From Caldisericia bacterium (GTDB lineage Bacteria > Caldisericota > Caldisericia > JAAYUI01), in contig JAGNLA010000002.1 in the NCBI GenBank assembly GCA_017999835.1, positions 99,635 through 163,634 on the forward strand: DNA of 64,000 bases. The letters run 5' to 3'. The position numbers and the translations under genes are program-made. How positions within the stretch are numbered: position 1 is the first letter of the stretch; each line of letters opens with the position of its first letter. The notes below the pieces were generated by a model. It was not told where the DNA came from, did not search any database, and was given only the letters and a program-made list of their open reading frames with translations. Of the stretch, positions 1-64,000 are shown piece by piece.

Positions 1-33
1 GTGTTCAATTTTGTTTATGAATGCGTAACAAAG

Positions 34-68
34 CCGCAGGTGGTTTACTCCTGCGGTGGTTTGTCATT
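34..68 (+). terminator. Hairpin (ccgcagg-N9-cctgcgg) followed by a T-rich tract. It possibly terminates a gene that lies upstream of the window.
   Basis: Perfect 7-bp inverted repeat at 34-40 / 50-56, followed by tggtttgtcattatc. Confidence 0.3.
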
Positions 69-378
69 ATCTCAATCCCCCAAGGGTTCACTGATCGCTC
101 TTTTTTTGTTGGCCGTCGCGGATGATGCCTGCAAGGAGCACGTCTACAAGAGTGTTTCCGGTTCCACCTTCTCCGGAAGCGCCTGCAACAATGTCTGGCA
201 CAGCCATGATGGTGGGCTTGTGGGTAGCACTTTTAGGGTTAATCACGGGAACAATGAGTTAACCATATCGATGGCGTCAAGTCATTCTGGCCGTATGCAA
301 AAAGAGGATTGGAAAGTTTCATGGTATCGGAATTCCATCTTCATCTGAAATGGCGCCAATAAAGGTTCAGCTTGAGAA

Positions 379-660
379 ATGGTGACATTTATGCTATGTT
401 ATCGAAGGAGTTTGGGGTCAGTCCGAAAACCCAAATCAAATACCCACAGGCAGGATTATAGATATTGGCCAATGAAACCACAGAACAAAACAAACACAGA
501 AAACAAGCAAAAAGAGAAGTGGTGGGACAAATGGTGGGTTCAACTCATCATTTTCGTTGTTTCAATAATTATTTTCTTCTTCGGTCCTGATTGCACATGG
601 CTCAAGGTACTTTTTGGATTGATAATTCTATGGGATATCTACAGTTGGCGTTTTTACTGA
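379..660 (+). CDS. Small hypothetical membrane protein. It has a Lys-rich N-terminus and one hydrophobic helix.
   Basis: ORF only. The true start may be the internal Met at about 472. No recognisable motif. Confidence 0.25.
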   Translation: MVTFMLCYRRSLGSVRKPKSNTHRQDYRYWPMKPQNKTNTENKQKEKWWDKWWVQLIIFVVSIIIFFFGPDCTWLKVLFGLIILWDIYSWRFY

Positions 661-755
661 TTCTAAAAAAACAGATTTTGTGATTGCATCGACTGATTTC
701 CAATCCTCAAAAACTATCGTTGATTATCTTTAGATTGACAATTTCTTCTTGAAAC

Positions 756-1715
756 CTACAGCGCTTCTTGAATCGTTTCGTCGTTCCAGCCGCCGTAGCC
801 TGGGGATTCTGTCACTTTTCCGTCTGGAAGAACCAGCTTGTCTATCTTTCTCCTGTGGATGATTGTGAGCATCGAGCTTTCAAGTATTGCAGGTGTTATC
901 GTCCGAGACTCGAGTTTTGTGATCGGGTCGTGCTCGTACGGGGATGAATAGGTGACCAGCTCGTTGTAGATGTTTATAAGGATGCTTGCCTCACGCTCAA
1001 GACTGGGCGGGAGAGTGGTTACCGGAAGATTCAGCTCGTAAGCGCACTCGCGTCTGGTGAAAGGCATCATGCTGGAGTTGATGTTTCTGGTAAAGATGTT
1101 TGCTATGCGCTCAACTTCCTCTGGGGAAGTCTGGCGATTGGCAAGACCGATGCACTTTTTTGCAACATCTTTAGCCAGATGCCAACCCCTCATGGCGTTA
1201 CCAATTGCAAGCGGGTGAAGCTGGAACTGGTTGAGAATTTCATCTGGGGAGGAACCGATGGATTTGGCAAAATCGACATAGGTTGTCAGGTCATAAGGAT
1301 TAATCCAGACAGGATTTTCATCCGGGCCAACAGGCCCCATCGGGCTTGCGCTCTGAATGTGAACAGGGGCAAGCTCTGAAATTGGGGTCATGATAACTTC
1401 GTCGGCGCCAAGCGCAATAAATGATGACGCGCTGTGCATCCTGTACCCAACAATGACTGACAGGTAGTCGGTGTACTCGCGAAGCAGGCTCAGAATTCTC
1501 CACGCAGCCTCAGGCGACCCGCCTCGTGCCGAGATGAGCACGTCCAGCCTGGGCTGTTTGCCGATGACTGATAAGGTGTGATAAAGTGGCGGTATAACAT
1601 CATCAGCCACCGATGCGTTGTCAGGTGAAAGATAGTAGCAAACGAGCTTCGACTTGCGCTCAGTCTCAATGGCTTTTATAAGGTTTTTTCTCTGGGATCT
1701 GGTGTCATCCATCAT
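756..1715 (-). CDS. ClpP-class serine protease of the SDH (serine dehydrogenase proteinase) family.
   Basis: 319 aa. 'ISARGGSPEAAWRILSLL' and 'MHSASSFIALGADEVIMTP' resemble the ClpP/SppA crotonase-fold active-site region. The 3' end overlaps miaA, suggesting an operon. Confidence 0.6.
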   Translation of the reverse strand: MMDDTRSQRKNLIKAIETERKSKLVCYYLSPDNASVADDVIPPLYHTLSVIGKQPRLDVLISARGGSPEAAWRILSLLREYTDYLSVIVGYRMHSASSFIALGADEVIMTPISELAPVHIQSASPMGPVGPDENPVWINPYDLTTYVDFAKSIGSSPDEILNQFQLHPLAIGNAMRGWHLAKDVAKKCIGLANRQTSPEEVERIANIFTRNINSSMMPFTRRECAYELNLPVTTLPPSLEREASILINIYNELVTYSSPYEHDPITKLESRTITPAILESSMLTIIHRRKIDKLVLPDGKVTESPGYGGWNDETIQEAL

Positions 1716-2673
1716 AATCCTCCAATAGTTGCAAAATCATTTCTTTTTCGGCATTTTCAAAAACTGTGAAATCACTTCTCGAACGGATGAAGGTCATCTG
1801 ACGCTTTGCGTAGTGCCTGGTGTCCATTCTCATCGTTTCAAGGGCTTCCTCAAGCGTTACAACGCCATGTGCCCAGTCAAGCAACGCCGGGTAGCCGTGG
1901 GCTTTTATGCGCCTGACGTCGTCCTCAAGACCCTTTTCAACAAGCCCTTTGACCTCATCAAGCAGACCAGCCTCGACCATCTTGTCCACTCTGGCGTTGA
2001 TTCTGTCGTAGATTTCTTCTATCGGTCTGGTGATTGCAACAGGGATGAACGTGTACGGCAGAAAGACTTTTTCCTTGAACAGTTCGGTCCTGGTTTTTCC
2101 TGACACCAGATACATCTCCATGGCGCGGACTATGCGCTTGGTGTCGGTTGGTTTTATCTTGAGCGCTGATTCCTGGTCAATGGCAATCAGCTGGCTGTGG
2201 AGTTTTTGGGGGCCATTTTTTGATACAAAATCCTCGAGGTTTTTTCTGACAGCGTCGTCTTTTGGCGGTGCAGGGGAGAGGCCGTCGAGCAATGATGAAA
2301 GCCACATGTTTGTGCCACCGGCAACAATTGGCAGCTTTCCAAGCGAGAAGATGGTGTCGGCAACAGCGGCAAAGTCTTCGATATATCTGGCAACGTTGTA
2401 TTCCTCGGTGACACTGACATGACCGATGAGGTAGTGCTTGACCCCTTTCATCTCTTCCTTGGTGGGTCTTGCTGTGCCGATGAACAGTTCGTGATAAACC
2501 TGTTGGCTGTCGCAACTGATTATTTGGCTGCCCAGCTTCTTTGCCAACTTAATGGACAAATCGGTCTTGCCCGAGGCAGTGGGTCCGAAGATAACGAGGA
2601 TACATTTTTTTGCGACAAGTTCCTTGATGTCAGCCATCACAGAACATGCTACTACGATTTGGCATAACTTCAA
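1705..2673 (-). CDS. miaA: tRNA dimethylallyltransferase.
   Basis: P-loop 'GPTASGKT' at the N-terminus. 322 aa with MiaA-like conservation throughout ('GGTNMW', 'RQMTFIR'). Confidence 0.9.
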   Translation of the reverse strand: MKLCQIVVACSVMADIKELVAKKCILVIFGPTASGKTDLSIKLAKKLGSQIISCDSQQVYHELFIGTARPTKEEMKGVKHYLIGHVSVTEEYNVARYIEDFAAVADTIFSLGKLPIVAGGTNMWLSSLLDGLSPAPPKDDAVRKNLEDFVSKNGPQKLHSQLIAIDQESALKIKPTDTKRIVRAMEMYLVSGKTRTELFKEKVFLPYTFIPVAITRPIEEIYDRINARVDKMVEAGLLDEVKGLVEKGLEDDVRRIKAHGYPALLDWAHGVVTLEEALETMRMDTRHYAKRQMTFIRSRSDFTVFENAEKEMILQLLEDYDG

Positions 2674-2724
2674 TTATCAGTTGTTTGAGTTGACAGGAAG
2701 CTTTCAAAACCAGAAACTTGTGAC

Positions 2725-3786
2725 ATGAGAAAACTTGCTTTTTCCTTGGCAGCCATGGTGCTGCTGGTTTCGTCGTGCGGGAAACCCAAAACAGAGTCTG
2801 TTCACCAGAAACTTTTATCCATGTACCCACAGTACATCGTGACCAAGGCTTTCCAGACCAACAACAACCTGTTCATCTACAGCTTTGACGTAAAAGCCAT
2901 GAAGGAAAAGCAGCAGATAGCATCGGATTCTCCACAAAAATCCGGCCACGAACTTGCGTTGGTTACAGCTTGGGACTTCTCTAAAGACGGAGAATTCAAG
3001 TGCGAAAACCCATCGGCATTTGAAGGGTTCTCATCCTGCCTGTATTATGACATTCAGGTTTTCACACCTGTGCTCGACTATTCAGATTACATGAAGAAAA
3101 ACGGCGCCATCTCCGAACAGGCAGACAATGGCTTTGTCTATTCCATAAAAACAAAAGATGCCAAAGAAAAACCAGTCGTGACAAAATCTTCTGCAAACAA
3201 ACAGATAGTTGTCTGCACCAGATCATCAAAACAACCTTCCCAAAACGCAGCAACCATGATTGTTTCAGGCGAAGACAAACCAATAACCGAGTATGAATCA
3301 GTTCAGACCTGCCTTCGTGAGCTTGAAGGCTATCCTGCCATTATTATAGGTTTCCTCACTGAATCCTTTGCGGTCAAGTCTGACTACAAGGCAATTGTCA
3401 GCCCGGCAAAGTCACCCACGCAAATCATTGGCATGCAGGAAGTTTTTAAGCGCTGGGGCAGAAACGAATTTGTCTCCAACGCAGCTTTTGGCAGCAAGTG
3501 GGCAAACGGCGTAGAGACCGTAAAAGCTGTGCTTGTTTATCAAAACCAGGAAAAGGCTCAGGAGGATTTCGAAACGCTGTCAAAAGACATCACTCAGATC
3601 CCGTCATTTCTCACCGGTGACTCCTGGTACAAGCGGATGAACATGACAACGCCACAACTTGACATCAACGGTTCGGTTGTGACAGTTGAGTTTGACATGG
3701 ATGCAAAAACAGACAGCTTCCAATTTCCGCTGCTGATGAGAAACATAGAAAAAACCGGTGACTGGGGGTGGCTATGGCTAAAGTAA
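2725..3786 (+). CDS. Hypothetical lipoprotein.
   Basis: Signal peptide with lipobox 'VSSCG'. No recognisable domain. Confidence 0.5.
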   Translation: MRKLAFSLAAMVLLVSSCGKPKTESVHQKLLSMYPQYIVTKAFQTNNNLFIYSFDVKAMKEKQQIASDSPQKSGHELALVTAWDFSKDGEFKCENPSAFEGFSSCLYYDIQVFTPVLDYSDYMKKNGAISEQADNGFVYSIKTKDAKEKPVVTKSSANKQIVVCTRSSKQPSQNAATMIVSGEDKPITEYESVQTCLRELEGYPAIIIGFLTESFAVKSDYKAIVSPAKSPTQIIGMQEVFKRWGRNEFVSNAAFGSKWANGVETVKAVLVYQNQEKAQEDFETLSKDITQIPSFLTGDSWYKRMNMTTPQLDINGSVVTVEFDMDAKTDSFQFPLLMRNIEKTGDWGWLWLK

Positions 3787-4970
3787 GACTGGTTGCGCTT
3801 GCACTTATCGTTACCCTTGCTGGATGCGGAAAATCAGAACCTCTGCCAAGGACAGCTTTTCAGAAGGCTCTTGCCAGAATGCCTGCAATGATAATGGGTC
3901 TTACGACTCGACCGTTGAAGATGAAAGGTTTTGTGTTCAACAACATCGAATACACCAGAGATGTTCGAGGCTTGGTTCTTCAAGCCATCGACAAGGAAGA
4001 GTATAGGCTCCACTGGCTGCTTGGAATGGGAAACAACATCGACTCAAGCGTCAGCAAGGTTCTGCCGCTTGGCAAGTGGGATCACACCCAGATGATGAAC
4101 CCAACAACATGGAAGTGGAACATCTTCGATGTGTCAAACGACCACGAGGTTATATGCTCAACAGCCGACATGGACGAGTTCATCGACTGGATGAACAGGC
4201 ACAACTTCCAGATCATAAACAGACAGTATGCCACGGTTATGCAAAGCACAGGCAGGCACGTCGATTCTGACGTGTTTGGCTCAGGTGTGGTCATCGGCCC
4301 TGACGGCGCGGTGTTCATCGAACGCCAGATACCTTCAGACAACTCCCTTGAGCCGGCTTTCAGGCTCTACACCGGCGAAGGCGAGTCCCTGATGTCGATT
4401 CCGGAGATTTACGAAGTGACCTCTAAACTGCCTGAAAACGCCTTCACATCGATGGTTCTCAAGCTTGAGTCGTCCGTTTCAAAGCACAACCAGCTCTCCC
4501 AGGAATATTGGCACGGTATCCCGATCGGATCACCGCTTGACCCTGAACAGACCATTATTTATCAAGGTTTTGGCAGACCCAGCACTCTCACCTGGATAGG
4601 TGTTGCCCACACCACCAAAAACGGCAGGCACGGTCTGCAGTTTGAACTGCTCTACACCTCAGAGGACGAGGCAAAAAAAGACATAACAAAGCTGACAGAG
4701 GCAATTACGCAAGCCCAGGGGCGTTTCACAAAAAAAGCCTGGTGGACTCAGGACATGCGCCTGCTCGAACCAGAGATAAAGCAAGACGGCAAGTTCATCT
4801 CCATCTGGTCTGACTTTGACATGCCACCGCAAACACGTGAAAAAATCGAAAAAAACGACATGACCTACAAGGAAGCTGAAAGCCTCTGGATCGACGACGT
4901 GCCAGCGCTTGTCGACTTCCTCTACAAGCTCGAGAGGCACGACTACGGCCCATTCTGGCAGAAGGAATAA
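3768..4970 (+). CDS. Hypothetical lipoprotein. Its last 70 nt are duplicated at 44767..44836.
   Basis: Signal peptide with lipobox 'LAGCG'. Overlaps the upstream gene by 19 nt. Confidence 0.5.
   Translation: MAMAKVRLVALALIVTLAGCGKSEPLPRTAFQKALARMPAMIMGLTTRPLKMKGFVFNNIEYTRDVRGLVLQAIDKEEYRLHWLLGMGNNIDSSVSKVLPLGKWDHTQMMNPTTWKWNIFDVSNDHEVICSTADMDEFIDWMNRHNFQIINRQYATVMQSTGRHVDSDVFGSGVVIGPDGAVFIERQIPSDNSLEPAFRLYTGEGESLMSIPEIYEVTSKLPENAFTSMVLKLESSVSKHNQLSQEYWHGIPIGSPLDPEQTIIYQGFGRPSTLTWIGVAHTTKNGRHGLQFELLYTSEDEAKKDITKLTEAITQAQGRFTKKAWWTQDMRLLEPEIKQDGKFISIWSDFDMPPQTREKIEKNDMTYKEAESLWIDDVPALVDFLYKLERHDYGPFWQKE
4891..4960 (+). repeat. Copy 1 of a 70-nt direct repeat (the 3' end of CDS 3768..4970). Copy 2 is at 44767..44836.
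   Basis: 68/70 identity with sharp boundaries. Both differences are synonymous in the copy-1 reading frame. Confidence 0.9.
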
Positions 4971-5125
4971 CAAAAAGAGACTTTGACTTTTAAAGTGTAA
5001 AAATCTTTTTGATGCAAAACATGATTCATTTTTGCCATAACCAATAAAGCCATGAAACATTCTCTTTTATTATTCTAATGGCAATAAAAAACTGTGATCA
5101 TTTACAAAAGCAAAGATGGGAGAAA

Positions 5126-5198
5126 AGCCGAAGAGGGGATTCGGACCCCTGACCTGCTGATTACGAATCAGCTGCTCTACCAGCTGAGCTACTTCGGC
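5126..5198 (-). tRNA. tRNA-Thr (anticodon CGU).
   Basis: Reverse complement GCCGAAGTAGCTCAGCTGGTAGAGCAGCTGATTCGTAATCAGCAGGTCAGGGGTCCGAATCCCCTCTTCGGCT. Cloverleaf with 7-bp acceptor stem, anticodon loop TTCGTAA, T-loop TCCGAAT. CCA is not encoded. Confidence 0.85.
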
Positions 5199-5268
5199 GT
5201 TTGAGCTGATATTATATGGTAATGCAATGGCTAGTCCAGCCATGCGCTTTAACAAGCCTCAATGATGC

Positions 5269-6150
5269 TCAAACAAAGGTTGTCAGCATGGAGCAACAGG
5301 TTGGGTGCTCTTCAACCTCAAAACCATGAGCTTTGGCATAGTCCCACGCCTGCTCCGAGGGCACGGCAAGCCCGTCCACACCAGCCTCGATGGCCAATAC
5401 GTCTGTCTTTTGCTTATGAGTGCCGACAGGTCTTGCGCAGCCAAGGTTGACAAACGTATTTGGCATGAGTTTTTTGGCAAGCCTGATAATCTCGGCGATA
5501 CGCTCAGGTGTCGGAGGGGTGACAGACCCCATCTTGGTGTGCTTTGAGGGGCGAAGCGCGATGACGACCATTGCCTTGGGGTTGTACTTTGAAAGCATCT
5601 CCAGAGCTTGCTCTTCGCCTGAGTGTCCGCCATAATCAAGACCGACAAGCACATGCGGGACAACCATCAAACCGGCCGAAAACACCGCATCAAGCGAATT
5701 TTTTACGATGTCTAAATTTATGTGGTATATCTTTTTTGCGACATCGTCAGAGCCGATGATGTCGATGAGAGCCTGGTCAACGCCAGCATCTTTAAGCATC
5801 TTTGCCTGGTTGTGGGTAGCAAATCCGGTGTGAACCGAAAGGTGTAGGTTTGTCTGAGATTTTATCTTTGCCAGTGTCGGAGCAAACTCTTCCCAGGGCA
5901 GTTTTCCCTGGAAATTCGAACCGCCAGAAACCAACAAACCGACATCGCCACGAGCCTGACCCGCAAGAGCGTAGTCCAAAAGCTTGTCAGGGGTTGAACA
6001 GTCTGGCATGGTCACCAAAAGGTGTGCCTGGCAGTGGTCGCACATCAGGTCGCATTTTGAGCCCGTGATTGACACGGCAGGATAGCGTCCGGTCTCGCCG
6101 TAGAGCGTGAACATGCCTGGCAAAAAGAAGTGAAGCTTTCTCATTTGCAA
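5269..6150 (-). CDS. Radical SAM domain protein.
   Basis: CxxxCxxC cluster motif 'CDLMCDHC' near the N-terminus, 293 aa. Subfamily not determinable by eye. Confidence 0.7.
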   Translation of the reverse strand: MQMRKLHFFLPGMFTLYGETGRYPAVSITGSKCDLMCDHCQAHLLVTMPDCSTPDKLLDYALAGQARGDVGLLVSGGSNFQGKLPWEEFAPTLAKIKSQTNLHLSVHTGFATHNQAKMLKDAGVDQALIDIIGSDDVAKKIYHINLDIVKNSLDAVFSAGLMVVPHVLVGLDYGGHSGEEQALEMLSKYNPKAMVVIALRPSKHTKMGSVTPPTPERIAEIIRLAKKLMPNTFVNLGCARPVGTHKQKTDVLAIEAGVDGLAVPSEQAWDYAKAHGFEVEEHPTCCSMLTTFV

Positions 6151-6409
6151 ATGATGATAATTAAAAAAACTGTGATGACCATAAATTTCTGATTATCTGA
6201 CAAATCTGAGATTGGTTTTTGGGACATATCTATGAGACATACTTATTCTGTTTTGAAATAGTAGGAATTTTTTGAAGCGGGAGCAGGTATTATTTCAATT
6301 AATTAGAAATCATTCATAATTAATTAAATCGTATGGCTTTGCCATTGATTTCCATATTTTATGTGTTCAAGGGGGATTAGTGTTTTATCGGCGGAGCCGT
6401 ATTGATTGG

Positions 6410-6481
6410 AGCGGGCGACGGGATTTGAACCCGCGACCATTAGCTTGGAAGGCTAATGCTCTACCACTGAGCTACACCCGC
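6410..6481 (-). tRNA. tRNA-Gly (anticodon UCC).
   Basis: Reverse complement GCGGGTGTAGCTCAGTGGTAGAGCATTAGCCTTCCAAGCTAATGGTCGCGGGTTCAAATCCCGTCGCCCGCT. Anticodon loop CTTCCAA, T-loop TTCAAAT. Confidence 0.85.
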
Positions 6482-6533
6482 TCGAAGCAATTTACTGAAA
6501 TAGAAATTACCAGAGATTGCTCATCTGTCAAGG

Positions 6534-6932
6534 TCAAGCTGGCTTTGACAGCTTTTTGATTCTGGCGTCAGCAAGCCACGGGGCAAGAAAAGCCAGAAGA
6601 TAGCCGACGGCAAGCCAGGGTTCACCTTTAAAGACATAGAAATCCATTGCTTTGAAACGGACAACTACGACATAGATGGCAAAATCGAACAAGACCAGCA
6701 TAAAAAGCCAGAAAATGGCAAGACGTCTGCCTTCGTTTGTTCTTGGTTGAGTGCGATTAAGATAAAACTTTGTCAGGAAATAGAAAAGAACAGGTATCAA
6801 TACCATTCTTGACGCCCACATCACGCTCTGGTACTGGACAAGAATCCACAGCATGAAGGCGATTACGGTTGACACAAGATATCCAAGCAAAAAATATTCA
6901 ATGGCTCTAAGCCAGCTGAGTTTGAACTTCAT
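6534..6932 (-). CDS. Hypothetical integral membrane protein with about 4 TM helices.
   Basis: Hydrophobic segments. Lies downstream of the sugar dehydrogenase on the same strand. Confidence 0.4.
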   Translation of the reverse strand: MKFKLSWLRAIEYFLLGYLVSTVIAFMLWILVQYQSVMWASRMVLIPVLFYFLTKFYLNRTQPRTNEGRRLAIFWLFMLVLFDFAIYVVVVRFKAMDFYVFKGEPWLAVGYLLAFLAPWLADARIKKLSKPA

Positions 6933-6971
6933 CTATAGAATCCTGCCATCTTAGTCCTGATTTGTCAAGCC

Positions 6972-8297
6972 TTATAATGCTTTGTAATCAAGTCCCGTGT
7001 CCATGATGGCTTTTCTGTCGAAGGCGAACCTGCAATCAAGAACCAGTCCTGGTTTTTTCATGTCTGCAAAGAGTTTTGGATCTGAATTGCCTTTTTCAGG
7101 CATCGGCGGCTGCTTGGCTCCGATAATGACAATATCGCAATCTTTTACCAGTTCATCAAGAGCTTTGGCAACATGCTTTGGTTGGACAGAGACCTGACTC
7201 ATGTCAACAACCGGATCGTATGTCCAAACATCCAAACCAGCCTTCATAAGATTTTCAAGCACGTCCACAGCTGGACTCCACCTGGCATCGGTTGAATAAT
7301 CCTTCATGGCAAGTCCAATGAGTCCAACCTTTGGATTTGCTATGCCTTTTTCTTTTGCCCAGTCGGTGACAATTTTTGCAATGTGCGCCGGCTGGTCAAC
7401 GTTGGCTTTTCTGGCTGTCGAAATGACCGGAATGCTGACTCCAAGCTTGTCAGAGGTCGGCTTGAGGTAGTACATTGCCTGTGGAAGGCAGTGTCCACCG
7501 ACTCCAGGCCCAGGCTGATGAAGGAACCCCACACGCTTGTGTGTGCGGATGAGGTCAAGAACCTCTTTGGTGTCCAGATTCATTGCAGTGCAGAAGTTTG
7601 CATATTCGTTTGCAAGGGCGATGTTGACGTCCCTGGCTATATTTTCAAAAACCTTTGCCGCTTCGACCGCCTCTGGGCAGGAAGCCTCACGAACGTCTTT
7701 GATTCCAATATCTGTCAAAAACTCCACAGCCCTTTTTGTGGCTTTTGGGGTCAGGCCAGCAACGGGAGTCACCATACCAATGAGTTCCTCGAAAGCTACA
7801 TTTTCAGCCATTCTTTCCGAGCTGAAGGCAAGGTCGAAGTCTTCAGTTGCCGACATGCCTGTGGGTTTTTCAAGTGTTGGAGCAACATAAGATCTTGTGT
7901 AGCCAACAATCAGCGTCGATCTGGCAACAACAAGGGCACCTTTTCTGAGGTGCTTTGAGAGTGTGTTCAAAGCGCTCTCAAGGTCAGAGGTGTCGGCTTT
8001 GTTGTCTTTAAGCGGTATGCCAACGGTCATGATTATTTTTTGTCCGTCATAGTCGAGGGCTTTGGCTGGATCGGTTGTGATGTGGTATCTGCCTGAGGCA
8101 ACTGCACGCTTGAGCACTGACTCAATTGGCTCCCCTTTGAACGCCTCAGCCATGACAACGCAGCCGTTGTTGAGCTGGTCAACATAAGATTGTCTGACGT
8201 CAAGACCAAACACCTCATAGCCAGAATCCCACATGATAAGTGAAAGAGGGAGTCCAACGTAGCCAAGTCCTATTATCGTAGCTTTTTTTTCTGCCAT
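6972..8297 (-). CDS. Nucleotide-sugar dehydrogenase (UDP-glucose / UDP-ManNAc dehydrogenase family).
   Basis: N-terminal Rossmann motif 'IGLGYVGLPLS', catalytic Cys region 'GGHCLPQ', 441 aa. Start set at the ATG at 8297 (MAEKKATIIG), preceded by GGAAGGTG, rather than the longer ORF start at 8348. Confidence 0.85.
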   Translation of the reverse strand: MAEKKATIIGLGYVGLPLSLIMWDSGYEVFGLDVRQSYVDQLNNGCVVMAEAFKGEPIESVLKRAVASGRYHITTDPAKALDYDGQKIIMTVGIPLKDNKADTSDLESALNTLSKHLRKGALVVARSTLIVGYTRSYVAPTLEKPTGMSATEDFDLAFSSERMAENVAFEELIGMVTPVAGLTPKATKRAVEFLTDIGIKDVREASCPEAVEAAKVFENIARDVNIALANEYANFCTAMNLDTKEVLDLIRTHKRVGFLHQPGPGVGGHCLPQAMYYLKPTSDKLGVSIPVISTARKANVDQPAHIAKIVTDWAKEKGIANPKVGLIGLAMKDYSTDARWSPAVDVLENLMKAGLDVWTYDPVVDMSQVSVQPKHVAKALDELVKDCDIVIIGAKQPPMPEKGNSDPKLFADMKKPGLVLDCRFAFDRKAIMDTGLDYKAL

Positions 8298-8457
8298 AGT
8301 GCGCACCTTCCGATCGAGGATCGAATCGGCATTTTTATACCGACGCAAGCAATTCTACAATTTGAGACTCAAAAGGCAATGTCAAAGTTAACCTATAAAA
8401 GGTTAAAGCCCGCACTTGACTGTCATGGCCAAAATGTAATAATTCAATGGTACGCAT

Positions 8458-8540
8458 GGGCAGTTAGCGAAGTGGCCAAACGCGGTAGACTGTAAATCTA
8501 TTGACTGATGTCTTCGGAGGTTCGAATCCTTCACTGCCCA
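8458..8540 (+). tRNA. tRNA-Tyr (anticodon GUA), type II with a long variable arm.
   Basis: GGGCAGTTAGCGAAGTGGCCAAACGCGGTAGACTGTAAATCTATTGACTGATGTCTTCGGAGGTTCGAATCCTTCACTGCCCA. Anticodon loop CTGTAAA, T-loop TTCGAAT, variable arm hairpin GAC-TGAT-GTC. Confidence 0.85.
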
Positions 8541-8910
8541 GTTATCACCCCAACTTCGTTGGGGAACCCCATCAGAAGAAATCCATTAATATTTGTAAAT
8601 ATTGATTTTTCGAAGTAAATTTCTACAAAACTTTCAACCTGATTTTTGGAAATGGACATCATCCCAAACAATATTAACAGCAACTTTGAAAACAGCAAAA
8701 TCACAACAATAACAATCAGCACCGCCGAGTAGCGAAAAACTTCATAGTCTTCTCTCCTTCTGTAAAGCTTTGATTGACCCATAAACGTCACGAAAGCTCA
8801 GACACTGTTAATCATTTTAGTTTTTCTTGGATCAAGATTTATAGTTTTTGAACATCCATTTGACTAACAGTGGATTGAGAACTTGTGTATGTCGGTTATA
8901 TAATAGGTTC

Positions 8911-9300
8911 ATGAAAGGCATGCTTCACCACGTTGAGATATATGTAAGAGACCTTGCAATCAGCCTTGATTTTTGGGGTTGGCTGCTTGGGGAGCTTGGT
9001 TATAAGTCATTCCAGAAATGGGATGGTGGCGAGAGCTTCATCCTCGGTGATACCTATATCGTGTTTGTTCAAGCCGAGGAAAGGTTTTGCGACATTCCGT
9101 ACCATCGCTGCAGACCAGGTCTCAACCATTTGGCATTTCATGCAGGCAGCAGGGAGTTTGTCGATGAGATCACCAAAAAACTCAAAGACCGCGGTGTGAC
9201 AATTCTTTATGAGGATCGCCATCCTTTTGCCGGCGGGGAAGATTGTTATGGCGTTTACTTTGAAGACCCGGACAGGATGAAGGTGGAGATAACGGAATGA
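8911..9300 (+). CDS. VOC-family protein (glyoxalase / bleomycin-resistance / dioxygenase fold).
   Basis: 'MKGMLHHVEIYVRDLAISLDFW' is a typical VOC N-terminus. Start moved to the ATG at 8911; the track ORF begins at a TTG at 8848. Confidence 0.7.
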   Translation: MKGMLHHVEIYVRDLAISLDFWGWLLGELGYKSFQKWDGGESFILGDTYIVFVQAEERFCDIPYHRCRPGLNHLAFHAGSREFVDEITKKLKDRGVTILYEDRHPFAGGEDCYGVYFEDPDRMKVEITE

Positions 9301-9321
9301 TAAGGCTTTGCCGATATTAAG

Positions 9322-9339
9322 TACCGCTAACGCGGAAAC
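9322..9339. repeat. Left arm of an 18-nt inverted repeat (taccgctaacgcggaaac). Its partner is at 9666..9683.
   Basis: 17/18 complementarity to 9666..9683. Each arm also contains a ccgc-N4-gcgg mini-hairpin. Confidence 0.6.
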
Positions 9340-9470
9340 CCATTAAACAAAAAATGTCTTCCCTGAATAACTTTTTTTCAATCCGCAAAGTAAATTTGAT
9401 AATGCCTTTTACAAATTGTGATAATATGAAAAACATAACAATTGAACCAAAGAAATTGACTAATTAGAAA

Positions 9471-9551
9471 CCATCTTCTCCCTCTGGGAGAAGGATTTCA
9501 GCCACTCAGCCACAATGAAATCGTGTGGCTTTGCCACCGATTTCTAGAAAA
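9471..9551 (+). repeat. Copy A of an ~80-nt structured intergenic repeat.
   Basis: Aligns with 9733..9814. Hairpin 1 is cttctccc-tct-gggagaag (9475..9493). Hairpin 2 is gccaca-N9-tgtggc (9509..9529). Confidence 0.7.
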
Positions 9552-9665
9552 CTTATTTTCAAAGAATTGTTTTACCGGCGCAGTCGCGATAAAACGAAAC
9601 CGTCTGGTTCATCCAGCGGTTTCAATAAAATCTCGTTGAGGACAACTAGTTTTATTTTAAAAAAA

Positions 9666-9683
9666 TGTTTCCGCGTCAGCGGT
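9666..9683. repeat. Right arm of the 18-nt inverted repeat.
   Basis: gtttccgcgtcagcggta is the reverse complement of 9322..9339 with one mismatch. Confidence 0.6.
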
Positions 9684-9732
9684 AGCAATTATCGGCGGAG
9701 CCGTTATAAACTCCCTCATCCGGTACTTCGTA

Positions 9733-9814
9733 CCACCTTCTCCCAGAGGGAGAAGGATACCAGTTACTCAGCCACAACGAAATCGTGTGGCTTTGCCACC
9801 GATTTCTATAAAAA
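9733..9814 (+). repeat. Copy B of the ~80-nt structured intergenic repeat.
   Basis: The stems match copy A. The hairpin-1 loop differs (agag vs tct) while pairing is kept. Confidence 0.7.
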
Positions 9815-9825
9815 TACCGGAATAG

Positions 9826-9857
9826 CAAATTATTGTTAGACCAAACCGAAGGTTTGG
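9826..9857 (-). terminator. Candidate terminator for CDS 9861..11054.
   Basis: Hairpin ccaaacc-gaa-ggtttgg at 9841..9857, followed on the minus strand by a moderately T-rich stretch. Confidence 0.4.
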
Positions 9858-9860
9858 AGG

Positions 9861-11054
9861 TTACACCATAAACATATCCGCAACCATCAGCGAAAGTGAA
9901 TCGGTCAGACCAGCAGCAAGCGCAAGCGCCTGGATGGAAAACATGGTGCACCAGCAGTTGGGGTCGTACCTTTCAGGTCTTTCCCTGCCTGAGTGCATGA
10001 TTGCGCCGTAGCTTTTCGGATCCGGTTCGTCGGATGAGAGCGACACGAGTCTGGCAACAGCCCGATCCAGTGCGTCACCGTAGTTGTCCGGCAACATTCC
10101 GAGCTTGTTGAGCACATAACCTGTGCGGATGAACTGGGCACAGATGTCGGAGCGTTCAAAGTTTTCGCCTGAACCGACAAGCATTGGGAATCCGCCGTTT
10201 GGAAGCTGGTTTTCAGCGACAAACTTCCAGGTTTTAAGCGCAGACTGAATCATATGCTCTCGCTCAAGGTTGACGCCACCGACAAGCAAAGCCTCGATGG
10301 CATAACATGTCGGGTGGAGGTGGAACGCACCGTCACCGTGTGAGGCTGCGCCTTCGACATGTTCCTGAGCCCAGGAATGAACCCATTCCAGCATCTGGCT
10401 GGCATAGTCCCTGACACGGTCGCTCATGGTGGTGTCGGCGTAGTTTAAAAGGCCGATGGCGCACTTGCCAAGGTATGGCTGGATGTCTGTACTCCAGTGT
10501 TTTGCATCGCAAACAAATTCGTTTGTGTCCAGGTCAAATATCGGATATGGCATGCCGTTGCTGGAGCGCATCCTGTCGACTATGAACTCGACGGCGCCTG
10601 CAGCAACCGATAGATAATAGCTGTTTCCAGTTTCCTGATAGAGGTTGACCATGCCGTTGAGGATCATGCCTGTGTCAAAAGTGTAGATTTGCCTGAGGAC
10701 TTTGTTTTGTGTCGGGTAGAATTTTGCAATAAAACCGCCCTGATCCGGAACCCATGCCTGGTCAACAAGCCATGAAGCTGCGTAATCGGCATAGACATCC
10801 CTGGACATGAATGGCAGGATTCTGTCTAAAAATAAAAGTGTCGTGATGGCGTAGCCTGTAATCTCTGAATAAAGATAGGAATACGACCTGTCTGTCGAAG
10901 AATAGTAGGCGTAAAAACCGCCTGCATGCTCGGTTTCTGTCTCCTGAATGCCTGAACCGGTCAACCATGCGCTAGCCCGGAGCAATGCCTTGAGAGCATC
11001 CGGGTTTGTTCGCATTGAGGCTGACACGTCGGTGATTGACCGACGCAAACTCAT
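9861..11054 (-). CDS. Cytoplasmic alpha/alpha-toroid repeat protein (prenyltransferase / terpenoid-cyclase-like or six-hairpin glycosidase-like).
   Basis: Repeated 'Q..GGF' motifs ('DQGGFIAKF', 'QLPNGGFP'). No signal peptide. Overlaps the upstream gene by ATGA. Confidence 0.45.
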   Translation of the reverse strand: MSLRRSITDVSASMRTNPDALKALLRASAWLTGSGIQETETEHAGGFYAYYSSTDRSYSYLYSEITGYAITTLLFLDRILPFMSRDVYADYAASWLVDQAWVPDQGGFIAKFYPTQNKVLRQIYTFDTGMILNGMVNLYQETGNSYYLSVAAGAVEFIVDRMRSSNGMPYPIFDLDTNEFVCDAKHWSTDIQPYLGKCAIGLLNYADTTMSDRVRDYASQMLEWVHSWAQEHVEGAASHGDGAFHLHPTCYAIEALLVGGVNLEREHMIQSALKTWKFVAENQLPNGGFPMLVGSGENFERSDICAQFIRTGYVLNKLGMLPDNYGDALDRAVARLVSLSSDEPDPKSYGAIMHSGRERPERYDPNCWCTMFSIQALALAAGLTDSLSLMVADMFMV

Positions 11055-13183
11055 GGACTGAACTCCATCCTGATGGTCTTGCTGTCAGCATACCAGGAGA
11101 CTTCGGCTCCCAGCGCTTCGGCAAGCGCGCGGAATGGAAGATAGGTTCGACCGTTTTTGAGTTCTGGCGGGCTAGAAAGATCTTTGGCAGTACCGTTGAT
11201 TAGCATCTGTTTTTTCCCAATCCACATCTCGATGACCGTGTCAAAGCGCTTGACAGTTACTTTCTTTTCCTTGGCTTCAAAACCGATGTCAGCACCAAAC
11301 GTTTCACCTACAAATCTGACCGGAACCATGGTTCTGCCTTCTTTTGTGATATAGGGTGGCGCTTCAAGCTCGACCGGGCGCTGATTAAGATAAGCCATAG
11401 TGGAGCCAACTTGCATGGTCAGAACTATCTTTTCCTCGGTTGCAACCCTGACCTGAACAGAAACATTCTGGCAAATGTTGTTGGTTGTGGCAAGAATAAT
11501 TGAGCCAACAGCCTCGGTGCCTGCCGGGATTCTGCTTGCATTCACATATACTTCGACGATTGCAGCCTTGCCAACGGTCTGGAATGTTGTCGGACGCACA
11601 TCAATCCAGCGCTCGTCACCGGTGACCATACCCTGGACTTCAGTGGCTGTGTCAAAGCGGAGGGTGATGATTTTTCTTGCCTCATCGCCTCTCTTGAGGA
11701 AACCAAAATCAAGTGTGGTTGGTTCGACCTTCATGCATGGTGGGATAGGAGAGACAATTTCCCATCTAACAACAAGGTTGTAGTCGCCACCATTTGAGGT
11801 GATTTTTATCAAAGCCTGGTGGTTGCCTGCATCCAAACTCGTTGGATCAAGCGTAACGCGTATTTTTTTCTCAGATTTGTTTTCAATGCCGAAAAATTCT
11901 GAAACATTCAAAGAAAGATGCTTGTCATCCGTGTTAAGTTTGCCTTCGAGCTTGGTTTCAAACTGGTCAGCCCTGACATTCTTAATTTTTACATCAAGGT
12001 ATGGTGAAGAGCCAATTTCAACCTTGCCAAAATTGAGTTCAAGCGGATCGACTTCAAGGATTGGTCCAGGATGGAAAACCTGAACTGTACCACCCCAGGT
12101 GCCAATATAGATTGCTTCACAATAAATAACCGGTGAAGCCTGGATGACAAAACCCAGGTCACCCTTCCACTCTTCGCGACCGGTTTTCCAGTTCAGGCAA
12201 TAGAGCTTTTCATCGTCTGAACCGAAGAAAACATACTTGCCACCAATGGCTGGTGATGAATAGTTCCAGTTCTCGGTTCTATAATCCCAAACAAGCTCGC
12301 CATTTTCCTGGAAGAAACACCTTACAATCTTGTCGTAACCGCATGGTATGATGACTTTATTTTCAACAAGTGCCGGTGTTGCCCAAACATGGGCGCCGAC
12401 TTCCGCCGACCATACTTCCTTGCCTGCCTTGTCAAGGCAGAAGAACTTTCCACCATCGGTACCAAAGAACAGATTGGTGTCTGAAACAGAGCATGACCCA
12501 TACACTTCAGAACCAGTCTGGAACACCCAGGCTTGTCTGCCCGAAGTTGCATCGAATGCATACACAGCCTTGCTCTGGGAACCAACAAGAATGAGATTGG
12601 CGCTCTTCATGTATGCAGGCGCGGCGTGAACCTCGCCACCGGTCTGGGCAATCCAAACTTTCTTGCCTGTCAGGATGTCAATGCAATAAACCTTGTTGTC
12701 AAGCGAGCCAAAATAGACCTTGTCCCCAACAACAAGCGGTGATGATCTTATAAAATTGCCGGTTTTGTATGACCAGATAAGGTCGCCTCTCTCAAGGCCG
12801 AGACAATACATTGTCCCGTCATCTGAGCCACAAAGAGCGACGTTACCTGCAATTGCTGGCGAACACCTGACCATGTTGGAGGTCTTATAAGACCATTTGA
12901 TAATGAAAGAATCGGTGTCGTAACAGTATATTTTGGTATCATCGGAGCCAACTACAGCATAATCGCTTGTAATTGCTACAGAACCTCTGATGCCCATGGT
13001 CGCCTGGTATGCAGTCCGGTAATTGAATGGTGGCGCTGCCTGATTATTGCTGAAACAGGATCTTGCTGCGTCGTGATTGAACATCGTCCAGTCTTCACAT
13101 TCGACTACGTCTTCAGCGTTCAAAGGAGCCAATGTCGAAAACATGCATAACATGACCAAAGATAATATTAATTTCTTCATCAT
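11051..13183 (-). CDS. Secreted PQQ-like beta-propeller repeat protein with a C-terminal copper-amine-oxidase N-terminal (CAO-N) domain.
   Basis: Signal peptide. Repeated 'G.DDG..Y(C)(L/F)D' propeller blades. C-terminal 'GRTMVPVRFVGETFGA...GRTYLPFRALAEALGAEVSW' CAO-N repeats. Confidence 0.6.
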   Translation of the reverse strand: MMKKLILSLVMLCMFSTLAPLNAEDVVECEDWTMFNHDAARSCFSNNQAAPPFNYRTAYQATMGIRGSVAITSDYAVVGSDDTKIYCYDTDSFIIKWSYKTSNMVRCSPAIAGNVALCGSDDGTMYCLGLERGDLIWSYKTGNFIRSSPLVVGDKVYFGSLDNKVYCIDILTGKKVWIAQTGGEVHAAPAYMKSANLILVGSQSKAVYAFDATSGRQAWVFQTGSEVYGSCSVSDTNLFFGTDGGKFFCLDKAGKEVWSAEVGAHVWATPALVENKVIIPCGYDKIVRCFFQENGELVWDYRTENWNYSSPAIGGKYVFFGSDDEKLYCLNWKTGREEWKGDLGFVIQASPVIYCEAIYIGTWGGTVQVFHPGPILEVDPLELNFGKVEIGSSPYLDVKIKNVRADQFETKLEGKLNTDDKHLSLNVSEFFGIENKSEKKIRVTLDPTSLDAGNHQALIKITSNGGDYNLVVRWEIVSPIPPCMKVEPTTLDFGFLKRGDEARKIITLRFDTATEVQGMVTGDERWIDVRPTTFQTVGKAAIVEVYVNASRIPAGTEAVGSIILATTNNICQNVSVQVRVATEEKIVLTMQVGSTMAYLNQRPVELEAPPYITKEGRTMVPVRFVGETFGADIGFEAKEKKVTVKRFDTVIEMWIGKKQMLINGTAKDLSSPPELKNGRTYLPFRALAEALGAEVSWYADSKTIRMEFSP

Positions 13184-13262
13184 GAGTTAAATATAGCACT
13201 TTGGGCAATTTTTATCAATTGTGAATATTTTTCAGTTCCTGATTTTTGTGCAATCGAAAAAA

Positions 13263-13622
13263 TCAAACCTTTATCAGCAATTCTTGCTCGAGTGCAGCCT
13301 CCATTTTATGCTCAAGTTCCCCTGGAATGGTGAATCTCCCGTTAGCAAGATCGCCCAGACAGCCCAAAATATATTCTATTCTCTCTGGCACAAGTTTATA
13401 AAACGCCCATTGTCCGGTTCTTTCAACCTCGACAATCCCCTGAAACCTCAGAACTCTGAGATGCTGTGACACCCCCGCCTGATTGACACCCAATGCCGAT
13501 ACGATCTGCCCCACATTCAGTTTTCCGTACTTGGAAAGCATTGCCAGAATGAGGAAGCGAGTCGGTTCAGCCAGGGCTTTAAGCCCACCCTCCAAACTGC
13601 CTGAACCTGTTGTTGTTCTCAT
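13263..13622 (-). CDS. ArsR/SmtB-family transcriptional regulator.
   Basis: 'LAEPTRFLILAML' followed by a winged HTH 'VGQIVSALGVNQAGVSQHLRVLR'. 119 aa. Confidence 0.8.
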   Translation of the reverse strand: MRTTTGSGSLEGGLKALAEPTRFLILAMLSKYGKLNVGQIVSALGVNQAGVSQHLRVLRFQGIVEVERTGQWAFYKLVPERIEYILGCLGDLANGRFTIPGELEHKMEAALEQELLIKV

Positions 13623-13666
13623 ATGTAATATATGTTAGAATATATCGATGAGGTATTCTTTATACA

Positions 13667-14386
13667 ATGATGAATATTAAGTCAATTAGTTGTAAATTAT
13701 TACTCGTTTATGTACTCATGGCATCTTTGCTACCCGTCAAAGGAGAGGACCCAAGAATAATCATTTCTTATCCGCTCTCAGGCATGCACACAAGATCGGA
13801 CACCATCCTCATTGAAGGGAAAACCATCGGCTTCTCCCCGTCACAGGTAAAAATTATTCTGGACGAATCGACCATATTGACCAGCATGGTCAATTGCGTT
13901 GACAACCACTTCCAGCTGGAAATCAAGCTTGGTTCAGGAAAGACTACCATAAGCGCACAAGCCAAGGTTGGCAACAACCCAATGGTTGAGTCCGGTTTTT
14001 ATATCTTCAGAGACTGCTCGGTAACCAATATTGTTGGTTCAAGCGAGGTTTACATCAACTCTGACAAACGTGAACTGGTCAATCTTTTTATTATGGAAAA
14101 CAACAGGACAATGGTGCCATTGAGGGAGGTTGCTGGTTTCTTTGGAGCAACCATATCCTGGAATGCCAAGAAGAAATCGTGTGACGTAACACTTGGTCGA
14201 AGAACATCTTCAATTGTCATTGGTTCAAAAACAGCGACTGTTGCTGGTTTTACTGTCGAAAGCAATCCTCCTGCAAAAATTATCAACGGAACGCTCTACG
14301 TTTCATCGAGATTGCTCTCAAAAACCGTAGGAGGAGGAGTGGCATGGGACTCCTACACAAGGACAATAACGCTGGCTGTGCCATAA
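13667..14386 (+). CDS. Secreted protein with a C-terminal CAO-N domain.
   Basis: Signal peptide. 'NNRTMVPLREVAGFFGATISW...INGTLYVSSRLLSKTVGGGVAW'. Confidence 0.5.
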   Translation: MMNIKSISCKLLLVYVLMASLLPVKGEDPRIIISYPLSGMHTRSDTILIEGKTIGFSPSQVKIILDESTILTSMVNCVDNHFQLEIKLGSGKTTISAQAKVGNNPMVESGFYIFRDCSVTNIVGSSEVYINSDKRELVNLFIMENNRTMVPLREVAGFFGATISWNAKKKSCDVTLGRRTSSIVIGSKTATVAGFTVESNPPAKIINGTLYVSSRLLSKTVGGGVAWDSYTRTITLAVP

Positions 14387-14532
14387 TTTGACTGGTATCT
14401 CCATTATCACTTGTATTCGATTTTCTATATTTTTTCTCTAAAATACAAAATTTTGGGTAAACAGGCACGTCAAAAGACCAAAAAATTTATGTTCAAAGTT
14501 GATATTGCCTTCTCGTTGTTTAAAATTGAACC

Positions 14533-17148
14533 ATGAAAAAAAGAATCTCAGTCATTTCAGCAGTTACAGCCTTTGCGCTGATTGTGTCACTGCTTCTTGT
14601 GTTTTCCGGATGTTCCAATGACACAAGCAAAGAATCTGTCCAAAAAATGTTTTTGGGCGGCCAACTCATCGAAAACACTTCACAACAGATATTTGCAAAA
14701 CTATCAGTCAATTTCCCGTTCAAGAATACACCGTATAAATCCAAAGTCGAAGGATTGCCTTCCAACTTTGAACTCTACGAAAATAACGTCATATACAGCA
14801 CATATTACCAAACAGAATACATGGTCAGTCCACCTGAAGGATCGTCCGGTCAATACCCTTACAAGATATTGATGACCTCAGATAAAGAAAAGTTCGAATT
14901 CGAAGGTGTTTTGACTGTTGGAAAACCATCCGATTCCCCGGATAGAGTTGGAGGAAATGTCGGTAAGACCGGATATCTTGGCGCAACAAACATATCCAAT
15001 TTTGCCATCACATCCAAGACGGAGATTGGAAAATTATTGATGGCAAACCCCGTTGTTTTCCCAAATGTCTGTGTCATCGGAACATCCAACGGCGAATTGG
15101 TTGGCGTGGACTTCAGCGGCAAAATTCTTTGGAGAGTCCAGATCACAAAAAACATCATCGACACACTCCAGCAATCAGGAAGTCTTGTAATTGTAAGCGA
15201 CAACTCTGGACTCATTTCGACCTTTGACATAGACAAGCTCTCCAAGGGGGAAGACAGAGCAGAAAACACCTACAGAATTCCTTCCACTCTCTCTGGCCCT
15301 CCAACAATCATTGACAAAGACATGATGGTCATCGGTTCAACGGATGGAAAAGTCGCGTGTCTTTCACTCCCTGATTTGAGAAAAATCTGGGAAATAGACA
15401 AAATTAAAGGAACCGTAATTGGTTCAATATCTGCCGTACCACTTGGCGAAGGTAAAGGCAATATTTACATCAACTCTGCGGACAAAAACACCTATATTCT
15501 CGACTACGAAGGCAATCTGCAGAAAAGGCTCGGGCACCCCGTTATTCCAATCGGCTCTCCATGCGCAAGCAACGACACCTTTGCTGTGTTGTCGGCAAAA
15601 AACCAACTTCAATTGAGATACAGCACAGGCCTCGAGGCCTGGATTGATTATTGCGAATTTGAAGTTGCTGGCATGCCGGTTATAACATCAGACCAAATAT
15701 TTGTTTATGGCAAAAACAAACTCAAATCAGTGTCACGAAAAGACGGGTCAGAGTTGTGGACAATAGATCTCCCTTCCAATATAAACGCAAATCCGGTTGT
15801 CATTGGAGACCACATCGTTATTGCTACCGAGAACAAAAACGTCAACGTCATCAGGGCAAATGATGGTTTGATTTCCTATTCATTCTCCATTGACGGATCG
15901 ATGGTCAACTGGCCATACCTTTACAATGACAGACTTTTCATTGTTGACAGGCGAGGAAGCCTATTCATTCTCTCAAAACCGGCAAACGGCAAAAGCAGCA
16001 AGTTCGACATGAGTCAGGTTGTTACCAATGGAGCCAGCACCCGACCCGACCACAACAACGTTGTAAACACAACCCTCCCACTCAAGCCAAAACTCCTCTG
16101 GTCGCTTGATGGCAGCTTTGCACCGGCCATCACGACAAAAGACAAGGTATACTTATATAACATCGACAAAAAGGAATTTTCCTGTCACAAAATGTCAAAC
16201 GGAAACCAAATCTGGAACATTCAAATTGAAGCCGCCGAAGGCATGTTCTACGGTTTCAGTATCACACCTGGCGCTCACGAAACACCAATGTTTTTCACCG
16301 AGAAAGGCTTGCTCCTTGGTACAAAAAACGGGCTTGTGCTTGTCGATCCGGATACGGGATCTGTTCTGAGCAGGTCGAATATCCAAGGCATCCCCCAGTC
16401 AGACGGAAACCTACTGGTCTGCACAACCGGCAAGGAATTGACCGTTGCCACAACAGACATGAAGAAATTGTGGTCAGTGAAAGGTGAGTATCTTTCGCCA
16501 AACGTCCTGATAGAAGGCGATTTCATCTACGCCGTCAAAAGAGGAGAGGGTGCCGGAAGATTTGACATCTTCGAAGCCAAAACCGGAAAGTCCATCTTCG
16601 ATATCTCAGACACATTGTTTGACATCTCAGCGGCCAAACTCATCTCAACCAAACAGTACATTGTTATCTCCACGATGCAGGGCCCGTGGGTCTACGACAA
16701 GATGGAAGCCAAAGTAAAAGGTACTTCAGGCACGGTCTCACTGACCAACATTCAAATTTTTGAATGCAATTACGTCAACAACAAACTCGTATGTTCAACA
16801 AACGATTTTGGACTCGATTTTGATCTCAAGACCGGTGAAGGTACTCTTTATGCTCCAAAAATAGACGAAAATCTAATTGTAATCAACAATGGAGGACACT
16901 GGATGTTCACCTCGACAAACTACGTCTGTTTGGGCATTATCCCGCCAAAAGAAAAAGTGGATATCAACACAGAGACAATGATGATATTTCCAAAATTGCT
17001 CCAGATTCGCAACATGAATTCGGATATAGTCGCATCAGTCAAAATTGAAGCCAACGACTGCGAAAAATACGGCATTGCCCTTGGTGGTTCAACAATCATT
17101 CTCTCCGAGATATGTGATGGAGCAAAATTAAGAGTATACGGGCCATGA
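14533..17148 (+). CDS. Large PQQ-like beta-propeller lipoprotein.
   Basis: Lipobox 'VFSGCS'. Multiple propeller-blade repeats. 871 aa. Confidence 0.55.
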   Translation: MKKRISVISAVTAFALIVSLLLVFSGCSNDTSKESVQKMFLGGQLIENTSQQIFAKLSVNFPFKNTPYKSKVEGLPSNFELYENNVIYSTYYQTEYMVSPPEGSSGQYPYKILMTSDKEKFEFEGVLTVGKPSDSPDRVGGNVGKTGYLGATNISNFAITSKTEIGKLLMANPVVFPNVCVIGTSNGELVGVDFSGKILWRVQITKNIIDTLQQSGSLVIVSDNSGLISTFDIDKLSKGEDRAENTYRIPSTLSGPPTIIDKDMMVIGSTDGKVACLSLPDLRKIWEIDKIKGTVIGSISAVPLGEGKGNIYINSADKNTYILDYEGNLQKRLGHPVIPIGSPCASNDTFAVLSAKNQLQLRYSTGLEAWIDYCEFEVAGMPVITSDQIFVYGKNKLKSVSRKDGSELWTIDLPSNINANPVVIGDHIVIATENKNVNVIRANDGLISYSFSIDGSMVNWPYLYNDRLFIVDRRGSLFILSKPANGKSSKFDMSQVVTNGASTRPDHNNVVNTTLPLKPKLLWSLDGSFAPAITTKDKVYLYNIDKKEFSCHKMSNGNQIWNIQIEAAEGMFYGFSITPGAHETPMFFTEKGLLLGTKNGLVLVDPDTGSVLSRSNIQGIPQSDGNLLVCTTGKELTVATTDMKKLWSVKGEYLSPNVLIEGDFIYAVKRGEGAGRFDIFEAKTGKSIFDISDTLFDISAAKLISTKQYIVISTMQGPWVYDKMEAKVKGTSGTVSLTNIQIFECNYVNNKLVCSTNDFGLDFDLKTGEGTLYAPKIDENLIVINNGGHWMFTSTNYVCLGIIPPKEKVDINTETMMIFPKLLQIRNMNSDIVASVKIEANDCEKYGIALGGSTIILSEICDGAKLRVYGP

Positions 17149-17174
17149 TACTCTGAGACAAATATTATCCTGAT

Positions 17175-17221
17175 ATCTCCAATCTTATTTACTTATTGTA
17201 GGTAAGGTTGGAGATTTTTTT
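17175..17221 (+). terminator. Rho-independent terminator after CDS 14533..17148.
   Basis: Stem atctccaa / ttggagat with an internally paired loop, followed by TTTTTTT. Confidence 0.55.
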
Positions 17222-17318
17222 ATAATTATAGTAAAATATTTGTTACAATTTCAAAATGTCAATCCACAGGTTTTAATTGAGTCATTAACGGCATTTTGCT
17301 ACATATTATTTTGACAAC

Positions 17319-17741
17319 TTGGAAAGAAGGGTGAACATGAATTTTAACGTCCAATCAACATACAGTCAGGCAACCAATACGGCTTTGGTTACAATTAAAG
17401 GATCATTCGAATCAATGTCGGACATCGACTCCGCCATTGAGGCATTTCGAAGAGTTGTGGTAAACCCCAAAACGCTTGTCTACCTGATAACCGACCTCTC
17501 AAACATTGAATTCACCGCTGTCAATCTGATCGACCAGCTTCAATCTGGACTAAAATCAGTTATCGTAAAAAACGTATGCTACAGCATTCTTGTGGCTCCT
17601 TCTTCAACAAGCGAATCGGTATCCAGACTTTTCAACATTTTTAGTGGAAGGCATCTCCCTGTCGCTCCTTCAATTGATGAAGCTCAGGGAATGGTTGCAA
17701 GGGAACAGGCAAAACAAGGATTGATAGTACCAAAGAACTAA
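17319..17741 (+). CDS. STAS-like (anti-sigma-factor-antagonist-like) small protein. Paralog 1.
   Basis: 140 aa. 'YLITDLSNIEFTAVNLIDQL' resembles the STAS 'DLS.V.F.DS.G' segment. Paralogous to the next gene. Confidence 0.4.
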   Translation: MERRVNMNFNVQSTYSQATNTALVTIKGSFESMSDIDSAIEAFRRVVVNPKTLVYLITDLSNIEFTAVNLIDQLQSGLKSVIVKNVCYSILVAPSSTSESVSRLFNIFSGRHLPVAPSIDEAQGMVAREQAKQGLIVPKN

Positions 17742-17774
17742 TTCGCCACAGGCGAAGAAAATATTGGAGGACAA

Positions 17775-18176
17775 ATGAATTTTAAAGTTGAATCAAGCTA
17801 CAACCCTGAAACAAACATCGGAATCTTGAAATTAATCGGCTCACCGGTATCACACCAGGAAATAGACGTTGCAGTTGAAAACGCTGCAAAAGTCTGGGCT
17901 CATGACAAGCACAAAACATATGCCCTCACCGATCTTACCGAGTTGGATTTCACAAAATTTGAAATCATGAGCTACTACGAGCGCCAAGTTGCACCTTTTG
18001 TCAACGGCAAACTTGCTTTCAGCGTAGTTGTCTCCACAAAGACCTCAATGGATATCCTCTCCAGGGCATACAACGTGATAAGTGGCAGGCAATTGCCAAT
18101 AGTTCACAATCACGAAGACGCAATGGCATTGATCACCAAGGAACAGCAGAAACTGGGAGTTTTCCCGTCTCTGTAA
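17775..18176 (+). CDS. STAS-like small protein. Paralog 2.
   Basis: 133 aa. Same architecture as the previous gene ('YALTDLTELDFTKFEIM', 'SGRQLP'). Confidence 0.4.
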   Translation: MNFKVESSYNPETNIGILKLIGSPVSHQEIDVAVENAAKVWAHDKHKTYALTDLTELDFTKFEIMSYYERQVAPFVNGKLAFSVVVSTKTSMDILSRAYNVISGRQLPIVHNHEDAMALITKEQQKLGVFPSL

Positions 18177-18193
18177 ACACGTGGCCAAAAAAC

Positions 18194-18224
18194 AAAAACC
18201 CCGACTGTTATAGTCGGGGTTTTC
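18194..18224. terminator. Bidirectional Rho-independent terminator between convergent genes.
   Basis: aaaaa-ccccgac-tgttata-gtcgggg-tttt. Confidence 0.85.
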
Positions 18225-18237
18225 AATTTCTTTAAGG

Positions 18238-19149
18238 CTATTTTTCCGAATCTACTTTTTTGCCTAGAACAAACGATGCAGAGTTTGAGTTTTTTACTTG
18301 TAAAGTTTCGACTCCAAAATCACCTGACAACAGTTTTGAGTCGTACCCCACGATTATCTTTTCCGGTTTCACTGCTTCGACGAACTCCTGGGTTAGCGAG
18401 CCGTTACCGCCTGTTACTACAATATAGCTTGTAAGTTTGATCTTTCCACGATCAAGGAGTTTCTGTTCAATTTTTTCTGTGATGTTGCCTGTCAAAATGG
18501 CTGAAACTCCATCACGCTCAAGCCTCATTATGCAGGTTTTTTCTGCATGCTCATCGTTGGCAACGTCTGAAGTCATCGGATACAGGATTTCAAAGGTACA
18601 ACCGTTTATCATCCATTTGCCACCTGCATTCTCAAACTCAAACATGACCATTTTTTTGTTCAGGGTGTCAACTAGCGACTTGTAATTGTCAGTCTGGATT
18701 CCACGAATCAGACCAAATGTACCAACGTTGACCTCGGAGTTTATAAGAACCAGCGCTCCAGCCACTTCAGAAGGCGAGGTTGTAGCCAGAACAACATAAT
18801 CAAGGCGGCTTATCTTGTCTTTCTTGAGGATATCGACTATTTTTGCAGCACCTTTTGCGTCTGATGCACCATAGAGCATGTTAAAATATTTGTCCGTAAC
18901 AAGCACTGGCGAACCTGGCAAATCAAGAACCTTGACCGTTGTTACGGTGTCAAACGTGGCCATTCCATCACCAGGAATAAGGTTGCTGTTTTTCTCAACA
19001 GGCCTGTCCACTTTGGCAGGATCATAGTTCTCAACCGGCTGATAAGGATCGTTTTTGCCAGTCTTGTCTTCATTTGCTGTTTGAGTCGATTGCCCACAAC
19101 CAGCTGCAAACAACAGGATTGCAATCAGCGAAAGTGTGAACTTTTTCAT
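18238..19149 (-). CDS. Hypothetical lipoprotein.
   Basis: Start at '[19 protein letters not shown]', with the lipobox. Its ATG overlaps the metK stop (ATGA). The longer track ORF reaching 19197 was rejected. Confidence 0.5.
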
Positions 19150-20312
19150 CCGAGTTTTTCCAGGAGCTGTTTTGAAAGCGTCGTTGTATCTTCCCAAATA
19201 AACTCTGGCAGTTCTCTGCCAAAATGTCCATAGTTGACGGTTTTCTTGTATATAGGCCTGCGAAGGTCAAGCCTTTCGATGATTGATTTTGGTCTCATGT
19301 CGAAGCACTCGAGCACTGCTTTTGCGATTTTCTCATCCTCGACCTTGCCTGTGCCAAATGTTCTGATGGCAAAGTGCGTTGGTTCGGCTCTGCCGATAAC
19401 ATAGCTGACTTCTGCCTGGCAAACGTCAGCCAAACCAGCTGCCACGACGTTTTTTGCGACATATCTGGTTGCATACGATGCCGACCTGTCAACCTTTGTC
19501 GGGTCTTTGCCTGAGAAAGCTCCGCCTCCGTGAGGGCAGGCACCGCCGTAGGTGTCAACAATTATTTTTCTGCCTGTCATGCCGGTGTCCGAACATGGGC
19601 CACCAATGACAAACTTTCCTGTCTGGTTGATGAAATACTGCACGTCGGGAGCAAGAACATCTTGTGGGATGACCGGCTTTACAACCTTTTCAATCAGCGA
19701 GTTTCTTGCGAGCTCTGATATCTGGTTTGGGTTGCACGGGTCAAGCACATCCTCGCTGTGTTGTGCACCAAGAACAACCGACTTTATCCACTTTGCCTTG
19801 CCATTTTCGTACTCAACGACGACCTGTGTCTTGCCATCCGGACCAAGCCAGGGCAAAACGCCTTCTTTTCTTACCTTTGCAAGCTGACGCGCGAGTGCGT
19901 GCGCGTAGTGGATTGGCATAGGCATCAGCTCTGGGGTTTCATTTGTGGCATAACCGAACATCATGCCCTGGTCACCGGCTCCGCCGATGTCAACACCCTG
20001 GGCAATGTCAGGCGACTGCCTGCCGATTGCGTTGATGACGCCAACCGTGTCATAGGTGAACCCAAGCCATCTGTCCTTGTAACCGATGTCAAAGAGCACT
20101 TCACGTACGATCTGTGGGAGGTCAACGTACGATTCCGTCGTAATCTCTCCTCCAACCACAACAAGACCTAAAGTGACGAAAGTCTCGCAAGCTACACGAC
20201 CGGTTGGGTCTTTTGCAAGAATCTTGTCAAGAACGCCGTCGGAAATCTGATCGGCTACCTTGTCCGGATGACCCTCGCATACTGACTCTGATGCGACAAA
20301 TCTTCTTTCCAT
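19146..20312 (-). CDS. metK: S-adenosylmethionine synthase.
   Basis: '[12 protein letters not shown]', '[19 protein letters not shown]' and '[10 protein letters not shown]' signatures. 388 aa. RBS aaggagg. Confidence 0.95.
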
Positions 20313-20342
20313 GTCAAACCTCCTTATGGGAAAATCGGAATG

Positions 20343-20370
20343 ATGATAACAAAAAATGGGTAGGTGTCAA
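20343..20370 (-). promoter_or_regulatory. Sigma-70-type promoter of metK: TTGACA-N16-TATCAT.
   Basis: On the minus strand, TTGACA at 20370..20365 and TATCAT at 20348..20343. The leader is only about 24 nt before RBS AAGGAGG. Confidence 0.55.
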
Positions 20371-20590
20371 TAATTTTCACTATCAAGGACGAGATTGTCA
20401 AGGCCAATATTTGTTGCTCTTGACCAAAACAGCTCATTAAAATCAAATGAAGCTGAGTCCTGTCTAAGTTCGGGATAAAAAACATGTTTTGCAGTCTATT
20501 TCTATATTTATCTAGATTTCGGAAATTTATTTACTGGTTAGAGATTTTCGGGTGGGTCGATTTCTCAACCCACCACATCTGATTATTCGG

Positions 20591-23500
20591 TTACTTGAGA
20601 GAAACACCAAGGTTTGCAAACAGCACAACCAGAGGAATGCACTGCTTTTTGTCCCACTCAACAAGATTGAGCAGAAGCGATGCTCCAGACTTGTTCACAA
20701 ACAACACCATGTTTTTGTTGGCCAGATATTTGAATGAATTTGCCTTGGTAACTGTCACCTCTTTGGTGGAAAACGGCACGGTGACGCCTTCCTTCCAGTT
20801 GTACTGGAAAGACGTTGCTCTTATGACATCTCCTCGGGACAGCCCATTCAGGCAGTCAGGCCTGTCCAGTTTCAAACCTTTATCAGCCTTGGAATTGCCT
20901 ATCGAAATTGATATCGTCGAATCAAATCCTTTCAGTATCTCATTGAGTTTCTTCGTATCGCTGAGTCTGTCCACGATTGTGAAACTGCCTTTGGTGGCAA
21001 AACTCTTTTTCAGGTTGGCAACGTTGACCGATGATGCATCTTTTCCAGCAATGTAATTGATGCCCATGGTTTTACCTGTTGCAAAACCAAGATTTTTTAC
21101 AAACGCCGCGGCACTGGTCGAGAACGTGTACACCGATTTGCCTCCCCTTGCCGTCTGGGCAACAGAAAGCAACTCGGACAGAACCTCGGCGCACCTTGGC
21201 TCGGAGGCTATTTTTTGGGCAACAACTATAGACGAGACCACGCCCTTGCCTGCCAACTCAAAAGCCGTTGCAAACGAACCTTTCGATGTGCCGACTTCGG
21301 CAATCGGGATAGTCACCAAACCAGTTGACCATTCAAAACATCCCATTGAGATGATGTTGTCACCAGCAAAATATCTTAAAACCTTGTCGGCTGGATAGTT
21401 TTTTGTCTTTCTTGTCCAGGTGATGGTTGTGAAGTTCAGGTCTGTTGAGCTGTTCTTGCGGAAGCTGAAGCTGGTCTTGTATCCAAACGATGGCATGACC
21501 CCTTCTTTTTGGGGAAACAGCACCACAGGCTTGATGCCTTTTTTTATCAGGGCATCGTACTCACCTGCCTTGAAGGTGTTTGGAGCAATGACAACTGGGT
21601 TGGTTTTGATGTCAGCAGCCTTGGTGGCCAAAGTGCAATTTATGCCAGCAGTTTTGAAGCTGTCAAACGTGCTCTGGTTGGCGTAAAGGGTAAACTTTGG
21701 AATCGACCATTGCTTTGGGTAAACCGTGAAGGTTATGGTTTGAGAGTAGGTTTCCTTGTCGCCATCGTACAGGGCAAGCTTCCAGGCAACATTCTTTTTT
21801 GTGGTCACCTTTGGCATGGAAAGGGTTATTGTTCTTGCACCAGATTCGGTCACTTTGTATGGTAGCGTCCATTTTTCGTTTCTACCTTCAAAAGATGACG
21901 TCAGGGTGAGATTTCTTGCCACTTCGGAAAAGTTTTGCACAGTAACAGTTCTAGAAACGTCAGTGCCTGAATAGAAGTCGCAATCGCGTTCCCTGACAAA
22001 GAACCTCATTGGAGTGAAAACATCTTTTACAGCCAAAGGCACTATCTGTTCAGGAACCAGCGGTTTCCAGTCTTCAAGGGGATTCCACGGACAGAAGCCG
22101 TCAACGCCCTGCTCCCTGAAAGCCTGAACATACATAGAAAACAGCCTTTCCTTCTGCCTGTACCTGTAGGCAGGGATGTCCTCGTATGCGATGTCGCCTT
22201 CGGTAACCGTTGGTGTGTGGGTTGAGTCCGGCAGCCAGAGCACCTCGCCCATGTAAAGCGGTTTGCCTCTGTTCCACTTGTAGTTTGTGGATGGATACAT
22301 ATCAGTCATGAATGTTTCTGAGAGAAAATAGGCGTCCTCTGGATAGGTCACATGGGCAGTGGGTTCGTACGGATAGTGGAGGTTGGCAATGTCTGTTGAG
22401 CTGTTCGGATCATCATCACCTTCACACTCAACCAGCCTACCAGACATCTCTTTGACGTATTTTGCCATGGCGGCGATTTTGTCTTTGAAGTTGCTCTTGG
22501 TCGAACCACCTGTCAAAAGCAGCTCGTTTTCTATTGAAGCGATGACCCACGAAGGATGGTTGTAGTCACGCAAAATATGTTCGTTCCACATGCGTTTGAG
22601 GTTGTTCCAGAAAACATCCGATTCGTTGTCATAGGGCAACCCCATGCACCAGGCTGCGGACTCGTCTACAATGAGCAAACCTTGCCTGTCAGCCTCGTCA
22701 AGGAACTCTTCTGGGTACGGGTTGGCATGAAGTCTGAGGCAGTTGGAGTTCATGGCTTTAGCCTGAGAGATGACGGTCTTTGCGTAATCAGCCGGCAACG
22801 GTTGTTTTGGTTCATTGCCATAATGCTTGGAGGTGCCACGAAGGATTATCCTGTTGCCGTTGAGGTAGAAGTCACCCATCCTGGACTCAAACTCCCTGAA
22901 ACCAAAAGTTTTCTCGGTTCTGTGAATGTCCTTGCCATCTTTCGACAAAACAATAATGCATCTATACAGGTTTGGGTTTTCCGGACTCCAGAGTTTTGGG
23001 TTGACCCAGTCAACGTCAAACTCCGCCTTGGCGCCGTCCCTTGAGATGTCGACCACAGTTTCGCCAATGTTTTGCGCAGGTAACCCGTCAAGGGACTCAA
23101 TCCATGATGTAACATTGCACCCATTCTGTCTTTCTATGTGTGGCGCAAGCAGGTCAACCCTGACTGCTATCTTTTTGTTTGTAACCGATGTCTTTATCCA
23201 GACGTTGTCGATGAAAGCATCGGGGAGCCTGACGATGCTTGCTGGCAAGATAAGTCCACAAACAGCAACCGTTGAGCCGATCGGGTAGATGAGCGAGTTC
23301 TTTGGGTAGTCTTCCTTACTCAGTTTGTCGGAATAGGTGCCAGGCTTGAAACAGGCAGAATAATCTGTAGCTCCCAAGACAACATCATTCTTACCTTGCT
23401 TTGCAAGGGCTGTCAGGTCGAAGGTAAACGGCAGATAGCCACCCATGTGAGTGCCAGCCAGTTTTCCGTTTACCCAGAGCTTTGCCTTGTGATTCACTGC

Positions 23501-23791
23501 CCCAAGCCTGATTTTGATGACACCTTTGCCATCCCAGTCAAACGCGCCTTTGTAATAGGCAGAGTGAAACTTCGATGGCCTGACCCAAGGCATTGGGTGG
23601 AGAAATTCTTGCCAACCGGTGGCTGGCATCTTTGCCAAATCAGTGTCCAGGTCAGGAGTGCCAACCCATTGCGAAAATACCGGGTCTTTTACGGTTTTCC
23701 CAATTGGCGGGTTGGCGATCAGCTGGTCACCAAAAACCAATCCGGCAAAAACAAGAACAATAACCAATCCAAATATTGTCAGTCTTTTCAT
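20591..23791 (-). CDS. Secreted glycoside hydrolase family 2 protein (beta-galactosidase / mannosidase / glucuronidase-like).
   Basis: Signal peptide. GH2 sugar-binding and TIM-barrel region 'NGNRIILRGTSKHYGNEP...NCLRLHANPYPEEFLDEADRQGLLIVDE'. 1066 aa. Confidence 0.65.
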   Translation of the reverse strand: MKRLTIFGLVIVLVFAGLVFGDQLIANPPIGKTVKDPVFSQWVGTPDLDTDLAKMPATGWQEFLHPMPWVRPSKFHSAYYKGAFDWDGKGVIKIRLGAVNHKAKLWVNGKLAGTHMGGYLPFTFDLTALAKQGKNDVVLGATDYSACFKPGTYSDKLSKEDYPKNSLIYPIGSTVAVCGLILPASIVRLPDAFIDNVWIKTSVTNKKIAVRVDLLAPHIERQNGCNVTSWIESLDGLPAQNIGETVVDISRDGAKAEFDVDWVNPKLWSPENPNLYRCIIVLSKDGKDIHRTEKTFGFREFESRMGDFYLNGNRIILRGTSKHYGNEPKQPLPADYAKTVISQAKAMNSNCLRLHANPYPEEFLDEADRQGLLIVDESAAWCMGLPYDNESDVFWNNLKRMWNEHILRDYNHPSWVIASIENELLLTGGSTKSNFKDKIAAMAKYVKEMSGRLVECEGDDDPNSSTDIANLHYPYEPTAHVTYPEDAYFLSETFMTDMYPSTNYKWNRGKPLYMGEVLWLPDSTHTPTVTEGDIAYEDIPAYRYRQKERLFSMYVQAFREQGVDGFCPWNPLEDWKPLVPEQIVPLAVKDVFTPMRFFVRERDCDFYSGTDVSRTVTVQNFSEVARNLTLTSSFEGRNEKWTLPYKVTESGARTITLSMPKVTTKKNVAWKLALYDGDKETYSQTITFTVYPKQWSIPKFTLYANQSTFDSFKTAGINCTLATKAADIKTNPVVIAPNTFKAGEYDALIKKGIKPVVLFPQKEGVMPSFGYKTSFSFRKNSSTDLNFTTITWTRKTKNYPADKVLRYFAGDNIISMGCFEWSTGLVTIPIAEVGTSKGSFATAFELAGKGVVSSIVVAQKIASEPRCAEVLSELLSVAQTARGGKSVYTFSTSAAAFVKNLGFATGKTMGINYIAGKDASSVNVANLKKSFATKGSFTIVDRLSDTKKLNEILKGFDSTISISIGNSKADKGLKLDRPDCLNGLSRGDVIRATSFQYNWKEGVTVPFSTKEVTVTKANSFKYLANKNMVLFVNKSGASLLLNLVEWDKKQCIPLVVLFANLGVSLK

Positions 23792-23945
23792 TGTATACTC
23801 CTATATCCTTTTGAAGACTGATACGATTGTCAACCGACAATTGTCAGCTAATTAAAAAATACTACATGGAGAATCGATCAGAGATCGGTTCTACCAAAAA
23901 AAGATTTCGCCTTCAAAAAGTTACCGCAACATCGAAAAGTATTTT

Positions 23946-24320
23946 TTACTGTGGTGTTGCTCCGGTATAGATTTTAAGAGTATTTACCAAACTCGTCGGC
24001 GAGAATGGCTTGGTGAGATATTCCGTAGCACCTAGCTTTATGGCTTTGTCCCTGTCCTCTTTTTGACCCCTGCATGTCAGGACTATAACAGGCAGATCAG
24101 TTATCCCCATGCTTTCCCTTATGTTTTGAAGCACATCGAAACCGGAGATGGTCGGTAGCATGAGATCAAGCACAACCAGATCGGGCTTTTTGTCCATGAT
24201 GGCACTGATGGCAGTTTCACCGTCATCAGCAATCCTTACTTCATACCCGTTTGATTCAAGCACAAACTTTATCAGCTTTGCGATGGCTATCTCATCGTCA
24301 ACAACCAGAACGTCGATCAT
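23946..24320 (-). CDS. Stand-alone response-regulator receiver domain (CheY-like).
   Basis: 'VLVVDDE', a phospho-acceptor 'VLDLMLP' Asp, and 'KP' near the C-terminus. Start at the ATG at 24320 with RBS GGAGGAGG. Confidence 0.85.
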   Translation of the reverse strand: MIDVLVVDDEIAIAKLIKFVLESNGYEVRIADDGETAISAIMDKKPDLVVLDLMLPTISGFDVLQNIRESMGITDLPVIVLTCRGQKEDRDKAIKLGATEYLTKPFSPTSLVNTLKIYTGATPQ

Positions 24321-24805
24321 TTTCCAGCCTCCTCCGAACGATTCCATGGCCTGAGCGGATTTTTTGAAAGAATGTATACATCAGCAGGCATCACCTCACC
24401 AGTAGCCTCGTTAAACAACGGGGTACCTCCAAGATACATCGTGTCCTGTGGGTCACCAAATCTATTTTTGTCATTCCTGTCAGCCCAGACGTTGAAAGCA
24501 TCCTCTTCTCCAGGCGCAAAGGTTGACAGCCAACTCTGATCGATATCGTTCCAAGGTCTTTGACGATGATTTGATCTGATGTAGTCGTACCTGTCTGCTG
24601 GCAAGCCATCGGGATATGTTGTTCCCTTTTGGTTTCCGAAAGTATCAAACCCGTTCCAAACAAGCCACGCTTCAATCATTGGCTTCTCATCTTCAAGCAC
24701 CGGCCCGACGGTCTTTGGACCAAACACGATCACAGAAACAACAATTGCCGCAATGAGCATTACACCCGATATCACAACCGCAACCGGAACAGGTTTCTTC
24801 ACCAC
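24317..24805 (-). CDS. Membrane-anchored hypothetical protein, cotranscribed with the receiver domain.
   Basis: N-terminal TM helix. Its stop overlaps the start of the response regulator. Confidence 0.4.
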   Translation of the reverse strand: MVKKPVPVAVVISGVMLIAAIVVSVIVFGPKTVGPVLEDEKPMIEAWLVWNGFDTFGNQKGTTYPDGLPADRYDYIRSNHRQRPWNDIDQSWLSTFAPGEEDAFNVWADRNDKNRFGDPQDTMYLGGTPLFNEATGEVMPADVYILSKNPLRPWNRSEEAGK

Positions 24806-24893
24806 AATTCACTCCTCAAGCTTTTCTTAAGCCTTGTCCAAATTATTATATAAATTTAACTATTAATTTCAAAGCGTCTGGCAAAGTGGCCAA

Positions 24894-27800
24894 CTATGGG
24901 CGATATCCATATGGAAAATAGATGCCAACCTGTTTTGTCGAGGCATTCCAGGTTGTCTCAGCCTGAAAAGCGTCTGCCACGAACCTTACAGGTACAAACG
25001 TTGTCCCGTTCTTAACAACCGGTGGCGGGGAAACCTGAACCTTCATACCAGAAACAACCGCTTCGGGGCTACCAACAACCAACACTACTGATTTCCAACC
25101 TCTTTTGATGGTTATCATTTTTGTTCTTGCCTCATAGGCAACCGTACATTTGAGCGATTCAGCTATGAACCTGAACGGCACCATGGTTTTACCGGTTTTT
25201 GAGTCGATAAATGGAGTGCCGGAAATTGATATGGCTTTCCCATCGACAATCGCCTCTTTTGAACCAACTTTCATGATTATCGAAATATTGGGCGCAAGCG
25301 GCTGAGCCTGAACAGTTGACGGCAGTGCCAATGTTTTACCATAATACGGGGTCACCGTGATGGTGTAGATCGTCTCAAAATCAAGATTGTCAAGCTTGAG
25401 ACTTGTCGTTGACGCATCTAGGGTTTTGCTGGTTTTTGACATAACCTTGAGCATATATGTTTCTTCAATATCAACCTTGTAGCCTGTTGCCTGTTCAACA
25501 TTGTATGCTGGCTTTTCCCAGGTAATCATCAGCGATTGAGCCCCGGGTACAGCTTTCAAGTTGTTGACAACCCTGTCGGCGATATTTGAGGCCTGAACAT
25601 CAACCTTCACCGGGACGACAACGGCTAGTTCTTTGGTCGCAACAGTCACTGAACTCTGCCACGATCCTGGTTGAAGGTTTTCAAGAATGCAAACATTGAC
25701 ACGTTTGGACTGACCCTCTTCAACATGAAGAGACTCAACTGTTGCCGAAAGCGATGGGCTTTCTGTTGTTACGGCAAGATCAACTGCGCCAGGACCCAGG
25801 TTTTTTACCGTGAAACCATCACAAATATTTTTTGTCTGTCTTCTGGTGCCAAAGTCAAGAATAGTCTTGTCTATCTGGATTTTTGCCTGTGGTTTGTCCG
25901 ATTTCACATAGATGCCTGCTGAGTTTGAAAGCTCTGATTTCCCACCATCAGAGCAGATGGTCATGACCTTGTACTGATAGTATTTGCCCCACTCAACAGC
26001 ATTGTCGACAAACGAAGCTTCGGTCACCGGTGTGTTTGTGATCCTGTTATAGGTCTCATCGTTATCGCGCTTGTAGACATACCACCCAAGCGGATTTTCA
26101 ACCTTTGTCTTCCACGAAAGTTTCACAGAGCCGTTTTCAACCGCAGCTGTAACATCCAGGTTTTCATTGCATGATTGCTGCTCATCCTGACCGTACTGCA
26201 GATACCATAACGTGTGGGCTACTTTTGCCGAACCGTCGCTTGCGGTGACATGGAACCTGATTGTCTTTGGGTTCGCAAGGAGCTTGAGCGGTACCGGAAA
26301 CGACAGTCTGCCGTCTCCATACCTGATTCCTAAAAAATCGCCTGTTTTGGTCTTGGTTCCGTCAGGATTGAACCTGTAAACAAAACCAAGGGTTTTGGTC
26401 AGTTCAATTGTGTTGTCGATGCCTGCTGGATTGCCAGCTGTTTTTGGGATGCCTGTCAGAGGGTTTGCATCCTGGTCAACCCAGACAGTAACTGAGCCTT
26501 TATCAAGGTTTGACACGGTTATTCTCATGTAAAGATTGGCAGTGTCAGAAATACACTCCACTTTTCTTATGTCGAGTGGATAACCTCTGGCTGGTTCGGA
26601 ATAAAGCGTCTGATACTGCAGGTACATGAGCTTTCCCGGGAGTTCGTTCTTTGTTGAACAATCCCAGTCAGCCTCCACGGCCTTGAACGCTCCACAGGCA
26701 AACTTCGCCCTTATCTTGTCAGGGCTGCCTATCCTGTTCTTCTTGACTGTCATCTGGCAGATGCCCTTTTCAAAGTCGAGTGTGCCATCGTTGAGCGAAG
26801 GCTGGTTGTAGCCCATGCCTTTTGAGGCGGTGTAGAGTTTTGTTCTTACAGCTCTAGATTCAGTTGCCACTTCCATGATGTAATCTTCGTAGTTGTCACC
26901 AAACTTTATGCCTTCAAAGCCAACGTTTGGCTTGCCATCTGTGTCAAGCATCGCCCAGATCTTGAGGTCGCAATCGCCCATGCCTTTGAGGCTGTTTGCA
27001 AAGTTGAACACAAACTTCAGGTTCTCGTCGTCTTCGAAAACCTCGACTCTTGTCATGAACAGATGCTTGCCAACCTGGGGCTGGTTTGACCAGACAACTG
27101 CATCAGGGTTTGTCGCTGCGTTAACAGCGTATCTGGTTATCGGGAGAACGATGTTATCCCAAACAAGATTTACATGCTCGATGCCAGTTTGGTTTATAAC
27201 CGGTGAAGTCACAAGATATCTTTTGGTGTCAATCTTTTCGACTTTCCAACCGCTAACGGCGGTTGTGCCTGTCAGGTCATAGATGATGTGTTCAGGAGAA
27301 AGGTCAGGTTCTACGGTTTGATAAGTTCTTGCCACAACCTTGAAGTCAAGCTTGCAAGGATCGCCAATGGCCAGCCTTGGGATTGAGAACTTTATCTCTT
27401 TGCCTGAAGCCTTTGCGTTGGCCAGTCCACCGGTTTCAACCGTGTCTGATGAGCTTTGATCCCATCTGTCGATGACAAACTTCTGGTCGCCATAGGCTGT
27501 TGAGAATCTGGCAAAGAAATCCTCGCCACCCATGTTGTATGAACGCTGGTAGAGTTTTGGCATGCCTGTGGTCGGGTTGAGGTCGGTGTCCATGGCAATG
27601 GAGATGAATGGATCCCCAGAGATATCTTCGAGCTTTGCGTTGAGCGTTATCCTGACATTTATGTACTGTACGTCGTGGGAGATATAGACTTTGTCAACAT
27701 CAACAGGAAAATCTGCATTTATTCCCGAGTCCCAGACAATTTTTTCTTCTGATTTTATGTCAGCTGTAAATTTTGGTGAACCGATTGGTTCTACTGGAAG

Positions 27801-27941
27801 AGTGACATCAATGCTGGCTTGCGTACCAGTCTCGCTCATCATTGCCAATGCCTTGGTCGTCAGACTCAATGCCTGAGAGTCGTGTTGCGGAATCATCTGC
27901 AATAAAAGCATGGCGCATATAAGCGGAATCAGTTTTCTCAT
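24894..27941 (-). CDS. Large secreted protein (1015 aa) with Ig/Fn3-like repeats and two C-terminal CAO-N domains.
   Basis: Signal peptide. C-terminal 'GKTMVPFRFIAESLKC' and 'NGTTFVPVRFVADAFQAETTW' CAO-N repeats. Confidence 0.5.
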   Translation of the reverse strand: MRKLIPLICAMLLLQMIPQHDSQALSLTTKALAMMSETGTQASIDVTLPVEPIGSPKFTADIKSEEKIVWDSGINADFPVDVDKVYISHDVQYINVRITLNAKLEDISGDPFISIAMDTDLNPTTGMPKLYQRSYNMGGEDFFARFSTAYGDQKFVIDRWDQSSSDTVETGGLANAKASGKEIKFSIPRLAIGDPCKLDFKVVARTYQTVEPDLSPEHIIYDLTGTTAVSGWKVEKIDTKRYLVTSPVINQTGIEHVNLVWDNIVLPITRYAVNAATNPDAVVWSNQPQVGKHLFMTRVEVFEDDENLKFVFNFANSLKGMGDCDLKIWAMLDTDGKPNVGFEGIKFGDNYEDYIMEVATESRAVRTKLYTASKGMGYNQPSLNDGTLDFEKGICQMTVKKNRIGSPDKIRAKFACGAFKAVEADWDCSTKNELPGKLMYLQYQTLYSEPARGYPLDIRKVECISDTANLYMRITVSNLDKGSVTVWVDQDANPLTGIPKTAGNPAGIDNTIELTKTLGFVYRFNPDGTKTKTGDFLGIRYGDGRLSFPVPLKLLANPKTIRFHVTASDGSAKVAHTLWYLQYGQDEQQSCNENLDVTAAVENGSVKLSWKTKVENPLGWYVYKRDNDETYNRITNTPVTEASFVDNAVEWGKYYQYKVMTICSDGGKSELSNSAGIYVKSDKPQAKIQIDKTILDFGTRRQTKNICDGFTVKNLGPGAVDLAVTTESPSLSATVESLHVEEGQSKRVNVCILENLQPGSWQSSVTVATKELAVVVPVKVDVQASNIADRVVNNLKAVPGAQSLMITWEKPAYNVEQATGYKVDIEETYMLKVMSKTSKTLDASTTSLKLDNLDFETIYTITVTPYYGKTLALPSTVQAQPLAPNISIIMKVGSKEAIVDGKAISISGTPFIDSKTGKTMVPFRFIAESLKCTVAYEARTKMITIKRGWKSVVLVVGSPEAVVSGMKVQVSPPPVVKNGTTFVPVRFVADAFQAETTWNASTKQVGIYFPYGYRP

Positions 27942-28083
27942 AGCAATTCACCTCGAAGCAATATTCTATTCTATAGGGAATATATTTGAAACAGAAAACA
28001 GGTTCGATGAAAAAATGAATTTACGCTTAAATACGGAAAAGCTCAAAAATGACGAGGAAAAGGTCAGTAGAAAAAAACTAGTT

Positions 28084-28638
28084 CTAACCTATGTATGTTC
28101 TCTGCTTTGCTCGCGCAAGCCAGGATTTTTTTATCAGACGAAGGACTTTTGTTCCACCGGTTTGGGTGCCAAACGGGGTGAAGCCAAGTGACAATGCCAG
28201 CGAGAGGCTTCGAGTGTTCCCAGGAGTAATAAAGGTATCGACGAAATATATTTCGTATTCCCTAAATATCTCGTCTAGAACCATGGAGCAGGCATCCTTG
28301 CCAAAACCTTTGCCCCACATGGCCTTGTCACCAATGACAATGAACAATTCGGCTTTGTGTTCGACCTCATAGACATGGCAGGTGATGTCACCGATGATGT
28401 TGCCATCGACATCAATTGCCCAAAGGTAATCGTTGTTTTCGGTACAGCTTTTGAACCAGCGATGGCTTTCCGAGATCGCCTGCTGGATAGTGAGAGGACG
28501 CGCGGCCAAATCAGGAGACAATCCCATTGTCAAAAGGATCTCTGGGTCTGTCATCCAATGAGCACGTTGAGTAAGATCCTGTTCGACCATTGGTCGAAGC
28601 ATAACATTCTGTCCACGAAGAACCTTCTTGACGGCCAC
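28084..28638 (-). CDS. GNAT-family N-acetyltransferase.
   Basis: 184 aa. 'IGDKAMWGKGFGKDA' acetyl-CoA-binding motif. Confidence 0.8.
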   Translation of the reverse strand: MAVKKVLRGQNVMLRPMVEQDLTQRAHWMTDPEILLTMGLSPDLAARPLTIQQAISESHRWFKSCTENNDYLWAIDVDGNIIGDITCHVYEVEHKAELFIVIGDKAMWGKGFGKDACSMVLDEIFREYEIYFVDTFITPGNTRSLSLALSLGFTPFGTQTGGTKVLRLIKKSWLARAKQRTYIG

Positions 28639-28924
28639 CTGCGTCTCCTTTCTCTAGCTATAATACTCCTATCTATTAAAATAGGTTTAGTCAAACAAAC
28701 TGTCAATAGATTAATTTCATTAATTGGTAACATCCCAGAGGTATTGCAATCGAAACAAATCATCTCTAAATGACGTTTAGTCACACTTTTCCAAAAAATT
28801 CTCTATAAAATCGAAAAACATCTGTTTTCGGATGATTTTCGTTACATTGTTGCACATGTTCTCCTATCAATAGACAGTTGACCGGCAACGAGATGGTTAT
28901 ACAATTTTCATTCAGGAGTGTGCC

Positions 28925-29479
28925 ATGCCAACAAGAGAAGAAGCTTATCAGCTTGTGACATCCAAGATTGCAAACAAAAATCTTGTCAAGCACATGCTCG
29001 CGCTCGAAGCGATCATGAGGGAGCTTGCGCCAATGTTTGACGGTGACCCCGAGGTCTGGGGACTTGCCGGTCTTGTCCATGACATCGACTATATGGAAAC
29101 CGAAAAAGACCCTTACAATCACGCGCTTTTAGGCGCAAAAATGCTTTCCGAGTTGGGTTACGCGCCTGATTTAGTCAAGGCTGTTGCAGCCCACAACCCG
29201 GAAAATGGCACGAAAATAGAATCAAAATTTGACCTTGCCCTTCACGTTGGCGATCCCCTCACAGGCCTCATCGTTGCCTGCGCGCTCATCCATCCAGCAA
29301 AAAAACTCGAAACAATAGATGTAGATTTTGTGATGAATCGTTTCGGCGAAAAACGTTTTGCAGCAGGCGCTAACCACGACCAGATTGCACGTTGCGCGGA
29401 ACTTGGCCTCGAACTGCCACAGTTTATTGACATCGGGCTTCGAGCCATGAAGAAAATCTCAAAGGAACTTGGCCTATAA
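28925..29479 (+). CDS. HD-domain phosphohydrolase.
   Basis: 'GLAGLVHDIDY' contains the His-Asp doublet. 184 aa. RBS aggag. Its stop overlaps the next start (TAATG). Confidence 0.65.
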   Translation: MPTREEAYQLVTSKIANKNLVKHMLALEAIMRELAPMFDGDPEVWGLAGLVHDIDYMETEKDPYNHALLGAKMLSELGYAPDLVKAVAAHNPENGTKIESKFDLALHVGDPLTGLIVACALIHPAKKLETIDVDFVMNRFGEKRFAAGANHDQIARCAELGLELPQFIDIGLRAMKKISKELGL

Positions 29480-30921
29480 TGTCGGCAACGACAAGGCTGG
29501 TTCTCCTCACCCACACTAACGAACCCCAGCGAATCTGCACGGCAGCGGCAAGATTGTCATCATTGCCAGGTTCGCCAACTCAGATTCTCGATGAAACACC
29601 CGAGGGTGGCTATCCAGATTTTATCAGGCGAATTTTGTCGATGGGTCACCATTCAATCATGGAGCATGCCAACTTCACCATCGCCTTTGAAAATGTATCG
29701 GTGTTTGTGGAGCAGTTTGTCATCGGTTTCAGACTTGCCTCGTTTACAGTCAAATCCAGGCGTTATGTGTCACATGCTGACGCGGGCTACATCGTTCCCC
29801 AGATGTCAGCAGACGAAGGCTCAAACCTTTTTGGTGGGGACGACAAACCATATGTCGGACCAGAGTTTTACGGACCACTCTCTCAAAGATACCTCCACTA
29901 CTGCGAGGGGCTGTTTCTTGCCTACAAAAAACTCGTCGAAATCGGCATCTCCGTAGAGGATGCCAGGTTCGTTCTCCCATACTCTTTCAAGTCAAACTTC
30001 ATTGCCACCGGCAACGCAAGGTCATGGATTCACATGATTTATTGCGCCTTGCACGGCAAAGGCAAGAGGTACCAGGAAGTAAACTGGATAGGCGTCAAGC
30101 TGCTTGAGATGCTAACAAAAGAAGCACCGGCACTGTTTTCAAAAATCGACACCATAGAAAACGGTTCCTACCAAAAAGAGGAGCAGCTGGCAGCTATTGT
30201 TGCCAAACAAAAGCTTGAAAAGTCATTCGATCATCAAAAAGTCGAAATTCTCGAGCACACACCCGACCCTGACAGGGTTGTAGCCAAAACGGCCCTTGTG
30301 GGAGCTTCGCGCGCTCCTTCCGATGAAGTGGACAAGATTTTGACCAAGGACATGATTGCCGACACAGTCAGGATAGTCGATTCAAGCCTCCACCCAAGAG
30401 AATTTGAGCAAGCCGTTTTCACGTTCAGACTATCAGGCATGAGCCTGCCAACGCTTACCCATGTGACACGTCACAGGATGCAAGGTCTCATCGTTCCAAG
30501 CTTTATGGAGGCAGGACTCTCACCAAATATTGTCATACCGCCTGCTGTTGAAAAGAAACCTGAAGCATTGGCTATTTTCAACTCTGCCCTAACCCAGCAG
30601 AAGAGCTTCTGGGAAGCCATGGACAGGTTCGACGTTCCTCCTGAAAACAGGGTTTACGCTTATCTTTCAGGGCAGACAATCGATGTGATAACAACAATGA
30701 ACGTCCGCGAGCTTTTACATTTCTTCCAGCTTCGAACCTGCAACAGGGCTCAGTGGGAGATAAGGGATTACGCAAGTGAGATGCTCGCCCAGGTGAAAAA
30801 AGTCGCCCCCAATTGCTTTAAACGCGCTGGCGCCAGCTGCTTCCGTGACGGCAAGTGTCGCGAGGGCAGGATGACATGCGGCAGGGAACGTGAAATGAAG
30901 GAATACTTCGGAAAGCTGTAA
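29479..30921 (+). CDS. Fused tandem ThyX-like protein (two flavin-dependent thymidylate synthase domains).
   Basis: The N-terminal half has 'GHHSIMEH...GFRLASFTVKSRRY...EDARFVLPYSF..NARSW'. The C-terminal half has 'ILEHTPDP...TRHRMQGLIVPS' (canonical RHR-x7-S) and 'NVRELLHFFQLRTCNRAQWEIRDYA'. Confidence 0.7.
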   Translation: MSATTRLVLLTHTNEPQRICTAAARLSSLPGSPTQILDETPEGGYPDFIRRILSMGHHSIMEHANFTIAFENVSVFVEQFVIGFRLASFTVKSRRYVSHADAGYIVPQMSADEGSNLFGGDDKPYVGPEFYGPLSQRYLHYCEGLFLAYKKLVEIGISVEDARFVLPYSFKSNFIATGNARSWIHMIYCALHGKGKRYQEVNWIGVKLLEMLTKEAPALFSKIDTIENGSYQKEEQLAAIVAKQKLEKSFDHQKVEILEHTPDPDRVVAKTALVGASRAPSDEVDKILTKDMIADTVRIVDSSLHPREFEQAVFTFRLSGMSLPTLTHVTRHRMQGLIVPSFMEAGLSPNIVIPPAVEKKPEALAIFNSALTQQKSFWEAMDRFDVPPENRVYAYLSGQTIDVITTMNVRELLHFFQLRTCNRAQWEIRDYASEMLAQVKKVAPNCFKRAGASCFRDGKCREGRMTCGREREMKEYFGKL

Positions 30922-30924
30922 AAG

Positions 30925-32649
30925 ATGAAGAAACATCTCTGGGCTATCATCATTTTGATCATCCTGGCTGCAGGCCTGGCCTTGATTCAGTTCCGTTACC
31001 CATTGGCGCTCAACTACGACGGTGGTTACAACGCAGCAAACACAAACGCTCTTATGAACATGGACAAGATGCCGTTTTCAGGCTCTCCTATACTGCCTTT
31101 CTCCATTTCAGCGCTGTTTGGTTTGATTGCCGGTTCAGCATCAGCAGGCATCAAGATAGCTTCGACGCTGGCCTTGGTTTCGGTTGGCTGGATGATTTAC
31201 GCTTTCACAAGAAAAATCACAAACGACGAAATGGCAGGTCTTGCTGCTCTTCTTGGCTGGTGCGTCACGCTTGGCGTGTTCAACTACATTTACGGTTACC
31301 TCAAGCAAACCATCGCCCTGCCGTTCCTTGTGGGTGGGCTGATGACGCTGTACTTTGCCATTGAAGAAAAGAAGTTGGTTTGGTGGATCCTCTGGATTGC
31401 TGGCGCAATCGGCACATACCTGAGTCACACCCCTGCCTTCATGACCTATGCAGTTTGTTCAGCCTTTGTTGGCGCTGTCATGTTTTACAAGTCAACATAC
31501 AAGTATGCAAAAGTTGTTGCCATAATGCTTTGGGTGGGTATCGGACTTGGGTTGCTTTCAATCCCGTGGTCGGTGCCATTCCTTTCAAAATACGTGCCAC
31601 AGCTCTCACTTGGCGGATGGCGCACAATACTGATCTACATCAAAGGTCTCTTCTCCCATCGCTACCAGATGACTACAGACTTCAACCTGTTTGACATACC
31701 GGTTCTGCTGCTGCCGGTTGCTGGCCTTGTTCTGGTTTGGCTCAAGCAGAGGAAGCTCGGATGGTGGTTCTTTGCCTTCGGCTGCGGAGTGCTGTTCATC
31801 TCGTTGTTTGCAGTCAAGTATGAGTGGCAGGGGCGCAACATCATGACCATGTTTGTCCCGATAGCCATGCTCTCCGGTCTTGGCATCTGGGAGATGGCAA
31901 AGTTATTGTCAAAGGAAAAACTCGCAAGGGTCATCACTTCAATTGTTCTTGCTGCCGCAATCTTTTTCTGCGCAAACTGGCCACTGACACTAAAGCAGCA
32001 CGTTGCTGACGCAAGACCACTGGTCAACCAATCTCAGGTTGACGATTTGAAAACATTTCTTGGAACAAACGGCAAGGGTTCGGAATTTATCCCCAGCCTC
32101 TACGCGCGTCACGGTCTTCGTTTCTGGGCAACATACGCAACCGGCGATTATGTTGGCGTGCTTTTCTACGACTGGGACAAAAAGACTCTTGGCATCAGGC
32201 AGAGCCGCTCCGGTGAAGACCTTGGCCCGAGCCACACTCCGAGTAAAGGCGAGTATCTCCTGCTCTCAAAAACTGCGCTTTTTTCATGGCCAACCACAGT
32301 TTGTGCAGGAGAAAAGCTTAGAGCGTCAATTCCAACGAAAGCTCAGGAATACCTCCTGGTCGACCTTCGCTCCACTGACAAAATGGATGATGTCTGGATT
32401 GCGATAAGAGACAAAAACTGGGGTTTGCTCAAAAAAGTATACTTTAGGGACATTACCTATGGCACAAACAAAACTGGCATGCTTTTGACAGGAATCAAGA
32501 GAGGGCAATACTGGGTTCAGGTTGGTTATGACGAACAGAGTTTGCCGCCAGCAAAAATTGAGATAGAAGAAAATCTTCTGGAGTGGGCCACCACTGATTT
32601 TACTGTAAAGGCTCAATCACAGGAATATTTGATAATCGAAGCAAAATGA
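30925..32649 (+). CDS. Polytopic membrane protein (about 12 TM helices plus a C-terminal extracytoplasmic domain), possibly a GT-C-type glycosyltransferase.
   Basis: Hydrophobicity pattern only. The family assignment is a guess. Confidence 0.4.
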   Translation: MKKHLWAIIILIILAAGLALIQFRYPLALNYDGGYNAANTNALMNMDKMPFSGSPILPFSISALFGLIAGSASAGIKIASTLALVSVGWMIYAFTRKITNDEMAGLAALLGWCVTLGVFNYIYGYLKQTIALPFLVGGLMTLYFAIEEKKLVWWILWIAGAIGTYLSHTPAFMTYAVCSAFVGAVMFYKSTYKYAKVVAIMLWVGIGLGLLSIPWSVPFLSKYVPQLSLGGWRTILIYIKGLFSHRYQMTTDFNLFDIPVLLLPVAGLVLVWLKQRKLGWWFFAFGCGVLFISLFAVKYEWQGRNIMTMFVPIAMLSGLGIWEMAKLLSKEKLARVITSIVLAAAIFFCANWPLTLKQHVADARPLVNQSQVDDLKTFLGTNGKGSEFIPSLYARHGLRFWATYATGDYVGVLFYDWDKKTLGIRQSRSGEDLGPSHTPSKGEYLLLSKTALFSWPTTVCAGEKLRASIPTKAQEYLLVDLRSTDKMDDVWIAIRDKNWGLLKKVYFRDITYGTNKTGMLLTGIKRGQYWVQVGYDEQSLPPAKIEIEENLLEWATTDFTVKAQSQEYLIIEAK

Positions 32650-34034
32650 GGTTAAACATGAAAAAAGCACTTAGCATGGTTATGGCCATGGTTTTGGCCG
32701 TTTCGTTCTCAGCAGCGTTCTCTGGCTGCGGTTCCAACTCTCCAGGCAACAAGGTTCTCGAGGTTTTGAACTCGATAGGCAAGGGTGACTGGGCAACAGT
32801 GTATGACAAACTCCAGATATTCTCAAAATACACGGACAACAAAGAGCTTTATGTGGCCCAGATGGCTGAGTACGGCAAACCACTCGTTGAGTTTTTAAAG
32901 GATGCAAAACTCAATGTTGATTCAGAGATTTTTGAAAAAGAATGGTCTTTTGAGGGCAATAAGTTTTCAAACGTCACAAGGGTAACCGTCAGAATGGAGC
33001 CAGGCCAAACAAAGGAATGGCCAGCAGAATTCCCGTTTGCTGTCAGCCTTGGACAGACGCTCCAGTGCGAATGTCTTTACACGGACGAAAAGGATAACAG
33101 TGGCGTGATAATCAATATGGGTAATCCGCCCCAGGCTTTCTGGGTCTGGCTTGCAAAAAATGAAAATGAATACTCATCCCCGGCACCAATTTATGTTGTT
33201 TCAGACCCTGACCCTGAAAACCAGGGTAGTCCGGCTGTTGCCAGTTTTTATTGGATTTTTGATGAAAAATACAGCGGAAAATACGTAGCTGTTCCTGTCG
33301 AAACCTACACAAAAACGATTGTTGTGGCAATAAACCCAGAGAATGGCACAGTTGCTTTCGTCAAACAGGTTTTGCCTGAGCCAGCCATGGGAGAAGCGCC
33401 ATTTATGGAAGCAATTTTCAAACCATACGAGACGACAAGCGTAACAGCCGATTCCATCGCCACATTCACCCTACAGCCAAATCCTGAGCCGGTTTACAAC
33501 GAATACGCAAAAAAAGTCAAAGAGGCTGTTGCCCAGGTGCTAAAACTCTATACCATCCACAAAATGGGTAGCTATGGCATGTTCCATAGCAAATATCCAA
33601 ACGGTCTTTTGTCTGTTCGCAAAGGTTCAAAAATCGAGCTTCCTCCAGGCATGATTGACACAAAAGAGAGAAGCATTGTTGGTAACTCTTTCTATCCAGG
33701 AGGGAAGACGGCGTTTATAAAAGTCAGCTCTTGCGGAACATGCCAGAGCAAGGCACTGGAATTAATAAAGGAACTTGGCATATTTGGACTTCCACAGGAT
33801 AGAATAATTCTCGTATCCTCGTCAACAAAAGACAAACTGGTCGAGTTTGAGAAAAAAATTGGCAACGCTCACCTGGTCATTGATGATAAAGGAATAATAA
33901 GCCTTTCATTGATGGTCAACACCACACCATCCATGGTAATTGTTGACAAAAACCAGAAAGTTCTGGTATTCATGGAATCGAAGGATCTTGAAAACGGCAA
34001 CGCACTAAAAAGAGAACTCAACGAAGCGTTCTAA
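32646..34034 (+). CDS. Lipoprotein with a C-terminal thioredoxin-like (TlpA / redoxin) domain.
   Basis: Lipobox 'FSGCG'. C-terminal 'SSCGTCQSK' CxxC in a thioredoxin-like context. Its start overlaps the upstream stop. Confidence 0.5.
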   Translation: MRLNMKKALSMVMAMVLAVSFSAAFSGCGSNSPGNKVLEVLNSIGKGDWATVYDKLQIFSKYTDNKELYVAQMAEYGKPLVEFLKDAKLNVDSEIFEKEWSFEGNKFSNVTRVTVRMEPGQTKEWPAEFPFAVSLGQTLQCECLYTDEKDNSGVIINMGNPPQAFWVWLAKNENEYSSPAPIYVVSDPDPENQGSPAVASFYWIFDEKYSGKYVAVPVETYTKTIVVAINPENGTVAFVKQVLPEPAMGEAPFMEAIFKPYETTSVTADSIATFTLQPNPEPVYNEYAKKVKEAVAQVLKLYTIHKMGSYGMFHSKYPNGLLSVRKGSKIELPPGMIDTKERSIVGNSFYPGGKTAFIKVSSCGTCQSKALELIKELGIFGLPQDRIILVSSSTKDKLVEFEKKIGNAHLVIDDKGIISLSLMVNTTPSMVIVDKNQKVLVFMESKDLENGNALKRELNEAF

Positions 34035-34055
34035 TCGCCAAGCTATCCGATAATA

Positions 34056-34087
34056 AAAAACTCCCGGCAAAACCGGGAGTTTTTTAT
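34056..34087. terminator. Bidirectional Rho-independent terminator.
   Basis: aaaaaa-ctcccgg-caaaa-ccgggag-tttttt. Confidence 0.85.
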
Positions 34088-34117
34088 TGGTTTAAGATCA
34101 AGGATTTTGCGGTATTG

Positions 34118-35227
34118 TTACTTGCCTTTTTTTGGTCTGGCTATGATGATTGCTGGCAATTGCCGGCAATTTTCTTCTTTTTTCTGACCGTCAAAGTACA
34201 GGAACGTCGAGCATCCTCCATCAAGATTGAACGCATGTCTGGCGCCAAGCGCAACCATTACCGGGCCTTCCTCTTTGATCGAAATAGCATCAGTAAACGC
34301 TACAAAAAAAGCCTTACCCTTGCCATCGATACCAAACGCTGAGCGCTGAGCGCTATAGCTTAAAGCATCGGGGTTGTACGACTTGTCCTCAGTCAGATTC
34401 CAGTAAGCCTTCCCATCTTTTACAACGGTTGGTGAGCCTCCAAAGATTATCTTGCTTTCTTTCCACTGGGAAAGGTTTACGTTGTTGCCAGGCTCAGCCT
34501 TCCAGAAAAGATTTATATGCAGGCCTTTCCTGATGTAACCTTTTGGCCATCTTGTTTTACTGCATCTGTCACGGTTTGCACCGGTGTACATGAGTACCAC
34601 GCCGTTTTTCGGGATTGCCACTGGACCTGTCGTTACATTGGTCACAACACCTTTTTCGATGACCACGCACGTGGAGGCGTAGGTGTTTGGAACCTTTGAG
34701 CCCCATTCTGACGTGTAATAGGTTGTTGAACTTGCCGATGGTGGTTGGTTGATACCGCTAACGAAAACATCCATCAAAGATGCCGGGAGCAGACTTTCCT
34801 TGACTCTCCCCTGAATCTTGAATCGGAGTCTGCCCCAGAGCCACTTTCCATCCCTGGTGACACAGAAGTTCGAACCACCGTTATAAATCCTTACTGCTTT
34901 CCCGTTAACTATATAGTGACTGTCAAACAGATAGTTGCTCCAACCGCCTGATTCATTGTGATAGGGGCCAGTCATGGCGCAGATTGCACCCTCATATCTG
35001 GCTATCTTCTCCGGGTCATCCCTTGTGAAGAGTTTCTGCTTGGCAAGACCAAGGGTTATCTCGACAGGAGCCTTTGTTCCATCAACGACACAATACTTCA
35101 CGTTGTAGGTTTTCCCATTAACTTTGACTTGTTTTGATTGAAAAACATAGTTCTCAGGAGCCTTTGCAAAAGTCAAACCAGAAAAAAGTGTCATCACAAC
35201 TGCGGTGACGGCAATAATGCGTTTCAT
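34118..35227 (-). CDS. Secreted protein, phosphodiester-glycosidase-like (NAGPA / DUF2233-type).
   Basis: Signal peptide. 'NLDGGCSTFLYFDG' resembles the NLDGGGS motif of that family. Confidence 0.45.
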   Translation of the reverse strand: MKRIIAVTAVVMTLFSGLTFAKAPENYVFQSKQVKVNGKTYNVKYCVVDGTKAPVEITLGLAKQKLFTRDDPEKIARYEGAICAMTGPYHNESGGWSNYLFDSHYIVNGKAVRIYNGGSNFCVTRDGKWLWGRLRFKIQGRVKESLLPASLMDVFVSGINQPPSASSTTYYTSEWGSKVPNTYASTCVVIEKGVVTNVTTGPVAIPKNGVVLMYTGANRDRCSKTRWPKGYIRKGLHINLFWKAEPGNNVNLSQWKESKIIFGGSPTVVKDGKAYWNLTEDKSYNPDALSYSAQRSAFGIDGKGKAFFVAFTDAISIKEEGPVMVALGARHAFNLDGGCSTFLYFDGQKKEENCRQLPAIIIARPKKGK

Positions 35228-35252
35228 GTCGCGGAAACCTCCTAATTAATAT

Positions 35253-37676
35253 CTATCGTTTTGATATTTTTATGACGCTTGTGACGGGCATGCCATCGAT
35301 ATCTGCTTGAAAGAACACCTCAAGATTCTGGTTGCGTGGTTTTGCAACCATAAACGAGGCCAATCCTTCGTGAGTAGTTCTTATCGAAATCGGAGGAAAG
35401 CCCAGCTCAGCCTGCATTGCCTTTGAATCGCCAATTGAGTATGAAATGTCGACCCACTTGCCGGCTACAGCATTCCCGGCAGAATCCAGCAGTGTCAGTT
35501 TAATTGTTGATATGGGTGTACCATCATCTTCAAGCGTGGTTTTAAGGATCGGATGCTGCTTTGGAGGAGGTGGGATGGAGAGCGTGACCGAACGGGCCAA
35601 ACCTGAAGTGAGTGTCGACACCGTTACCCTGACATCTTCGATGATCAGGTCTTTAAGTGCTGCTGCCAGATCGAGTTCAACCCACGCGCATCCGGTACGA
35701 TTTGTCCTTGTATTCTTTGGAAGATCCAGGAATACATTCCTGTCAGGCACCCAGCCGATCGCTCTACCCATTTCATAATCGATTCGTAATCTTTGGCCTG
35801 AAACAGGTTTGCCTGACTTGTCAAGAACCGATGTACTGAGAATTATGTTGCCATCTGCCGAGATACCCCAGGCAGCTTTCATGCTTATCTGTTCAGCGCA
35901 AGGGTCAAACTGACAGCTATCCGAGATCTTGGTTCCCGAAACCACCATCTGGCAGTCCACAGTCAACAGATACCTACCAGCACAGGCTTTGTCTGCTTTG
36001 ACAGGCAATCTGTATGGAATAAGCGAAACAAAGATTTCCTCCGGTGCAGATGCGATAACTTTGCCCACCGGCACAGACTGCTGGAGGATTCTGTCCCAAA
36101 GATGCCAAGACAGGTTCATGTTGCCAGTAACGGAGATATTTGATGTTACCAATATTTCTGGGGTGTCTCCAGAGGCCACGGGTTTAAGCCTTATGTCGGG
36201 CAGATTTGCTGGAAACTGGAGGTTTTTCTGGGTTGTTACAGTTACATATTCAAAGTCAGCCCGGATAAGTGGCTTGAGGAGAACCTGCTCCTCTCTGATC
36301 AGCATCATGGCATTGCCGGTTGAGGTTTGGAGAACTTCGTTTATGGCACCATCATCTGTTGAAACAGAAATTACCGATTTTCTGGTCACCAGTCGATTTG
36401 TCTGGTCGACAAGCGAAATATTCAACCACTTCTGACCATGATTTGCAGCCGTTTCAACGGCTATGGATGGTGTCCAAACTGATGTAACAATATTTGTGCT
36501 GATATAGGGGCTAACATTGATGACAGGCTCTTGCATATCAAAACCAAATGATCGGTCGGCTGCAACAAGCAGATATTGTCCAACAGCCATGGTTAATCCT
36601 GTCTCAATGGTTTCAGTTCCAAGGGTTGCCTCAAAGGCAACTTGATGTGAAGGCAACGGGCCAAGCAGGTTTATGGTTTTCCCGGCAGCGCCTTTTATTG
36701 TCAAAGTCGCTCCACCCCTTGCTTCGCCTTCAACAACAATCTTCCAGGCTGGGATTGGAAAATTTTCTCCGCTGCCCTGATCATCCAGGGGTGTTGCAAA
36801 AACACTAAATTCCCCGGATCTGACGTATTTATGTCTGAATGTACAGGTTGCCTGAGCGCCAGAGCAGTCAACATTCTGGCTGGTGCCGTCACCGAAATCT
36901 ATCCTGCAACCTGAAAGTCGCCCTTCAGGGTCAGTCAGATTCGTCTCGAAAATAACTTCCTGGTCGATGTTTGCTTTCTCGGGCCATGTGCCTGAAACCT
37001 GACCAATTGGAAGCTTGTTATCTATAACGGTTACCTTTGATGTGACAGGTTTTGAGATTGTGTTTCTGTCGTCAGTAACAATAAAATTGACAAGGTATGC
37101 TCCGGATTTCTCATATGCATGGGTTATCTTCGAAGTGTCACCAATATCTTCATAAGTTTTGCCATCGCCCATGTCCCACAGACATTTGACAACCTTGCCG
37201 TCTACGTCGGTGCCATGACCAACAAACGTCATGGTCTGGCCGGTTCTCCCGGGGAGCGGAAAAATCTGGTCGACAAAAGATGTTGGCTCAGCGTTGAGGT
37301 CTCTGGCTGCTATCTGCACCATAGCCTCGAGGCTTATAATGCTGCCGGAATCATTGATGGTTGCTTTTGCAAGAACATATCCCATGCCGGATTCCTGTGG
37401 GATGAAGACCGTTGAAGCTTCACCAGATTTGTCAGTGAGTATCATTTGGCTCTTCAATTGACCTGTTATCCCCTGCAGACCAAGGAATATCTGGACATTG
37501 GCGACAGGCACTGATTCTCTTGTTACCTTAAGCGATATCAACGATGTCGCCCTGATATCGACGGTCTGTGGTGATGCACCCATGCTTATGCTGTACCCGG
37601 CAGCGTTGACCGTTGCTGGAAAAACCGTAAACAGCATGGATATAATCAATATTGCATTGCGCAGGAAAACCATCAA
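35253..37676 (-). CDS. Secreted PKD / Ig-like repeat protein.
   Basis: Signal peptide. PKD signature 'WDMGDGKTYEDIGDTSKITHAYEKSGAYLVNFIVTDD'. Confidence 0.55.
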   Translation of the reverse strand: MMVFLRNAILIISMLFTVFPATVNAAGYSISMGASPQTVDIRATSLISLKVTRESVPVANVQIFLGLQGITGQLKSQMILTDKSGEASTVFIPQESGMGYVLAKATINDSGSIISLEAMVQIAARDLNAEPTSFVDQIFPLPGRTGQTMTFVGHGTDVDGKVVKCLWDMGDGKTYEDIGDTSKITHAYEKSGAYLVNFIVTDDRNTISKPVTSKVTVIDNKLPIGQVSGTWPEKANIDQEVIFETNLTDPEGRLSGCRIDFGDGTSQNVDCSGAQATCTFRHKYVRSGEFSVFATPLDDQGSGENFPIPAWKIVVEGEARGGATLTIKGAAGKTINLLGPLPSHQVAFEATLGTETIETGLTMAVGQYLLVAADRSFGFDMQEPVINVSPYISTNIVTSVWTPSIAVETAANHGQKWLNISLVDQTNRLVTRKSVISVSTDDGAINEVLQTSTGNAMMLIREEQVLLKPLIRADFEYVTVTTQKNLQFPANLPDIRLKPVASGDTPEILVTSNISVTGNMNLSWHLWDRILQQSVPVGKVIASAPEEIFVSLIPYRLPVKADKACAGRYLLTVDCQMVVSGTKISDSCQFDPCAEQISMKAAWGISADGNIILSTSVLDKSGKPVSGQRLRIDYEMGRAIGWVPDRNVFLDLPKNTRTNRTGCAWVELDLAAALKDLIIEDVRVTVSTLTSGLARSVTLSIPPPPKQHPILKTTLEDDGTPISTIKLTLLDSAGNAVAGKWVDISYSIGDSKAMQAELGFPPISIRTTHEGLASFMVAKPRNQNLEVFFQADIDGMPVTSVIKISKR

Positions 37677-37719
37677 AGTCTATTTTACGCCTGGCAACTC
37701 TCTTTTGCAAACGCAAAGG

Positions 37720-38976
37720 TTATCTTTCAACCATGTCAACAAGCTTGGGATTGTCAAAAAGAGTATCAGCCACAACGGTGAATTCGAGCTTCAGGCCACC
37801 ATAAAGTCTGAAGGTTGCAGCCGAAAAGTTTTTCGACACATCAATGATAATATCGGAAAACTCTTCAACCTGGGTCGGTTTTATCGGTATCTGGAGCTTC
37901 CAGTCTATTGAACCGGCAATAATGGCTTCATGCCAAAAGCCGGCATTTTCTATTCTGAACCTTCTACGCGCGACAGCGTCGTAGATAACGTAGAATACCA
38001 TTCCAGTTGAATTCTTCGACCTGACTGCAAAGAACCTGTCATCCAACCACGCTGCCCCTGAAACATCGGAATAGTCAGTCTTCATGTCCAGGATGTCAAC
38101 TTCCATGCCTTCGCCTTTTTTTGAAATGATGGCTAGCTTGTTATCACGTTTCTCTGCCCATAGCGTGTAATACTTCGATGGTGATGCAATCTCGCCAGTC
38201 TTGTACTCAAGGCTTGAAACCCATTTGCCTGAAGGTTTGCTGTATTCTTGCCTTTTTTCCATTTCCATATAAGCGAAGAAAGAACCGCTTCCGGTAAGAA
38301 TTCTTGGAGCAAACCCTTCTTTTCTGAAAACAAACAGGTGTTCGGATGCCATCTTAAAGAGTTCGGCGTTTGTTGTCTCAAATGGGGTGAGTCCAAGCAT
38401 ACTGCTTTTATCGGTTATTTTACCATCTTTTATGTTGTAGTTGTCAACCGCAACGCCCTTTGGCTGACTGCTAAAGGTGCAAATTGTACTCGGGAAATAT
38501 TTTACCGTTGGCTTGAGCGTTTTCATTCTGTATGAACTGCCAGTAACAACAAACTCGTCAGTCAGATCCTGGTGATACTCATGTCTGACCACAAAAGTTA
38601 GTTTTCCTGCCGTTCTCTCGATAACCAGCGGTGTCCTCCCGATCAGTCTGCCATCTTCCCAAACCTCGGAGCCTTCAGGCATATAACTGAGCTTTATCTG
38701 GTAAAGCTGGTCGAGACGGATTAAAGCGTAACCAGCAACCAGATCTCTGGGGTCAACGGTTTTGCTGTGGTATCCTGATTTGGAAATTGTTATTGTTGCG
38801 CCTGGTGGAAGCTCTATCTCGACAGGTGTTTGCCCATGCAGTTTGCCCATAACATAAACGTCCGCTTCCGGAGGCAGCGAGTCAATGTAACACATCTGTC
38901 CAAGTGGCTGTTTTGGCAGGCAGGCGGACAAAAGCACTACCAGAATTAATGAAGTCAGGATTCGCTTCATGAGCAA
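37720..38976 (-). CDS. Lipoprotein with PEGA-like domains.
   Basis: Lipobox 'LSACL'. 'VMGKLHGQTPVEIELPPG' and 'WEDGRLIGRTPL' are PEGA-like. Confidence 0.45.
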   Translation of the reverse strand: MLMKRILTSLILVVLLSACLPKQPLGQMCYIDSLPPEADVYVMGKLHGQTPVEIELPPGATITISKSGYHSKTVDPRDLVAGYALIRLDQLYQIKLSYMPEGSEVWEDGRLIGRTPLVIERTAGKLTFVVRHEYHQDLTDEFVVTGSSYRMKTLKPTVKYFPSTICTFSSQPKGVAVDNYNIKDGKITDKSSMLGLTPFETTNAELFKMASEHLFVFRKEGFAPRILTGSGSFFAYMEMEKRQEYSKPSGKWVSSLEYKTGEIASPSKYYTLWAEKRDNKLAIISKKGEGMEVDILDMKTDYSDVSGAAWLDDRFFAVRSKNSTGMVFYVIYDAVARRRFRIENAGFWHEAIIAGSIDWKLQIPIKPTQVEEFSDIIIDVSKNFSAATFRLYGGLKLEFTVVADTLFDNPKLVDMVER

Positions 38977-39157
38977 ATCATAATCCTGCGTGCATCAAGA
39001 TGCAATAAATTCGCTTTGCAAGTTCACCCCATTTTCAAAATCAATGAAAAACCGACTGAACCTGCAAAAGTATTTTAAAATATTGATTTGAGTGAGATTG
39101 CATGTTCCACCTGCTGACAAAACGCATCAAATTGGTAAAATATAAGAAGGGTACCAA

Positions 39158-40564
39158 ATGACAGTAGTCAAAAAAAAGAAAAAACACGGCAAGAAAAAAA
39201 ACAAACTCGGGAGAGTGCTGTTTCGGTTAATACTTCTGCTTGGTCTTCTTGCGTTAATTATTTTCCTGGCTGTAAAGGCTTTCAGCTGGTTGTCAGGCGT
39301 TGTCACCGGCAACCAGGAACCAGTGACGGTCTATTACTATGACGACATCATCGGCACACTCGTGCCATTCGAACACAAAGTTGATGCCAGCGACGGGCTG
39401 CCTCAGGCCATTGTACGTGAAATCTGTGCCGGACCTGCTGCAACAGATCATGCCGTCAGGACGGTTGCCAAAGGCACCAAGCTATTGTCACTGGAAATTG
39501 TCGACAAGACAGCTGTGGTCAATCTTTCAGGCGAAGCCCAGACTCCGGTTCCACCGTGTCCAGAAGACATGAGCCTGCTCTCGATAACAAACTCCCTGTG
39601 CGGAGTTGACGGCATTGAATCAGTAAGATACCAGATTGATGCGGTAACACCAGCAATCTATTGGATCGAAACAGCACTCAATCAGGAATTCAGAAAACAG
39701 GACTTAAAAATCCCGGCAGTGGAACATTTCTCCGTTTATTTTCCTGAAAAACGAGACAGATACGTCGCCCGCGAGGAAGTGACGGTTAAAAAAACCGATC
39801 TCGTAAAGGACAAAGCTAGACTCGTGCTTCAAAGGTTCATCCAGGGGCCAAAGCTTCAGGCATTGAAAGGCCCTTTATCAAAAGAAACAAAAATCCTTGG
39901 CCTGACCTTTGCCGGCAGCAAGCTGACGATAAACCTGTCATCTGCAGGACTCAACCTCAACACCGACGCAAAAGGCGAGCTGTTGTTTGCGCAATCGATC
40001 GTGTGGACTCTCACAGATATTAAAAACGTCAGGATCGTTCAGTTTCTTGTCGATGGCAAGCCAGCATCGTCAATTGGTGGGCACATCTCATTTTCAGACG
40101 AATTCACAAGGCTTGACCAGAGATTGATTGAAAACCCAGAGGAATCCGTCGGCAGCACGTCCATTATAAACCTGGCAGCCGACCTTGGTGACGGCATCTA
40201 CGTCATTGTGCCAAGGATAAGGTTCCTTACCGGCCCAGCTTTTGAACGCGAGCCTCTGGACAAGCTGTTTGCTGGCCCAAGCCCAACGGAAAAAGAACTG
40301 GAGATCATTTCCTGCATCCCAATTGACACAGAGCTCAAAGATATCAAGTTCAGCGATGGCCAAATCAATGTTTATCTCTCAGCCGAAGCCACAAAAACCC
40401 CAAACAAGGCCATTGAAGAAGCTTTCATTGAGCAAATAGTCAGAACCGCAACAGAGACCGATGAGAACAGGCTTTCCAGAGTTACCTTTTTCATAGACGG
40501 CGAAGCCAGGGAGAGCCTGCCAAATGGCACTCCCATCAGCAAAAGAGCGCGGCAGGTGCAATGA
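39158..40564 (+). CDS. Membrane-anchored protein with two GerMN (sporulation / germination-like) domains.
   Basis: Lys-rich N-terminus with a TM anchor. 'VTVYYYDDIIGTLVPFEHKVDASDGLPQAIVREICAGP' is a typical GerMN segment. Confidence 0.55.
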   Translation: MTVVKKKKKHGKKKNKLGRVLFRLILLLGLLALIIFLAVKAFSWLSGVVTGNQEPVTVYYYDDIIGTLVPFEHKVDASDGLPQAIVREICAGPAATDHAVRTVAKGTKLLSLEIVDKTAVVNLSGEAQTPVPPCPEDMSLLSITNSLCGVDGIESVRYQIDAVTPAIYWIETALNQEFRKQDLKIPAVEHFSVYFPEKRDRYVAREEVTVKKTDLVKDKARLVLQRFIQGPKLQALKGPLSKETKILGLTFAGSKLTINLSSAGLNLNTDAKGELLFAQSIVWTLTDIKNVRIVQFLVDGKPASSIGGHISFSDEFTRLDQRLIENPEESVGSTSIINLAADLGDGIYVIVPRIRFLTGPAFEREPLDKLFAGPSPTEKELEIISCIPIDTELKDIKFSDGQINVYLSAEATKTPNKAIEEAFIEQIVRTATETDENRLSRVTFFIDGEARESLPNGTPISKRARQVQ

Positions 40565-42132
40565 AAAAAATCCTGGCTGTCTCTTTGATATTCATGACAC
40601 TCTTGTGTGGTTGGCAGCCAGAAACCCAATACCTGGTTGTTGTCGACAAACCCGCTGGTGAAGTGGTGCAAGTCATTGACGGCAAATATCACTGCATTGT
40701 CAGGGCATCGCAAATACCAGACGGAGCAACCATTAAATCAGCTCTGCCAACCTTTCAGGCTCTGGGCCAATTCCATGACTACGCAAAGGTAGGCAAGGAG
40801 CTTCGGGAACTTGAGGTAAAATATCCAGGAAGATGCTCTGTATACGACATTGGTGACTCCATCGAAGGCAGAGACATCCTCGCTATAAGATTTCAACCAT
40901 TAAAACCTGCTCCGGCCATACTTTTTGTGGGTGAACATCATGCCAGGGAATGGATGAGCGTTGAAGTACCAATGGCTCTGGCAAAGCTTTTTGCCGAGAA
41001 TCCAGAAAAAGACCAAAGAATTGAACAATGGCTTTCTCAATATGACATCTGGATCGTCCCAATGCTCAACCCCGACGGTCACCAGTACAGCATCGACAAG
41101 GACAGACTGTGGAGAAAAAACAGGAGACCCCTTGTTGCCGCTTTCGGCGTTGATCTCAACAGAAACTACGCTTACAAATGGAGCAACATGGGCGCCTCTG
41201 GCAACTTCGAGTCTGATATCTACCAGGGAGCAGATGAATTCTCGGAGCCCGAGACTCAGGCGATTCGAAATCTTGCCGACAACATCCCTGTCTTTGGTGC
41301 AATAACCTTTCACACTTATGGCAATATGATCATCCATTCCTGGAATTACGGTTATGAAAAAGCTCCGTATTTTGAAAAACTCAGAAATATCGGTCTTGCC
41401 ATGGCAAAACTCTCAGGCCCAAACAATGATTCAGAAAGCAAAAAAACAGACTATCTTTACGAGGTAATGGAAGGTTCGAAACTCTATCCTGCCTCGGGCG
41501 ACATGTGCGACTACCTCTACTCTACGTGGGGAGCACCAACATATACTTACGAAATGACTCGCTCGGCTGGTGGATTTGTCAACGATGAAAGCGAAATCCA
41601 ACCAACAGTTGACCTTGTTGTTCCAATGGCTCTTGAGTTCTTTGACGCCCTGCCAAAAGAGTTTTGCATGGTCTACGGCAAAGCTACCGATGGCAACGGC
41701 AACCCTGTAGCAACTGATCTTTTCTACAAAAACATCGAGTTTGCAATCAAGACAGACCCACAGACCGGAAGGTTTCATCATGTTCTCCCCAAAGGGCAAG
41801 GTTTTATCCGCTACAAAGTCAATGGCAAGGATACGATTTTGAAGGTGGATTTCCAAAAGGACACCAACATTTTGAACCTGATTGTAGGTAAATCCGACGT
41901 CTTTGACCTTTCAGGCGACGTTGTCGACAGCTCTGGCCAACCTTTCAAAGCAATCGTTTCTCTGTACGACCAGAAAAACACCGAAATCGCATTATTTAAA
42001 AACGTCTCTCATTTCTCGTTCAAAAGCGTCCCAAGCGGCAGCTATATCCTAAAGGTGTTAGGCATTGACCAAGTCAGGGAATACCAGATAACACTCTCCC
42101 GCAACCTTTCCATCACGGTCACAGCAAATTAA
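40561..42132 (+). CDS. Zinc carboxypeptidase (M14 family) lipoprotein with a C-terminal beta-sandwich domain.
   Basis: 'GEHHAREWMSVE' (HxxE zinc ligands), 'NPDGHQY', 'FHTYGNMIIHSW'. Confidence 0.8.
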   Translation: MKKILAVSLIFMTLLCGWQPETQYLVVVDKPAGEVVQVIDGKYHCIVRASQIPDGATIKSALPTFQALGQFHDYAKVGKELRELEVKYPGRCSVYDIGDSIEGRDILAIRFQPLKPAPAILFVGEHHAREWMSVEVPMALAKLFAENPEKDQRIEQWLSQYDIWIVPMLNPDGHQYSIDKDRLWRKNRRPLVAAFGVDLNRNYAYKWSNMGASGNFESDIYQGADEFSEPETQAIRNLADNIPVFGAITFHTYGNMIIHSWNYGYEKAPYFEKLRNIGLAMAKLSGPNNDSESKKTDYLYEVMEGSKLYPASGDMCDYLYSTWGAPTYTYEMTRSAGGFVNDESEIQPTVDLVVPMALEFFDALPKEFCMVYGKATDGNGNPVATDLFYKNIEFAIKTDPQTGRFHHVLPKGQGFIRYKVNGKDTILKVDFQKDTNILNLIVGKSDVFDLSGDVVDSSGQPFKAIVSLYDQKNTEIALFKNVSHFSFKSVPSGSYILKVLGIDQVREYQITLSRNLSITVTAN

Positions 42133-42195
42133 ACAATCAACACAATAAAACCTTTTGCAAACCACTGGAGTATTCTTTTTAAAAGGAGGCAATCC

Positions 42196-44733
42196 TTGAA
42201 CAAGATTGTTATGCTTGTGTGCGCCTTGCTGGCCATTCCAGCATTTGGCATTCATAATTCGTCATCAGAGGACTTGCCCAAACCCTGGCCGCAGTTTGCC
42301 TGTGACATTGCGCACTCGTCTGTGGCTTCGGACAAATGGGACTACAAAACGTACAAAACACCGGCATGGATACTGACAATGAAAGGCACAGACGGATTTT
42401 CTCGAAATCCAGTCATTGACAAAGGCTTGATGGTTATCGCCGATTCACAGCGGATTTATTGCATGGACGTGATCTCCGGTAAACAGAAATGGTCATCGGA
42501 CTTGGTCAACGGATGTGGCGGATCCTGCGCAATAATAGGCGATCGCGTGCTTGTTCCGACGTCAGGGAACATTCTTTCAATCGATTTGGCCACCGGCAAC
42601 GTTCAGGCTTCCCTGAGCATCGGATCAGCAACATCGCCAAGTTTTTATACAGATGACTACAGCAATACAGGCTTCTACTTCGGAGTCCCTGGGAAACCAG
42701 GCTACGCTGCCAAATACGACATAGATTCAGGCAGGAAAAGATGGGAGATGCAGACTGAATGGGGTTGCCCGGGTGCAATCGCCGTCAACACTGAGGAAGG
42801 CATCGCCGGTGTAACATCCCACTACAGTATCTATGCTCTCGATGAGATGTACGGCTCAATGGAAAGCCAGATTGAGACAGGAACCCAGTCTTTTGCAGCA
42901 ACGTCAGCCATCGACAGGTTCTGCGTCTACACCATGTCAGGCGGTGAAACATATTTGCTGCCAAAACTTTACGAAAAGTGGAACCCGATGATCATCGACT
43001 GTGGAGGATTCACCTTCTGGCCACCTGCCCAGTTTGGCAAAACACTCATCCAGGGCAATCAGGATGGCAGGCTGGTCAACTTCGATTTAACAGGCAAGGT
43101 CATCTGGGATGTCCAAATGCCAGGGCCGGTGACAAACGGTTCAACGGTCATGGACGGAACCGTGCTTGTGCCTGTCGGTGGCTCGGACAAAACAAAGTCA
43201 GGTGTCTACATCATGGATGCCAAAACCGGCTCGCAGATAGATTTCATCAACATTCAAGCCGAGTATGTCTTCCAGCCAGTCGTTGCCTGGCAGAGGATGT
43301 TTGTCGAGTATGGAAAGAACGAAAAATATACCAGCCGCTGGCTTGCCTGTTACGGCAAAAAACCAAGACCAGCCGACCAGGAACCAAAGCTGACAATCAA
43401 AGATTTTGTCATCACGACACAAGTGGCGTGGATGGGCGAAACACTCAAACAGGCAACACTGACAAACTCAGGCAAGGTCAAGCTCGACCTGCTGCTGACC
43501 GGCGACACGCTCATCACTCCAACCGTTGAAACAATGACGCTTGCGCCAGGTGCATCGGAAACACTGAGGATAAAAATTGTCGGCAAAAACAAACCCGGCA
43601 AATACACGCAAAAGATAAACTGCCACATCACCGATCCCGATTATGGCGACCAGTCGCTTGGCTACATAACGGCAATCATCACCATCACTGAGGCTGCTCC
43701 ACCTGAACCGCAGGATCAGCCGCCAAACCCGCCAAGAGAGCTGCAGGCAAGGGTGGTTTACGACTACATTCAACTGGAGTGGAAGCAACCTGACAAAGGA
43801 ACAGAACCTCTTGGGTACAACGTTTTCAGAACCGTCGGCACCGATGCGTTTCCAAAAGACCCGATAAACAAGTCCAAAATCACCGACCTGACATACGCCG
43901 ACAAGGAGGTCATTGCCGGGCTGCAATACACCTACAAAGTCGTTGCCCTTGGCAAGGCTGGATTGGTGTCCGACCCATCAAACACCGCAACAGCCGAAAT
44001 CCCAATAAAGCTGCTGGCTGTCAAGAACCTGAAAGCAGAAAAACAAGGCGAGGGCGTGCTTTTGACCTGGGAATCCGAGCAGCCTGTGACTTTTGTAATC
44101 GAGCGCAACGGCGACCAGGTAGGCATGACCTCAAATCTTCTGTTTTCTGACACAAACCCTCCCCAGGAAAAACTTATCTACAAGGTGTTTCCGAAGAAAG
44201 ACAACCAGTTTGGCCCTGAAGCTTTTGTCATCATTGACCTTTCTCCCCAAAAGCCACCTGACCCAGACCCAAATCCGGAACCCGAGCCTGAACCGCAACC
44301 AGAGCCGACGCCTGAAGAAAAAGAAGTCAAAATCGTTGTCGAGTTCACGGTTGGCAAGGAGATCGCCACAGTCAACGGAACGGCCAAGTTTTCAGGCGCA
44401 ATCCCGTTTATCAGTAACGGCAGGATGATGGTTCCATTCAGGTTTTTGGGTGAATCCATCGGCGCAAAGGTCAGCTACACATCAGACCCAAAAACCGGCA
44501 AAGTGTTGACTGTTACTTATGAGCTTGCCGGCAAAACCGTCCAGCTGGTCATGGGCTCAAAGACTGCAATTGTTGGCGAAGACAGCGTTGAGCTTGACGC
44601 CCCTCCACAGATTTCAGGTGGCAAAACCTATGTTCCTCTCAGGTTTGTCACGGCAGCGCTGGGTGGGACCGTGGACTGGAACGCTACAGAAAAGAAAGCA
44701 ACGATAACATATATCTCGAAGGTGAAGCCGTAG
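42196..44733 (+). CDS. Secreted PQQ-like beta-propeller / Fn3 protein with a Pro/Glu/Asp-rich linker and a C-terminal CAO-N domain.
   Basis: TTG start with RBS AAGGAGG. Linker 'PDPDPNPEPEPEPQPEPTPEE'. C-terminal 'NGRMMVPFRFLGESIGAKVSY...GGKTYVPLRFVTAALGGTVDW'. Confidence 0.55.
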   Translation: MNKIVMLVCALLAIPAFGIHNSSSEDLPKPWPQFACDIAHSSVASDKWDYKTYKTPAWILTMKGTDGFSRNPVIDKGLMVIADSQRIYCMDVISGKQKWSSDLVNGCGGSCAIIGDRVLVPTSGNILSIDLATGNVQASLSIGSATSPSFYTDDYSNTGFYFGVPGKPGYAAKYDIDSGRKRWEMQTEWGCPGAIAVNTEEGIAGVTSHYSIYALDEMYGSMESQIETGTQSFAATSAIDRFCVYTMSGGETYLLPKLYEKWNPMIIDCGGFTFWPPAQFGKTLIQGNQDGRLVNFDLTGKVIWDVQMPGPVTNGSTVMDGTVLVPVGGSDKTKSGVYIMDAKTGSQIDFINIQAEYVFQPVVAWQRMFVEYGKNEKYTSRWLACYGKKPRPADQEPKLTIKDFVITTQVAWMGETLKQATLTNSGKVKLDLLLTGDTLITPTVETMTLAPGASETLRIKIVGKNKPGKYTQKINCHITDPDYGDQSLGYITAIITITEAAPPEPQDQPPNPPRELQARVVYDYIQLEWKQPDKGTEPLGYNVFRTVGTDAFPKDPINKSKITDLTYADKEVIAGLQYTYKVVALGKAGLVSDPSNTATAEIPIKLLAVKNLKAEKQGEGVLLTWESEQPVTFVIERNGDQVGMTSNLLFSDTNPPQEKLIYKVFPKKDNQFGPEAFVIIDLSPQKPPDPDPNPEPEPEPQPEPTPEEKEVKIVVEFTVGKEIATVNGTAKFSGAIPFISNGRMMVPFRFLGESIGAKVSYTSDPKTGKVLTVTYELAGKTVQLVMGSKTAIVGEDSVELDAPPQISGGKTYVPLRFVTAALGGTVDWNATEKKATITYISKVKP

Positions 44734-44766
44734 AAGAACTGAAAAATTCTTCCTCTCGACGACGTG

Positions 44767-44836
44767 CCGGCGCTTGTGGACTTCCTCTACAAGCTCGAGA
44801 GGCACGACTACGGCCCATTCTGGCAAAAAAATATTC
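44767..44836 (+). repeat. Copy 2 of the 70-nt direct repeat, a non-coding fragment identical to the 3' end of CDS 3768..4970.
   Basis: 68/70 identity to 4891..4960. No start codon in frame. Sits between the stop of the propeller gene and the 3' end of the SIR2-like gene. Confidence 0.9.
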
Positions 44837-44865
44837 TGTTGTTCCAACAAACGAAATATGGTTAT

Positions 44866-46713
44866 TTACGATATAGGAAATGGAGGCGAAACAGCATACC
44901 AGTTCTGAGCTGATGTTTTTACTTGAATCGTATAATAACACGATGTTTGAGGATTTTTGATTCCAGAACTTTTATCAAATCTAATATCAAATTTTTCACA
45001 TTCTTTTATTGTCATTGGCAAAGTAATTGTTAATAAATTGCCATTAACCGTAGGTTTTATTTTTATCTTATACCATTTACTTATATTTCTAAAACCAATT
45101 CTTTTTAATAAACATTGTAGAAAGTTATGCTTGCTAACTGAGATCGTATTATTATCAATATTTTCTGGAATTGTAAAACCGATTGGGAATGCAATAGTAA
45201 TTGTATCTATATCATTAACCAATTTGATTTTATTATTCACTAAACGAATCTCTATGTCATCACTCATGCCAAGTTTATTATTCATAAATATAATAGGATT
45301 ATTTCTAATAAAATGAATTGTGTCTCTAATCTCGTATGGCTGAGATTTAAGCTTGTCCTCAGCGTTGTTAACTGCAATGCTTAAGTGATATAATCCACTT
45401 TTTGATGTGTTGATTAGGCGACAATTCGAATTGAAAACAAGACATAGTTTTCCTGATTGTTCTATCTTAAATCTATTTTGGAAAAAAATTCTAATTTTAT
45501 TATTATTTATGTATTCTATATTTTGCGCATGTTGAACTCCATAACCATAATAACTCCCAGGATACAAGATAATATTATCAGCAACTACCCTTTTGAAAAA
45601 TCTCAAATTTTTTAATAGAGATTTTTTTCTACCATGTTGAAAATCTATCTCAATCAATTTCAAATATTTATTTTTACTTTTACAGACATAGTTAAAAGCA
45701 ATAGCATATTCAGCACCAGATTGTAATGTCGCATTATGATTTACAGTAACATTTAATTCAGAAATAAAGATTTTTGGTATTTTTTGCTCATAATCGTCAT
45801 AGGAGACTTGAGCATTATCAGTTGATGAAAATTTCTCTGACTTTAATCTTTCATAGCTTTTCCATAATTGTTTAAAAAAATCATTACCATCTTGGACAAT
45901 TGGCTTAAAATCCAGCGAATCTAATAATTCTTTTGATTCTTCTTTAAATTCATACTTATCGATCCAATAATTGGTATATGCTTTATTATTAGTATATGAT
46001 TGTTTTATTATCTCTCTCAATCTAGAATCATATTTTGCTGACCAACCACAGATTATTACACCAAAATTATCGAAGATATCTGTCAATAATGAGTCGACAC
46101 TGGAATCAAAATTAGAAAGTTCTTGACTAGTATTTTTTAGTTCAGTATCCAGATAATCACCACATATTTTTATAAGAGATAAGTTTCTATTGGGCCAATC
46201 AGCAATAAAAGGTTTTTGATCAATAAAGCTATTCTTATCTATTATTCTTGAATAACCGATATCCTCTAGATGCAATTCCATTAATCTATCAAAGTTTGTT
46301 GTAATGATAATTTTTATTACATCTTCTTTTACTAATTTTACAATTACTTTATGTGCATTATCATCTTTGGAATTATATACGGTATCCATCTTGTGGAATG
46401 GTTCAAAGATTTCTTTTAAGTATAATCTTTTATCAGAATTTTTATTAAAATACCAGTCAATGATATCTGAATAATCAATATTTGTTTTACCTGTTTCAGT
46501 ATAATACCATTTCTCATAATCATTAAGATTCGAAAACTTTGATGAATTCATGCTGGCATACTTCTTTTTAATCAAATCCATTGATATCGAGTATGCCGTT
46601 GGTATTCCAGCAGATGTTGATAAACCAGAGCCAATTAATAGCACATATCCCCATTTATTGTTATCAAGCATACTTGCAATATTAGATATGGTTGAATCAT
46701 TTGAAGGTGACAT
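44866..46713 (-). CDS. SIR2-like (SIR2_2 / DHS-like NAD-binding) domain protein with an unrecognised ~360-aa C-terminal domain.
   Basis: N-terminal 'GSGLSTSAGIPT' (sirtuin GAGIS..GIP-like) and 'TTNFDRLME' (TTNYD-like). No Cys4 zinc ribbon. The gene is very AT-rich compared with its neighbours. Confidence 0.7.
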   Translation of the reverse strand: MSPSNDSTISNIASMLDNNKWGYVLLIGSGLSTSAGIPTAYSISMDLIKKKYASMNSSKFSNLNDYEKWYYTETGKTNIDYSDIIDWYFNKNSDKRLYLKEIFEPFHKMDTVYNSKDDNAHKVIVKLVKEDVIKIIITTNFDRLMELHLEDIGYSRIIDKNSFIDQKPFIADWPNRNLSLIKICGDYLDTELKNTSQELSNFDSSVDSLLTDIFDNFGVIICGWSAKYDSRLREIIKQSYTNNKAYTNYWIDKYEFKEESKELLDSLDFKPIVQDGNDFFKQLWKSYERLKSEKFSSTDNAQVSYDDYEQKIPKIFISELNVTVNHNATLQSGAEYAIAFNYVCKSKNKYLKLIEIDFQHGRKKSLLKNLRFFKRVVADNIILYPGSYYGYGVQHAQNIEYINNNKIRIFFQNRFKIEQSGKLCLVFNSNCRLINTSKSGLYHLSIAVNNAEDKLKSQPYEIRDTIHFIRNNPIIFMNNKLGMSDDIEIRLVNNKIKLVNDIDTITIAFPIGFTIPENIDNNTISVSKHNFLQCLLKRIGFRNISKWYKIKIKPTVNGNLLTITLPMTIKECEKFDIRFDKSSGIKNPQTSCYYTIQVKTSAQNWYAVSPPFPIS

Positions 46714-46804
46714 AATAAGATTATATATACTTTTTCAAGTAATAAAATACATTTATGTATACCATTCTGGAAAAATCCGAACTTTTCCGTTATCCTATCC
46801 CACC

Positions 46805-48445
46805 ATGGAACCAAACACACAAAAACCAAGCCAGCGCGTGGCGATATCGGCAAAGCTTGCCCAGGCGCTGCAAAAGATGGATGTAGAATTCACGCCCGAC
46901 GTCATGCGTCCGGACTCTCCCGACCACGGCGACTGGTCCAGCAATTGCGCCATGGCGCTTGCGCGCCAGATGAAGAAGGCGCCGAGGATGGTTGCCGAGG
47001 AAATAATAAAAAACCTTGACCAGACGATGTTTGAGAAGGTTGAGATTGTTGGCCCGGGGTTCATGAACTTTTTCCTCAAGCCAGAGGTTGTCACTAAATT
47101 TGTAAAGGACGCCTGCGACGAAGGTTTCGGCAGGTCGGACTTTGGCAAGGGCACAAAGGTCATGGTGGAGTTTGTCTCGGCAAACCCAACGGGGCCGGTA
47201 ACGGTTGCAAACGGTCGCGGCGCACCTCTGGGCGACTCGATTTCCAGATTGCTTGAGTGGGTCGGTTACAGCGTTCACCGTGAGTTCTACGTCAATGACC
47301 GAGGCTCCAAAGTCACAAACCTTGGACGCTCGCTTGAACAAAGGTACAGACAGGCGCGAGGTTTGGATTGGTCGATGCCTGAAGAAGGGTATCCAGGAGA
47401 ATATCTTCTCGATATCGCAAAGGAAATGGTTCCTGACTTTGGCAACACCCCTTTTGACATGCCAGACTCCGAAAGAGTAGAGTTTTTTGGCAGGCAGGCT
47501 GTCACCAGAATGATCGCCTGGCAGGAAAAGGTATTTGAAAAATTCGGCATAAAGTTTGACCTTTGGTTCTCAGAGGCCAAGATGGCGGCAGAAGGCAAAA
47601 TCGAACAAACTCTTGAAAGGCTGAAAAAAACCGGCTGCATCTACGAAGCCGAGGGTGCAACATGGTTGCGTTCAACGGACTTTGGCGATGACAAGGATTT
47701 TGTCGTGGTCAAATCAACAGGTGACGCCACCTACACGCTTGGCGACATAGCCTACCACATTGGCAAGTTTGACCGTGGCTTTGACCTTGCAATCGACCTG
47801 ATGGGTGCCGACCACCATGGCCACGTTGGTCCGATGCACGCAGGTCTTCAGGCTTTGGGCATCGACCACAACAGGCTTGAGTTTGTCCTCTACCAGCTGG
47901 TGCACCTTTTCAGAGGTGAGGTTCAGGTCAAGATGAGCAAGTCCAGCGGCGAGTTTGTCACGCTCGAGGAGCTGCTTGATGAAGTTGGCGTGGATGCTGC
48001 CAGGTATTTCTACCTCATGCGTTCCAGCGACACCCATCTGAACTTTGACCTTGACCTGGCAAAGTCACAAACAATGGACAATCCGGTCTATTATGTACAG
48101 TATGCCCATGTCAGGTGCTGCGCGATCATGGATGATGAAAGGGCAAAAGACATCGATTTGTCCAAAGCATCGCCGTTTGAGCACCAGCTTGAGAAGGCGC
48201 TTGCCATGGAGCTTGTGACTTTCCCGGACGAGGTGAAGGCGTCAGCGCTTGCCAGAACCCCTCACAGAATTGCCGCATATGCGGAGAAAATTGCGTCAGC
48301 ATTCCATTCCTTCTACTACGAGTGCCACGTGCTAAACGAAGAGCCGGCCATAAAAGCCAGACGCATGCTGCTTGTGAAAGCCACAAGAAACGTCCTGAAA
48401 GGCTGTCTTGACATTTTGGGAGTGAGCGCGCCAAACAGGATGTAA
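46805..48445 (+). CDS. argS: Arginyl-tRNA synthetase with a non-canonical HIGH region.
   Basis: 'VEFVSANPTGPVTVANGRGAPLGD', 'YVNDRGSKV' and 'KMSKS' are present. 547 aa from the ATG at 46805. The upstream ORF extension was rejected because it overlaps the SIR2 gene start. Confidence 0.85.
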   Translation: MEPNTQKPSQRVAISAKLAQALQKMDVEFTPDVMRPDSPDHGDWSSNCAMALARQMKKAPRMVAEEIIKNLDQTMFEKVEIVGPGFMNFFLKPEVVTKFVKDACDEGFGRSDFGKGTKVMVEFVSANPTGPVTVANGRGAPLGDSISRLLEWVGYSVHREFYVNDRGSKVTNLGRSLEQRYRQARGLDWSMPEEGYPGEYLLDIAKEMVPDFGNTPFDMPDSERVEFFGRQAVTRMIAWQEKVFEKFGIKFDLWFSEAKMAAEGKIEQTLERLKKTGCIYEAEGATWLRSTDFGDDKDFVVVKSTGDATYTLGDIAYHIGKFDRGFDLAIDLMGADHHGHVGPMHAGLQALGIDHNRLEFVLYQLVHLFRGEVQVKMSKSSGEFVTLEELLDEVGVDAARYFYLMRSSDTHLNFDLDLAKSQTMDNPVYYVQYAHVRCCAIMDDERAKDIDLSKASPFEHQLEKALAMELVTFPDEVKASALARTPHRIAAYAEKIASAFHSFYYECHVLNEEPAIKARRMLLVKATRNVLKGCLDILGVSAPNRM

Positions 48446-48466
48446 GAATTTTTATCTAATCACTAT

Positions 48467-48498
48467 AAAAAGATGCTCTCAAAAAGAGCATCTTTTTT
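48467..48498 (+). terminator. Rho-independent terminator of argS.
   Basis: aaaa-agatgctct-caaaa-agagcatct-ttttt. Confidence 0.85.
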
Positions 48499-48586
48499 GT
48501 TATCTATTGCCATTGTCAGTTAAATTAAATACTATCTGGTCATCAATTTGGGAGTCAAGCACCCCACAAAAAAAGGATACAAAGAC

Positions 48587-49615
48587 ATGAACATTGAATT
48601 TAGAAGGCTTGGGTACGACGAGATAATAAACAACTGCTTTGCCCAGTTCAAAGCATTCAACGATGCCTTCAGTAAAGACATTTATCCTGATGAAAACCCG
48701 GACACCGAAGACAGGCTCAAGGAGATAATTCACGAACGTGACTGCGATTTTTACAGGTTCACTGCCTTCGACGGTGACAAGATAGTTGGCTCGATATCCT
48801 CAGGCAAGCTCAAGCCGGAGCATCCAGAATACAGCTCTAGAAAGCATGTCAGCTGGCTTGAAGGTTTTGTCCTTCCACAGTACAGAAGGCGAGGGATTGG
48901 AAAGCAGCTCGTTAGGCAAGCACTCGAAATGGCTTCCCAAAACGGTGTCGAGGTCGTCAAACCCTACACCTATTGCGATGAAGGCTTTGCGTTCATCGAA
49001 AGCCTTGGCGGAAAAGCGGTTTCGGCTCAGTCTGACAGGACACTGGAGCTTGACAAACTCGACTGGTCTCTGGTTGAATCCTGGCTCAAAATCCCTATTG
49101 GAGACCTGAAACTGGAATATTTTTCAGAATTCTCAGATGAGCTTATGGAAAGGCTCATTGATGTTTCATTTGCCTCGACGCAGGAAGTGTCTGCCATGGA
49201 CAGCTGCGAGGTGCCACCAACCCTTGATGGTGAAAGGCATTCGCTGAGGGAATTCTCAGATTACATTAAAAATACTGGTACGAGATACCATTGTCTGCTT
49301 TTGACCGACGAAGCCGGAAACATCCTTGGTTACACTGAAGGAACCATTCCCCCGGAAGACCCTGATGTTTTCAGGCAAGCCATGACAATGGTCTGGAAAC
49401 ACCATCGTGGCAAGGGTTATGGCAAGTTCCTCAAAGCAGCGATGCTCGACTTTATCCGCAAAAACCTGCCAAACATAAAAAAACAGGTGACAGGCAACAA
49501 CGACCTTAATGCCCCGATGCTTGCCATCAACCTAAAGCTGGGCTTCCAGCTTGTCAGGCAGTGGAAGGTCTACAGAGTTGAGGTGGCAAAAGCGCTGGAC
49601 AATCTCAAAATGTAA
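48587..49615 (+). CDS. Double-GNAT acyl-CoA N-acyltransferase. Paralog 1 of 4.
   Basis: 343 aa. The N-terminal half has 'VLPQYRRRGIGKQLV'. The C-terminal half has 'VWKHHRGKGYGKFLKAAML...TGNNDLNAPMLAINLKLGF'. RBS aaaaagga. Confidence 0.7.
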   Translation: MNIEFRRLGYDEIINNCFAQFKAFNDAFSKDIYPDENPDTEDRLKEIIHERDCDFYRFTAFDGDKIVGSISSGKLKPEHPEYSSRKHVSWLEGFVLPQYRRRGIGKQLVRQALEMASQNGVEVVKPYTYCDEGFAFIESLGGKAVSAQSDRTLELDKLDWSLVESWLKIPIGDLKLEYFSEFSDELMERLIDVSFASTQEVSAMDSCEVPPTLDGERHSLREFSDYIKNTGTRYHCLLLTDEAGNILGYTEGTIPPEDPDVFRQAMTMVWKHHRGKGYGKFLKAAMLDFIRKNLPNIKKQVTGNNDLNAPMLAINLKLGFQLVRQWKVYRVEVAKALDNLKM

Positions 49616-49711
49616 ATTCCAAAGCTATTGCCGACAAAAGTTAATTCCAATATCATCCAAAAACAAGAAACACGTGGGAGGTCCACGACCACAGACAAAG
49701 GAAATATTGAT

Positions 49712-50755
49712 ATGAACATAGAAATTAGAAAAGTAGAAAAAGAAGAACTTCTGGGAGATTTGTATCAGACCTACAGAATCCTTGCAATCAGGGACTTTGC
49801 CGACATGTACCCGGAGGAATCTACATTGAATGATGAGATCATCAGAACAAGACTCGAAAACAAAAATTATGATGAAAGCAATTATTTTGCTTTTTTGGAT
49901 GGGCAAATGATTGGCTATTCCGATATTAGCAGACCCAGCAGAAGCAATCCTGCTTATGAACAAAACAAGAACAGAATTGGTTTTTGGGCTTTTATTTTGC
50001 CAGAGTATAGAAAACAGGGGCTAGGTGTAAAGCTACTTACGATGGCACTTGAAGATCCACTGCGTGAGTATATCCAAAGGCTCAGAACTTCAGCGTACAG
50101 CGCCGATGGTCGAAGGTTCGTCGAGTCGCTCGGTGGCAAGGTTGTAGAAAAAAGTTCCACACGAGAGCTTCTTGTCAAAGACATTGACTGGGAGCTGGTA
50201 GAATCATGGAAAAACATGAGTTTCTCTCCAGACAAAAAACCGGTTATAGAGTTTCATAGTAAAATTGACTGGCAAATTGTTGAGCAATTCCTGGACCTGT
50301 CTTTTGAAATAAACCTGGAACTCAGCCAGATGGACAATCGCGAGTTTATTCACACCAGAGAGTCTGAGGAGCATGACTGGAAAGAAATGCTGGAGTACTG
50401 GGGTAAAACTGGCTTTGAAAATGAATGTTTCATTCTGAAAGATTCTGCTGGTTCAACCATTGGCTACACAATGTGCATTTTCTCATCCAGAGATCCAGAC
50501 ACTGTCGGTCAAAGTATGACTGCTGTCTGGAAGCACCTCCGAGGCAACGGTTATGGACAGCTCCTGAAAGCTTTGATGCTTGAAAATATTAGGACAAACC
50601 ATCCGCAGATAGTAAAAATCAACACCAGCAACAACGATCTCAACGACCCAATGGTGGGTATAAACAGAAAGCTTGGGTTTGTAGAAAAAAGTCTCTGGTG
50701 TTCGTATATTGTCGACTACAGTGAGGCAATTGAAAAACTGAGGAGCAAAAAATGA
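49712..50755 (+). CDS. Double-GNAT acyl-CoA N-acyltransferase. Paralog 2 of 4.
   Basis: 'MNIEIRKVEKEELLG', 'ILPEYRKQGLGVKLL', 'VWKHLRGNGYGQLLKALML...TSNNDLNDPMVGINRKLGF'. Confidence 0.7.
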   Translation: MNIEIRKVEKEELLGDLYQTYRILAIRDFADMYPEESTLNDEIIRTRLENKNYDESNYFAFLDGQMIGYSDISRPSRSNPAYEQNKNRIGFWAFILPEYRKQGLGVKLLTMALEDPLREYIQRLRTSAYSADGRRFVESLGGKVVEKSSTRELLVKDIDWELVESWKNMSFSPDKKPVIEFHSKIDWQIVEQFLDLSFEINLELSQMDNREFIHTRESEEHDWKEMLEYWGKTGFENECFILKDSAGSTIGYTMCIFSSRDPDTVGQSMTAVWKHLRGNGYGQLLKALMLENIRTNHPQIVKINTSNNDLNDPMVGINRKLGFVEKSLWCSYIVDYSEAIEKLRSKK

Positions 50756-51783
50756 ACATAGAAATTAGGAAAGTTGACAAGGAAGAGTTGCTGGGTGAAT
50801 ATTTTGACGCATACTGCAAAATTGTCAGACTCCAACGAGCCCAGTTTGCTCCTGACAATCCACCACCATCAAACGAGCGAATCCGAATTGGACTGGAGGA
50901 AGCGAGCGAGGACTGGCAGGTAATACGGTATATGGGATTTGCAGGAATAGATGCAATTGGATTGCTGGAATTTGGTTCTTTGAAACCTGAGTCACCCGAT
51001 TATTCCAAAAACAAGGAGATTGGCTGGCTGGACATTTTTATTGTCGACTCACACCGAAGGCAAGGAATAGGCACGAAATTTGCCAAGCAGGCAATCTTGA
51101 CTTTGAAGGAGTTAGGAGTCACAAAAATAGATGCAGGTTCAGTTTCTCAAAATGGTCAGCGATTTTTGGAACAACTTGGGGCAACTCTTAAATCAAAGTT
51201 TTCTGACAGAAATCTTGATTTGAACACGATGAACTGGAGCATTGCCGATGACTGGCTTGAAATCAGGAACAAGCTGCCAGATAAATGGTCAATTGAGTTT
51301 CATGTCGAGATTTCTGACAATTTCATCGAACAGGTAATTGATGTAAGTCATGACATTGTCTGTGAGTTAAGGGCAATGAGTAGTTACGAGTTTGTATCAA
51401 CACGCGAGTCAGAAATTAAGGACTGGAAAGAATTTGCCAGATGGGTTGAAAAGACTGGCGAAAAATATTCATGTTTCCTCATAAAAGATGATTCCGGCAA
51501 AGTCGTTGGGTACACTGAAGGCGGTTTCCGCAATGACAACCCAGCTCAGTTCCAACAATATGTCACTGGCGTAACAAAATCCAAAAGAGGTTTGGGACTT
51601 GGAAAACTACTCAAGGCGTTGATGCTTGATTATATCAGACGAGAACACCCCGAAGTCCAAAAAATCTCAACCGGCAGCAACGATTTGAACGACCCAATGC
51701 ATGGCATCAATAACATCCTTGGCTTCACACCCGGTGTTACCCGTTCAAACTACCGCATCTTAGTTGAAGAAACCATGAAATAA
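50752..51783 (+). CDS. Double-GNAT acyl-CoA N-acyltransferase. Paralog 3 of 4.
   Basis: 'MNIEIRKVDKEELLG', 'IVDSHRRQGIGTKFA', 'TKSKRGLGLGKLLKALML...TGSNDLNDPMHGINNILGF'. ATGA overlap with paralog 2. Confidence 0.7.
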   Translation: MNIEIRKVDKEELLGEYFDAYCKIVRLQRAQFAPDNPPPSNERIRIGLEEASEDWQVIRYMGFAGIDAIGLLEFGSLKPESPDYSKNKEIGWLDIFIVDSHRRQGIGTKFAKQAILTLKELGVTKIDAGSVSQNGQRFLEQLGATLKSKFSDRNLDLNTMNWSIADDWLEIRNKLPDKWSIEFHVEISDNFIEQVIDVSHDIVCELRAMSSYEFVSTRESEIKDWKEFARWVEKTGEKYSCFLIKDDSGKVVGYTEGGFRNDNPAQFQQYVTGVTKSKRGLGLGKLLKALMLDYIRREHPEVQKISTGSNDLNDPMHGINNILGFTPGVTRSNYRILVEETMK

Positions 51784-51793
51784 TGGAGTAAAG

Positions 51794-52792
51794 ATGAGTC
51801 AGGGAATTTCAATCAGACAAATTGAAAAACATGACCTGCTTGGTGAAAGCCTCAAGGCGTTTCTTGCATTCTTCAAAACCATGAACCTTGAAACATATCC
51901 AGAAGAAAAACCCTGGAGCGACAACCAGATAACCGACATCATAAAACAGAGCAGTGACAAGATGTTTCGGGTGTGCGCTCTTGATGGCGACAAGATGGTT
52001 GCCTATTCATCGCTTGACTGGAGCTTGTGCAAGCCTGGATTTGGCAGGAGTTTCATTAACGTCCTGCCAGATTACAGAAGACAAGGTCTTGGCTCAGATA
52101 TTTTTAGCCAGGTTCTCGGCCATACCCGAAACATCGGTCTTTCAAAACTGATATGCCAGACACATCATCAGTCCGGCGAGGAGTTCATGACCAGCCGGGG
52201 TGGAAAGATTGTTGCCAAAGAGTCCACCCGGACGCTTTTGATGACCAGTGTCGACTGGAGCCTTGTCGACAACTGGATTGCCATAGGGAAAATCCGCAAT
52301 CCATCGCTGAAACTTATCTTTTCAAGGCATGTTGACGACTCGATGATCCCAGGTTTGGCAACAGTCTCGCTTGAGATTGAAAGGGATTTGATGTCTCTAA
52401 ATGCAAATCAAATAGACATTTCTTACGAGTTTGAGGTTGAGGAATGGAAACGAAGGCAAGCTGAAGCGACAAGCCCAAACCAGTCAAGAATATTTCTATT
52501 TGTCCATGACGGCTGTGGCGAGATTGTCGGATACTCCAACGTTTCCATTCAAAACAGCGACCCCACCTTTGCCAGACAAGGCATGACCGCTGTCAAAAAG
52601 GATTGCCGCGGTGCAGGCATAGGAAAGCTCCTCAAGGCAGCCATGCTTCGATTCATCAAGGATAATCATCCTGAAATTGTAAAGGTTTCCACAGGCAACA
52701 ACGACTTGAACGCGCCAATCGTTGCCATCAACGAAAAGCTTGGTTTTACCAAAGGAGTTTGCTGGACAAACTTTGAACTTGAAGTAAGTTAA
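51794..52792 (+). CDS. Double-GNAT acyl-CoA N-acyltransferase. Paralog 4 of 4.
   Basis: 'VLPDYRRQGLGSDIF', 'VKKDCRGAGIGKLLKAAML...TGNNDLNAPIVAINEKLGF'. Confidence 0.7.
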   Translation: MSQGISIRQIEKHDLLGESLKAFLAFFKTMNLETYPEEKPWSDNQITDIIKQSSDKMFRVCALDGDKMVAYSSLDWSLCKPGFGRSFINVLPDYRRQGLGSDIFSQVLGHTRNIGLSKLICQTHHQSGEEFMTSRGGKIVAKESTRTLLMTSVDWSLVDNWIAIGKIRNPSLKLIFSRHVDDSMIPGLATVSLEIERDLMSLNANQIDISYEFEVEEWKRRQAEATSPNQSRIFLFVHDGCGEIVGYSNVSIQNSDPTFARQGMTAVKKDCRGAGIGKLLKAAMLRFIKDNHPEIVKVSTGNNDLNAPIVAINEKLGFTKGVCWTNFELEVS

Positions 52793-52857
52793 TAAGTGAA
52801 CCTGAACCCTGCCAAGGCTTGTATTCCTTTCAGGATTGGTTGTTTGCCTGGAGGAAT

Positions 52858-55158
52858 ATGAAAAAGTTTATTATCACATTGGTTTTGGGGTTGGTAATGC
52901 TTTCGTCAAGTGTTGGCATCAGAACAGATTCGAGCGTCCAGCTGAGCCCTTTAATAAAAACAAACCCTTTAAAAACCAGTTTTAATCACTATATACTAGT
53001 CAAAGATGGTGACTGCGACACCTTTTCAACACTGAAAAGGCCAAATTCTTTTCCTCTAAACTCTCGAATCATCGACACCGATTTCAACATACTCAAACAA
53101 ACACCATATCTTGACGGGTTGTATTTCTTTGACGGACAAAACTTTGCGGAAAGGTTTTATTTTCCAACCTTCTCAGCACCAAGTTCGCCATCATCGCTTT
53201 TGACCGTTGATGGGCAACATTACTATATCCCGGGAGGCTGGGACACCTATCCTTTGGAAAACATCTGCTCATACCGTTCGGGCAAAAAGGTTGAGTTTTG
53301 CAGGCTTGACACTGGAGAGATGTTTGCAACGTTTGACTTTGCCGAGACAAAAAACCCACCGTATCTTCTGGAAAACGGGAAGCTTGCCGTTATGTTTGAC
53401 AAAACAAACATCAAGCTGCTTGACCTGACAAACCAAAAGGTGCTGTACCAAACAAAATCCATTCAAAACTGGGATGCTGGCAACGGTGTCTTTGCTACGT
53501 CAAGTGCGATTTTCAACTACCGAACAGGTGAAAGCTTTGATTTGTCCAATCTGGGTCTGGACATTATATTTACACATATCCTGATAAAGAAGGATTATGT
53601 CGAGTTCTATGTTGACGTTGACCGCAACTCGAAAATGTCTGACAACCCAAGGATTGTTCGGGTTGGTTTTGATGGCAGGATAATTGAGACGATCCAGATG
53701 TCGTTTTTGCAAAAAGGCCAGGATTTCAGAATTCTTCAGTCAAAAGGCGACATAGTTCTTGTAAATCTTTGGAAATTACAATACGGGACAGAAGCTTCAA
53801 TTTCAGCCTACAGTCTGTCAACAGGCCAGATGTTGTGGGAGCAGGCTTTTGGCAATAATCTTGATACATACGACGAAGTGTTCATTTCAAACGAGAAAGA
53901 ACCGAAAGTGATTCTCCATGTTTGCCACCAGCTGGTCAAACTGGATTTAAATTCTGGAAATATCGAAAAAAGCATTAATTGGATTTACCAGCAAGTTTAC
54001 GATCCAAGGCTTGCTTTTATCAAAGGCGATCTTGTTTATGCAATGCAGGAGAGCACCAACTGTGTATTTGACAAGTATTCAATTGAAAAGATGGATTCAC
54101 AGGGCAACAAGGCTCCTGTAGAAATCCCTTTCCAAGTGCACGAGGCACTCATCGATTCCTTTGAAGACAAAGTTTATCTGGTAAGCAGAAAAATGATGGC
54201 TGACATGTCAGCTCTGATTGTTGACACTGCCATCATTGACCCCAAAACAGGAGTTGCCACAAAAAGCATTTCGTTTGTGGCAGAGGGAGTTGATGCCAAA
54301 GCAGTTACTCTGGATGGAAAATTCCTTTTTGTTTTTGGAGCGATAAAACAAACGGTTTATGACCTTTCAACCGGAAAAAAGGCAGTACTCGACGATACAA
54401 AATCAAGTCCTTGCGGCAGCATAAGCAGCAAGGTGGCAGGGGACAAGATTTATGTCCTTGCAAACTTTGCAGACAAAAAAGATGTTTTGACGGTGTTCGA
54501 CACAAATCTTGTCCAGCTGTCAAAAACCTGGGGGCTGGGAGATGCTGCAAAAATACTTTTTGCCAACGACAAGTATGTGATTTTTGGCAAGAGTAGTCCC
54601 GAAGGCATGGTGGTTTCAGACTGCAACGGCAACTGGTGGGACTCAAGCAGCTCATGCGTCATGCTTGACGGCGATTTCGCTGTCATCAAGAAGAACGGAA
54701 CTGCAAACGACTTTTTCAGGTTGAACCTTGAAACCAGGCAGGTTGAAGTCCTCGGTCAAAAGAACGTTTGGTCGTATCCGATCACCACATCTTTAGGTAA
54801 CACCTTTTTTGGTGGACGCAACACCTATGACAGGGACTTAAACTGGCTCCAGACCGACATGTACATCTCCAGAATTTTCCCGTCAACTGACAAGATTTAT
54901 GCACAACCATCATACTTTTTCGGCTCGGTTGTGGAGTTGAAACCTGCGCCATGCTATACCCTAAAAAGAGTTAGCAACAACTCATTTACAATTCAGAACA
55001 GCCGTGGCGATGAGCTTGCAGACAGCCTTTATGGCTGCGCCTATGCTTTTACCACCCCAAACAACACCATCGACCGACCAACAAAACTTGAGGGAGTGCA
55101 AAGATTTGAAAACCTCAAACCAGAGCAGTCGGCAACCTTGAAGTTTGATCTTGGTTAA
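52858..55158 (+). CDS. Large secreted hypothetical protein (766 aa).
   Basis: Signal peptide 'MKKFIITLVLGLVMLSSSVG'. RBS GGAGG. No recognisable domain. Confidence 0.5.
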   Translation: MKKFIITLVLGLVMLSSSVGIRTDSSVQLSPLIKTNPLKTSFNHYILVKDGDCDTFSTLKRPNSFPLNSRIIDTDFNILKQTPYLDGLYFFDGQNFAERFYFPTFSAPSSPSSLLTVDGQHYYIPGGWDTYPLENICSYRSGKKVEFCRLDTGEMFATFDFAETKNPPYLLENGKLAVMFDKTNIKLLDLTNQKVLYQTKSIQNWDAGNGVFATSSAIFNYRTGESFDLSNLGLDIIFTHILIKKDYVEFYVDVDRNSKMSDNPRIVRVGFDGRIIETIQMSFLQKGQDFRILQSKGDIVLVNLWKLQYGTEASISAYSLSTGQMLWEQAFGNNLDTYDEVFISNEKEPKVILHVCHQLVKLDLNSGNIEKSINWIYQQVYDPRLAFIKGDLVYAMQESTNCVFDKYSIEKMDSQGNKAPVEIPFQVHEALIDSFEDKVYLVSRKMMADMSALIVDTAIIDPKTGVATKSISFVAEGVDAKAVTLDGKFLFVFGAIKQTVYDLSTGKKAVLDDTKSSPCGSISSKVAGDKIYVLANFADKKDVLTVFDTNLVQLSKTWGLGDAAKILFANDKYVIFGKSSPEGMVVSDCNGNWWDSSSSCVMLDGDFAVIKKNGTANDFFRLNLETRQVEVLGQKNVWSYPITTSLGNTFFGGRNTYDRDLNWLQTDMYISRIFPSTDKIYAQPSYFFGSVVELKPAPCYTLKRVSNNSFTIQNSRGDELADSLYGCAYAFTTPNNTIDRPTKLEGVQRFENLKPEQSATLKFDLG

Positions 55159-55430
55159 GTAGACGAAACCGCGCCTGTCCATCTTGCTGTGTTTTCAAAC
55201 GGTTTTTACGATAAAAAGAACACCAACCCTGAGAAAAACAAATATGCCTATGTCGGTACCTATCTTAGCGATGAAAACCCAATGTTGATCTACATTGGCA
55301 GCTGGATAACAAAATAAAGATAATACTTATTTAATAATTTTTATTAACTGATTTTTATAAAGTTGTGATTATTACATAAATAATTGGTATTTCAACTCCT
55401 TTTTCATTACAATCAGGTTACATCACGTTC

Positions 55431-55459
55431 TTGAACATTTCACTGCATGCATTTATCCT
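55431..55459 (+). promoter_or_regulatory. Candidate sigma-70 promoter for the cbi operon (TTGAAC-N17-TATCCT).
   Basis: Hexamers at 55431..55436 and 55454..55459. RBS GGAGG lies 7 nt before the cbiM ATG. Confidence 0.35.
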
Positions 55460-55492
55460 CACCACCTGTGAAATCATTATGGAGGTTTATTC

Positions 55493-56137
55493 ATGCACAT
55501 ACCTGATGGATTTCTTTCTGTACCGACAAGCGCCACGTTAATTGGCGTATCGGGTGCCTCTTTGGGTTTTTCAATCTGGAAAACCACTAAAGAGCTTGTT
55601 GAGAAGCAGGTTCCCCTGCTTGCAGTTACGGCTGCGTTTATCTTTGCAGCCCAGATGCTCAATTTCCCTGTTGCAGTTGGCACGTCAGGCCATTTCTTGG
55701 GCGCGATGCTTGCTGCCGTTTTGCTTGGTCCCTATGCCTCATTTATTGTCATCTCTATTGTTCTGGTTCTTCAGGCGCTGATATTCAAAGACGGCGGCCT
55801 GCTGGCAATGGGTGCCAACATCTTCAACATGGCGTTCATGGGCGGACTCGTCTGTTCGTGGATTTTTGCCGGATTGAAGAAAATCCTCCCAAAAAACAAG
55901 AGTGTTTTCCTTGTTCTTGTTGGCGTGGTTTCATGGCTGTCTGTGGTGTTAGCATCGTTTGCATGCTCAACCGAACTGGCAATCTCTGGCACATTCCAGT
56001 TTGTGCCGGTCACCTGGTCGATGTTTATTGTTCACGCCATTATTGGATGCGGTGAGGCAATAATAACAGTTGCCGTTATTTCACTGATTCTTGGCGTCCG
56101 TCCAGACCTTGTGGCCATGTGGGATGGTGGTAAATGA
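55493..56137 (+). CDS. cbiM: ECF transporter substrate-capture component CbiM/NikM.
   Basis: N-terminal 'MHIPDGFLS' signature. About 6 TM helices. Confidence 0.85.
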   Translation: MHIPDGFLSVPTSATLIGVSGASLGFSIWKTTKELVEKQVPLLAVTAAFIFAAQMLNFPVAVGTSGHFLGAMLAAVLLGPYASFIVISIVLVLQALIFKDGGLLAMGANIFNMAFMGGLVCSWIFAGLKKILPKNKSVFLVLVGVVSWLSVVLASFACSTELAISGTFQFVPVTWSMFIVHAIIGCGEAIITVAVISLILGVRPDLVAMWDGGK

Positions 56138-56430
56138 ACAAAAAAAACCTGCTGTTTGTTATCATCGGTTTGGTTGTAGCCGTGGCTCTTGCCATTTTCA
56201 TCTCGCCTTTCGCCTCACCCGATCCAGACGGATTGGAGAGGGTTGCCGAGGACAAGGGTTTCATTGACAAAGCTCAAGACACCTGGACAAGCGCCCCGCT
56301 TCCGGATTACACTGTACCTGGAATCGGCAACGAAAGCCTGTCTACAGCCCTGGCCGGTGCCATTGGCACGGTTGTGGTTTTCGGCGTTGGACTTGGCGTA
56401 GCGTTTGTTTTAAAGAAAAGAGCTGTTTGA
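56134..56430 (+). CDS. cbiN: Small membrane component with a PDGLE motif (CbiN / NikL-like).
   Basis: N-terminal TM helix, then 'SPDPDGLERVAED', then a C-terminal TM helix. Translationally coupled on both sides. Confidence 0.55.
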   Translation: MNKKNLLFVIIGLVVAVALAIFISPFASPDPDGLERVAEDKGFIDKAQDTWTSAPLPDYTVPGIGNESLSTALAGAIGTVVVFGVGLGVAFVLKKRAV

Positions 56431-57191
56431 GACACGATTTTTTTGATTCGCACTGCCACCACGAGAGCGTTCTTGGGACTTTAGATCCCAGAGTGAAGCT
56501 TGTTGCCACACTTGCTTTCGTGGTGGCAATCACCATCATCCCACCCAATGCCTACTTTGCCTATCTTGTTTTTTTTGTTGCCGCAATAATTATGTCCATT
56601 GTTAGCAAAGTAAGACCAAACCACTATCTTCAATCGCTTCTGGTTATTACCCCACTGATTGCCACTTTGGCGCTTGCCGTACCCTTCATGAATCCGCGGC
56701 CTGGGGATGGCTTGTCTCTTGGCAATGACCTGAGCATAAACTCTTACAAACTGATAATGTTGTTCAGTCTGGTATCAAAGACTGTATTATCCTATCTTTT
56801 TTCACTTATTCTATTGTTTTCCACAAGCTTTGGCAGCCTGATGGAAGCGTTTGAAAAACTCGGAGTACCAAAACTTTTTGTCATGATAGCCAATTTTGCC
56901 TACCGCTATCAGTTCATCATTGTTGATGAAACCGAAAGACTTGTACGATCCAGAAACTCAAGGCTGTGGCAGCCACGTTTCATAACCCAGGCCAAAACCA
57001 TTGGCTACATGGTTGGCACACTTTTTTTGCGATCCTATGAACGCTCGGAGAGGGTTTACATGGCCATGTCCTCGCGTGGATTTACAGGCAAATTCGTTTC
57101 TCACACTGAGATGAAACTCAAGCCTGCCGATTGGGTTTATTCCTTGCTTTGTGCGGGGACAATCGCAGCAGTCTGGATTTGGTTGATATGA
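56427..57191 (+). CDS. cbiQ: ECF transporter transmembrane (T) component CbiQ.
   Basis: TTG start overlapping the cbiN stop. 'LDPRVKLV' N-terminal motif. Multi-TM. Confidence 0.7.
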   Translation: MRHDFFDSHCHHESVLGTLDPRVKLVATLAFVVAITIIPPNAYFAYLVFFVAAIIMSIVSKVRPNHYLQSLLVITPLIATLALAVPFMNPRPGDGLSLGNDLSINSYKLIMLFSLVSKTVLSYLFSLILLFSTSFGSLMEAFEKLGVPKLFVMIANFAYRYQFIIVDETERLVRSRNSRLWQPRFITQAKTIGYMVGTLFLRSYERSERVYMAMSSRGFTGKFVSHTEMKLKPADWVYSLLCAGTIAAVWIWLI

Positions 57192-57889
57192 AAATATTGG
57201 AGATTGAAAACCTCAGCTATTCCTACCCAGATGGCACAAAAGCCATTGATAACATCAGCTTTTCGATGGATGAAGGACAAAAGATGGCAGTGCTTGGCGC
57301 AAATGGTGCTGGCAAATCCACACTTATGCTCCACCTCAACGGCATCCTGGAAGGAAAAGGCAGAATTTCTGTCTGCGGACTCGAGCTTGGCAAGAAAAAT
57401 ACCAGGCAAATAAGGCAAAAGGTCGGTCTGGTGTTTCAAAACCCTGACGATCAGTTATTCTGCCCAACCGTTTTCGACGACGTTGCCTTTGGCCCTCAGA
57501 ACATGGGATTACCCAAGGAAGAGATCCAAAAGAGAGTGACGGCAGCGCTTGCCAGAGTCGGTCTTACCGGTTTTGAAAAGCGCAGTCCTTTCCATCTCTC
57601 CACAGGCGAAAAGAAACGTGTTTCGCTTGCAACAGTGCTTTCCATGGATTCAGAACTGATAGTGCTTGACGAACCAACATCAAACCTCGACCCAAAGGGA
57701 AGACGTGAAATAATCGAACTTCTGGCAACACTGGGCAAATCCATGATTATCGTCACCCATGACTTTGACATGGCAAGCAGACTATGTCCAAGAAGCATCG
57801 TGCTTTCAAAGGGCCGCTTGGTTGCTGACGGGGAAACAGCAAAAATAATATCAGACGAAACCTTGCTCAAAAATAACGGATTGTACTAA
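57188..57889 (+). CDS. cbiO: ECF transporter ATPase CbiO.
   Basis: Walker A 'GANGAGKST', signature 'LSTGEKKR', Walker B 'LIVLDEPTS'. Start at the ATG overlapping the cbiQ stop. Confidence 0.85.
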   Translation: MKILEIENLSYSYPDGTKAIDNISFSMDEGQKMAVLGANGAGKSTLMLHLNGILEGKGRISVCGLELGKKNTRQIRQKVGLVFQNPDDQLFCPTVFDDVAFGPQNMGLPKEEIQKRVTAALARVGLTGFEKRSPFHLSTGEKKRVSLATVLSMDSELIVLDEPTSNLDPKGRREIIELLATLGKSMIIVTHDFDMASRLCPRSIVLSKGRLVADGETAKIISDETLLKNNGLY

Positions 57890-57949
57890 CAAAAACATTT
57901 CTGGTTAAAACGGTTCCAAATGGGTGTAGGGCATAAAGGAGGTTCTTGC

Positions 57950-58468
57950 ATGAAAAGGTTTGCATTGGTGTTTTTGTGTCTGGTACTTGTCTGCTTGGGG
58001 TTTGTTTCCTGTGGGAAAAAAGTCGAGATGAAGGAAAGCAAAACCTATCATTTCGAAGGTTACGACCTTAGCTTTTCTGTGCCAAAGGGGTGGAAAGTTG
58101 AGCAGGCAACTGAGGATTTTGAAAAAGGACCAGTAAATTTCCTTTACATCAGAGGCATCACTTACAAGGATGATGTTTCGTACGAAGACATTGCGTTCTA
58201 CATTTCTAGACCGAAAGACTCCATCAACAATCGCATTGAAGATTTGGACGAAAGCAAATGCAATAAATATGGTAATTACTACATTTACGTTCCAATCTAC
58301 AACCCAACTGAGCAACCAGCAGGAGGTTTGTATATAGAAAAGAACTTATCCTTTGGGCTGTGGCTCTACAATGTACCCATGATGAAAATTACCCCAGAAC
58401 TTGAAGCCATCTTTAACTCGTTCAGAATAGAAAAGACAGGATCAAACTTACCAGGCAAAGACATTTGA
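57950..58468 (+). CDS. Hypothetical lipoprotein.
   Basis: 'MKRFALVFLCLVLVCLGFVSCG'. RBS AAGGAGG. Confidence 0.5.
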   Translation: MKRFALVFLCLVLVCLGFVSCGKKVEMKESKTYHFEGYDLSFSVPKGWKVEQATEDFEKGPVNFLYIRGITYKDDVSYEDIAFYISRPKDSINNRIEDLDESKCNKYGNYYIYVPIYNPTEQPAGGLYIEKNLSFGLWLYNVPMMKITPELEAIFNSFRIEKTGSNLPGKDI

Positions 58469-58471
58469 CAT

Positions 58472-58873
58472 TCAGTCGTCAAAAACAATCGTTGCCGTCA
58501 GAAAATTCTCGAGACTCTCAATCGAAAGGTTGTGATAGGTGGCAGCCTTCACGCAGTGGCGGATGTCTTCCCTGCTTGTGCTGCCAGCAACCTCTGCCTC
58601 AAGGTGGTAGTTGTCAATTTCAAGTTTGGCTGTGACTGGCAAAAAATATTCTGTATCAAACAAAAATATGAGCCTGTTGCAAAACCTGACCAGAAGGCTC
58701 TCCAGGTCTTGGGCTTCGACTGAAAAACATTGAACCGTGCTTGCTTTTATCGTTTTGTCGCCGATCAGCAAAAATCTGTAGCCGTCTAGCGCCGACTGGA
58801 ACAACTCCGACAAATCCTTGCCCCAAACCTTCACAGCCAGGTCTGCTGTGTGCGGGACAATTTCATACCCCAT
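58472..58873 (-). CDS. Archease.
   Basis: 'MGYEIVPHTADLAVKVWGKDLSELFQSAL...ATIVFD'. 133 aa. Start at the internal ATG that overlaps the upstream stop (ATGA). Confidence 0.75.
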   Translation of the reverse strand: MGYEIVPHTADLAVKVWGKDLSELFQSALDGYRFLLIGDKTIKASTVQCFSVEAQDLESLLVRFCNRLIFLFDTEYFLPVTAKLEIDNYHLEAEVAGSTSREDIRHCVKAATYHNLSIESLENFLTATIVFDD

Positions 58874-59442
58874 CAGTCTAGATGGACAACAAAAGCGCAG
58901 GGCGCGCTGCCGGAGCAGGCAGAGCCGATTATTTCGCCAGAAAGCGGTTTTCTTTTGAGGGCGACCTCCATGAGTCTGAGCACGTGACCTTTGCAGCAAT
59001 GGCAGTAGGTTTGCGAGACCATGCGACCGGAAAACTTCGGGCTGCACACGCACCCTCCGTTTCCAAAGTTCACTTTTACCCTGTTGCCCTCAAGTTCAGC
59101 TCTGTAGCCAAATATCTTGCTTTTATCGATTTCTTTTATGGTTTCAGCCAGAGAGAGGTTCATCTTGGCAATGTTTTTCATGGTTTCAAGCCTCTTGCCT
59201 CCGGTGCAGCAGGCGCAGCCTTCGCGAACCTTGAACCTTATTTCTTCAGGCAGGAGCGCGTCCATCCTGTCCATCGCCTCGGCAAGCCAGAGTGCCTTGA
59301 CCTTTGGGTTCAAAGTGTTGAGAACTTTGTCCCCACCTTCCATTATCTTCTCCCTTATTTCAGGAGCTACTCCCACTTTTGCCAGGTTTTCATCCAAAAC
59401 CCTGACCCTACCAAAAATTGTCTTTTCCAGCTTCTTCTCCAT
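58873..59442 (-). CDS. Cysteine-rich hypothetical protein, translationally coupled to the archease.
   Basis: 189 aa. Clusters 'CACCTGG', 'GGCVCSP', 'CHCCKGH', 'CSGSAPC'. Confidence 0.5.
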   Translation of the reverse strand: MEKKLEKTIFGRVRVLDENLAKVGVAPEIREKIMEGGDKVLNTLNPKVKALWLAEAMDRMDALLPEEIRFKVREGCACCTGGKRLETMKNIAKMNLSLAETIKEIDKSKIFGYRAELEGNRVKVNFGNGGCVCSPKFSGRMVSQTYCHCCKGHVLRLMEVALKRKPLSGEIIGSACSGSAPCAFVVHLD

Positions 59443-59518
59443 AGGTCAATGATAGCTTTGTAAGAAAAAAAATCAAAGACGTTTGAAAACGTAGTCGACA
59501 ACAGATATCATATCTTGA

Positions 59519-60010
59519 ATGGAACGCTTTTCAAAACAATTGATTCCCGCATGGCTGTCGCCGCTGCTTGCCTACTACCTGCTTTTGCCGGCAATTTTGT
59601 GGACTGTCACATGGCTGATAAAGCAAATATTGGCAGAACCGCCGATAAACTTCGGCTGGGTCAACTGGGTGGTCGGACTAGTCATCCTTGCCCCAAACCT
59701 TGCCATCTCGGTTTGGTCGCTTGCCACGCTTTTGGGGCATAGAGCAGACAGGCTTGTCGTGACCGGCCCTTATGCCCACAGCAGAAATCCACTGCCAGCC
59801 TCAATGCTTGGCGTCTATTGGGGTGTAGGAATCCTCATCGGATCGCTGATTTTTATCATTGCAGCATCGTTTGTGTTTGCCGTAATAGCCTTATACATCA
59901 TACTTTTTGGAGAAAAGAAGCTCTGCGACAGGTTTGGCAGGGAGTATCTGCTGTACCGGCAGAGGACACCGTTTATGATACCGAGAGTAACAAATAGGAG
60001 GGACGAATGA
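59519..60010 (+). CDS. Membrane methyltransferase of the ICMT / phospholipid-methyltransferase family.
   Basis: 'LVVTGPYAHSRNPLP...EEKKLCDRFGREYLLYRQRTP' is the ICMT C-terminal signature. 4 TM helices. Confidence 0.7.
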   Translation: MERFSKQLIPAWLSPLLAYYLLLPAILWTVTWLIKQILAEPPINFGWVNWVVGLVILAPNLAISVWSLATLLGHRADRLVVTGPYAHSRNPLPASMLGVYWGVGILIGSLIFIIAASFVFAVIALYIILFGEKKLCDRFGREYLLYRQRTPFMIPRVTNRRDE

Positions 60011-60579
60011 GCGATAACACATATTGGTCACCAGTTATCATAGGTGTTTTTTCTGGTTTACTTGGTGTAATTATTACAAGTGCAGTTAACTTAATCATTG
60101 CTACCTTAAACAGAAAAAACCAGAACAAATTAACAATTCGAGAATTAGAATTGAAAGAGAAGATTGAATATCACAAAATTGCAATCGAACATCTGATGAA
60201 TAAAGTAAGATATCTGAATGAATGGACTATTGAGTATATAAAAATTAATGAAATTGAGAATATATTTGAGTTGTACAACAATAGTGAGGATAAAGATATA
60301 CCTAAAGATACAATTATTCAAGTACAGGTATTATTGACTAATATTAGAGATAATTTAGAAAAAATATCGACATATTTATCAGGAGATAAATTAATATCGT
60401 TATTTGATATGACCGAAAAAACGATGGTTGAATTAGAAAAAAATATAAGTAGTAACAATTCGAACGATTTTAAGAGAAATGCGATTAATTATCTAAAGGA
60501 TTGTAGAACTTTTATTAATATTGAGGTTTCAACAGCGATAAAAAAAATAGATAAATTGATTGGAAAATACATTGAGTAA
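60007..60579 (+). CDS. AT-rich hypothetical protein with an N-terminal TM helix and a long coiled-coil.
   Basis: ATGA overlap with the ICMT stop. Lys/Glu/Ile/Asn-rich. Strongly AT-rich relative to the flanks. Confidence 0.45.
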   Translation: MSDNTYWSPVIIGVFSGLLGVIITSAVNLIIATLNRKNQNKLTIRELELKEKIEYHKIAIEHLMNKVRYLNEWTIEYIKINEIENIFELYNNSEDKDIPKDTIIQVQVLLTNIRDNLEKISTYLSGDKLISLFDMTEKTMVELEKNISSNNSNDFKRNAINYLKDCRTFINIEVSTAIKKIDKLIGKYIE

Positions 60580-60617
60580 CTACTTGATAAATAGTCAAAT
60601 TAGATCATTATATTCAT

Positions 60618-61616
60618 ATGAACTTCTTTGAACTGGACATTATGGCATTGCAGGAGTGGATGGTAAACCACGGCATGGAAAAATACCGCGCAAAGCAGGT
60701 GATGTCATGGGTCTGGGACAAAGGCGTTCTTGATCCTCTCCAGATGACCAACCTGCCTGAATCTGACAGAAACCAGCTGCGCGAGATATTTTCTAGCATG
60801 CCGGTTGTTGAAAAGGCAGTACGCTCCAGGGACACTTCAAGAAAAGTGCTCATAGGCTTCCCTGACGGCAAAAAGGTTGAGATGGTGCTGATGAAATCAG
60901 TCGGCCACCTGACCCTTTGCGTTTCAACGCAGGTCGGTTGCGCGTTTTCCTGCAAGTTCTGCCAGTCCGGCAAGGAAGGGCTCGAACGAAACCTGACAGC
61001 AGGAGAGATCATCGCCCAGGTCGCCCTTTGCAACCCACGCCCACGAAATCTTGTTTTTATGGGCATCGGTGAACCATTTGCCAACTGGGACAACTTCCTT
61101 AAAGCTGTAAAAAGACTCAACAAGGAAGCTGGATTCTCCATGAGGCACATGACCGTTTCAACGATAGGTGTGCCTGGCAAGATCATGATGGTGGCAAAGG
61201 AATTGCCACAAATCAAACTTGCCATCTCGCTCCACGCGCCAAGGCAGGCAACCCGCGAACGCATAATGCCAAAAGCGGCAAAAACAATGAAACTCAAGGA
61301 CTTGATGGCTGACGTGAAAGACTACGTGGCAGCCACAAAAAACCGCATAACATTTGAATATATAATGATCTCCAAAGTCAACGACTCGGTTGACGACGCA
61401 ATAGCGCTCTCCGACATGCTTGCTGGACTTCCATGCCTGATAAACCTTATTCCATACAACGAAACCGAAGGTTCGGAATTCCATCCTTCCTCTCCCCAGG
61501 CTATTCGAAAATTCCTCGAGCTCATTCGCAGCGAGGGGTATGACGCAACAGTTCGAAAATCTCTGGGCTTAAGTGAGAATGCCGCCTGTGGCCAGCTCAA
61601 AGCGTCGCAAGATTAG
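60618..61616 (+). CDS. rlmN: 23S rRNA / tRNA adenine-C2 methyltransferase (radical SAM, RlmN/Cfr family).
   Basis: 'CVSTQVGCAFSCKFCQSG' cluster motif, 'MGIGEPFAN', 'EPTS'-type architecture. 332 aa. Confidence 0.85.
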   Translation: MNFFELDIMALQEWMVNHGMEKYRAKQVMSWVWDKGVLDPLQMTNLPESDRNQLREIFSSMPVVEKAVRSRDTSRKVLIGFPDGKKVEMVLMKSVGHLTLCVSTQVGCAFSCKFCQSGKEGLERNLTAGEIIAQVALCNPRPRNLVFMGIGEPFANWDNFLKAVKRLNKEAGFSMRHMTVSTIGVPGKIMMVAKELPQIKLAISLHAPRQATRERIMPKAAKTMKLKDLMADVKDYVAATKNRITFEYIMISKVNDSVDDAIALSDMLAGLPCLINLIPYNETEGSEFHPSSPQAIRKFLELIRSEGYDATVRKSLGLSENAACGQLKASQD

Positions 61617-62637
61617 ACCGTTCCTGGCCTGGCTAGGATTTTTAGCAATCTTTGCCGGTCTGTGTGCTGTCATTTTTTTCACCTACGCAAACTCGGTCAT
61701 CACAAGACCTTTTGGTGAACCTCCTTTCCCAAAGCAGATAAAAGTTGAAAAGGGTGAAACTCCACAGATGATTGCTGACAAGCTCGATGAAAACGGCGTC
61801 ATCAACTCAAAATGGTTCTTCCTCTACGAAGTGCGCAAGCAAAACGCAGGACCGACCCTTCAGGCTGGTATATTCATCTTTGACAAACCTTACGACATCA
61901 GGCAGGTAATCGTCAAGCTCCAGACCGAAGGCAAGCTGCCGGCAAAGGTCATCACCATCCCCGAAGGCTCCACCATCGCCCAAATTGACACCAAAATAAC
62001 CGAGAAGCTTGGCAAAAAAACAGCTTTCAGGGAAATTGCCTTATCGGGCAAGAAAAAATATCCGTTCAAATTCTCAGACACGATAACAACCGATTCGCTT
62101 GAGGGTTATCTCTTTCCGGACACCTACCAGTTCGACAGCCTGGAACCGGGCATCGTCATCAAAACCCAGCTCAAACGGTTCGAGGAAATGTTTGACGCCA
62201 AAATGGTTGCCCGTTGCAAGGAACTTGGAAAGACAGTCCATGAAATTGTGACTCTGGCCTCTATCATAGAAAAAGAGGGGGCAAACGCCGACGAAATGCC
62301 CATCGTCTCATCAGTGTTCTGGAACAGGATGCGCGACGGTTGGATGCTCCAGTCCGACCCGACGCTGATGTACGTCCTGGACAAGCACGACAAGGTGCTG
62401 ACTCTTGAAGAGATGGCCATGGACAACCCTTACAACACCTACAAAAACCTCGGCTTGCCACCAGGACCGATCTGCAACCCTGGCAAAACCGCGCTCATGG
62501 CTGCACTCTACCCCAAGGACACAAAATATTTCTTCTTTGTTGGGGATGGCAAAGGCCACACCGACTTTTCTGAAACCCAGTACGAGCACGAGCAAAAGAT
62601 GGAAAAGTATTGGGGAAACTATAAGATACAGCAGTAG
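61573..62637 (+). CDS. mltG: Endolytic murein transglycosylase MltG (YceG family).
   Basis: N-terminal TM helix. YceG core 'LEGYLFPDTYQF', 'LASIIEKE', 'LQSDPTLMY'. Confidence 0.8.
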   Translation: MRMPPVASSKRRKIRPFLAWLGFLAIFAGLCAVIFFTYANSVITRPFGEPPFPKQIKVEKGETPQMIADKLDENGVINSKWFFLYEVRKQNAGPTLQAGIFIFDKPYDIRQVIVKLQTEGKLPAKVITIPEGSTIAQIDTKITEKLGKKTAFREIALSGKKKYPFKFSDTITTDSLEGYLFPDTYQFDSLEPGIVIKTQLKRFEEMFDAKMVARCKELGKTVHEIVTLASIIEKEGANADEMPIVSSVFWNRMRDGWMLQSDPTLMYVLDKHDKVLTLEEMAMDNPYNTYKNLGLPPGPICNPGKTALMAALYPKDTKYFFFVGDGKGHTDFSETQYEHEQKMEKYWGNYKIQQ

Positions 62638-62639
62638 AA

Positions 62640-63293
62640 TTATATTTCAATCCATTGTGACAACATTGTGTTCAACGCTAAAAGAACAACCAATGTTAGC
62701 AATACAGACATAATTATAAATACTATTCTTATGTTTTTACTCCATTCATATAAAATGTTTTTTCTATAATGTTCCAAGTTAATTCTATTATTGAACGCTA
62801 ACCAGAAATCATCACTGAATTCCTTCGATCGCAATGGTATATTGTATAATCCGAGTTTGTCCTCAATGGCTCTGATATACAAAACCGTTGTTTCATGATA
62901 AAGTCTGTTTTTATGGATAGAGGTTATTAATGGGATATATATCAACCAAGAAAATATACAAACTAATATTAAACCAAAGAAAGCATAAGAATTATCTTTA
63001 AATGCACTTATTAAAGCAACTGCAATGGTCATTATTCCAGATGTAATTGCATATGTCTGTGTTTGAATCAAATGAAATTCTTCATTATTTTTCAAATATA
63101 CATTTATCATAGCATTGTACTGATTTATGATTAAATTCAGCTTTTGTTCGGTTGCTGGATCTGCCATATCCAAATTTGAATACAATAATGGGTCTGAATC
63201 TGTATAGCATTTTTTTAAGTCATGCAGCGAACCTTTGGCTTTTTTTTCTAATATTAACTCTTTAAAACTTCTATCCATACGTTTCCTCCACAA
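62640..63293 (-). CDS. AT-rich hypothetical 3-TM membrane protein. Paralog 1.
   Basis: 217 aa. Low GC. Its stop abuts the mltG stop with a 2-nt gap. Confidence 0.5.
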   Translation of the reverse strand: MWRKRMDRSFKELILEKKAKGSLHDLKKCYTDSDPLLYSNLDMADPATEQKLNLIINQYNAMINVYLKNNEEFHLIQTQTYAITSGIMTIAVALISAFKDNSYAFFGLILVCIFSWLIYIPLITSIHKNRLYHETTVLYIRAIEDKLGLYNIPLRSKEFSDDFWLAFNNRINLEHYRKNILYEWSKNIRIVFIIMSVLLTLVVLLALNTMLSQWIEI

Positions 63294-63398
63294 AAAAATA
63301 CATCCAGAGAGGATTATGGGCTTTATCGGTTAAGCAGGTAATAAATAAATGTATTTGCCAAATTTACATTTGTCAAATAGGTTATTTTTACAGAGATT

Positions 63399-64000
63399 TT
63401 AAAAAAACAAAGGTAGCAGCTCTAACAGAAGTAGTGCAAATATAAAAATCGGAATCATATAAACAACAATAAATACAGCCAATTTCCAATATTCTCCTTC
63501 TTTTTTTGTTGCAAACCGGCCTTCGTTATCTTTAATTAACTTTCTTAGGTTCTCGTGCAATTCAGATGCCCTCAGAGGAATGTTTTGGAGCTCAAAGTTG
63601 TTTTCAATGGATCTTATAACAAAGGATGTGTACTTATGAAATAATCTACTTTTATTTATGCTATTAGCCATTGAGAATGCTGTGATGAAGGAAAAGAGAA
63701 CTAAAAAGGATTGAAAGACGACAGCAGCCCAGAAGTTGACCTGTAAAACTGCGATAGAGAGGAACGCAAAAAAAGTGTAGAGAGCGACATTGAGCGTTAG
63801 TTGTGTTTGGATTTTCCTGTATTCATCGTGATTTTTCAGGTAAACATCAAACAATGCCCTATACTGAACCAGCAACACCTCTCTTTTGAACGGGTCAGTT
63901 ATGATTTCCTTATAATTTACAGGCTTATCCGTGTAAAGGTTGTGAAGATCTTTAAGGTCGCCCTTCCAGCCATCTTTATAGAATTGTTCGAACTGGTTAT
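63399..64000 (-). CDS. AT-rich hypothetical membrane protein. Paralog 2, with its 5' end beyond the window.
   Basis: The frame stays open upstream of the track start to the window edge. The upstream translation '...GDLKDLHNLYTD...VYLKNHDEY' aligns with paralog 1 '...GSLHDLKKCYTD...VYLKNNEEF'. Confidence 0.5.
   Translation of the reverse strand, partial: NQFEQFYKDGWKGDLKDLHNLYTDKPVNYKEIITDPFKREVLLVQYRALFDVYLKNHDEYRKIQTQLTLNVALYTFFAFLSIAVLQVNFWAAVVFQSFLVLFSFITAFSMANSINKSRLFHKYTSFVIRSIENNFELQNIPLRASELHENLRKLIKDNEGRFATKKEGEYWKLAVFIVVYMIPIFIFALLLLELLPLFF

What the first reader, a model, noticed from the sequence alone, without database searches (positions are those of the whole stretch)
46805..48445. 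Arginyl-tRNA synthetase whose HIGH catalytic motif is replaced by TVAN while KMSKS is intact
What the sequence shows. The Rossmann-fold signature region reads 'SANPTGPVTVANGRGAPLGD', where bacterial ArgRS normally has 'SANPTGPLH(V/I)GHGRGA'. Both histidines are substituted (H to T, H to N). The rest of the protein is a convincing full-length ArgRS and includes a canonical 'KMSKS'. There is no recognisable Shine-Dalgarno ahead of the ATG, although most other genes in the window have one. The gene is divergent from the horizontally acquired SIR2-like gene and directly upstream of the four-gene GNAT array. Established knowledge. The HIGH histidines contact ATP phosphates in class I aaRSs and are almost invariant. 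Inference. This may be a divergent but active enzyme, a catalytically impaired paralog with a second argS elsewhere, or a protein recruited to another role.
Basis: partly seen in the sequence, partly recalled or inferred. Interest (0 to 1): 0.5.

Follow-up and report, generated by a model that had tools for sequence, protein, structure and literature searches.

The report
Housekeeping ArgRS with lineage-wide TVAN signature
This is most likely the ordinary, selection-maintained arginyl-tRNA synthetase of a Caldisericota bacterium; its unusual "TVAN" in place of "HIGH" is shared by every relative found, and in this ArgRS subfamily the two histidines are often missing.

Summary
Window 46805-48445 (+) encodes a 546-aa ArgRS reading SANPTGPVTVANGRGAPLGD, with KMSKS further on.

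The interpretation that this signals a crippled or repurposed paralog is not supported:
- **Shared by all relatives.** All 22 relatives at 62-95% identity, from independent assemblies, carry (V/I)TVAN. They include two roughly 2.2-Mb single-contig Caldisericia genomes.
- **Held by selection.** The four motif codons vary synonymously, and gene-wide dN/dS is 0.03-0.06.
- **Still a recognisable ArgRS.** It passes the NCBIfam argS equivalog cut-off (406 vs 262 bits). It keeps 136 of 155 family-conserved columns and models as a full ArgRS (pLDDT 94.5).
- **Housekeeping position.** In more distant Caldisericia the gene sits at a conserved BON-argS position next to purine-synthesis or gatB/dnaE genes. 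A 41%-identical positional orthologue has TLGN.
- **The premise fails.** Of the 149 nearest 50%-identity cluster representatives, only 57 have H..H and 56 have neither histidine. Bacterial TrpRS uses TIGN as its HIGH equivalent.

One modest new point concerns the "canonical" KMSKS. It is derived from the family's (K/R)MSKR and is coupled to a Q-to-K change in the active-site DxGxQ loop.

I could not scan a whole genome for a second argS.

Interest is low.

The parts
46805..48445 (+). argS coding sequence: 546 aa plus stop, a full-length arginyl-tRNA synthetase
   Evidence: Translation. Pfam Arg_tRNA_synt_N, tRNA-synt_1d and DALR_1. TIGR00456 argS equivalog 406.5 bits against a cut-off of 261.65. 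AF2 model pLDDT 94.5, and the top 20 PDB fold matches are all ArgRS.
46844..47077 (+). N-terminal Add1 domain, residues 14-91 (binds the tRNA D-loop, A20)
   Evidence: Pfam PF03485, E = 2.5e-23. G85 and N88 of 'GPGFMNF' are invariant in the 47-sequence alignment, and P84 (90% in the recomputed A2.fa counts) and F86 are nearly so; M87 is variable.
47201..47212 (+). T133-V134-A135-N136, the codons that take the place of H-x-G-H
   Evidence: Aligned to HIGH of 3FNR, 2ZUE, 1BS2 and 1IQ0. Invariant as amino acids in 12 DNA sequences, with synonymous codon changes at all four positions: ACG/ACT/ACC, GTT/GTG, GCA/GCC, AAC/AAT.
47300..47311 (+). R166-G167-S168-K169 of the N-D-x-G-x-Q active-site loop. 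K169 replaces a Gln that is otherwise nearly invariant; R166 replaces Ala (Trp in E. coli)
   Evidence: Clade-specific residues. Q is kept in 254 of 270 family sequences. Lys appears only where the last KMSK-x residue is not Arg. R166 aligns with W and K169 with Q of the D-W-G-x-Q loop in the yeast and N. gonorrhoeae chains. My mapping of these positions to E. coli W162 and Q165 is by inference, not from an alignment shown. W162 is an active-site residue whose mutation lowers activity (PMC3956977).
47930..47944 (+). K376-M-S-K-S380, the mobile KMSKS loop. S380 replaces the family's Arg
48095..48442 (+). DALR anticodon-binding domain, residues 431-546
   Evidence: Pfam PF05746, E = 1.4e-32, matching the profile over its full length.
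46768..46804 (+). Short SD-less proximal leader, conserved with the 86-87% relatives. It includes TATCCT 8 nt before the ATG, so a very short-leader or leaderless transcript is possible (inference)
   Evidence: Alignment A1. Similarity to L005/L006 starts about 40-55 nt upstream of the ATG. Further upstream lies the low-GC SIR2 insertion. No Rfam family, including T-box, reaches its gathering score anywhere in the window or L005.
48467..48497 (+). Intrinsic terminator-like hairpin (13-pair stem followed by a T run) between argS and the first GNAT gene

Best explanation
This is the housekeeping arginyl-tRNA synthetase of a Caldisericota bacterium, and it charges tRNA-Arg in the normal way.

Its class I 'HIGH' signature has been T-x-x-N throughout the phylum: TLGN in a deep branch, (V/I)TVAN in this clade. 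The proposed mechanism is inferred, not shown:
- The Thr hydroxyl and Asn carboxamide hydrogen-bond to the ATP phosphates in place of the two imidazoles, as in the TIGN signature of bacterial TrpRS.
- The second lysine of the KMSKS loop stabilises the leaving pyrophosphate.
- In this lineage the positive charge normally supplied by the Arg of (K/R)MSKR has moved to Lys169 in the neighbouring N-D-x-G-x-Q loop of the active site.

Arginine binding, tRNA D-loop binding and anticodon binding are unchanged.

The SIR2 gene and the GNAT array are neighbours only, not functional partners.
For: **Shown**
1. The motif is lineage-wide. All 11 protein clusters at 62-95% identity have (V/I)TVAN plus KMSKS. 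So do 11 further loci from independent assemblies: the near-identical L002, L004 and L008 duplicate L001/L003 and are not counted separately. They include the single-contig MAG JAXGMQ010000001.1 (2.17 Mb), the chromosome OY771555.1 (2.23 Mb), and the Logan contig L014.
2. A Caldisericia ArgRS only 41% identical (the P0210 cluster, which includes MCD6168687.1) has TLGN, the same Q-to-K change, and KMSKT. It lies directly after a homologous BON gene, as do the nine loci at 62-64% (seven if near-identical copies are collapsed). That makes it a positional orthologue rather than a paralog.
3. Selection is strong. Synonymous variation occurs at all four motif codons while the amino acids stay invariant. 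Gene-wide dN/dS is 0.03-0.06.
4. Family membership holds. TIGR00456 scores 406.5 against a cut-off of 261.65. The clade keeps 136 of 155 columns that are at least 90% conserved in non-TVAN relatives. E122, S125, P128, G130, R138, N164, D165, Y310, D314 and H337 are invariant and M377, S378 and K379 nearly invariant across 47 diverse sequences, this one included.
5. The AF2 model has pLDDT 94.5 and pTM 0.92. The best PDB fold matches are all ArgRS, with 3FNR at TM 0.92.
6. The histidines are dispensable in this subfamily. Among 149 nearest 50%-cluster representatives the counts are HxxH 57, one His 34, and neither 56. His-less motifs are interleaved with HxGH ones on a neighbour-joining tree, which implies repeated losses. 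Cultured Thermaerobacter species carry GVVN.
7. TrpRS uses TIGN as 'equal to HIGH' (PMC10201369).
8. Q169K and R380(S/T/H) co-occur, and only together, among 270 family sequences. The loop carrying residues 166-169 is part of the active site in E. coli ArgRS (PMC3956977; alignment).

**Context**
- A terminator follows argS.
- The 62-64% TVAN clade has no GNAT genes next to argS.
- No hit to the SIR2 gene was found in the closest syntenic relatives L005 and L006.
Against: - No enzyme assay exists for any T-x-x-N ArgRS, so activity is inferred.
'Only argS' therefore rests on conserved synteny, strong purifying selection and the general rarity of argS duplicates.
- The roles proposed for T133, N136 and K169 are by analogy and covariation. 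No coordinates were available to measure distances in the model.
- The covariation rests on at most three lineages, two of which are Caldisericia and may represent a single event.
Confidence: 0.88

Rival explanations
1. It is a catalytically impaired ArgRS paralog (a pseudo-synthetase) that binds tRNA-Arg or arginine for a regulatory or other purpose. A second, canonical argS elsewhere in the genome does the charging.
For: - Both HIGH histidines are replaced.
- Several other near-invariant family residues are also changed: Q169K, R380S, A141P, A436V.
- A whole-genome search for a second argS could not be run.
- ArgS-derived non-catalytic proteins do exist; NCBIfam has NF045898 NrtL.
Against: - The gene is the positional orthologue at the BON-argS site across Caldisericia, from 41% to 64% identity, next to pur, gatB and dnaE genes.
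- dN/dS is 0.03-0.06 over the whole gene, catalytic domain included.
- All arginine-binding and KMSK residues are kept.
- The score is well above the argS equivalog cut-off and far below the NrtL cut-off (121 against 340).
- No second ArgRS-like sequence occurs in the 64-kb window or in any of the roughly 20-kb loci searched, L001-L013 (locus database).
- His-less ArgRS are too common (56 of 149 representatives) for all of them to be dead paralogs.
- These genomes are small, about 2.2 Mb.
Confidence: 0.06
2. The ArgRS has been recruited to supply Arg-tRNA to, or otherwise work with, the adjacent tandem-GNAT proteins. This would resemble the aaRS plus GNAT-fold aminoacyl-tRNA transferase systems (Fem, MprF/VlmA, arginyl- and L/F-transferases).
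For: - Arrays of one to six tandem-GNAT genes lie directly downstream of argS in the window, L014, L005 and L006.
- Pairings of aaRS with GNAT-fold ligases are documented (PMC2922099).
Against: - The GNAT proteins match acetyl-CoA-type families (Acetyltransf_1/7/10). No hit to FemAB, ATE, Leu_Phe_trans or LPG_synthase_C appears at E <= 0.01.
- Both halves carry an R-x-x-G-x-G motif ('RRRGIGKQ' and 'HHRGKGYGK'; read from the translations). From my knowledge this is typical of acetyl-CoA binding.
- Their best solved relative is the tandem-GNAT ORF14 of the clavulanic-acid cluster (2WPW, E = 2e-14).
- A 13-pair terminator separates argS from the array.
- The association is absent from the nine 62-64% loci and from the TLGN loci, which already have T-x-x-N. 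It therefore cannot explain the motif.
Confidence: 0.03
3. TVAN is a sequencing or assembly artefact of this one contig.
For: None beyond the rarity of the motif in textbook alignments.
Against: The same amino acids, encoded by different codons, appear in 11 further loci from independent assemblies and in 11 protein clusters drawn from NCBI, JGI, ENA and Logan.
Confidence: 0.01

Closest known systems
Bacterial KMSK-type arginyl-tRNA synthetase (TIGR00456; closest solved structure C. jejuni ArgRS, PDB 3FNR)
   Same: - It has the same three-part architecture: Add1, Rossmann catalytic domain and DALR.
- The blocks 'EFVSANPTGP', 'TYxxxDIAYH' and 'GADHHGH', and an MSK loop, are the same.
- It lacks the 'HIGH-loop lysine' that, as I recall it, marks KMSK-less ArgRS (Sekine et al. 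2001, cited in PMC8318970).
- Sequence match to 3FNR is E = 6e-80, and the fold match has TM 0.92.
   Different: - HIGH is TVAN.
- The Gln of N-D-x-G-x-Q is Lys.
- The Arg that ends (K/R)MSKR is Ser.
- A141P and A436V are also clade-specific.
Bacterial tryptophanyl-tRNA synthetase with the TIGN signature
   Same: It is an active class I synthetase in which Thr and Asn occupy the two His positions of HIGH, alongside a canonical KMSKS (PMC10201369).
   Different: - It is a different synthetase family, a dimeric class Ic enzyme. The resemblance is convergent and limited to the signature.
- The third position is Gly in TrpRS (TIGN) but Ala here.
- No test was made here that the side chains act in the same way.
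Other His-less ArgRS of the same subfamily (GVVN in Thermaerobacter, NVVS in Limnochordales, AVVQ/QIGN in Armatimonadota, NVVN/NIVS in many metagenomic clusters)
   Same: They have lost both HIGH histidines in proteins that are otherwise full ArgRS and are annotated as arginine--tRNA ligase.
   Different: They keep Gln169 and the terminal Arg of MSKR. They use other replacement residues, and on the tree they appear as separate losses.
NrtL, ArgS-related anticodon-binding protein (NCBIfam NF045898)
   Same: It shares the DALR-type C-terminal domain.
   Different: NrtL is a 327-position model that matches only the C-terminal part of this protein. The score is 121 bits against a cut-off of 340, and the window protein has a complete catalytic domain, so it is not a member.

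Membership tests
Arginyl-tRNA synthetase (argS, TIGR00456 equivalog) | Whole-protein score above the curated equivalog cut-off | tested here: met
   406.5 bits against a cut-off of 261.65, covering residues 14-546.
Arginyl-tRNA synthetase (argS, TIGR00456 equivalog) | Three-domain architecture: N-terminal Add1 domain, class I Rossmann catalytic domain, DALR anticodon-binding domain | tested here: met
   PF03485, PF00750 and PF05746. AF2 model pLDDT 94.5. The top 20 PDB fold hits are all ArgRS.
Arginyl-tRNA synthetase (argS, TIGR00456 equivalog) | Class I HIGH signature with two histidines | tested here: not met
   The motif is TVAN. The feature is not actually defining for this subfamily: 56 of 149 nearest cluster representatives lack both His and 34 lack one.
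Arginyl-tRNA synthetase (argS, TIGR00456 equivalog) | KMSK-type mobile loop, or a compensating HIGH-loop lysine | tested here: met
   K376-M-S-K379-S380. M377, S378 and K379 are nearly invariant across 47 diverse relatives.
Arginyl-tRNA synthetase (argS, TIGR00456 equivalog) | Arginine-binding residues, counterparts of E. coli D118, Y313 and D317 | tested here: met
   E122, Y310 and D314 are invariant columns of the 47-sequence alignment. The roles of the E. coli residues come from PMC3956977. The mapping to E. coli numbering is my inference from the aligned motifs; no E. coli alignment was shown.
Arginyl-tRNA synthetase (argS, TIGR00456 equivalog) | It is the genome's (sole) argS at a conserved housekeeping position | tested here: inconclusive
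   BON-argS synteny next to pur or gatB/dnaE genes holds across Caldisericia. No second copy is present in the window or in the loci searched, L001-L013. A whole-genome scan was not possible.
Arginyl-tRNA synthetase (argS, TIGR00456 equivalog) | tRNA-dependent arginine activation and aminoacylation of tRNA-Arg | not testable with these tools
   Needs an enzyme assay or complementation.
aaRS plus GNAT-fold aminoacyl-tRNA transferase systems (Fem, MprF/VlmA, ATE/Aat) | A neighbouring GNAT-fold protein belongs to an aminoacyl-tRNA-dependent transferase family | tested here: not met
   The GNAT genes hit acetyl-CoA-type Pfam families and PDB 2WPW (tandem-GNAT ORF14). There is no FemAB, ATE, Leu_Phe_trans or LPG_synthase_C hit at E <= 0.01.
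aaRS plus GNAT-fold aminoacyl-tRNA transferase systems (Fem, MprF/VlmA, ATE/Aat) | Conserved co-occurrence or co-transcription of the aaRS paralog with the transferase | tested here: not met
   A terminator lies between the genes. The GNAT genes are absent beside argS in the 62-64% TVAN loci and in the TLGN loci.
NrtL (ArgS-related anticodon-binding protein, NF045898) | Score above the model cut-off, and a protein limited to the anticodon-binding part | tested here: not met
   121.5 bits against a cut-off of 340. The protein has a full catalytic domain.

The most novel reading that the evidence does not exclude
Caldisericota ArgRS may have a rewired class I transition-state site. Both HIGH histidines are replaced by Thr and Asn. 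The positive charge that the family normally places at the end of the (K/R)MSKR loop is moved to Lys169 in the N-D-x-G-x-Q loop, a coupled Q-to-K and R-to-S/T swap. More broadly, KMSK-type bacterial ArgRS would tolerate repeated loss of the HIGH histidines far more than textbooks imply. I found no paper describing this in the searched library.
Probability: 0.35. Interest if true: 0.45.

Novelty: new member of a known kind. Interest (0 to 1): 0.22.

Why it matters
For genome annotation the message is a caution. A missing HIGH motif in an ArgRS of this subfamily should not be read as a pseudo-synthetase, because more than a third of the nearest cluster representatives lack both histidines.

For enzymologists there is a small, testable point. 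ArgRS with a KMSK loop seems able to do without the HIGH histidines. The Caldisericota version shows a coupled charge relocation (Q169K with R380S/T) that could be probed with double-mutant cycles.

Nothing here points to a new system or a new function.

Tried and rejected
1. **Sequencing error.** Rejected, because the same motif appears with different codons in independent assemblies.
2. **Regulatory RNA, such as a T-box, upstream of argS.** No Rfam family other than three tRNAs reaches its gathering score in the window or L005.
3. **Functional link to the tandem-GNAT array.** Rejected for the following reasons:
   - The GNATs are of the acetyl-CoA type.
   - A terminator intervenes.
   - The association is limited to the 86-95% subgroup and is absent elsewhere.
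4. **Link to the SIR2 gene.** The gene has 27% GC, gives a strong hit to the PADLOC candidate defence family PDC-S65, and gave no hit in the two closest syntenic relatives, L005 and L006. It is an insertion next to argS.
5. **NrtL-type ArgS relative.** Below cut-off.
6. **P0210 (TLGN) as a possible second Caldisericia argS paralog.**
   - It sits at the same BON-argS position.
   - It comes from assemblies other than those carrying TVAN, so it is read as the orthologue of a deeper branch.
7. **Whole-genome test for a second argS.** Not possible.
8. **Literature searches for a description of His-less ArgRS.** Nothing specific was found.
9. **Measuring distances between K169, the KMSKS loop and the TVAN residues in the AF2 model.** Not possible, because coordinates are not exposed.
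Full report
**1. The observation**

Window 46805-48445 (+) is an ORF of 546 codons plus a stop. It reads '...VEFVSANPTGPVTVANGRGAPLGD...' and later '...VQVKMSKSSGEF...'.
- Pfam finds the three ArgRS domains: Arg_tRNA_synt_N, tRNA-synt_1d and DALR_1.
- In alignments with solved ArgRS structures, T133 and N136 fall exactly on the two histidines of HIGH. C. jejuni 3FNR has 'PLHIGHARGA' against 'PVTVANGRGA' here. P. horikoshii, yeast and T. thermophilus align the same way.

**2. The organism and the relatives**

- A protein search returns 11 clusters at 62-95% identity and then a sharp drop to 49% or less.
- A scan of one genome per GTDB species finds nine loci. All are labelled Caldisericales, Caldisericia or Caldisericota, apart from one 'uncultured bacterium'. 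They include a 2.17-Mb single-contig MAG and a 2.23-Mb chromosome.
- Every one of these sequences has (V/I)TVAN and KMSKS.
- In a library of 1.84 billion 50%-identity representatives, the whole TVAN group collapses into a single cluster.

**3. Selection**

- Across 12 DNA sequences the four motif codons change synonymously: Thr ACG/ACT/ACC, Val GTT/GTG, Ala GCA/GCC, Asn AAC/AAT. The amino acids never change.
- Nei-Gojobori dN/dS is 0.038 against the 95% relative, 0.058-0.061 against the 86-87% relatives, and 0.032 between those two.

This is the pattern of an essential enzyme, not of a decaying or freshly repurposed paralog.

**4. Family membership and the rest of the active site**

- The protein scores 406.5 bits on the NCBIfam argS equivalog TIGR00456, whose cut-off is 261.65. 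It is far below the cut-off of the ArgS-related NrtL model.
- Of 155 alignment columns that are at least 90% conserved in the 109 non-TVAN relatives, the clade keeps 136.
- In a 47-sequence alignment spanning 35-95% identity, E122, S125, P128, G130, R138, N164, D165, Y310, D314, Y317, K321, R324 and H337 are invariant. M377, S378 and K379 are nearly so.
- From the conserved motifs, I map E122, Y310 and D314 to E. coli D118, Y313 and D317, which bind arginine (PMC3956977). No E. coli alignment was displayed.
- An AlphaFold2 model is very confident (pLDDT 94.5, pTM 0.92). TVAN lies at the start of the helix that follows strand 1, as HIGH does. The 20 best PDB fold matches are all ArgRS.

**5. 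The premise that the histidines are almost invariant**

It fails for this ArgRS subfamily.
- In the first 120 hits the HIGH position reads HMGN in many Desulfotomaculia and Clostridia. It reads GVVN in cultured Thermaerobacter species, NVVS in Limnochordales, and AVVQ or QIGN in Armatimonadota. IVVQ, TLGN and others also occur, alongside HLGH (Bacillus type) and HIGH or HVGH.
- Among the 149 nearest 50%-identity representatives, 57 have H..H, 12 have only the first His, 22 have only the last, and 56 have neither.
- On a neighbour-joining tree the His-less types are interleaved with canonical ones. AVVQ sits next to HVGH, and TLGN next to HLGH. This implies repeated independent losses.
[quoted passage not shown] T...N is therefore a proven working solution in a class I active site.
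- From memory, the PROSITE class I signature PS00178 also allows T at the first and N at the last position. I did not check this here.

**6. Genomic position**

- In all nine loci at 62-64% identity (seven distinct, since L002, L004 and L008 are near-identical copies), argS follows a BON-domain gene directly. Six of these loci (L001-L003, L008, L011, L013) have enough upstream DNA to show that the BON gene itself follows purA-purB-purC-purS-purQ. In L001 and L002 SmpB and RNase PH are nearby, and in L003 gyrA.
- A more distant ArgRS cluster (P0210, 41% identical) includes a protein that NCBI names 'arginine--tRNA ligase [Caldisericia bacterium]'. It reads TLGN and sits directly after a homologous BON gene, followed by gatB and dnaE.
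- This is a positional orthologue, so T-x-x-N is old and phylum-deep, with TVAN as a later G-to-A version.
- In the window's own subgroup (window, L014, L005, L006) the gene has left the BON/pur neighbourhood. The window contains no BON or pur homologue.
- In L005 and L006 three genes lie just upstream of argS. In the window these genes sit inverted at 34118-38976. The window carries extra genes at 39158-44733 plus the SIR2 gene in between.

**7. The neighbours**

- The SIR2-like gene (44866-46713, minus strand) lies in a 27-35% GC patch within a genome region of about 46% GC.
  - It scores 240 bits on the PADLOC candidate defence family PDC-S65.
  - It gave no hit in L005 or L006.
- The four tandem-GNAT genes (48548-52792) lie behind a 13-pair terminator hairpin.
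  - They hit acetyl-CoA-type GNAT families.
  - They resemble the tandem-GNAT ORF14 of the clavulanic-acid cluster (2WPW).
  - Their copy number varies: one in L006, two in L005, four here and six in L014.
  - They are absent beside argS in the older TVAN and TLGN lineages, so they cannot explain the motif.

**8. The Shine-Dalgarno point**

- There is indeed no purine-rich stretch before the ATG. However, only about half of the window's larger ORFs have a clear one.
- The last 40-55 nt before the ATG are conserved with L005 and L006, including 'CTTTTCCG(T/C)TATCCT' ending 7-8 nt before the ATG. A very short-leader or leaderless transcript is a reasonable guess, but it is untested.
- No known RNA family lies upstream.

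**9. A modest new detail**

The KMSKS that looked reassuringly canonical is actually derived.
- Across the 270 family sequences collected, the loop is (K/R/x)MSKR and the final Arg is essentially invariant. The Gln of the N-D-x-G-x-Q loop after strand 2 is equally invariant.
- The only sequences that lose the Arg are the only ones that turn the Gln into Lys: the TVAN clade (K169, S380), the TLGN Caldisericia cluster (K, T), and one unplaced HVGN protein, P0191 (K, H).
- R166 and K169 align with the Trp and Gln of the D-W-G-x-Q loop in the yeast and N. gonorrhoeae chains. By inference these correspond to E. coli W162 and Q165.
- In E. coli, W162's backbone holds the arginine-binding Tyr313 in the absence of substrate, and the W162A mutation lowers activity (PMC3956977). 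The loop is therefore in the active site.

I read this as a relocation of one positive charge within the ATP/pyrophosphate site. This is an inference from covariation in at most three lineages, and I could not measure distances in the model.

**10. What remains open**

- I could not search a complete genome of this lineage for a second argS.
- There is none in the 64-kb window or in any of the roughly 20-kb loci L001-L013 (locus database).
- The case for a sole, active argS rests on four things: positional orthology, the strength of selection, small genome size (about 2.2 Mb), and the sheer frequency of His-less ArgRS.
- I put that case at about 0.88.

**11. Verdict**

The feature is real and correctly described, but it is an ordinary housekeeping argS carrying a lineage-wide signature variant. 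It is a new member of a known kind, and interest is low. The only mildly surprising results are two. The HIGH histidines are often missing in KMSK-type bacterial ArgRS. And the Caldisericota enzymes show a coupled Q-to-K and R-to-S/T swap.

Noticed in passing
window 44866-46713 (-): A 615-aa SIR2_2-domain protein lies in a 27-35% GC patch. It hits the PADLOC candidate defence family PDC-S65 strongly (240 bits) and gave no hit in the closest syntenic relatives, L005 and L006. It looks like a recently inserted single-gene defence island, ending about 40-90 nt upstream of argS.
   Followed up: partly
window 48548-52792 (+); L014 1915-8303; L005 7281-9382; L006 5062-6159: An array of paralogous tandem-GNAT proteins of about 340 aa, each with two GNAT halves. 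Copy number changes fast between close relatives: 1, 2, 4 and 6. Window copies are about 27-41% identical to the copies in L005/L006. The best solved relative is ORF14 of the clavulanic-acid cluster, 2WPW. Substrate unknown.
   Followed up: partly
window 52819-55158 (+); L005 9615-14154; L006 6303-10843: A 779-aa protein with no Pfam, NCBIfam or PADLOC hit follows the GNAT array. It is present as two diverged tandem copies in L005 and L006.
   Followed up: no
window 34118-46765 compared with L005 436-5581: A rearrangement relative to the 86-87% relatives. The three genes that lie directly upstream of argS in L005 and L006 are inverted in the window (34118-38976, minus strand). They are separated from argS by three extra genes (39158-44733) and the SIR2 gene.
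   Followed up: partly
window 42196-44733 (+): An 845-aa predicted surface protein. It has a PQQ/BamB-like beta-propeller, a Pro/Glu-rich 'PDPDPNPEPEPEPQPEP' linker and C-terminal copper-amine-oxidase N-terminal-type domains. It has a strong SD and a TTG start.
   Followed up: no
proteins P0012-P0269 (relatives, not in the window): In the ArgRS subfamily nearest to this gene the HIGH position is highly variable. Of 149 representatives at 50% identity, 57 have H..H and 56 have no histidine at either position (NVVN, NVVS, NIVS, GVVN, QIGN, AVVQ and others). On a tree these look like several independent losses. I found no paper describing this.
   Followed up: partly
window 47309-47311 and 47942-47944; P0210; P0191: Coupled substitutions: the Gln of N-D-x-G-x-Q becomes Lys only where the final Arg of (K/R)MSKR is lost (to S, T or H), and vice versa, among 270 family sequences.
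   Followed up: partly
L003 2257-4716 (-): A different Caldisericia MAG carries an 819-aa SIR2_2 plus nSTAND NTPase gene just upstream of the pur-BON-argS block. This is a second, unrelated-looking defence-type SIR2 gene close to argS in the phylum, and is probably coincidence.
   Followed up: no
L016 3982-8646: In the TLGN-type Caldisericia MAG, the dnaE (DNA polymerase III alpha) gene downstream of argS-gatB carries an intein with a LAGLIDADG homing-endonuclease domain.
   Followed up: no
window 5126-5198 (-), 6407-6481 (-), 8457-8541 (+): Three tRNA genes: Thr(CGT), Gly(TCC) and Tyr(GTA). There is no tRNA-Arg in the window.
   Followed up: no

Follow-up and report, generated by a model that had tools for sequence, protein, structure and literature searches.

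Tandem GNATs, in which two GNAT lobes lie in one polypeptide, have been described in several settings. MshD (PDB 1OZP) is the mycothiol synthase, mycothiol being an actinobacterial thiol, GlmA (PDB 5KF1) is a glucosamine/glucosaminide N-acetyltransferase, and the aminoglycoside acetyltransferase Eis also has two GNAT-like lobes. MAB_4324c (PDB 7Q3A) is a single-gene member of the WhiB7 antibiotic-stress regulon of Mycobacterium abscessus. VipF (PDB 6WQB/7WX5), a secreted Legionella effector that acetylates a eukaryotic protein, has CoA loops in both lobes and activity only in the C lobe (PMC10936415). ORF14 (CBG) from Streptomyces clavuligerus (PDB 2WPW/2WPX), a single chain of ~340 aa with two GNAT lobes, sits in the clavulanic acid cluster; its own substrate is unproven, and its role is still unreported (PMC8788787). 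In ORF14, MshD and VipF, the acetyl-CoA in the N lobe is buried and non-catalytic, and the active lobe is the C lobe (PMC8788787, PMC10936415).

Here, we analyzed four such genes (G1-G4) in a 64,000-nucleotide stretch of the metagenome-assembled genome (MAG) of an uncultured Caldisericota bacterium, referred to below as the window. A first-pass annotation had described four consecutive same-strand genes of one architecture, lying between argS and a 766-aa secreted protein. The open reading frames (342, 347, 343 and 332 aa) and flanking genes bear this out, the N-terminus of the 766-aa protein resembles a signal peptide, the motif strings it quoted are all found in G1-G4, and G2 and G3 do overlap by ATGA (50752 versus 50755). 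The features of the locus are:

48467..48497, + strand: terminator-like hairpin (13-bp stem and T run), predicted to end the argS transcript
48507..48535, + strand: promoter-like site 5' of G1 (TTGCCA, 17 nt, TACTAT), a consensus match only
48587-49615, + strand: G1, 342-aa tandem GNAT, class A (ORF list, Pfam, BLASTP, tree)
49712-50755, + strand: G2, 347-aa tandem GNAT, class B (ORF list, Pfam, BLASTP, tree)
50752-51783, + strand: G3, 343-aa tandem GNAT, class C (start overlaps the G2 stop)
51794-52792, + strand: G4, 332-aa tandem GNAT, class F (ORF list, Pfam, BLASTP, tree)
52858-55158, + strand: 766-aa protein, a genus-restricted ORFan and conserved neighbour of the array

The NCBI start for G1 is a TTG at 48548, giving 355 aa; we took G1 as 342 aa from the ATG at 48587 because its orthologs are 342 aa long, and an AGGA ribosome-binding site lies ~9 nt 5' of this ATG.

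Family and fold of the array proteins

G1-G4 are new members of an already known enzyme type, the tandem GNATs. Each contains two stretches matching Acetyltransf_1 (38.8-69.2 bits versus a gathering cut-off of 20.7; Pfam), and in a Pfam scan of 56 family members all 56 matched Acetyltransf_1, with matches only to GNAT-clan families. As in VipF, an R-x-x-G-x-G CoA loop is present in both lobes of all four proteins (RRRGIG and RGKGYG in G1, for example), and CoA dependence is predicted. The AF2 model of G1 (pLDDT 95.9) shows two alpha/beta GNAT lobes, and the ~340-aa chain of each protein consists of these lobes without a further domain. Consistent with this, fold matches to ORF14, MAB_4324, GlmA and MshD span 272-305 aligned residues, which corresponds to both lobes. 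The pairwise alignments called for by the first-pass annotation gave 30-38% identity over the full length (BLASTP, E 1e-45 to 1e-74), far above chance, and G1-G4 are true paralogs.

By sequence and by fold, ORF14 is the nearest characterised or solved relative. It shares two C-lobe signatures with G1-G4, Q-x-x-T-x-V...R-G-x-x-x-G-x-L-L-K and T-x-N-x-x-x-N-x-P-M-x-A-x-N-x-x-L-G-F, and resembles them in an R-R-R-G-I-G loop in the N lobe, but comes from another phylum and is only ~21% identical. Because the ORF14-like branch has no curated Pfam or NCBIfam model, homology is the ground on which we assign G1-G4 to it. The other tandem GNATs are more distant: MAB_4324c and GlmA are each 15% identical to the array proteins, and VipF 12-15% (Foldseek E 1e-15 to 1e-16). 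The D287N and Y297F mutant entries of GlmA imply a catalytic Asp/Tyr pair, for which the array shows no invariant equivalent. Homologs are numerous, with 270 clusters at E<=1e-30 in a profile search and names from Elusimicrobia, Armatimonadota, Actinobacteria, Azospirillum and an archaeon in other homology searches. The array, although of limited general importance, is a clear and well-populated addition to the small group of tandem GNATs from a phylum that has been little studied, and the ORF14-like branch reaches beyond antibiotic producers.

The first-pass annotation had posed the choice between Eis-like and MshD-like enzymes, and the profiles point to neither. On the MshD model TIGR03448, G1, G3 and G4 score 23.5-23.9 bits versus a cut-off of 163.1, and G2 is unmatched at E<=1; G1-G4 do not show the combination of a third, C-terminal SCP2-like domain, an Eis-type central GNAT and a length of about 400 aa that marks Eis. 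RimI is a single lobe of ~150 aa, and the best score on its model TIGR01575 is 38.3 bits (G4) versus 86.4. PADLOC anti-phage defence models gave no families for G1-G4 or the adjacent ORFan at E<=0.01.

Paralog classes and copy number in relatives

Is the array a recent local amplification, as had been suggested? Copy number was to be checked in relatives, and rather than a fixed four-gene cluster we found two to six copies in sister species of the same Caldisericota genus, falling into at least six paralog classes. The order in the window is A-B-C-F, and relatives have A-B-C-D-F, A-E-C-F, A-E-D-F, A-A-E-B-C-F or A-C-F; the more divergent L044 has C-B-F, so collinearity is not absolute. Among arrays seen from their first member, class A always provides the first member or members and class F the last (a pseudogene in L020). 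Class B, the G2 type, is present in only some relatives, and both B-type and F-type copies are pseudogenised in L020.

Several observations speak for old classes instead of recent duplication. In a simple neighbour-joining tree, classes B and D enclose single-copy genes from further genera of Caldisericia, which marks the classes as old. Orthologs (62-90% identical for G1) are functional genes under purifying selection, with dN/dS of 0.07-0.26 overall: 0.07-0.12 for G1 (class A), 0.14-0.20 for G2 (class B), 0.12-0.14 for G3 (class C), and for G4 (class F) 0.06-0.09 in the C lobe and 0.15-0.32 in the N lobe. At the DNA level, similarity among the paralogs is limited to the conserved C-terminal motifs and the first 47 nt of G2 and G3, and this comparison found no recent gene conversion. 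The common start of G2 and G3, MNIEIRKVEKEELLG, is indeed present, but it does not mark a recent G2/G3 duplication: this type of N-terminus is family-wide, being found in further paralog classes and outside the genus as well. The differences between strains seem to come from differential retention and loss within a largely collinear array. This would be an old multi-class cluster from which species of the genus have kept different subsets, two to six copies each.

Roles of the two lobes and the acceptors

Conservation is concentrated in the C lobe. Array members share 27 invariant residues, 20 of them within 261-320, and all eight residues invariant over the 56 wider homologs (Q264, R274, K283, T302, N308, I314, N315 and G319) are C-lobe residues. 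In addition, paralog class E (L038.2, L040.3 and L042.2), which is absent from the window array, has lost the N-lobe R-x-x-G-x-G while its C-lobe motif is perfect, in keeping with what is usual for tandem GNATs, where the C lobe does the catalysis and the N lobe is structural. Based upon this clustering, the class E pattern and the precedent of ORF14, MshD and VipF, we infer that the C lobe is catalytic and the N lobe structural in G1-G4. The C-lobe R-G-x-G-x-G-K loop would grip the CoA pyrophosphate, and the acceptor amine, bound in the cleft between the lobes, would attack the thioester directly. The N lobe would form one wall of this cleft and may still bind the CoA nucleotide; since its CoA loop is intact in all four proteins, it may even hold a second active site. 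The C lobe has no invariant Tyr, Glu or His that could act as general acid or base, either among array members or over the 56 wider homologs, and the catalytic details are therefore uncertain. Nothing points to an unusual mechanism, and G1-G4 appear to be old and diverged versions of one ordinary, two-lobed acyl-CoA transferase.

The first-pass annotation had placed the divergence in the substrate-facing regions between motifs. This agrees with the alignments: positions conserved within a class but differing between classes are enriched between residues 151 and 215 (10 of 31), where the linker and the first C-lobe helices lie, while the C-lobe CoA motifs hold invariant residues. Judged from their place in the sequence, these class-specific positions probably face the cleft, and because of them we propose that G1-G4 most likely have different acceptors. 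The four old classes would then differ in the amine acylated, be it a small metabolite, an antimetabolite, or the amino group of a peptide or protein. Since no enzyme of the branch has a proven substrate, function is read from superfamily-level homology. Taken together, G1-G4 are probably cytoplasmic, ORF14-like acyl-CoA N-acyltransferases with a catalytic C lobe and differing amine acceptors, encoded by an old, differentially retained array. Any substrate found would be a first functional anchor for ORF14-like enzymes, ORF14 included. The natural series of arrays with two to six copies, including class E without the N-lobe CoA loop, is a potential comparative system and bears on the purpose of the non-catalytic lobe in tandem GNATs.

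Neighbouring genes and rival functions

One rival reading starts from a neighbouring gene. Fem-type enzymes also have a double-GNAT architecture, and argS (true start 46805, 546 aa) lies immediately upstream of the array in the window, L020, L021, L040 and L042, as might be expected of Fem, L/F-transferase or MprF-type transferases using Arg-tRNA. Yet both lobes have the canonical CoA pyrophosphate loop, Fem-type proteins are absent among the top fold matches, and FemAB, Leu_Phe_trans and DUF2156 are unmatched in G1-G4 (Pfam, E<=1) and do not appear in the list of families that the 56 members matched. Moreover, between argS and G1 this genome has the strong terminator-like hairpin followed by the promoter-like site, two other genes intervene in L041, and no argS was found near homologs outside the genus. 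The first-pass annotation had named aminoacyl-tRNA-dependent Fem-type enzymes as a possible refutation; we regard Arg-tRNA dependence as largely refuted already and scarcely credible. Alternatively, G1-G4 might, on the model of ORF14, be tailoring enzymes in the synthesis of a secondary metabolite; ORF14 is the closest solved relative and is needed for clavulanic acid production (PMC8788787). This is very unlikely: besides the low identity to ORF14, no clavam/beta-lactam or other biosynthetic cluster is present at this variable multi-copy array, whose neighbours within 10 kb on either side (argS, the ORFan, cbiMNQO, archease, PEMT, a peptidase and propeller proteins) include no biosynthetic core genes, and distant homologs occur in unrelated contexts (a suf operon; transhydrogenase genes).

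A more serious contender, though still unlikely, is a strain-variable detoxification or immunity cassette, in which each paralog would N-acylate and inactivate a different amine-bearing antibiotic or antimetabolite from competitors. Inactivation by N-acylation is known from the tabtoxin-resistance protein, phosphinothricin acetyltransferases and MccE/RimL. Class presence/absence varies between sister species, dN of the GNATs is 3-7 times that of argS, the C lobe weakly matches Acetyltransf_3 (RimJ/RimL-type) and ArsN1, and the tandem GNAT MAB_4324c acetylates amikacin weakly (PMC10727445). However, scores on the resistance families are far under their NCBIfam cut-offs (AAC(6') group E, 28.9 versus 140; ArsN1a, 34.6 versus 170; STAT, 16 versus 420), the flanks are syntenic housekeeping genes without mobile-element context, and purifying selection acts on these old classes, with no sign of positive selection of an arms-race kind. 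Aminoglycosides are unlikely to be what selects for the array: their uptake by obligate anaerobes is generally poor, and we assume that the lineage is anaerobic because related MAGs are named after anaerobic reactors and digesters. If so, the amikacin activity of MAB_4324c is unlikely to be relevant here. A detoxification repertoire would be shaped by the local community, which sharpens rather than contradicts our preferred explanation of differing amine acceptors.

Quite unlikely, too, is that the array encodes enzymes that acetylate proteins or peptides, at the N-terminus or on lysine as RimI or VipF do, with the ORFan before its export as one possible target. RimI is the best sub-threshold NCBIfam match for G4 and G2, albeit at less than half its cut-off, and VipF sets a precedent among tandem GNATs for a protein substrate (PMC10936415). 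The ORFan follows the array in every relative seen (L021, L038, L040, L041, L042 and L044), even where cbiMNQO is missing; the gap after G4 is 65 nt without a terminator-like site, and in L020 both the distal GNAT copies and the ORFan have become pseudogenes. On the other hand, adjacency is only genus-deep, GNAT homologs elsewhere lack the ORFan, and in the window the ORFan has a premature stop (its length in the genus is ~800-820 aa) although all four GNATs are intact. We know of no precedent for cytoplasmic acylation of one Sec substrate by up to six different enzymes. The ORFan is therefore a possible operon partner, a conserved neighbour rather than a proven part of the array, and its acylation is possible, the support being conserved adjacency and co-decay in one strain.

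The ORFan has no Pfam match, forms only 6 clusters among 5.8 billion proteins, and gives a poor AF2 model (pLDDT 50) that is all-beta and propeller-like. It could figure in a bolder and improbable idea, a strain-specific repertoire of acylating 'antidotes', each class neutralising another amine-bearing toxic metabolite of surrounding bacterial communities; in one variant, the array and this always-adjacent, genus-restricted secreted protein may form one unrecognised module. If true, the class repertoire would serve ecologists as a marker for chemical warfare among Caldisericota. MccE/RimL-type GNATs acetylate aminoacyl-adenylate mimics that poison aminoacyl-tRNA synthetases, and such mimics would be among the candidate targets.

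Array genes and family assignment

The four consecutive same-strand genes that the first-pass annotation had described as a double-GNAT array are confirmed by their open reading frames, by full-length pairwise identities of 30-38% (E 1e-45 to 1e-74), and by two GNAT stretches per protein, which exceed the Pfam gathering score in all four. Every motif string quoted there was found in these proteins, G1 to G4, and a search of the window for a fifth copy found none.

Tandem-GNAT genes in the window (coordinates, strand, gene, length)
48587-49615, +, G1 (class A), 342 aa
49712-50755, +, G2 (class B), 347 aa
50752-51783, +, G3 (class C), 343 aa; start codon and G2 stop overlap in ATGA
51794-52792, +, G4 (class F), 332 aa

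The mechanical ORF of G1 begins with TTG at 48548, and the NCBI protein has 355 aa; orthologs have 342 aa with the N-terminus MNIE, and an AGGA lies about 9 nt 5' of the ATG at 48587. Contig JAHZTK010000088.1 (GCA_020047475.1) carries a protein identical to G1, and two further assemblies have the same four-gene array.

None of the curated NCBIfam models came near its cut-off with G1-G4. When a profile of the four proteins was run against all PDB sequences, ORF14, the tandem GNAT of the clavulanic acid cluster (2WPW/2WPX), came first at E 1e-21, with the runner-up at 2e-7; a profile of the C-terminal GNAT half (C lobe) alone gave ORF14 84 bits versus 25.7 for the runner-up. The AlphaFold2 model of G1, built with 56 homologs, has two alpha/beta lobes (pLDDT 95.9, pTM 0.90), and the fold-search ranking agrees in placing ORF14 first.

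Best NCBIfam scores of G1-G4 (model, bits, cut-off)
MshD, 23-24, 163
RimI, 38, 86
AAC(6'), 29, 140
ArsN1, 35, 170

Fold-search matches of the G1 model (protein, value, remark)
ORF14, 27.1, TM 0.74-0.80
MAB_4324, 25.7, among top matches
GlmA, 22.9, among top matches
MshD, 21.8, among top matches
VipF, 20.6, among top matches
Eis, 15.4, TM about 0.5

Structures of Fem, L/F-transferase and MprF were absent from both fold-match lists, and neither these nor Eis-specific Pfam families were among those matched by 56 family members. The leading position of ORF14 by profile and by fold, together with the lack of Fem-type structures and of Fem-type or Eis-specific Pfam matches, identifies G1-G4, by homology, as CoA-type tandem GNATs of an ORF14-like branch. 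Neither of the two classifications that the first-pass annotation put up for checking, Eis-like and MshD-like, holds. The proteins are thus of a known kind and are additions to this branch, with no sign of a new mechanism. Among 1.84 billion representatives, this moderately large branch comprises 270 clusters at E<=1e-30 and 2082 at E<=1e-10, with only eight clusters close to the query in the same set (E<=1e-86; next best about 1e-59). P0127 (749 aa) and P0245 (680 aa) are database representatives of roughly double the usual length; the two matched stretches of P0127 suggest either two fused tandem-GNAT units or a fusion with another domain. PADLOC defence-system models gave no match to the array GNATs, and a literature search on Caldisericota acetyltransferases found nothing relevant.

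Copy number, age and selection

The array is not a widespread, fixed four-gene cluster of known function, one of the refuting cases named in the first-pass annotation. Copy number at the corresponding loci of sister strains and species in the genus varies from two to six intact copies, and at least six paralog classes were resolved by a neighbour-joining tree and identity clustering.

Array composition (locus, intact copies, class order)
L040, 6, A-A-E-B-C-F
L041, 5, A-B-C-D-F
window, 4, A-B-C-F
L038, 4, A-E-C-F
L042, 4, A-E-D-F
L021, 3, A-C-F
L020, 2, plus two frameshifted remnants
L044, at least 3, array at contig end, ...C-B-F

Every array whose beginning is seen opens with class A and closes with class F (a pseudogene in L020), and class order is collinear apart from L044, the most divergent strain. 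ArgS of the sister species is 93-96% identical to that of the window (dS 0.7-1.5). Classes B and D enclose single-copy genes of other Caldisericia genera, with Elusimicrobia homologs as outgroup, and DNA-level likeness among the window paralogs is restricted to the conserved motifs.

Comparing dN/dS between the paralogs, a check proposed in the first-pass annotation, is not meaningful, because synonymous sites are saturated at 30-38% amino acid identity. We took it from sister-species orthologs instead, where it was 0.07-0.26 versus 0.03 for argS, with dS still at 0.4-2.4 and some pairs not computable. Constraint on the C lobe is tighter than on the N lobe and linker in classes C and F. Overall, the array looks old and multi-class, with its classes differentially kept or lost under purifying selection, and not like the product of a recent amplification; it is a neat example of birth-and-death evolution.

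Lobes, acceptors and possible functions

The array members of seven strains share 27 invariant positions, of which 20 fall within 261-320, a stretch made up of the beta4-alpha3 loop and motif B of the C lobe; all eight residues invariant among 56 wider homologs lie in the C lobe. In class E, which the window does not contain, nothing is left of the N-lobe R-x-x-G-x-G, but the C-lobe RGKG(L/I)GK is perfect.

Class E genes
L038, 1400-2410
L040, 4216-5220
L042, 5609-6637

For ORF14, MshD and VipF, the literature assigns catalysis to the C lobe and describes the acetyl-CoA of the N lobe as buried, with a structural role (PMC8788787, PMC10936415). From the invariant residues, the class E loop loss and these published cases, we infer that the C lobe would be the catalyst and the N lobe structural, though predicted still to bind CoA. 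The C lobe has no invariant Tyr, Glu or His that could be put forward as a classical general acid or base.

Class-specific positions, constant inside a class and different from one class to another, are enriched in residues 151-215 (10 of 31), the linker and first C-lobe helices; solved tandem GNATs bind the acceptor in the inter-lobe cleft at this region (PMC10936415). Such a distribution would fit different acceptor specificities. We consider it probable that G1-G4 are acyl-CoA N-acyltransferases of the cytoplasm, each class with its own amine acceptors. Genomic context outside the genus offers no common theme, as homologs are single genes in unrelated neighbourhoods: the Elusimicrobia locus adjoins a suf operon and the Dormibacter locus transhydrogenase and thiamine genes. 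Single-copy Caldisericia loci have no neighbour in common with the window, and only rarA-like N-terminal sequences were seen there, by eye in ORF lists.

The foremost rival, which would sharpen this reading, is a detoxification or immunity cassette. We think it rather unlikely; aminoglycoside resistance in particular is improbable on general grounds if the lineage is anaerobic, as the anaerobic-reactor and digester names of related MAGs suggest, and the tandem GNAT MAB_4324c acetylates amikacin only weakly (PMC10727445). Acetylation of proteins or peptides, ranked second, would include the secreted product of the neighbouring ORFan, a genus-restricted gene. Within the genus an ORFan of about 800 aa always follows the array, even where cbiMNQO is missing, and in L020 it is pseudogenised alongside the distal GNAT copies; these observations hint, weakly, at a functional link, and we regard protein acetylation as doubtful. 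The ORFan has no Pfam match and only six clusters among 5.8 billion proteins. Its predicted structure, from 5 sequences only, is all-beta with pLDDT 50 and matches generic beta-propellers at TM <0.25, so no function can be drawn from it. There is a small chance that the array supplies acylating antidotes in a repertoire that differs from strain to strain, or that it forms a functional module with the secreted ORFan. Secondary-metabolite tailoring, ranked third, we hold to be very unlikely. Least probable of all is tRNA-dependent transfer, the Fem-type activity that the first-pass annotation had named as an alternative and that finds no counterpart among the matched structures or Pfam families.

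Neighbouring genes and transcription signals

Local gene order is a PQQ-type propeller protein, a SIR2_2 gene (minus strand), argS, G1-G4, and the ORFan, here a 766-aa signal-peptide-like protein, followed by cbiM, a PDGLE protein, cbiQ and an ABC ATPase, then a small protein and archease.

Features around the array
42196-44733, secreted 845-aa protein
44866-46713, -, SIR2_2-domain gene, 615 aa
46805, argS start (MEPNTQ...), 546 aa
48467-48497, hairpin, 13-bp with T run, 3' of argS, terminator-like
48507-48535, promoter-like site between argS and G1
55493-57889, cbiM, PDGLE protein, cbiQ and ABC ATPase

The argS start follows from its orthologs, all of 546 aa; the mechanical and NCBI calls (585-631 aa) are over-extended 5' (46550-46804) and overlap the start of the opposite-strand SIR2 gene. 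Given the terminator-like hairpin and promoter-like site between argS and G1, the array is probably its own transcription unit in this genome. Linkage to argS was rejected as a functional clue, since these sites separate the genes, L041 has two genes inserted between them, and the linkage is absent outside the genus. No terminator-like site was found in the 65-nt gap between G4 and the 766-aa gene.

The SIR2_2 gene has a GC content of 27.8% (argS, 52%; whole window, 45%). Its matches include PDC-S65, a candidate family of anti-phage defence (E 1e-71), and the SIR2 modules found in short-pAgo systems, and in L021 an unrelated 406-aa gene occupies its slot; it thus has the look of a defence gene acquired recently, in a variable position immediately upstream of argS. 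The 845-aa protein combines a PQQ/BamB-like beta-propeller, an fn3-like region, a Pro/Glu-rich linker and C-terminal domains of the copper-amine-oxidase N-terminal type, so that two large propeller-like secreted proteins, this one and the ORFan, flank the array. The cbiM-to-ATPase transporter genes, present in the window, L021, L038, L040 and L044 and missing from L041 and L042, are another presence/absence polymorphism of the region. At 11112-15204 of L020, the class B and class F copies and the ORFan are all broken by frameshifts or stops, with argS and two class A copies intact, which may reflect regional decay, loss of a functional unit, or assembly error. In the window, the ORFan stops at an in-frame TAA (55156-55317 region), at a position occupied by Q, T, S or N in relatives, and the 53 in-frame codons beyond it are near-identical to the conserved C-terminal tail of the relatives' proteins of about 820 aa (VDETAPVHLAVFSNGFYDKKNTNPEKNKYAYVGTYLSDENPMLIYIGSWITK). 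The shortened gene is called alike in all three assemblies of this strain; the two readings of the TAA are a nonsense mutation of very recent origin and stop-codon read-through.
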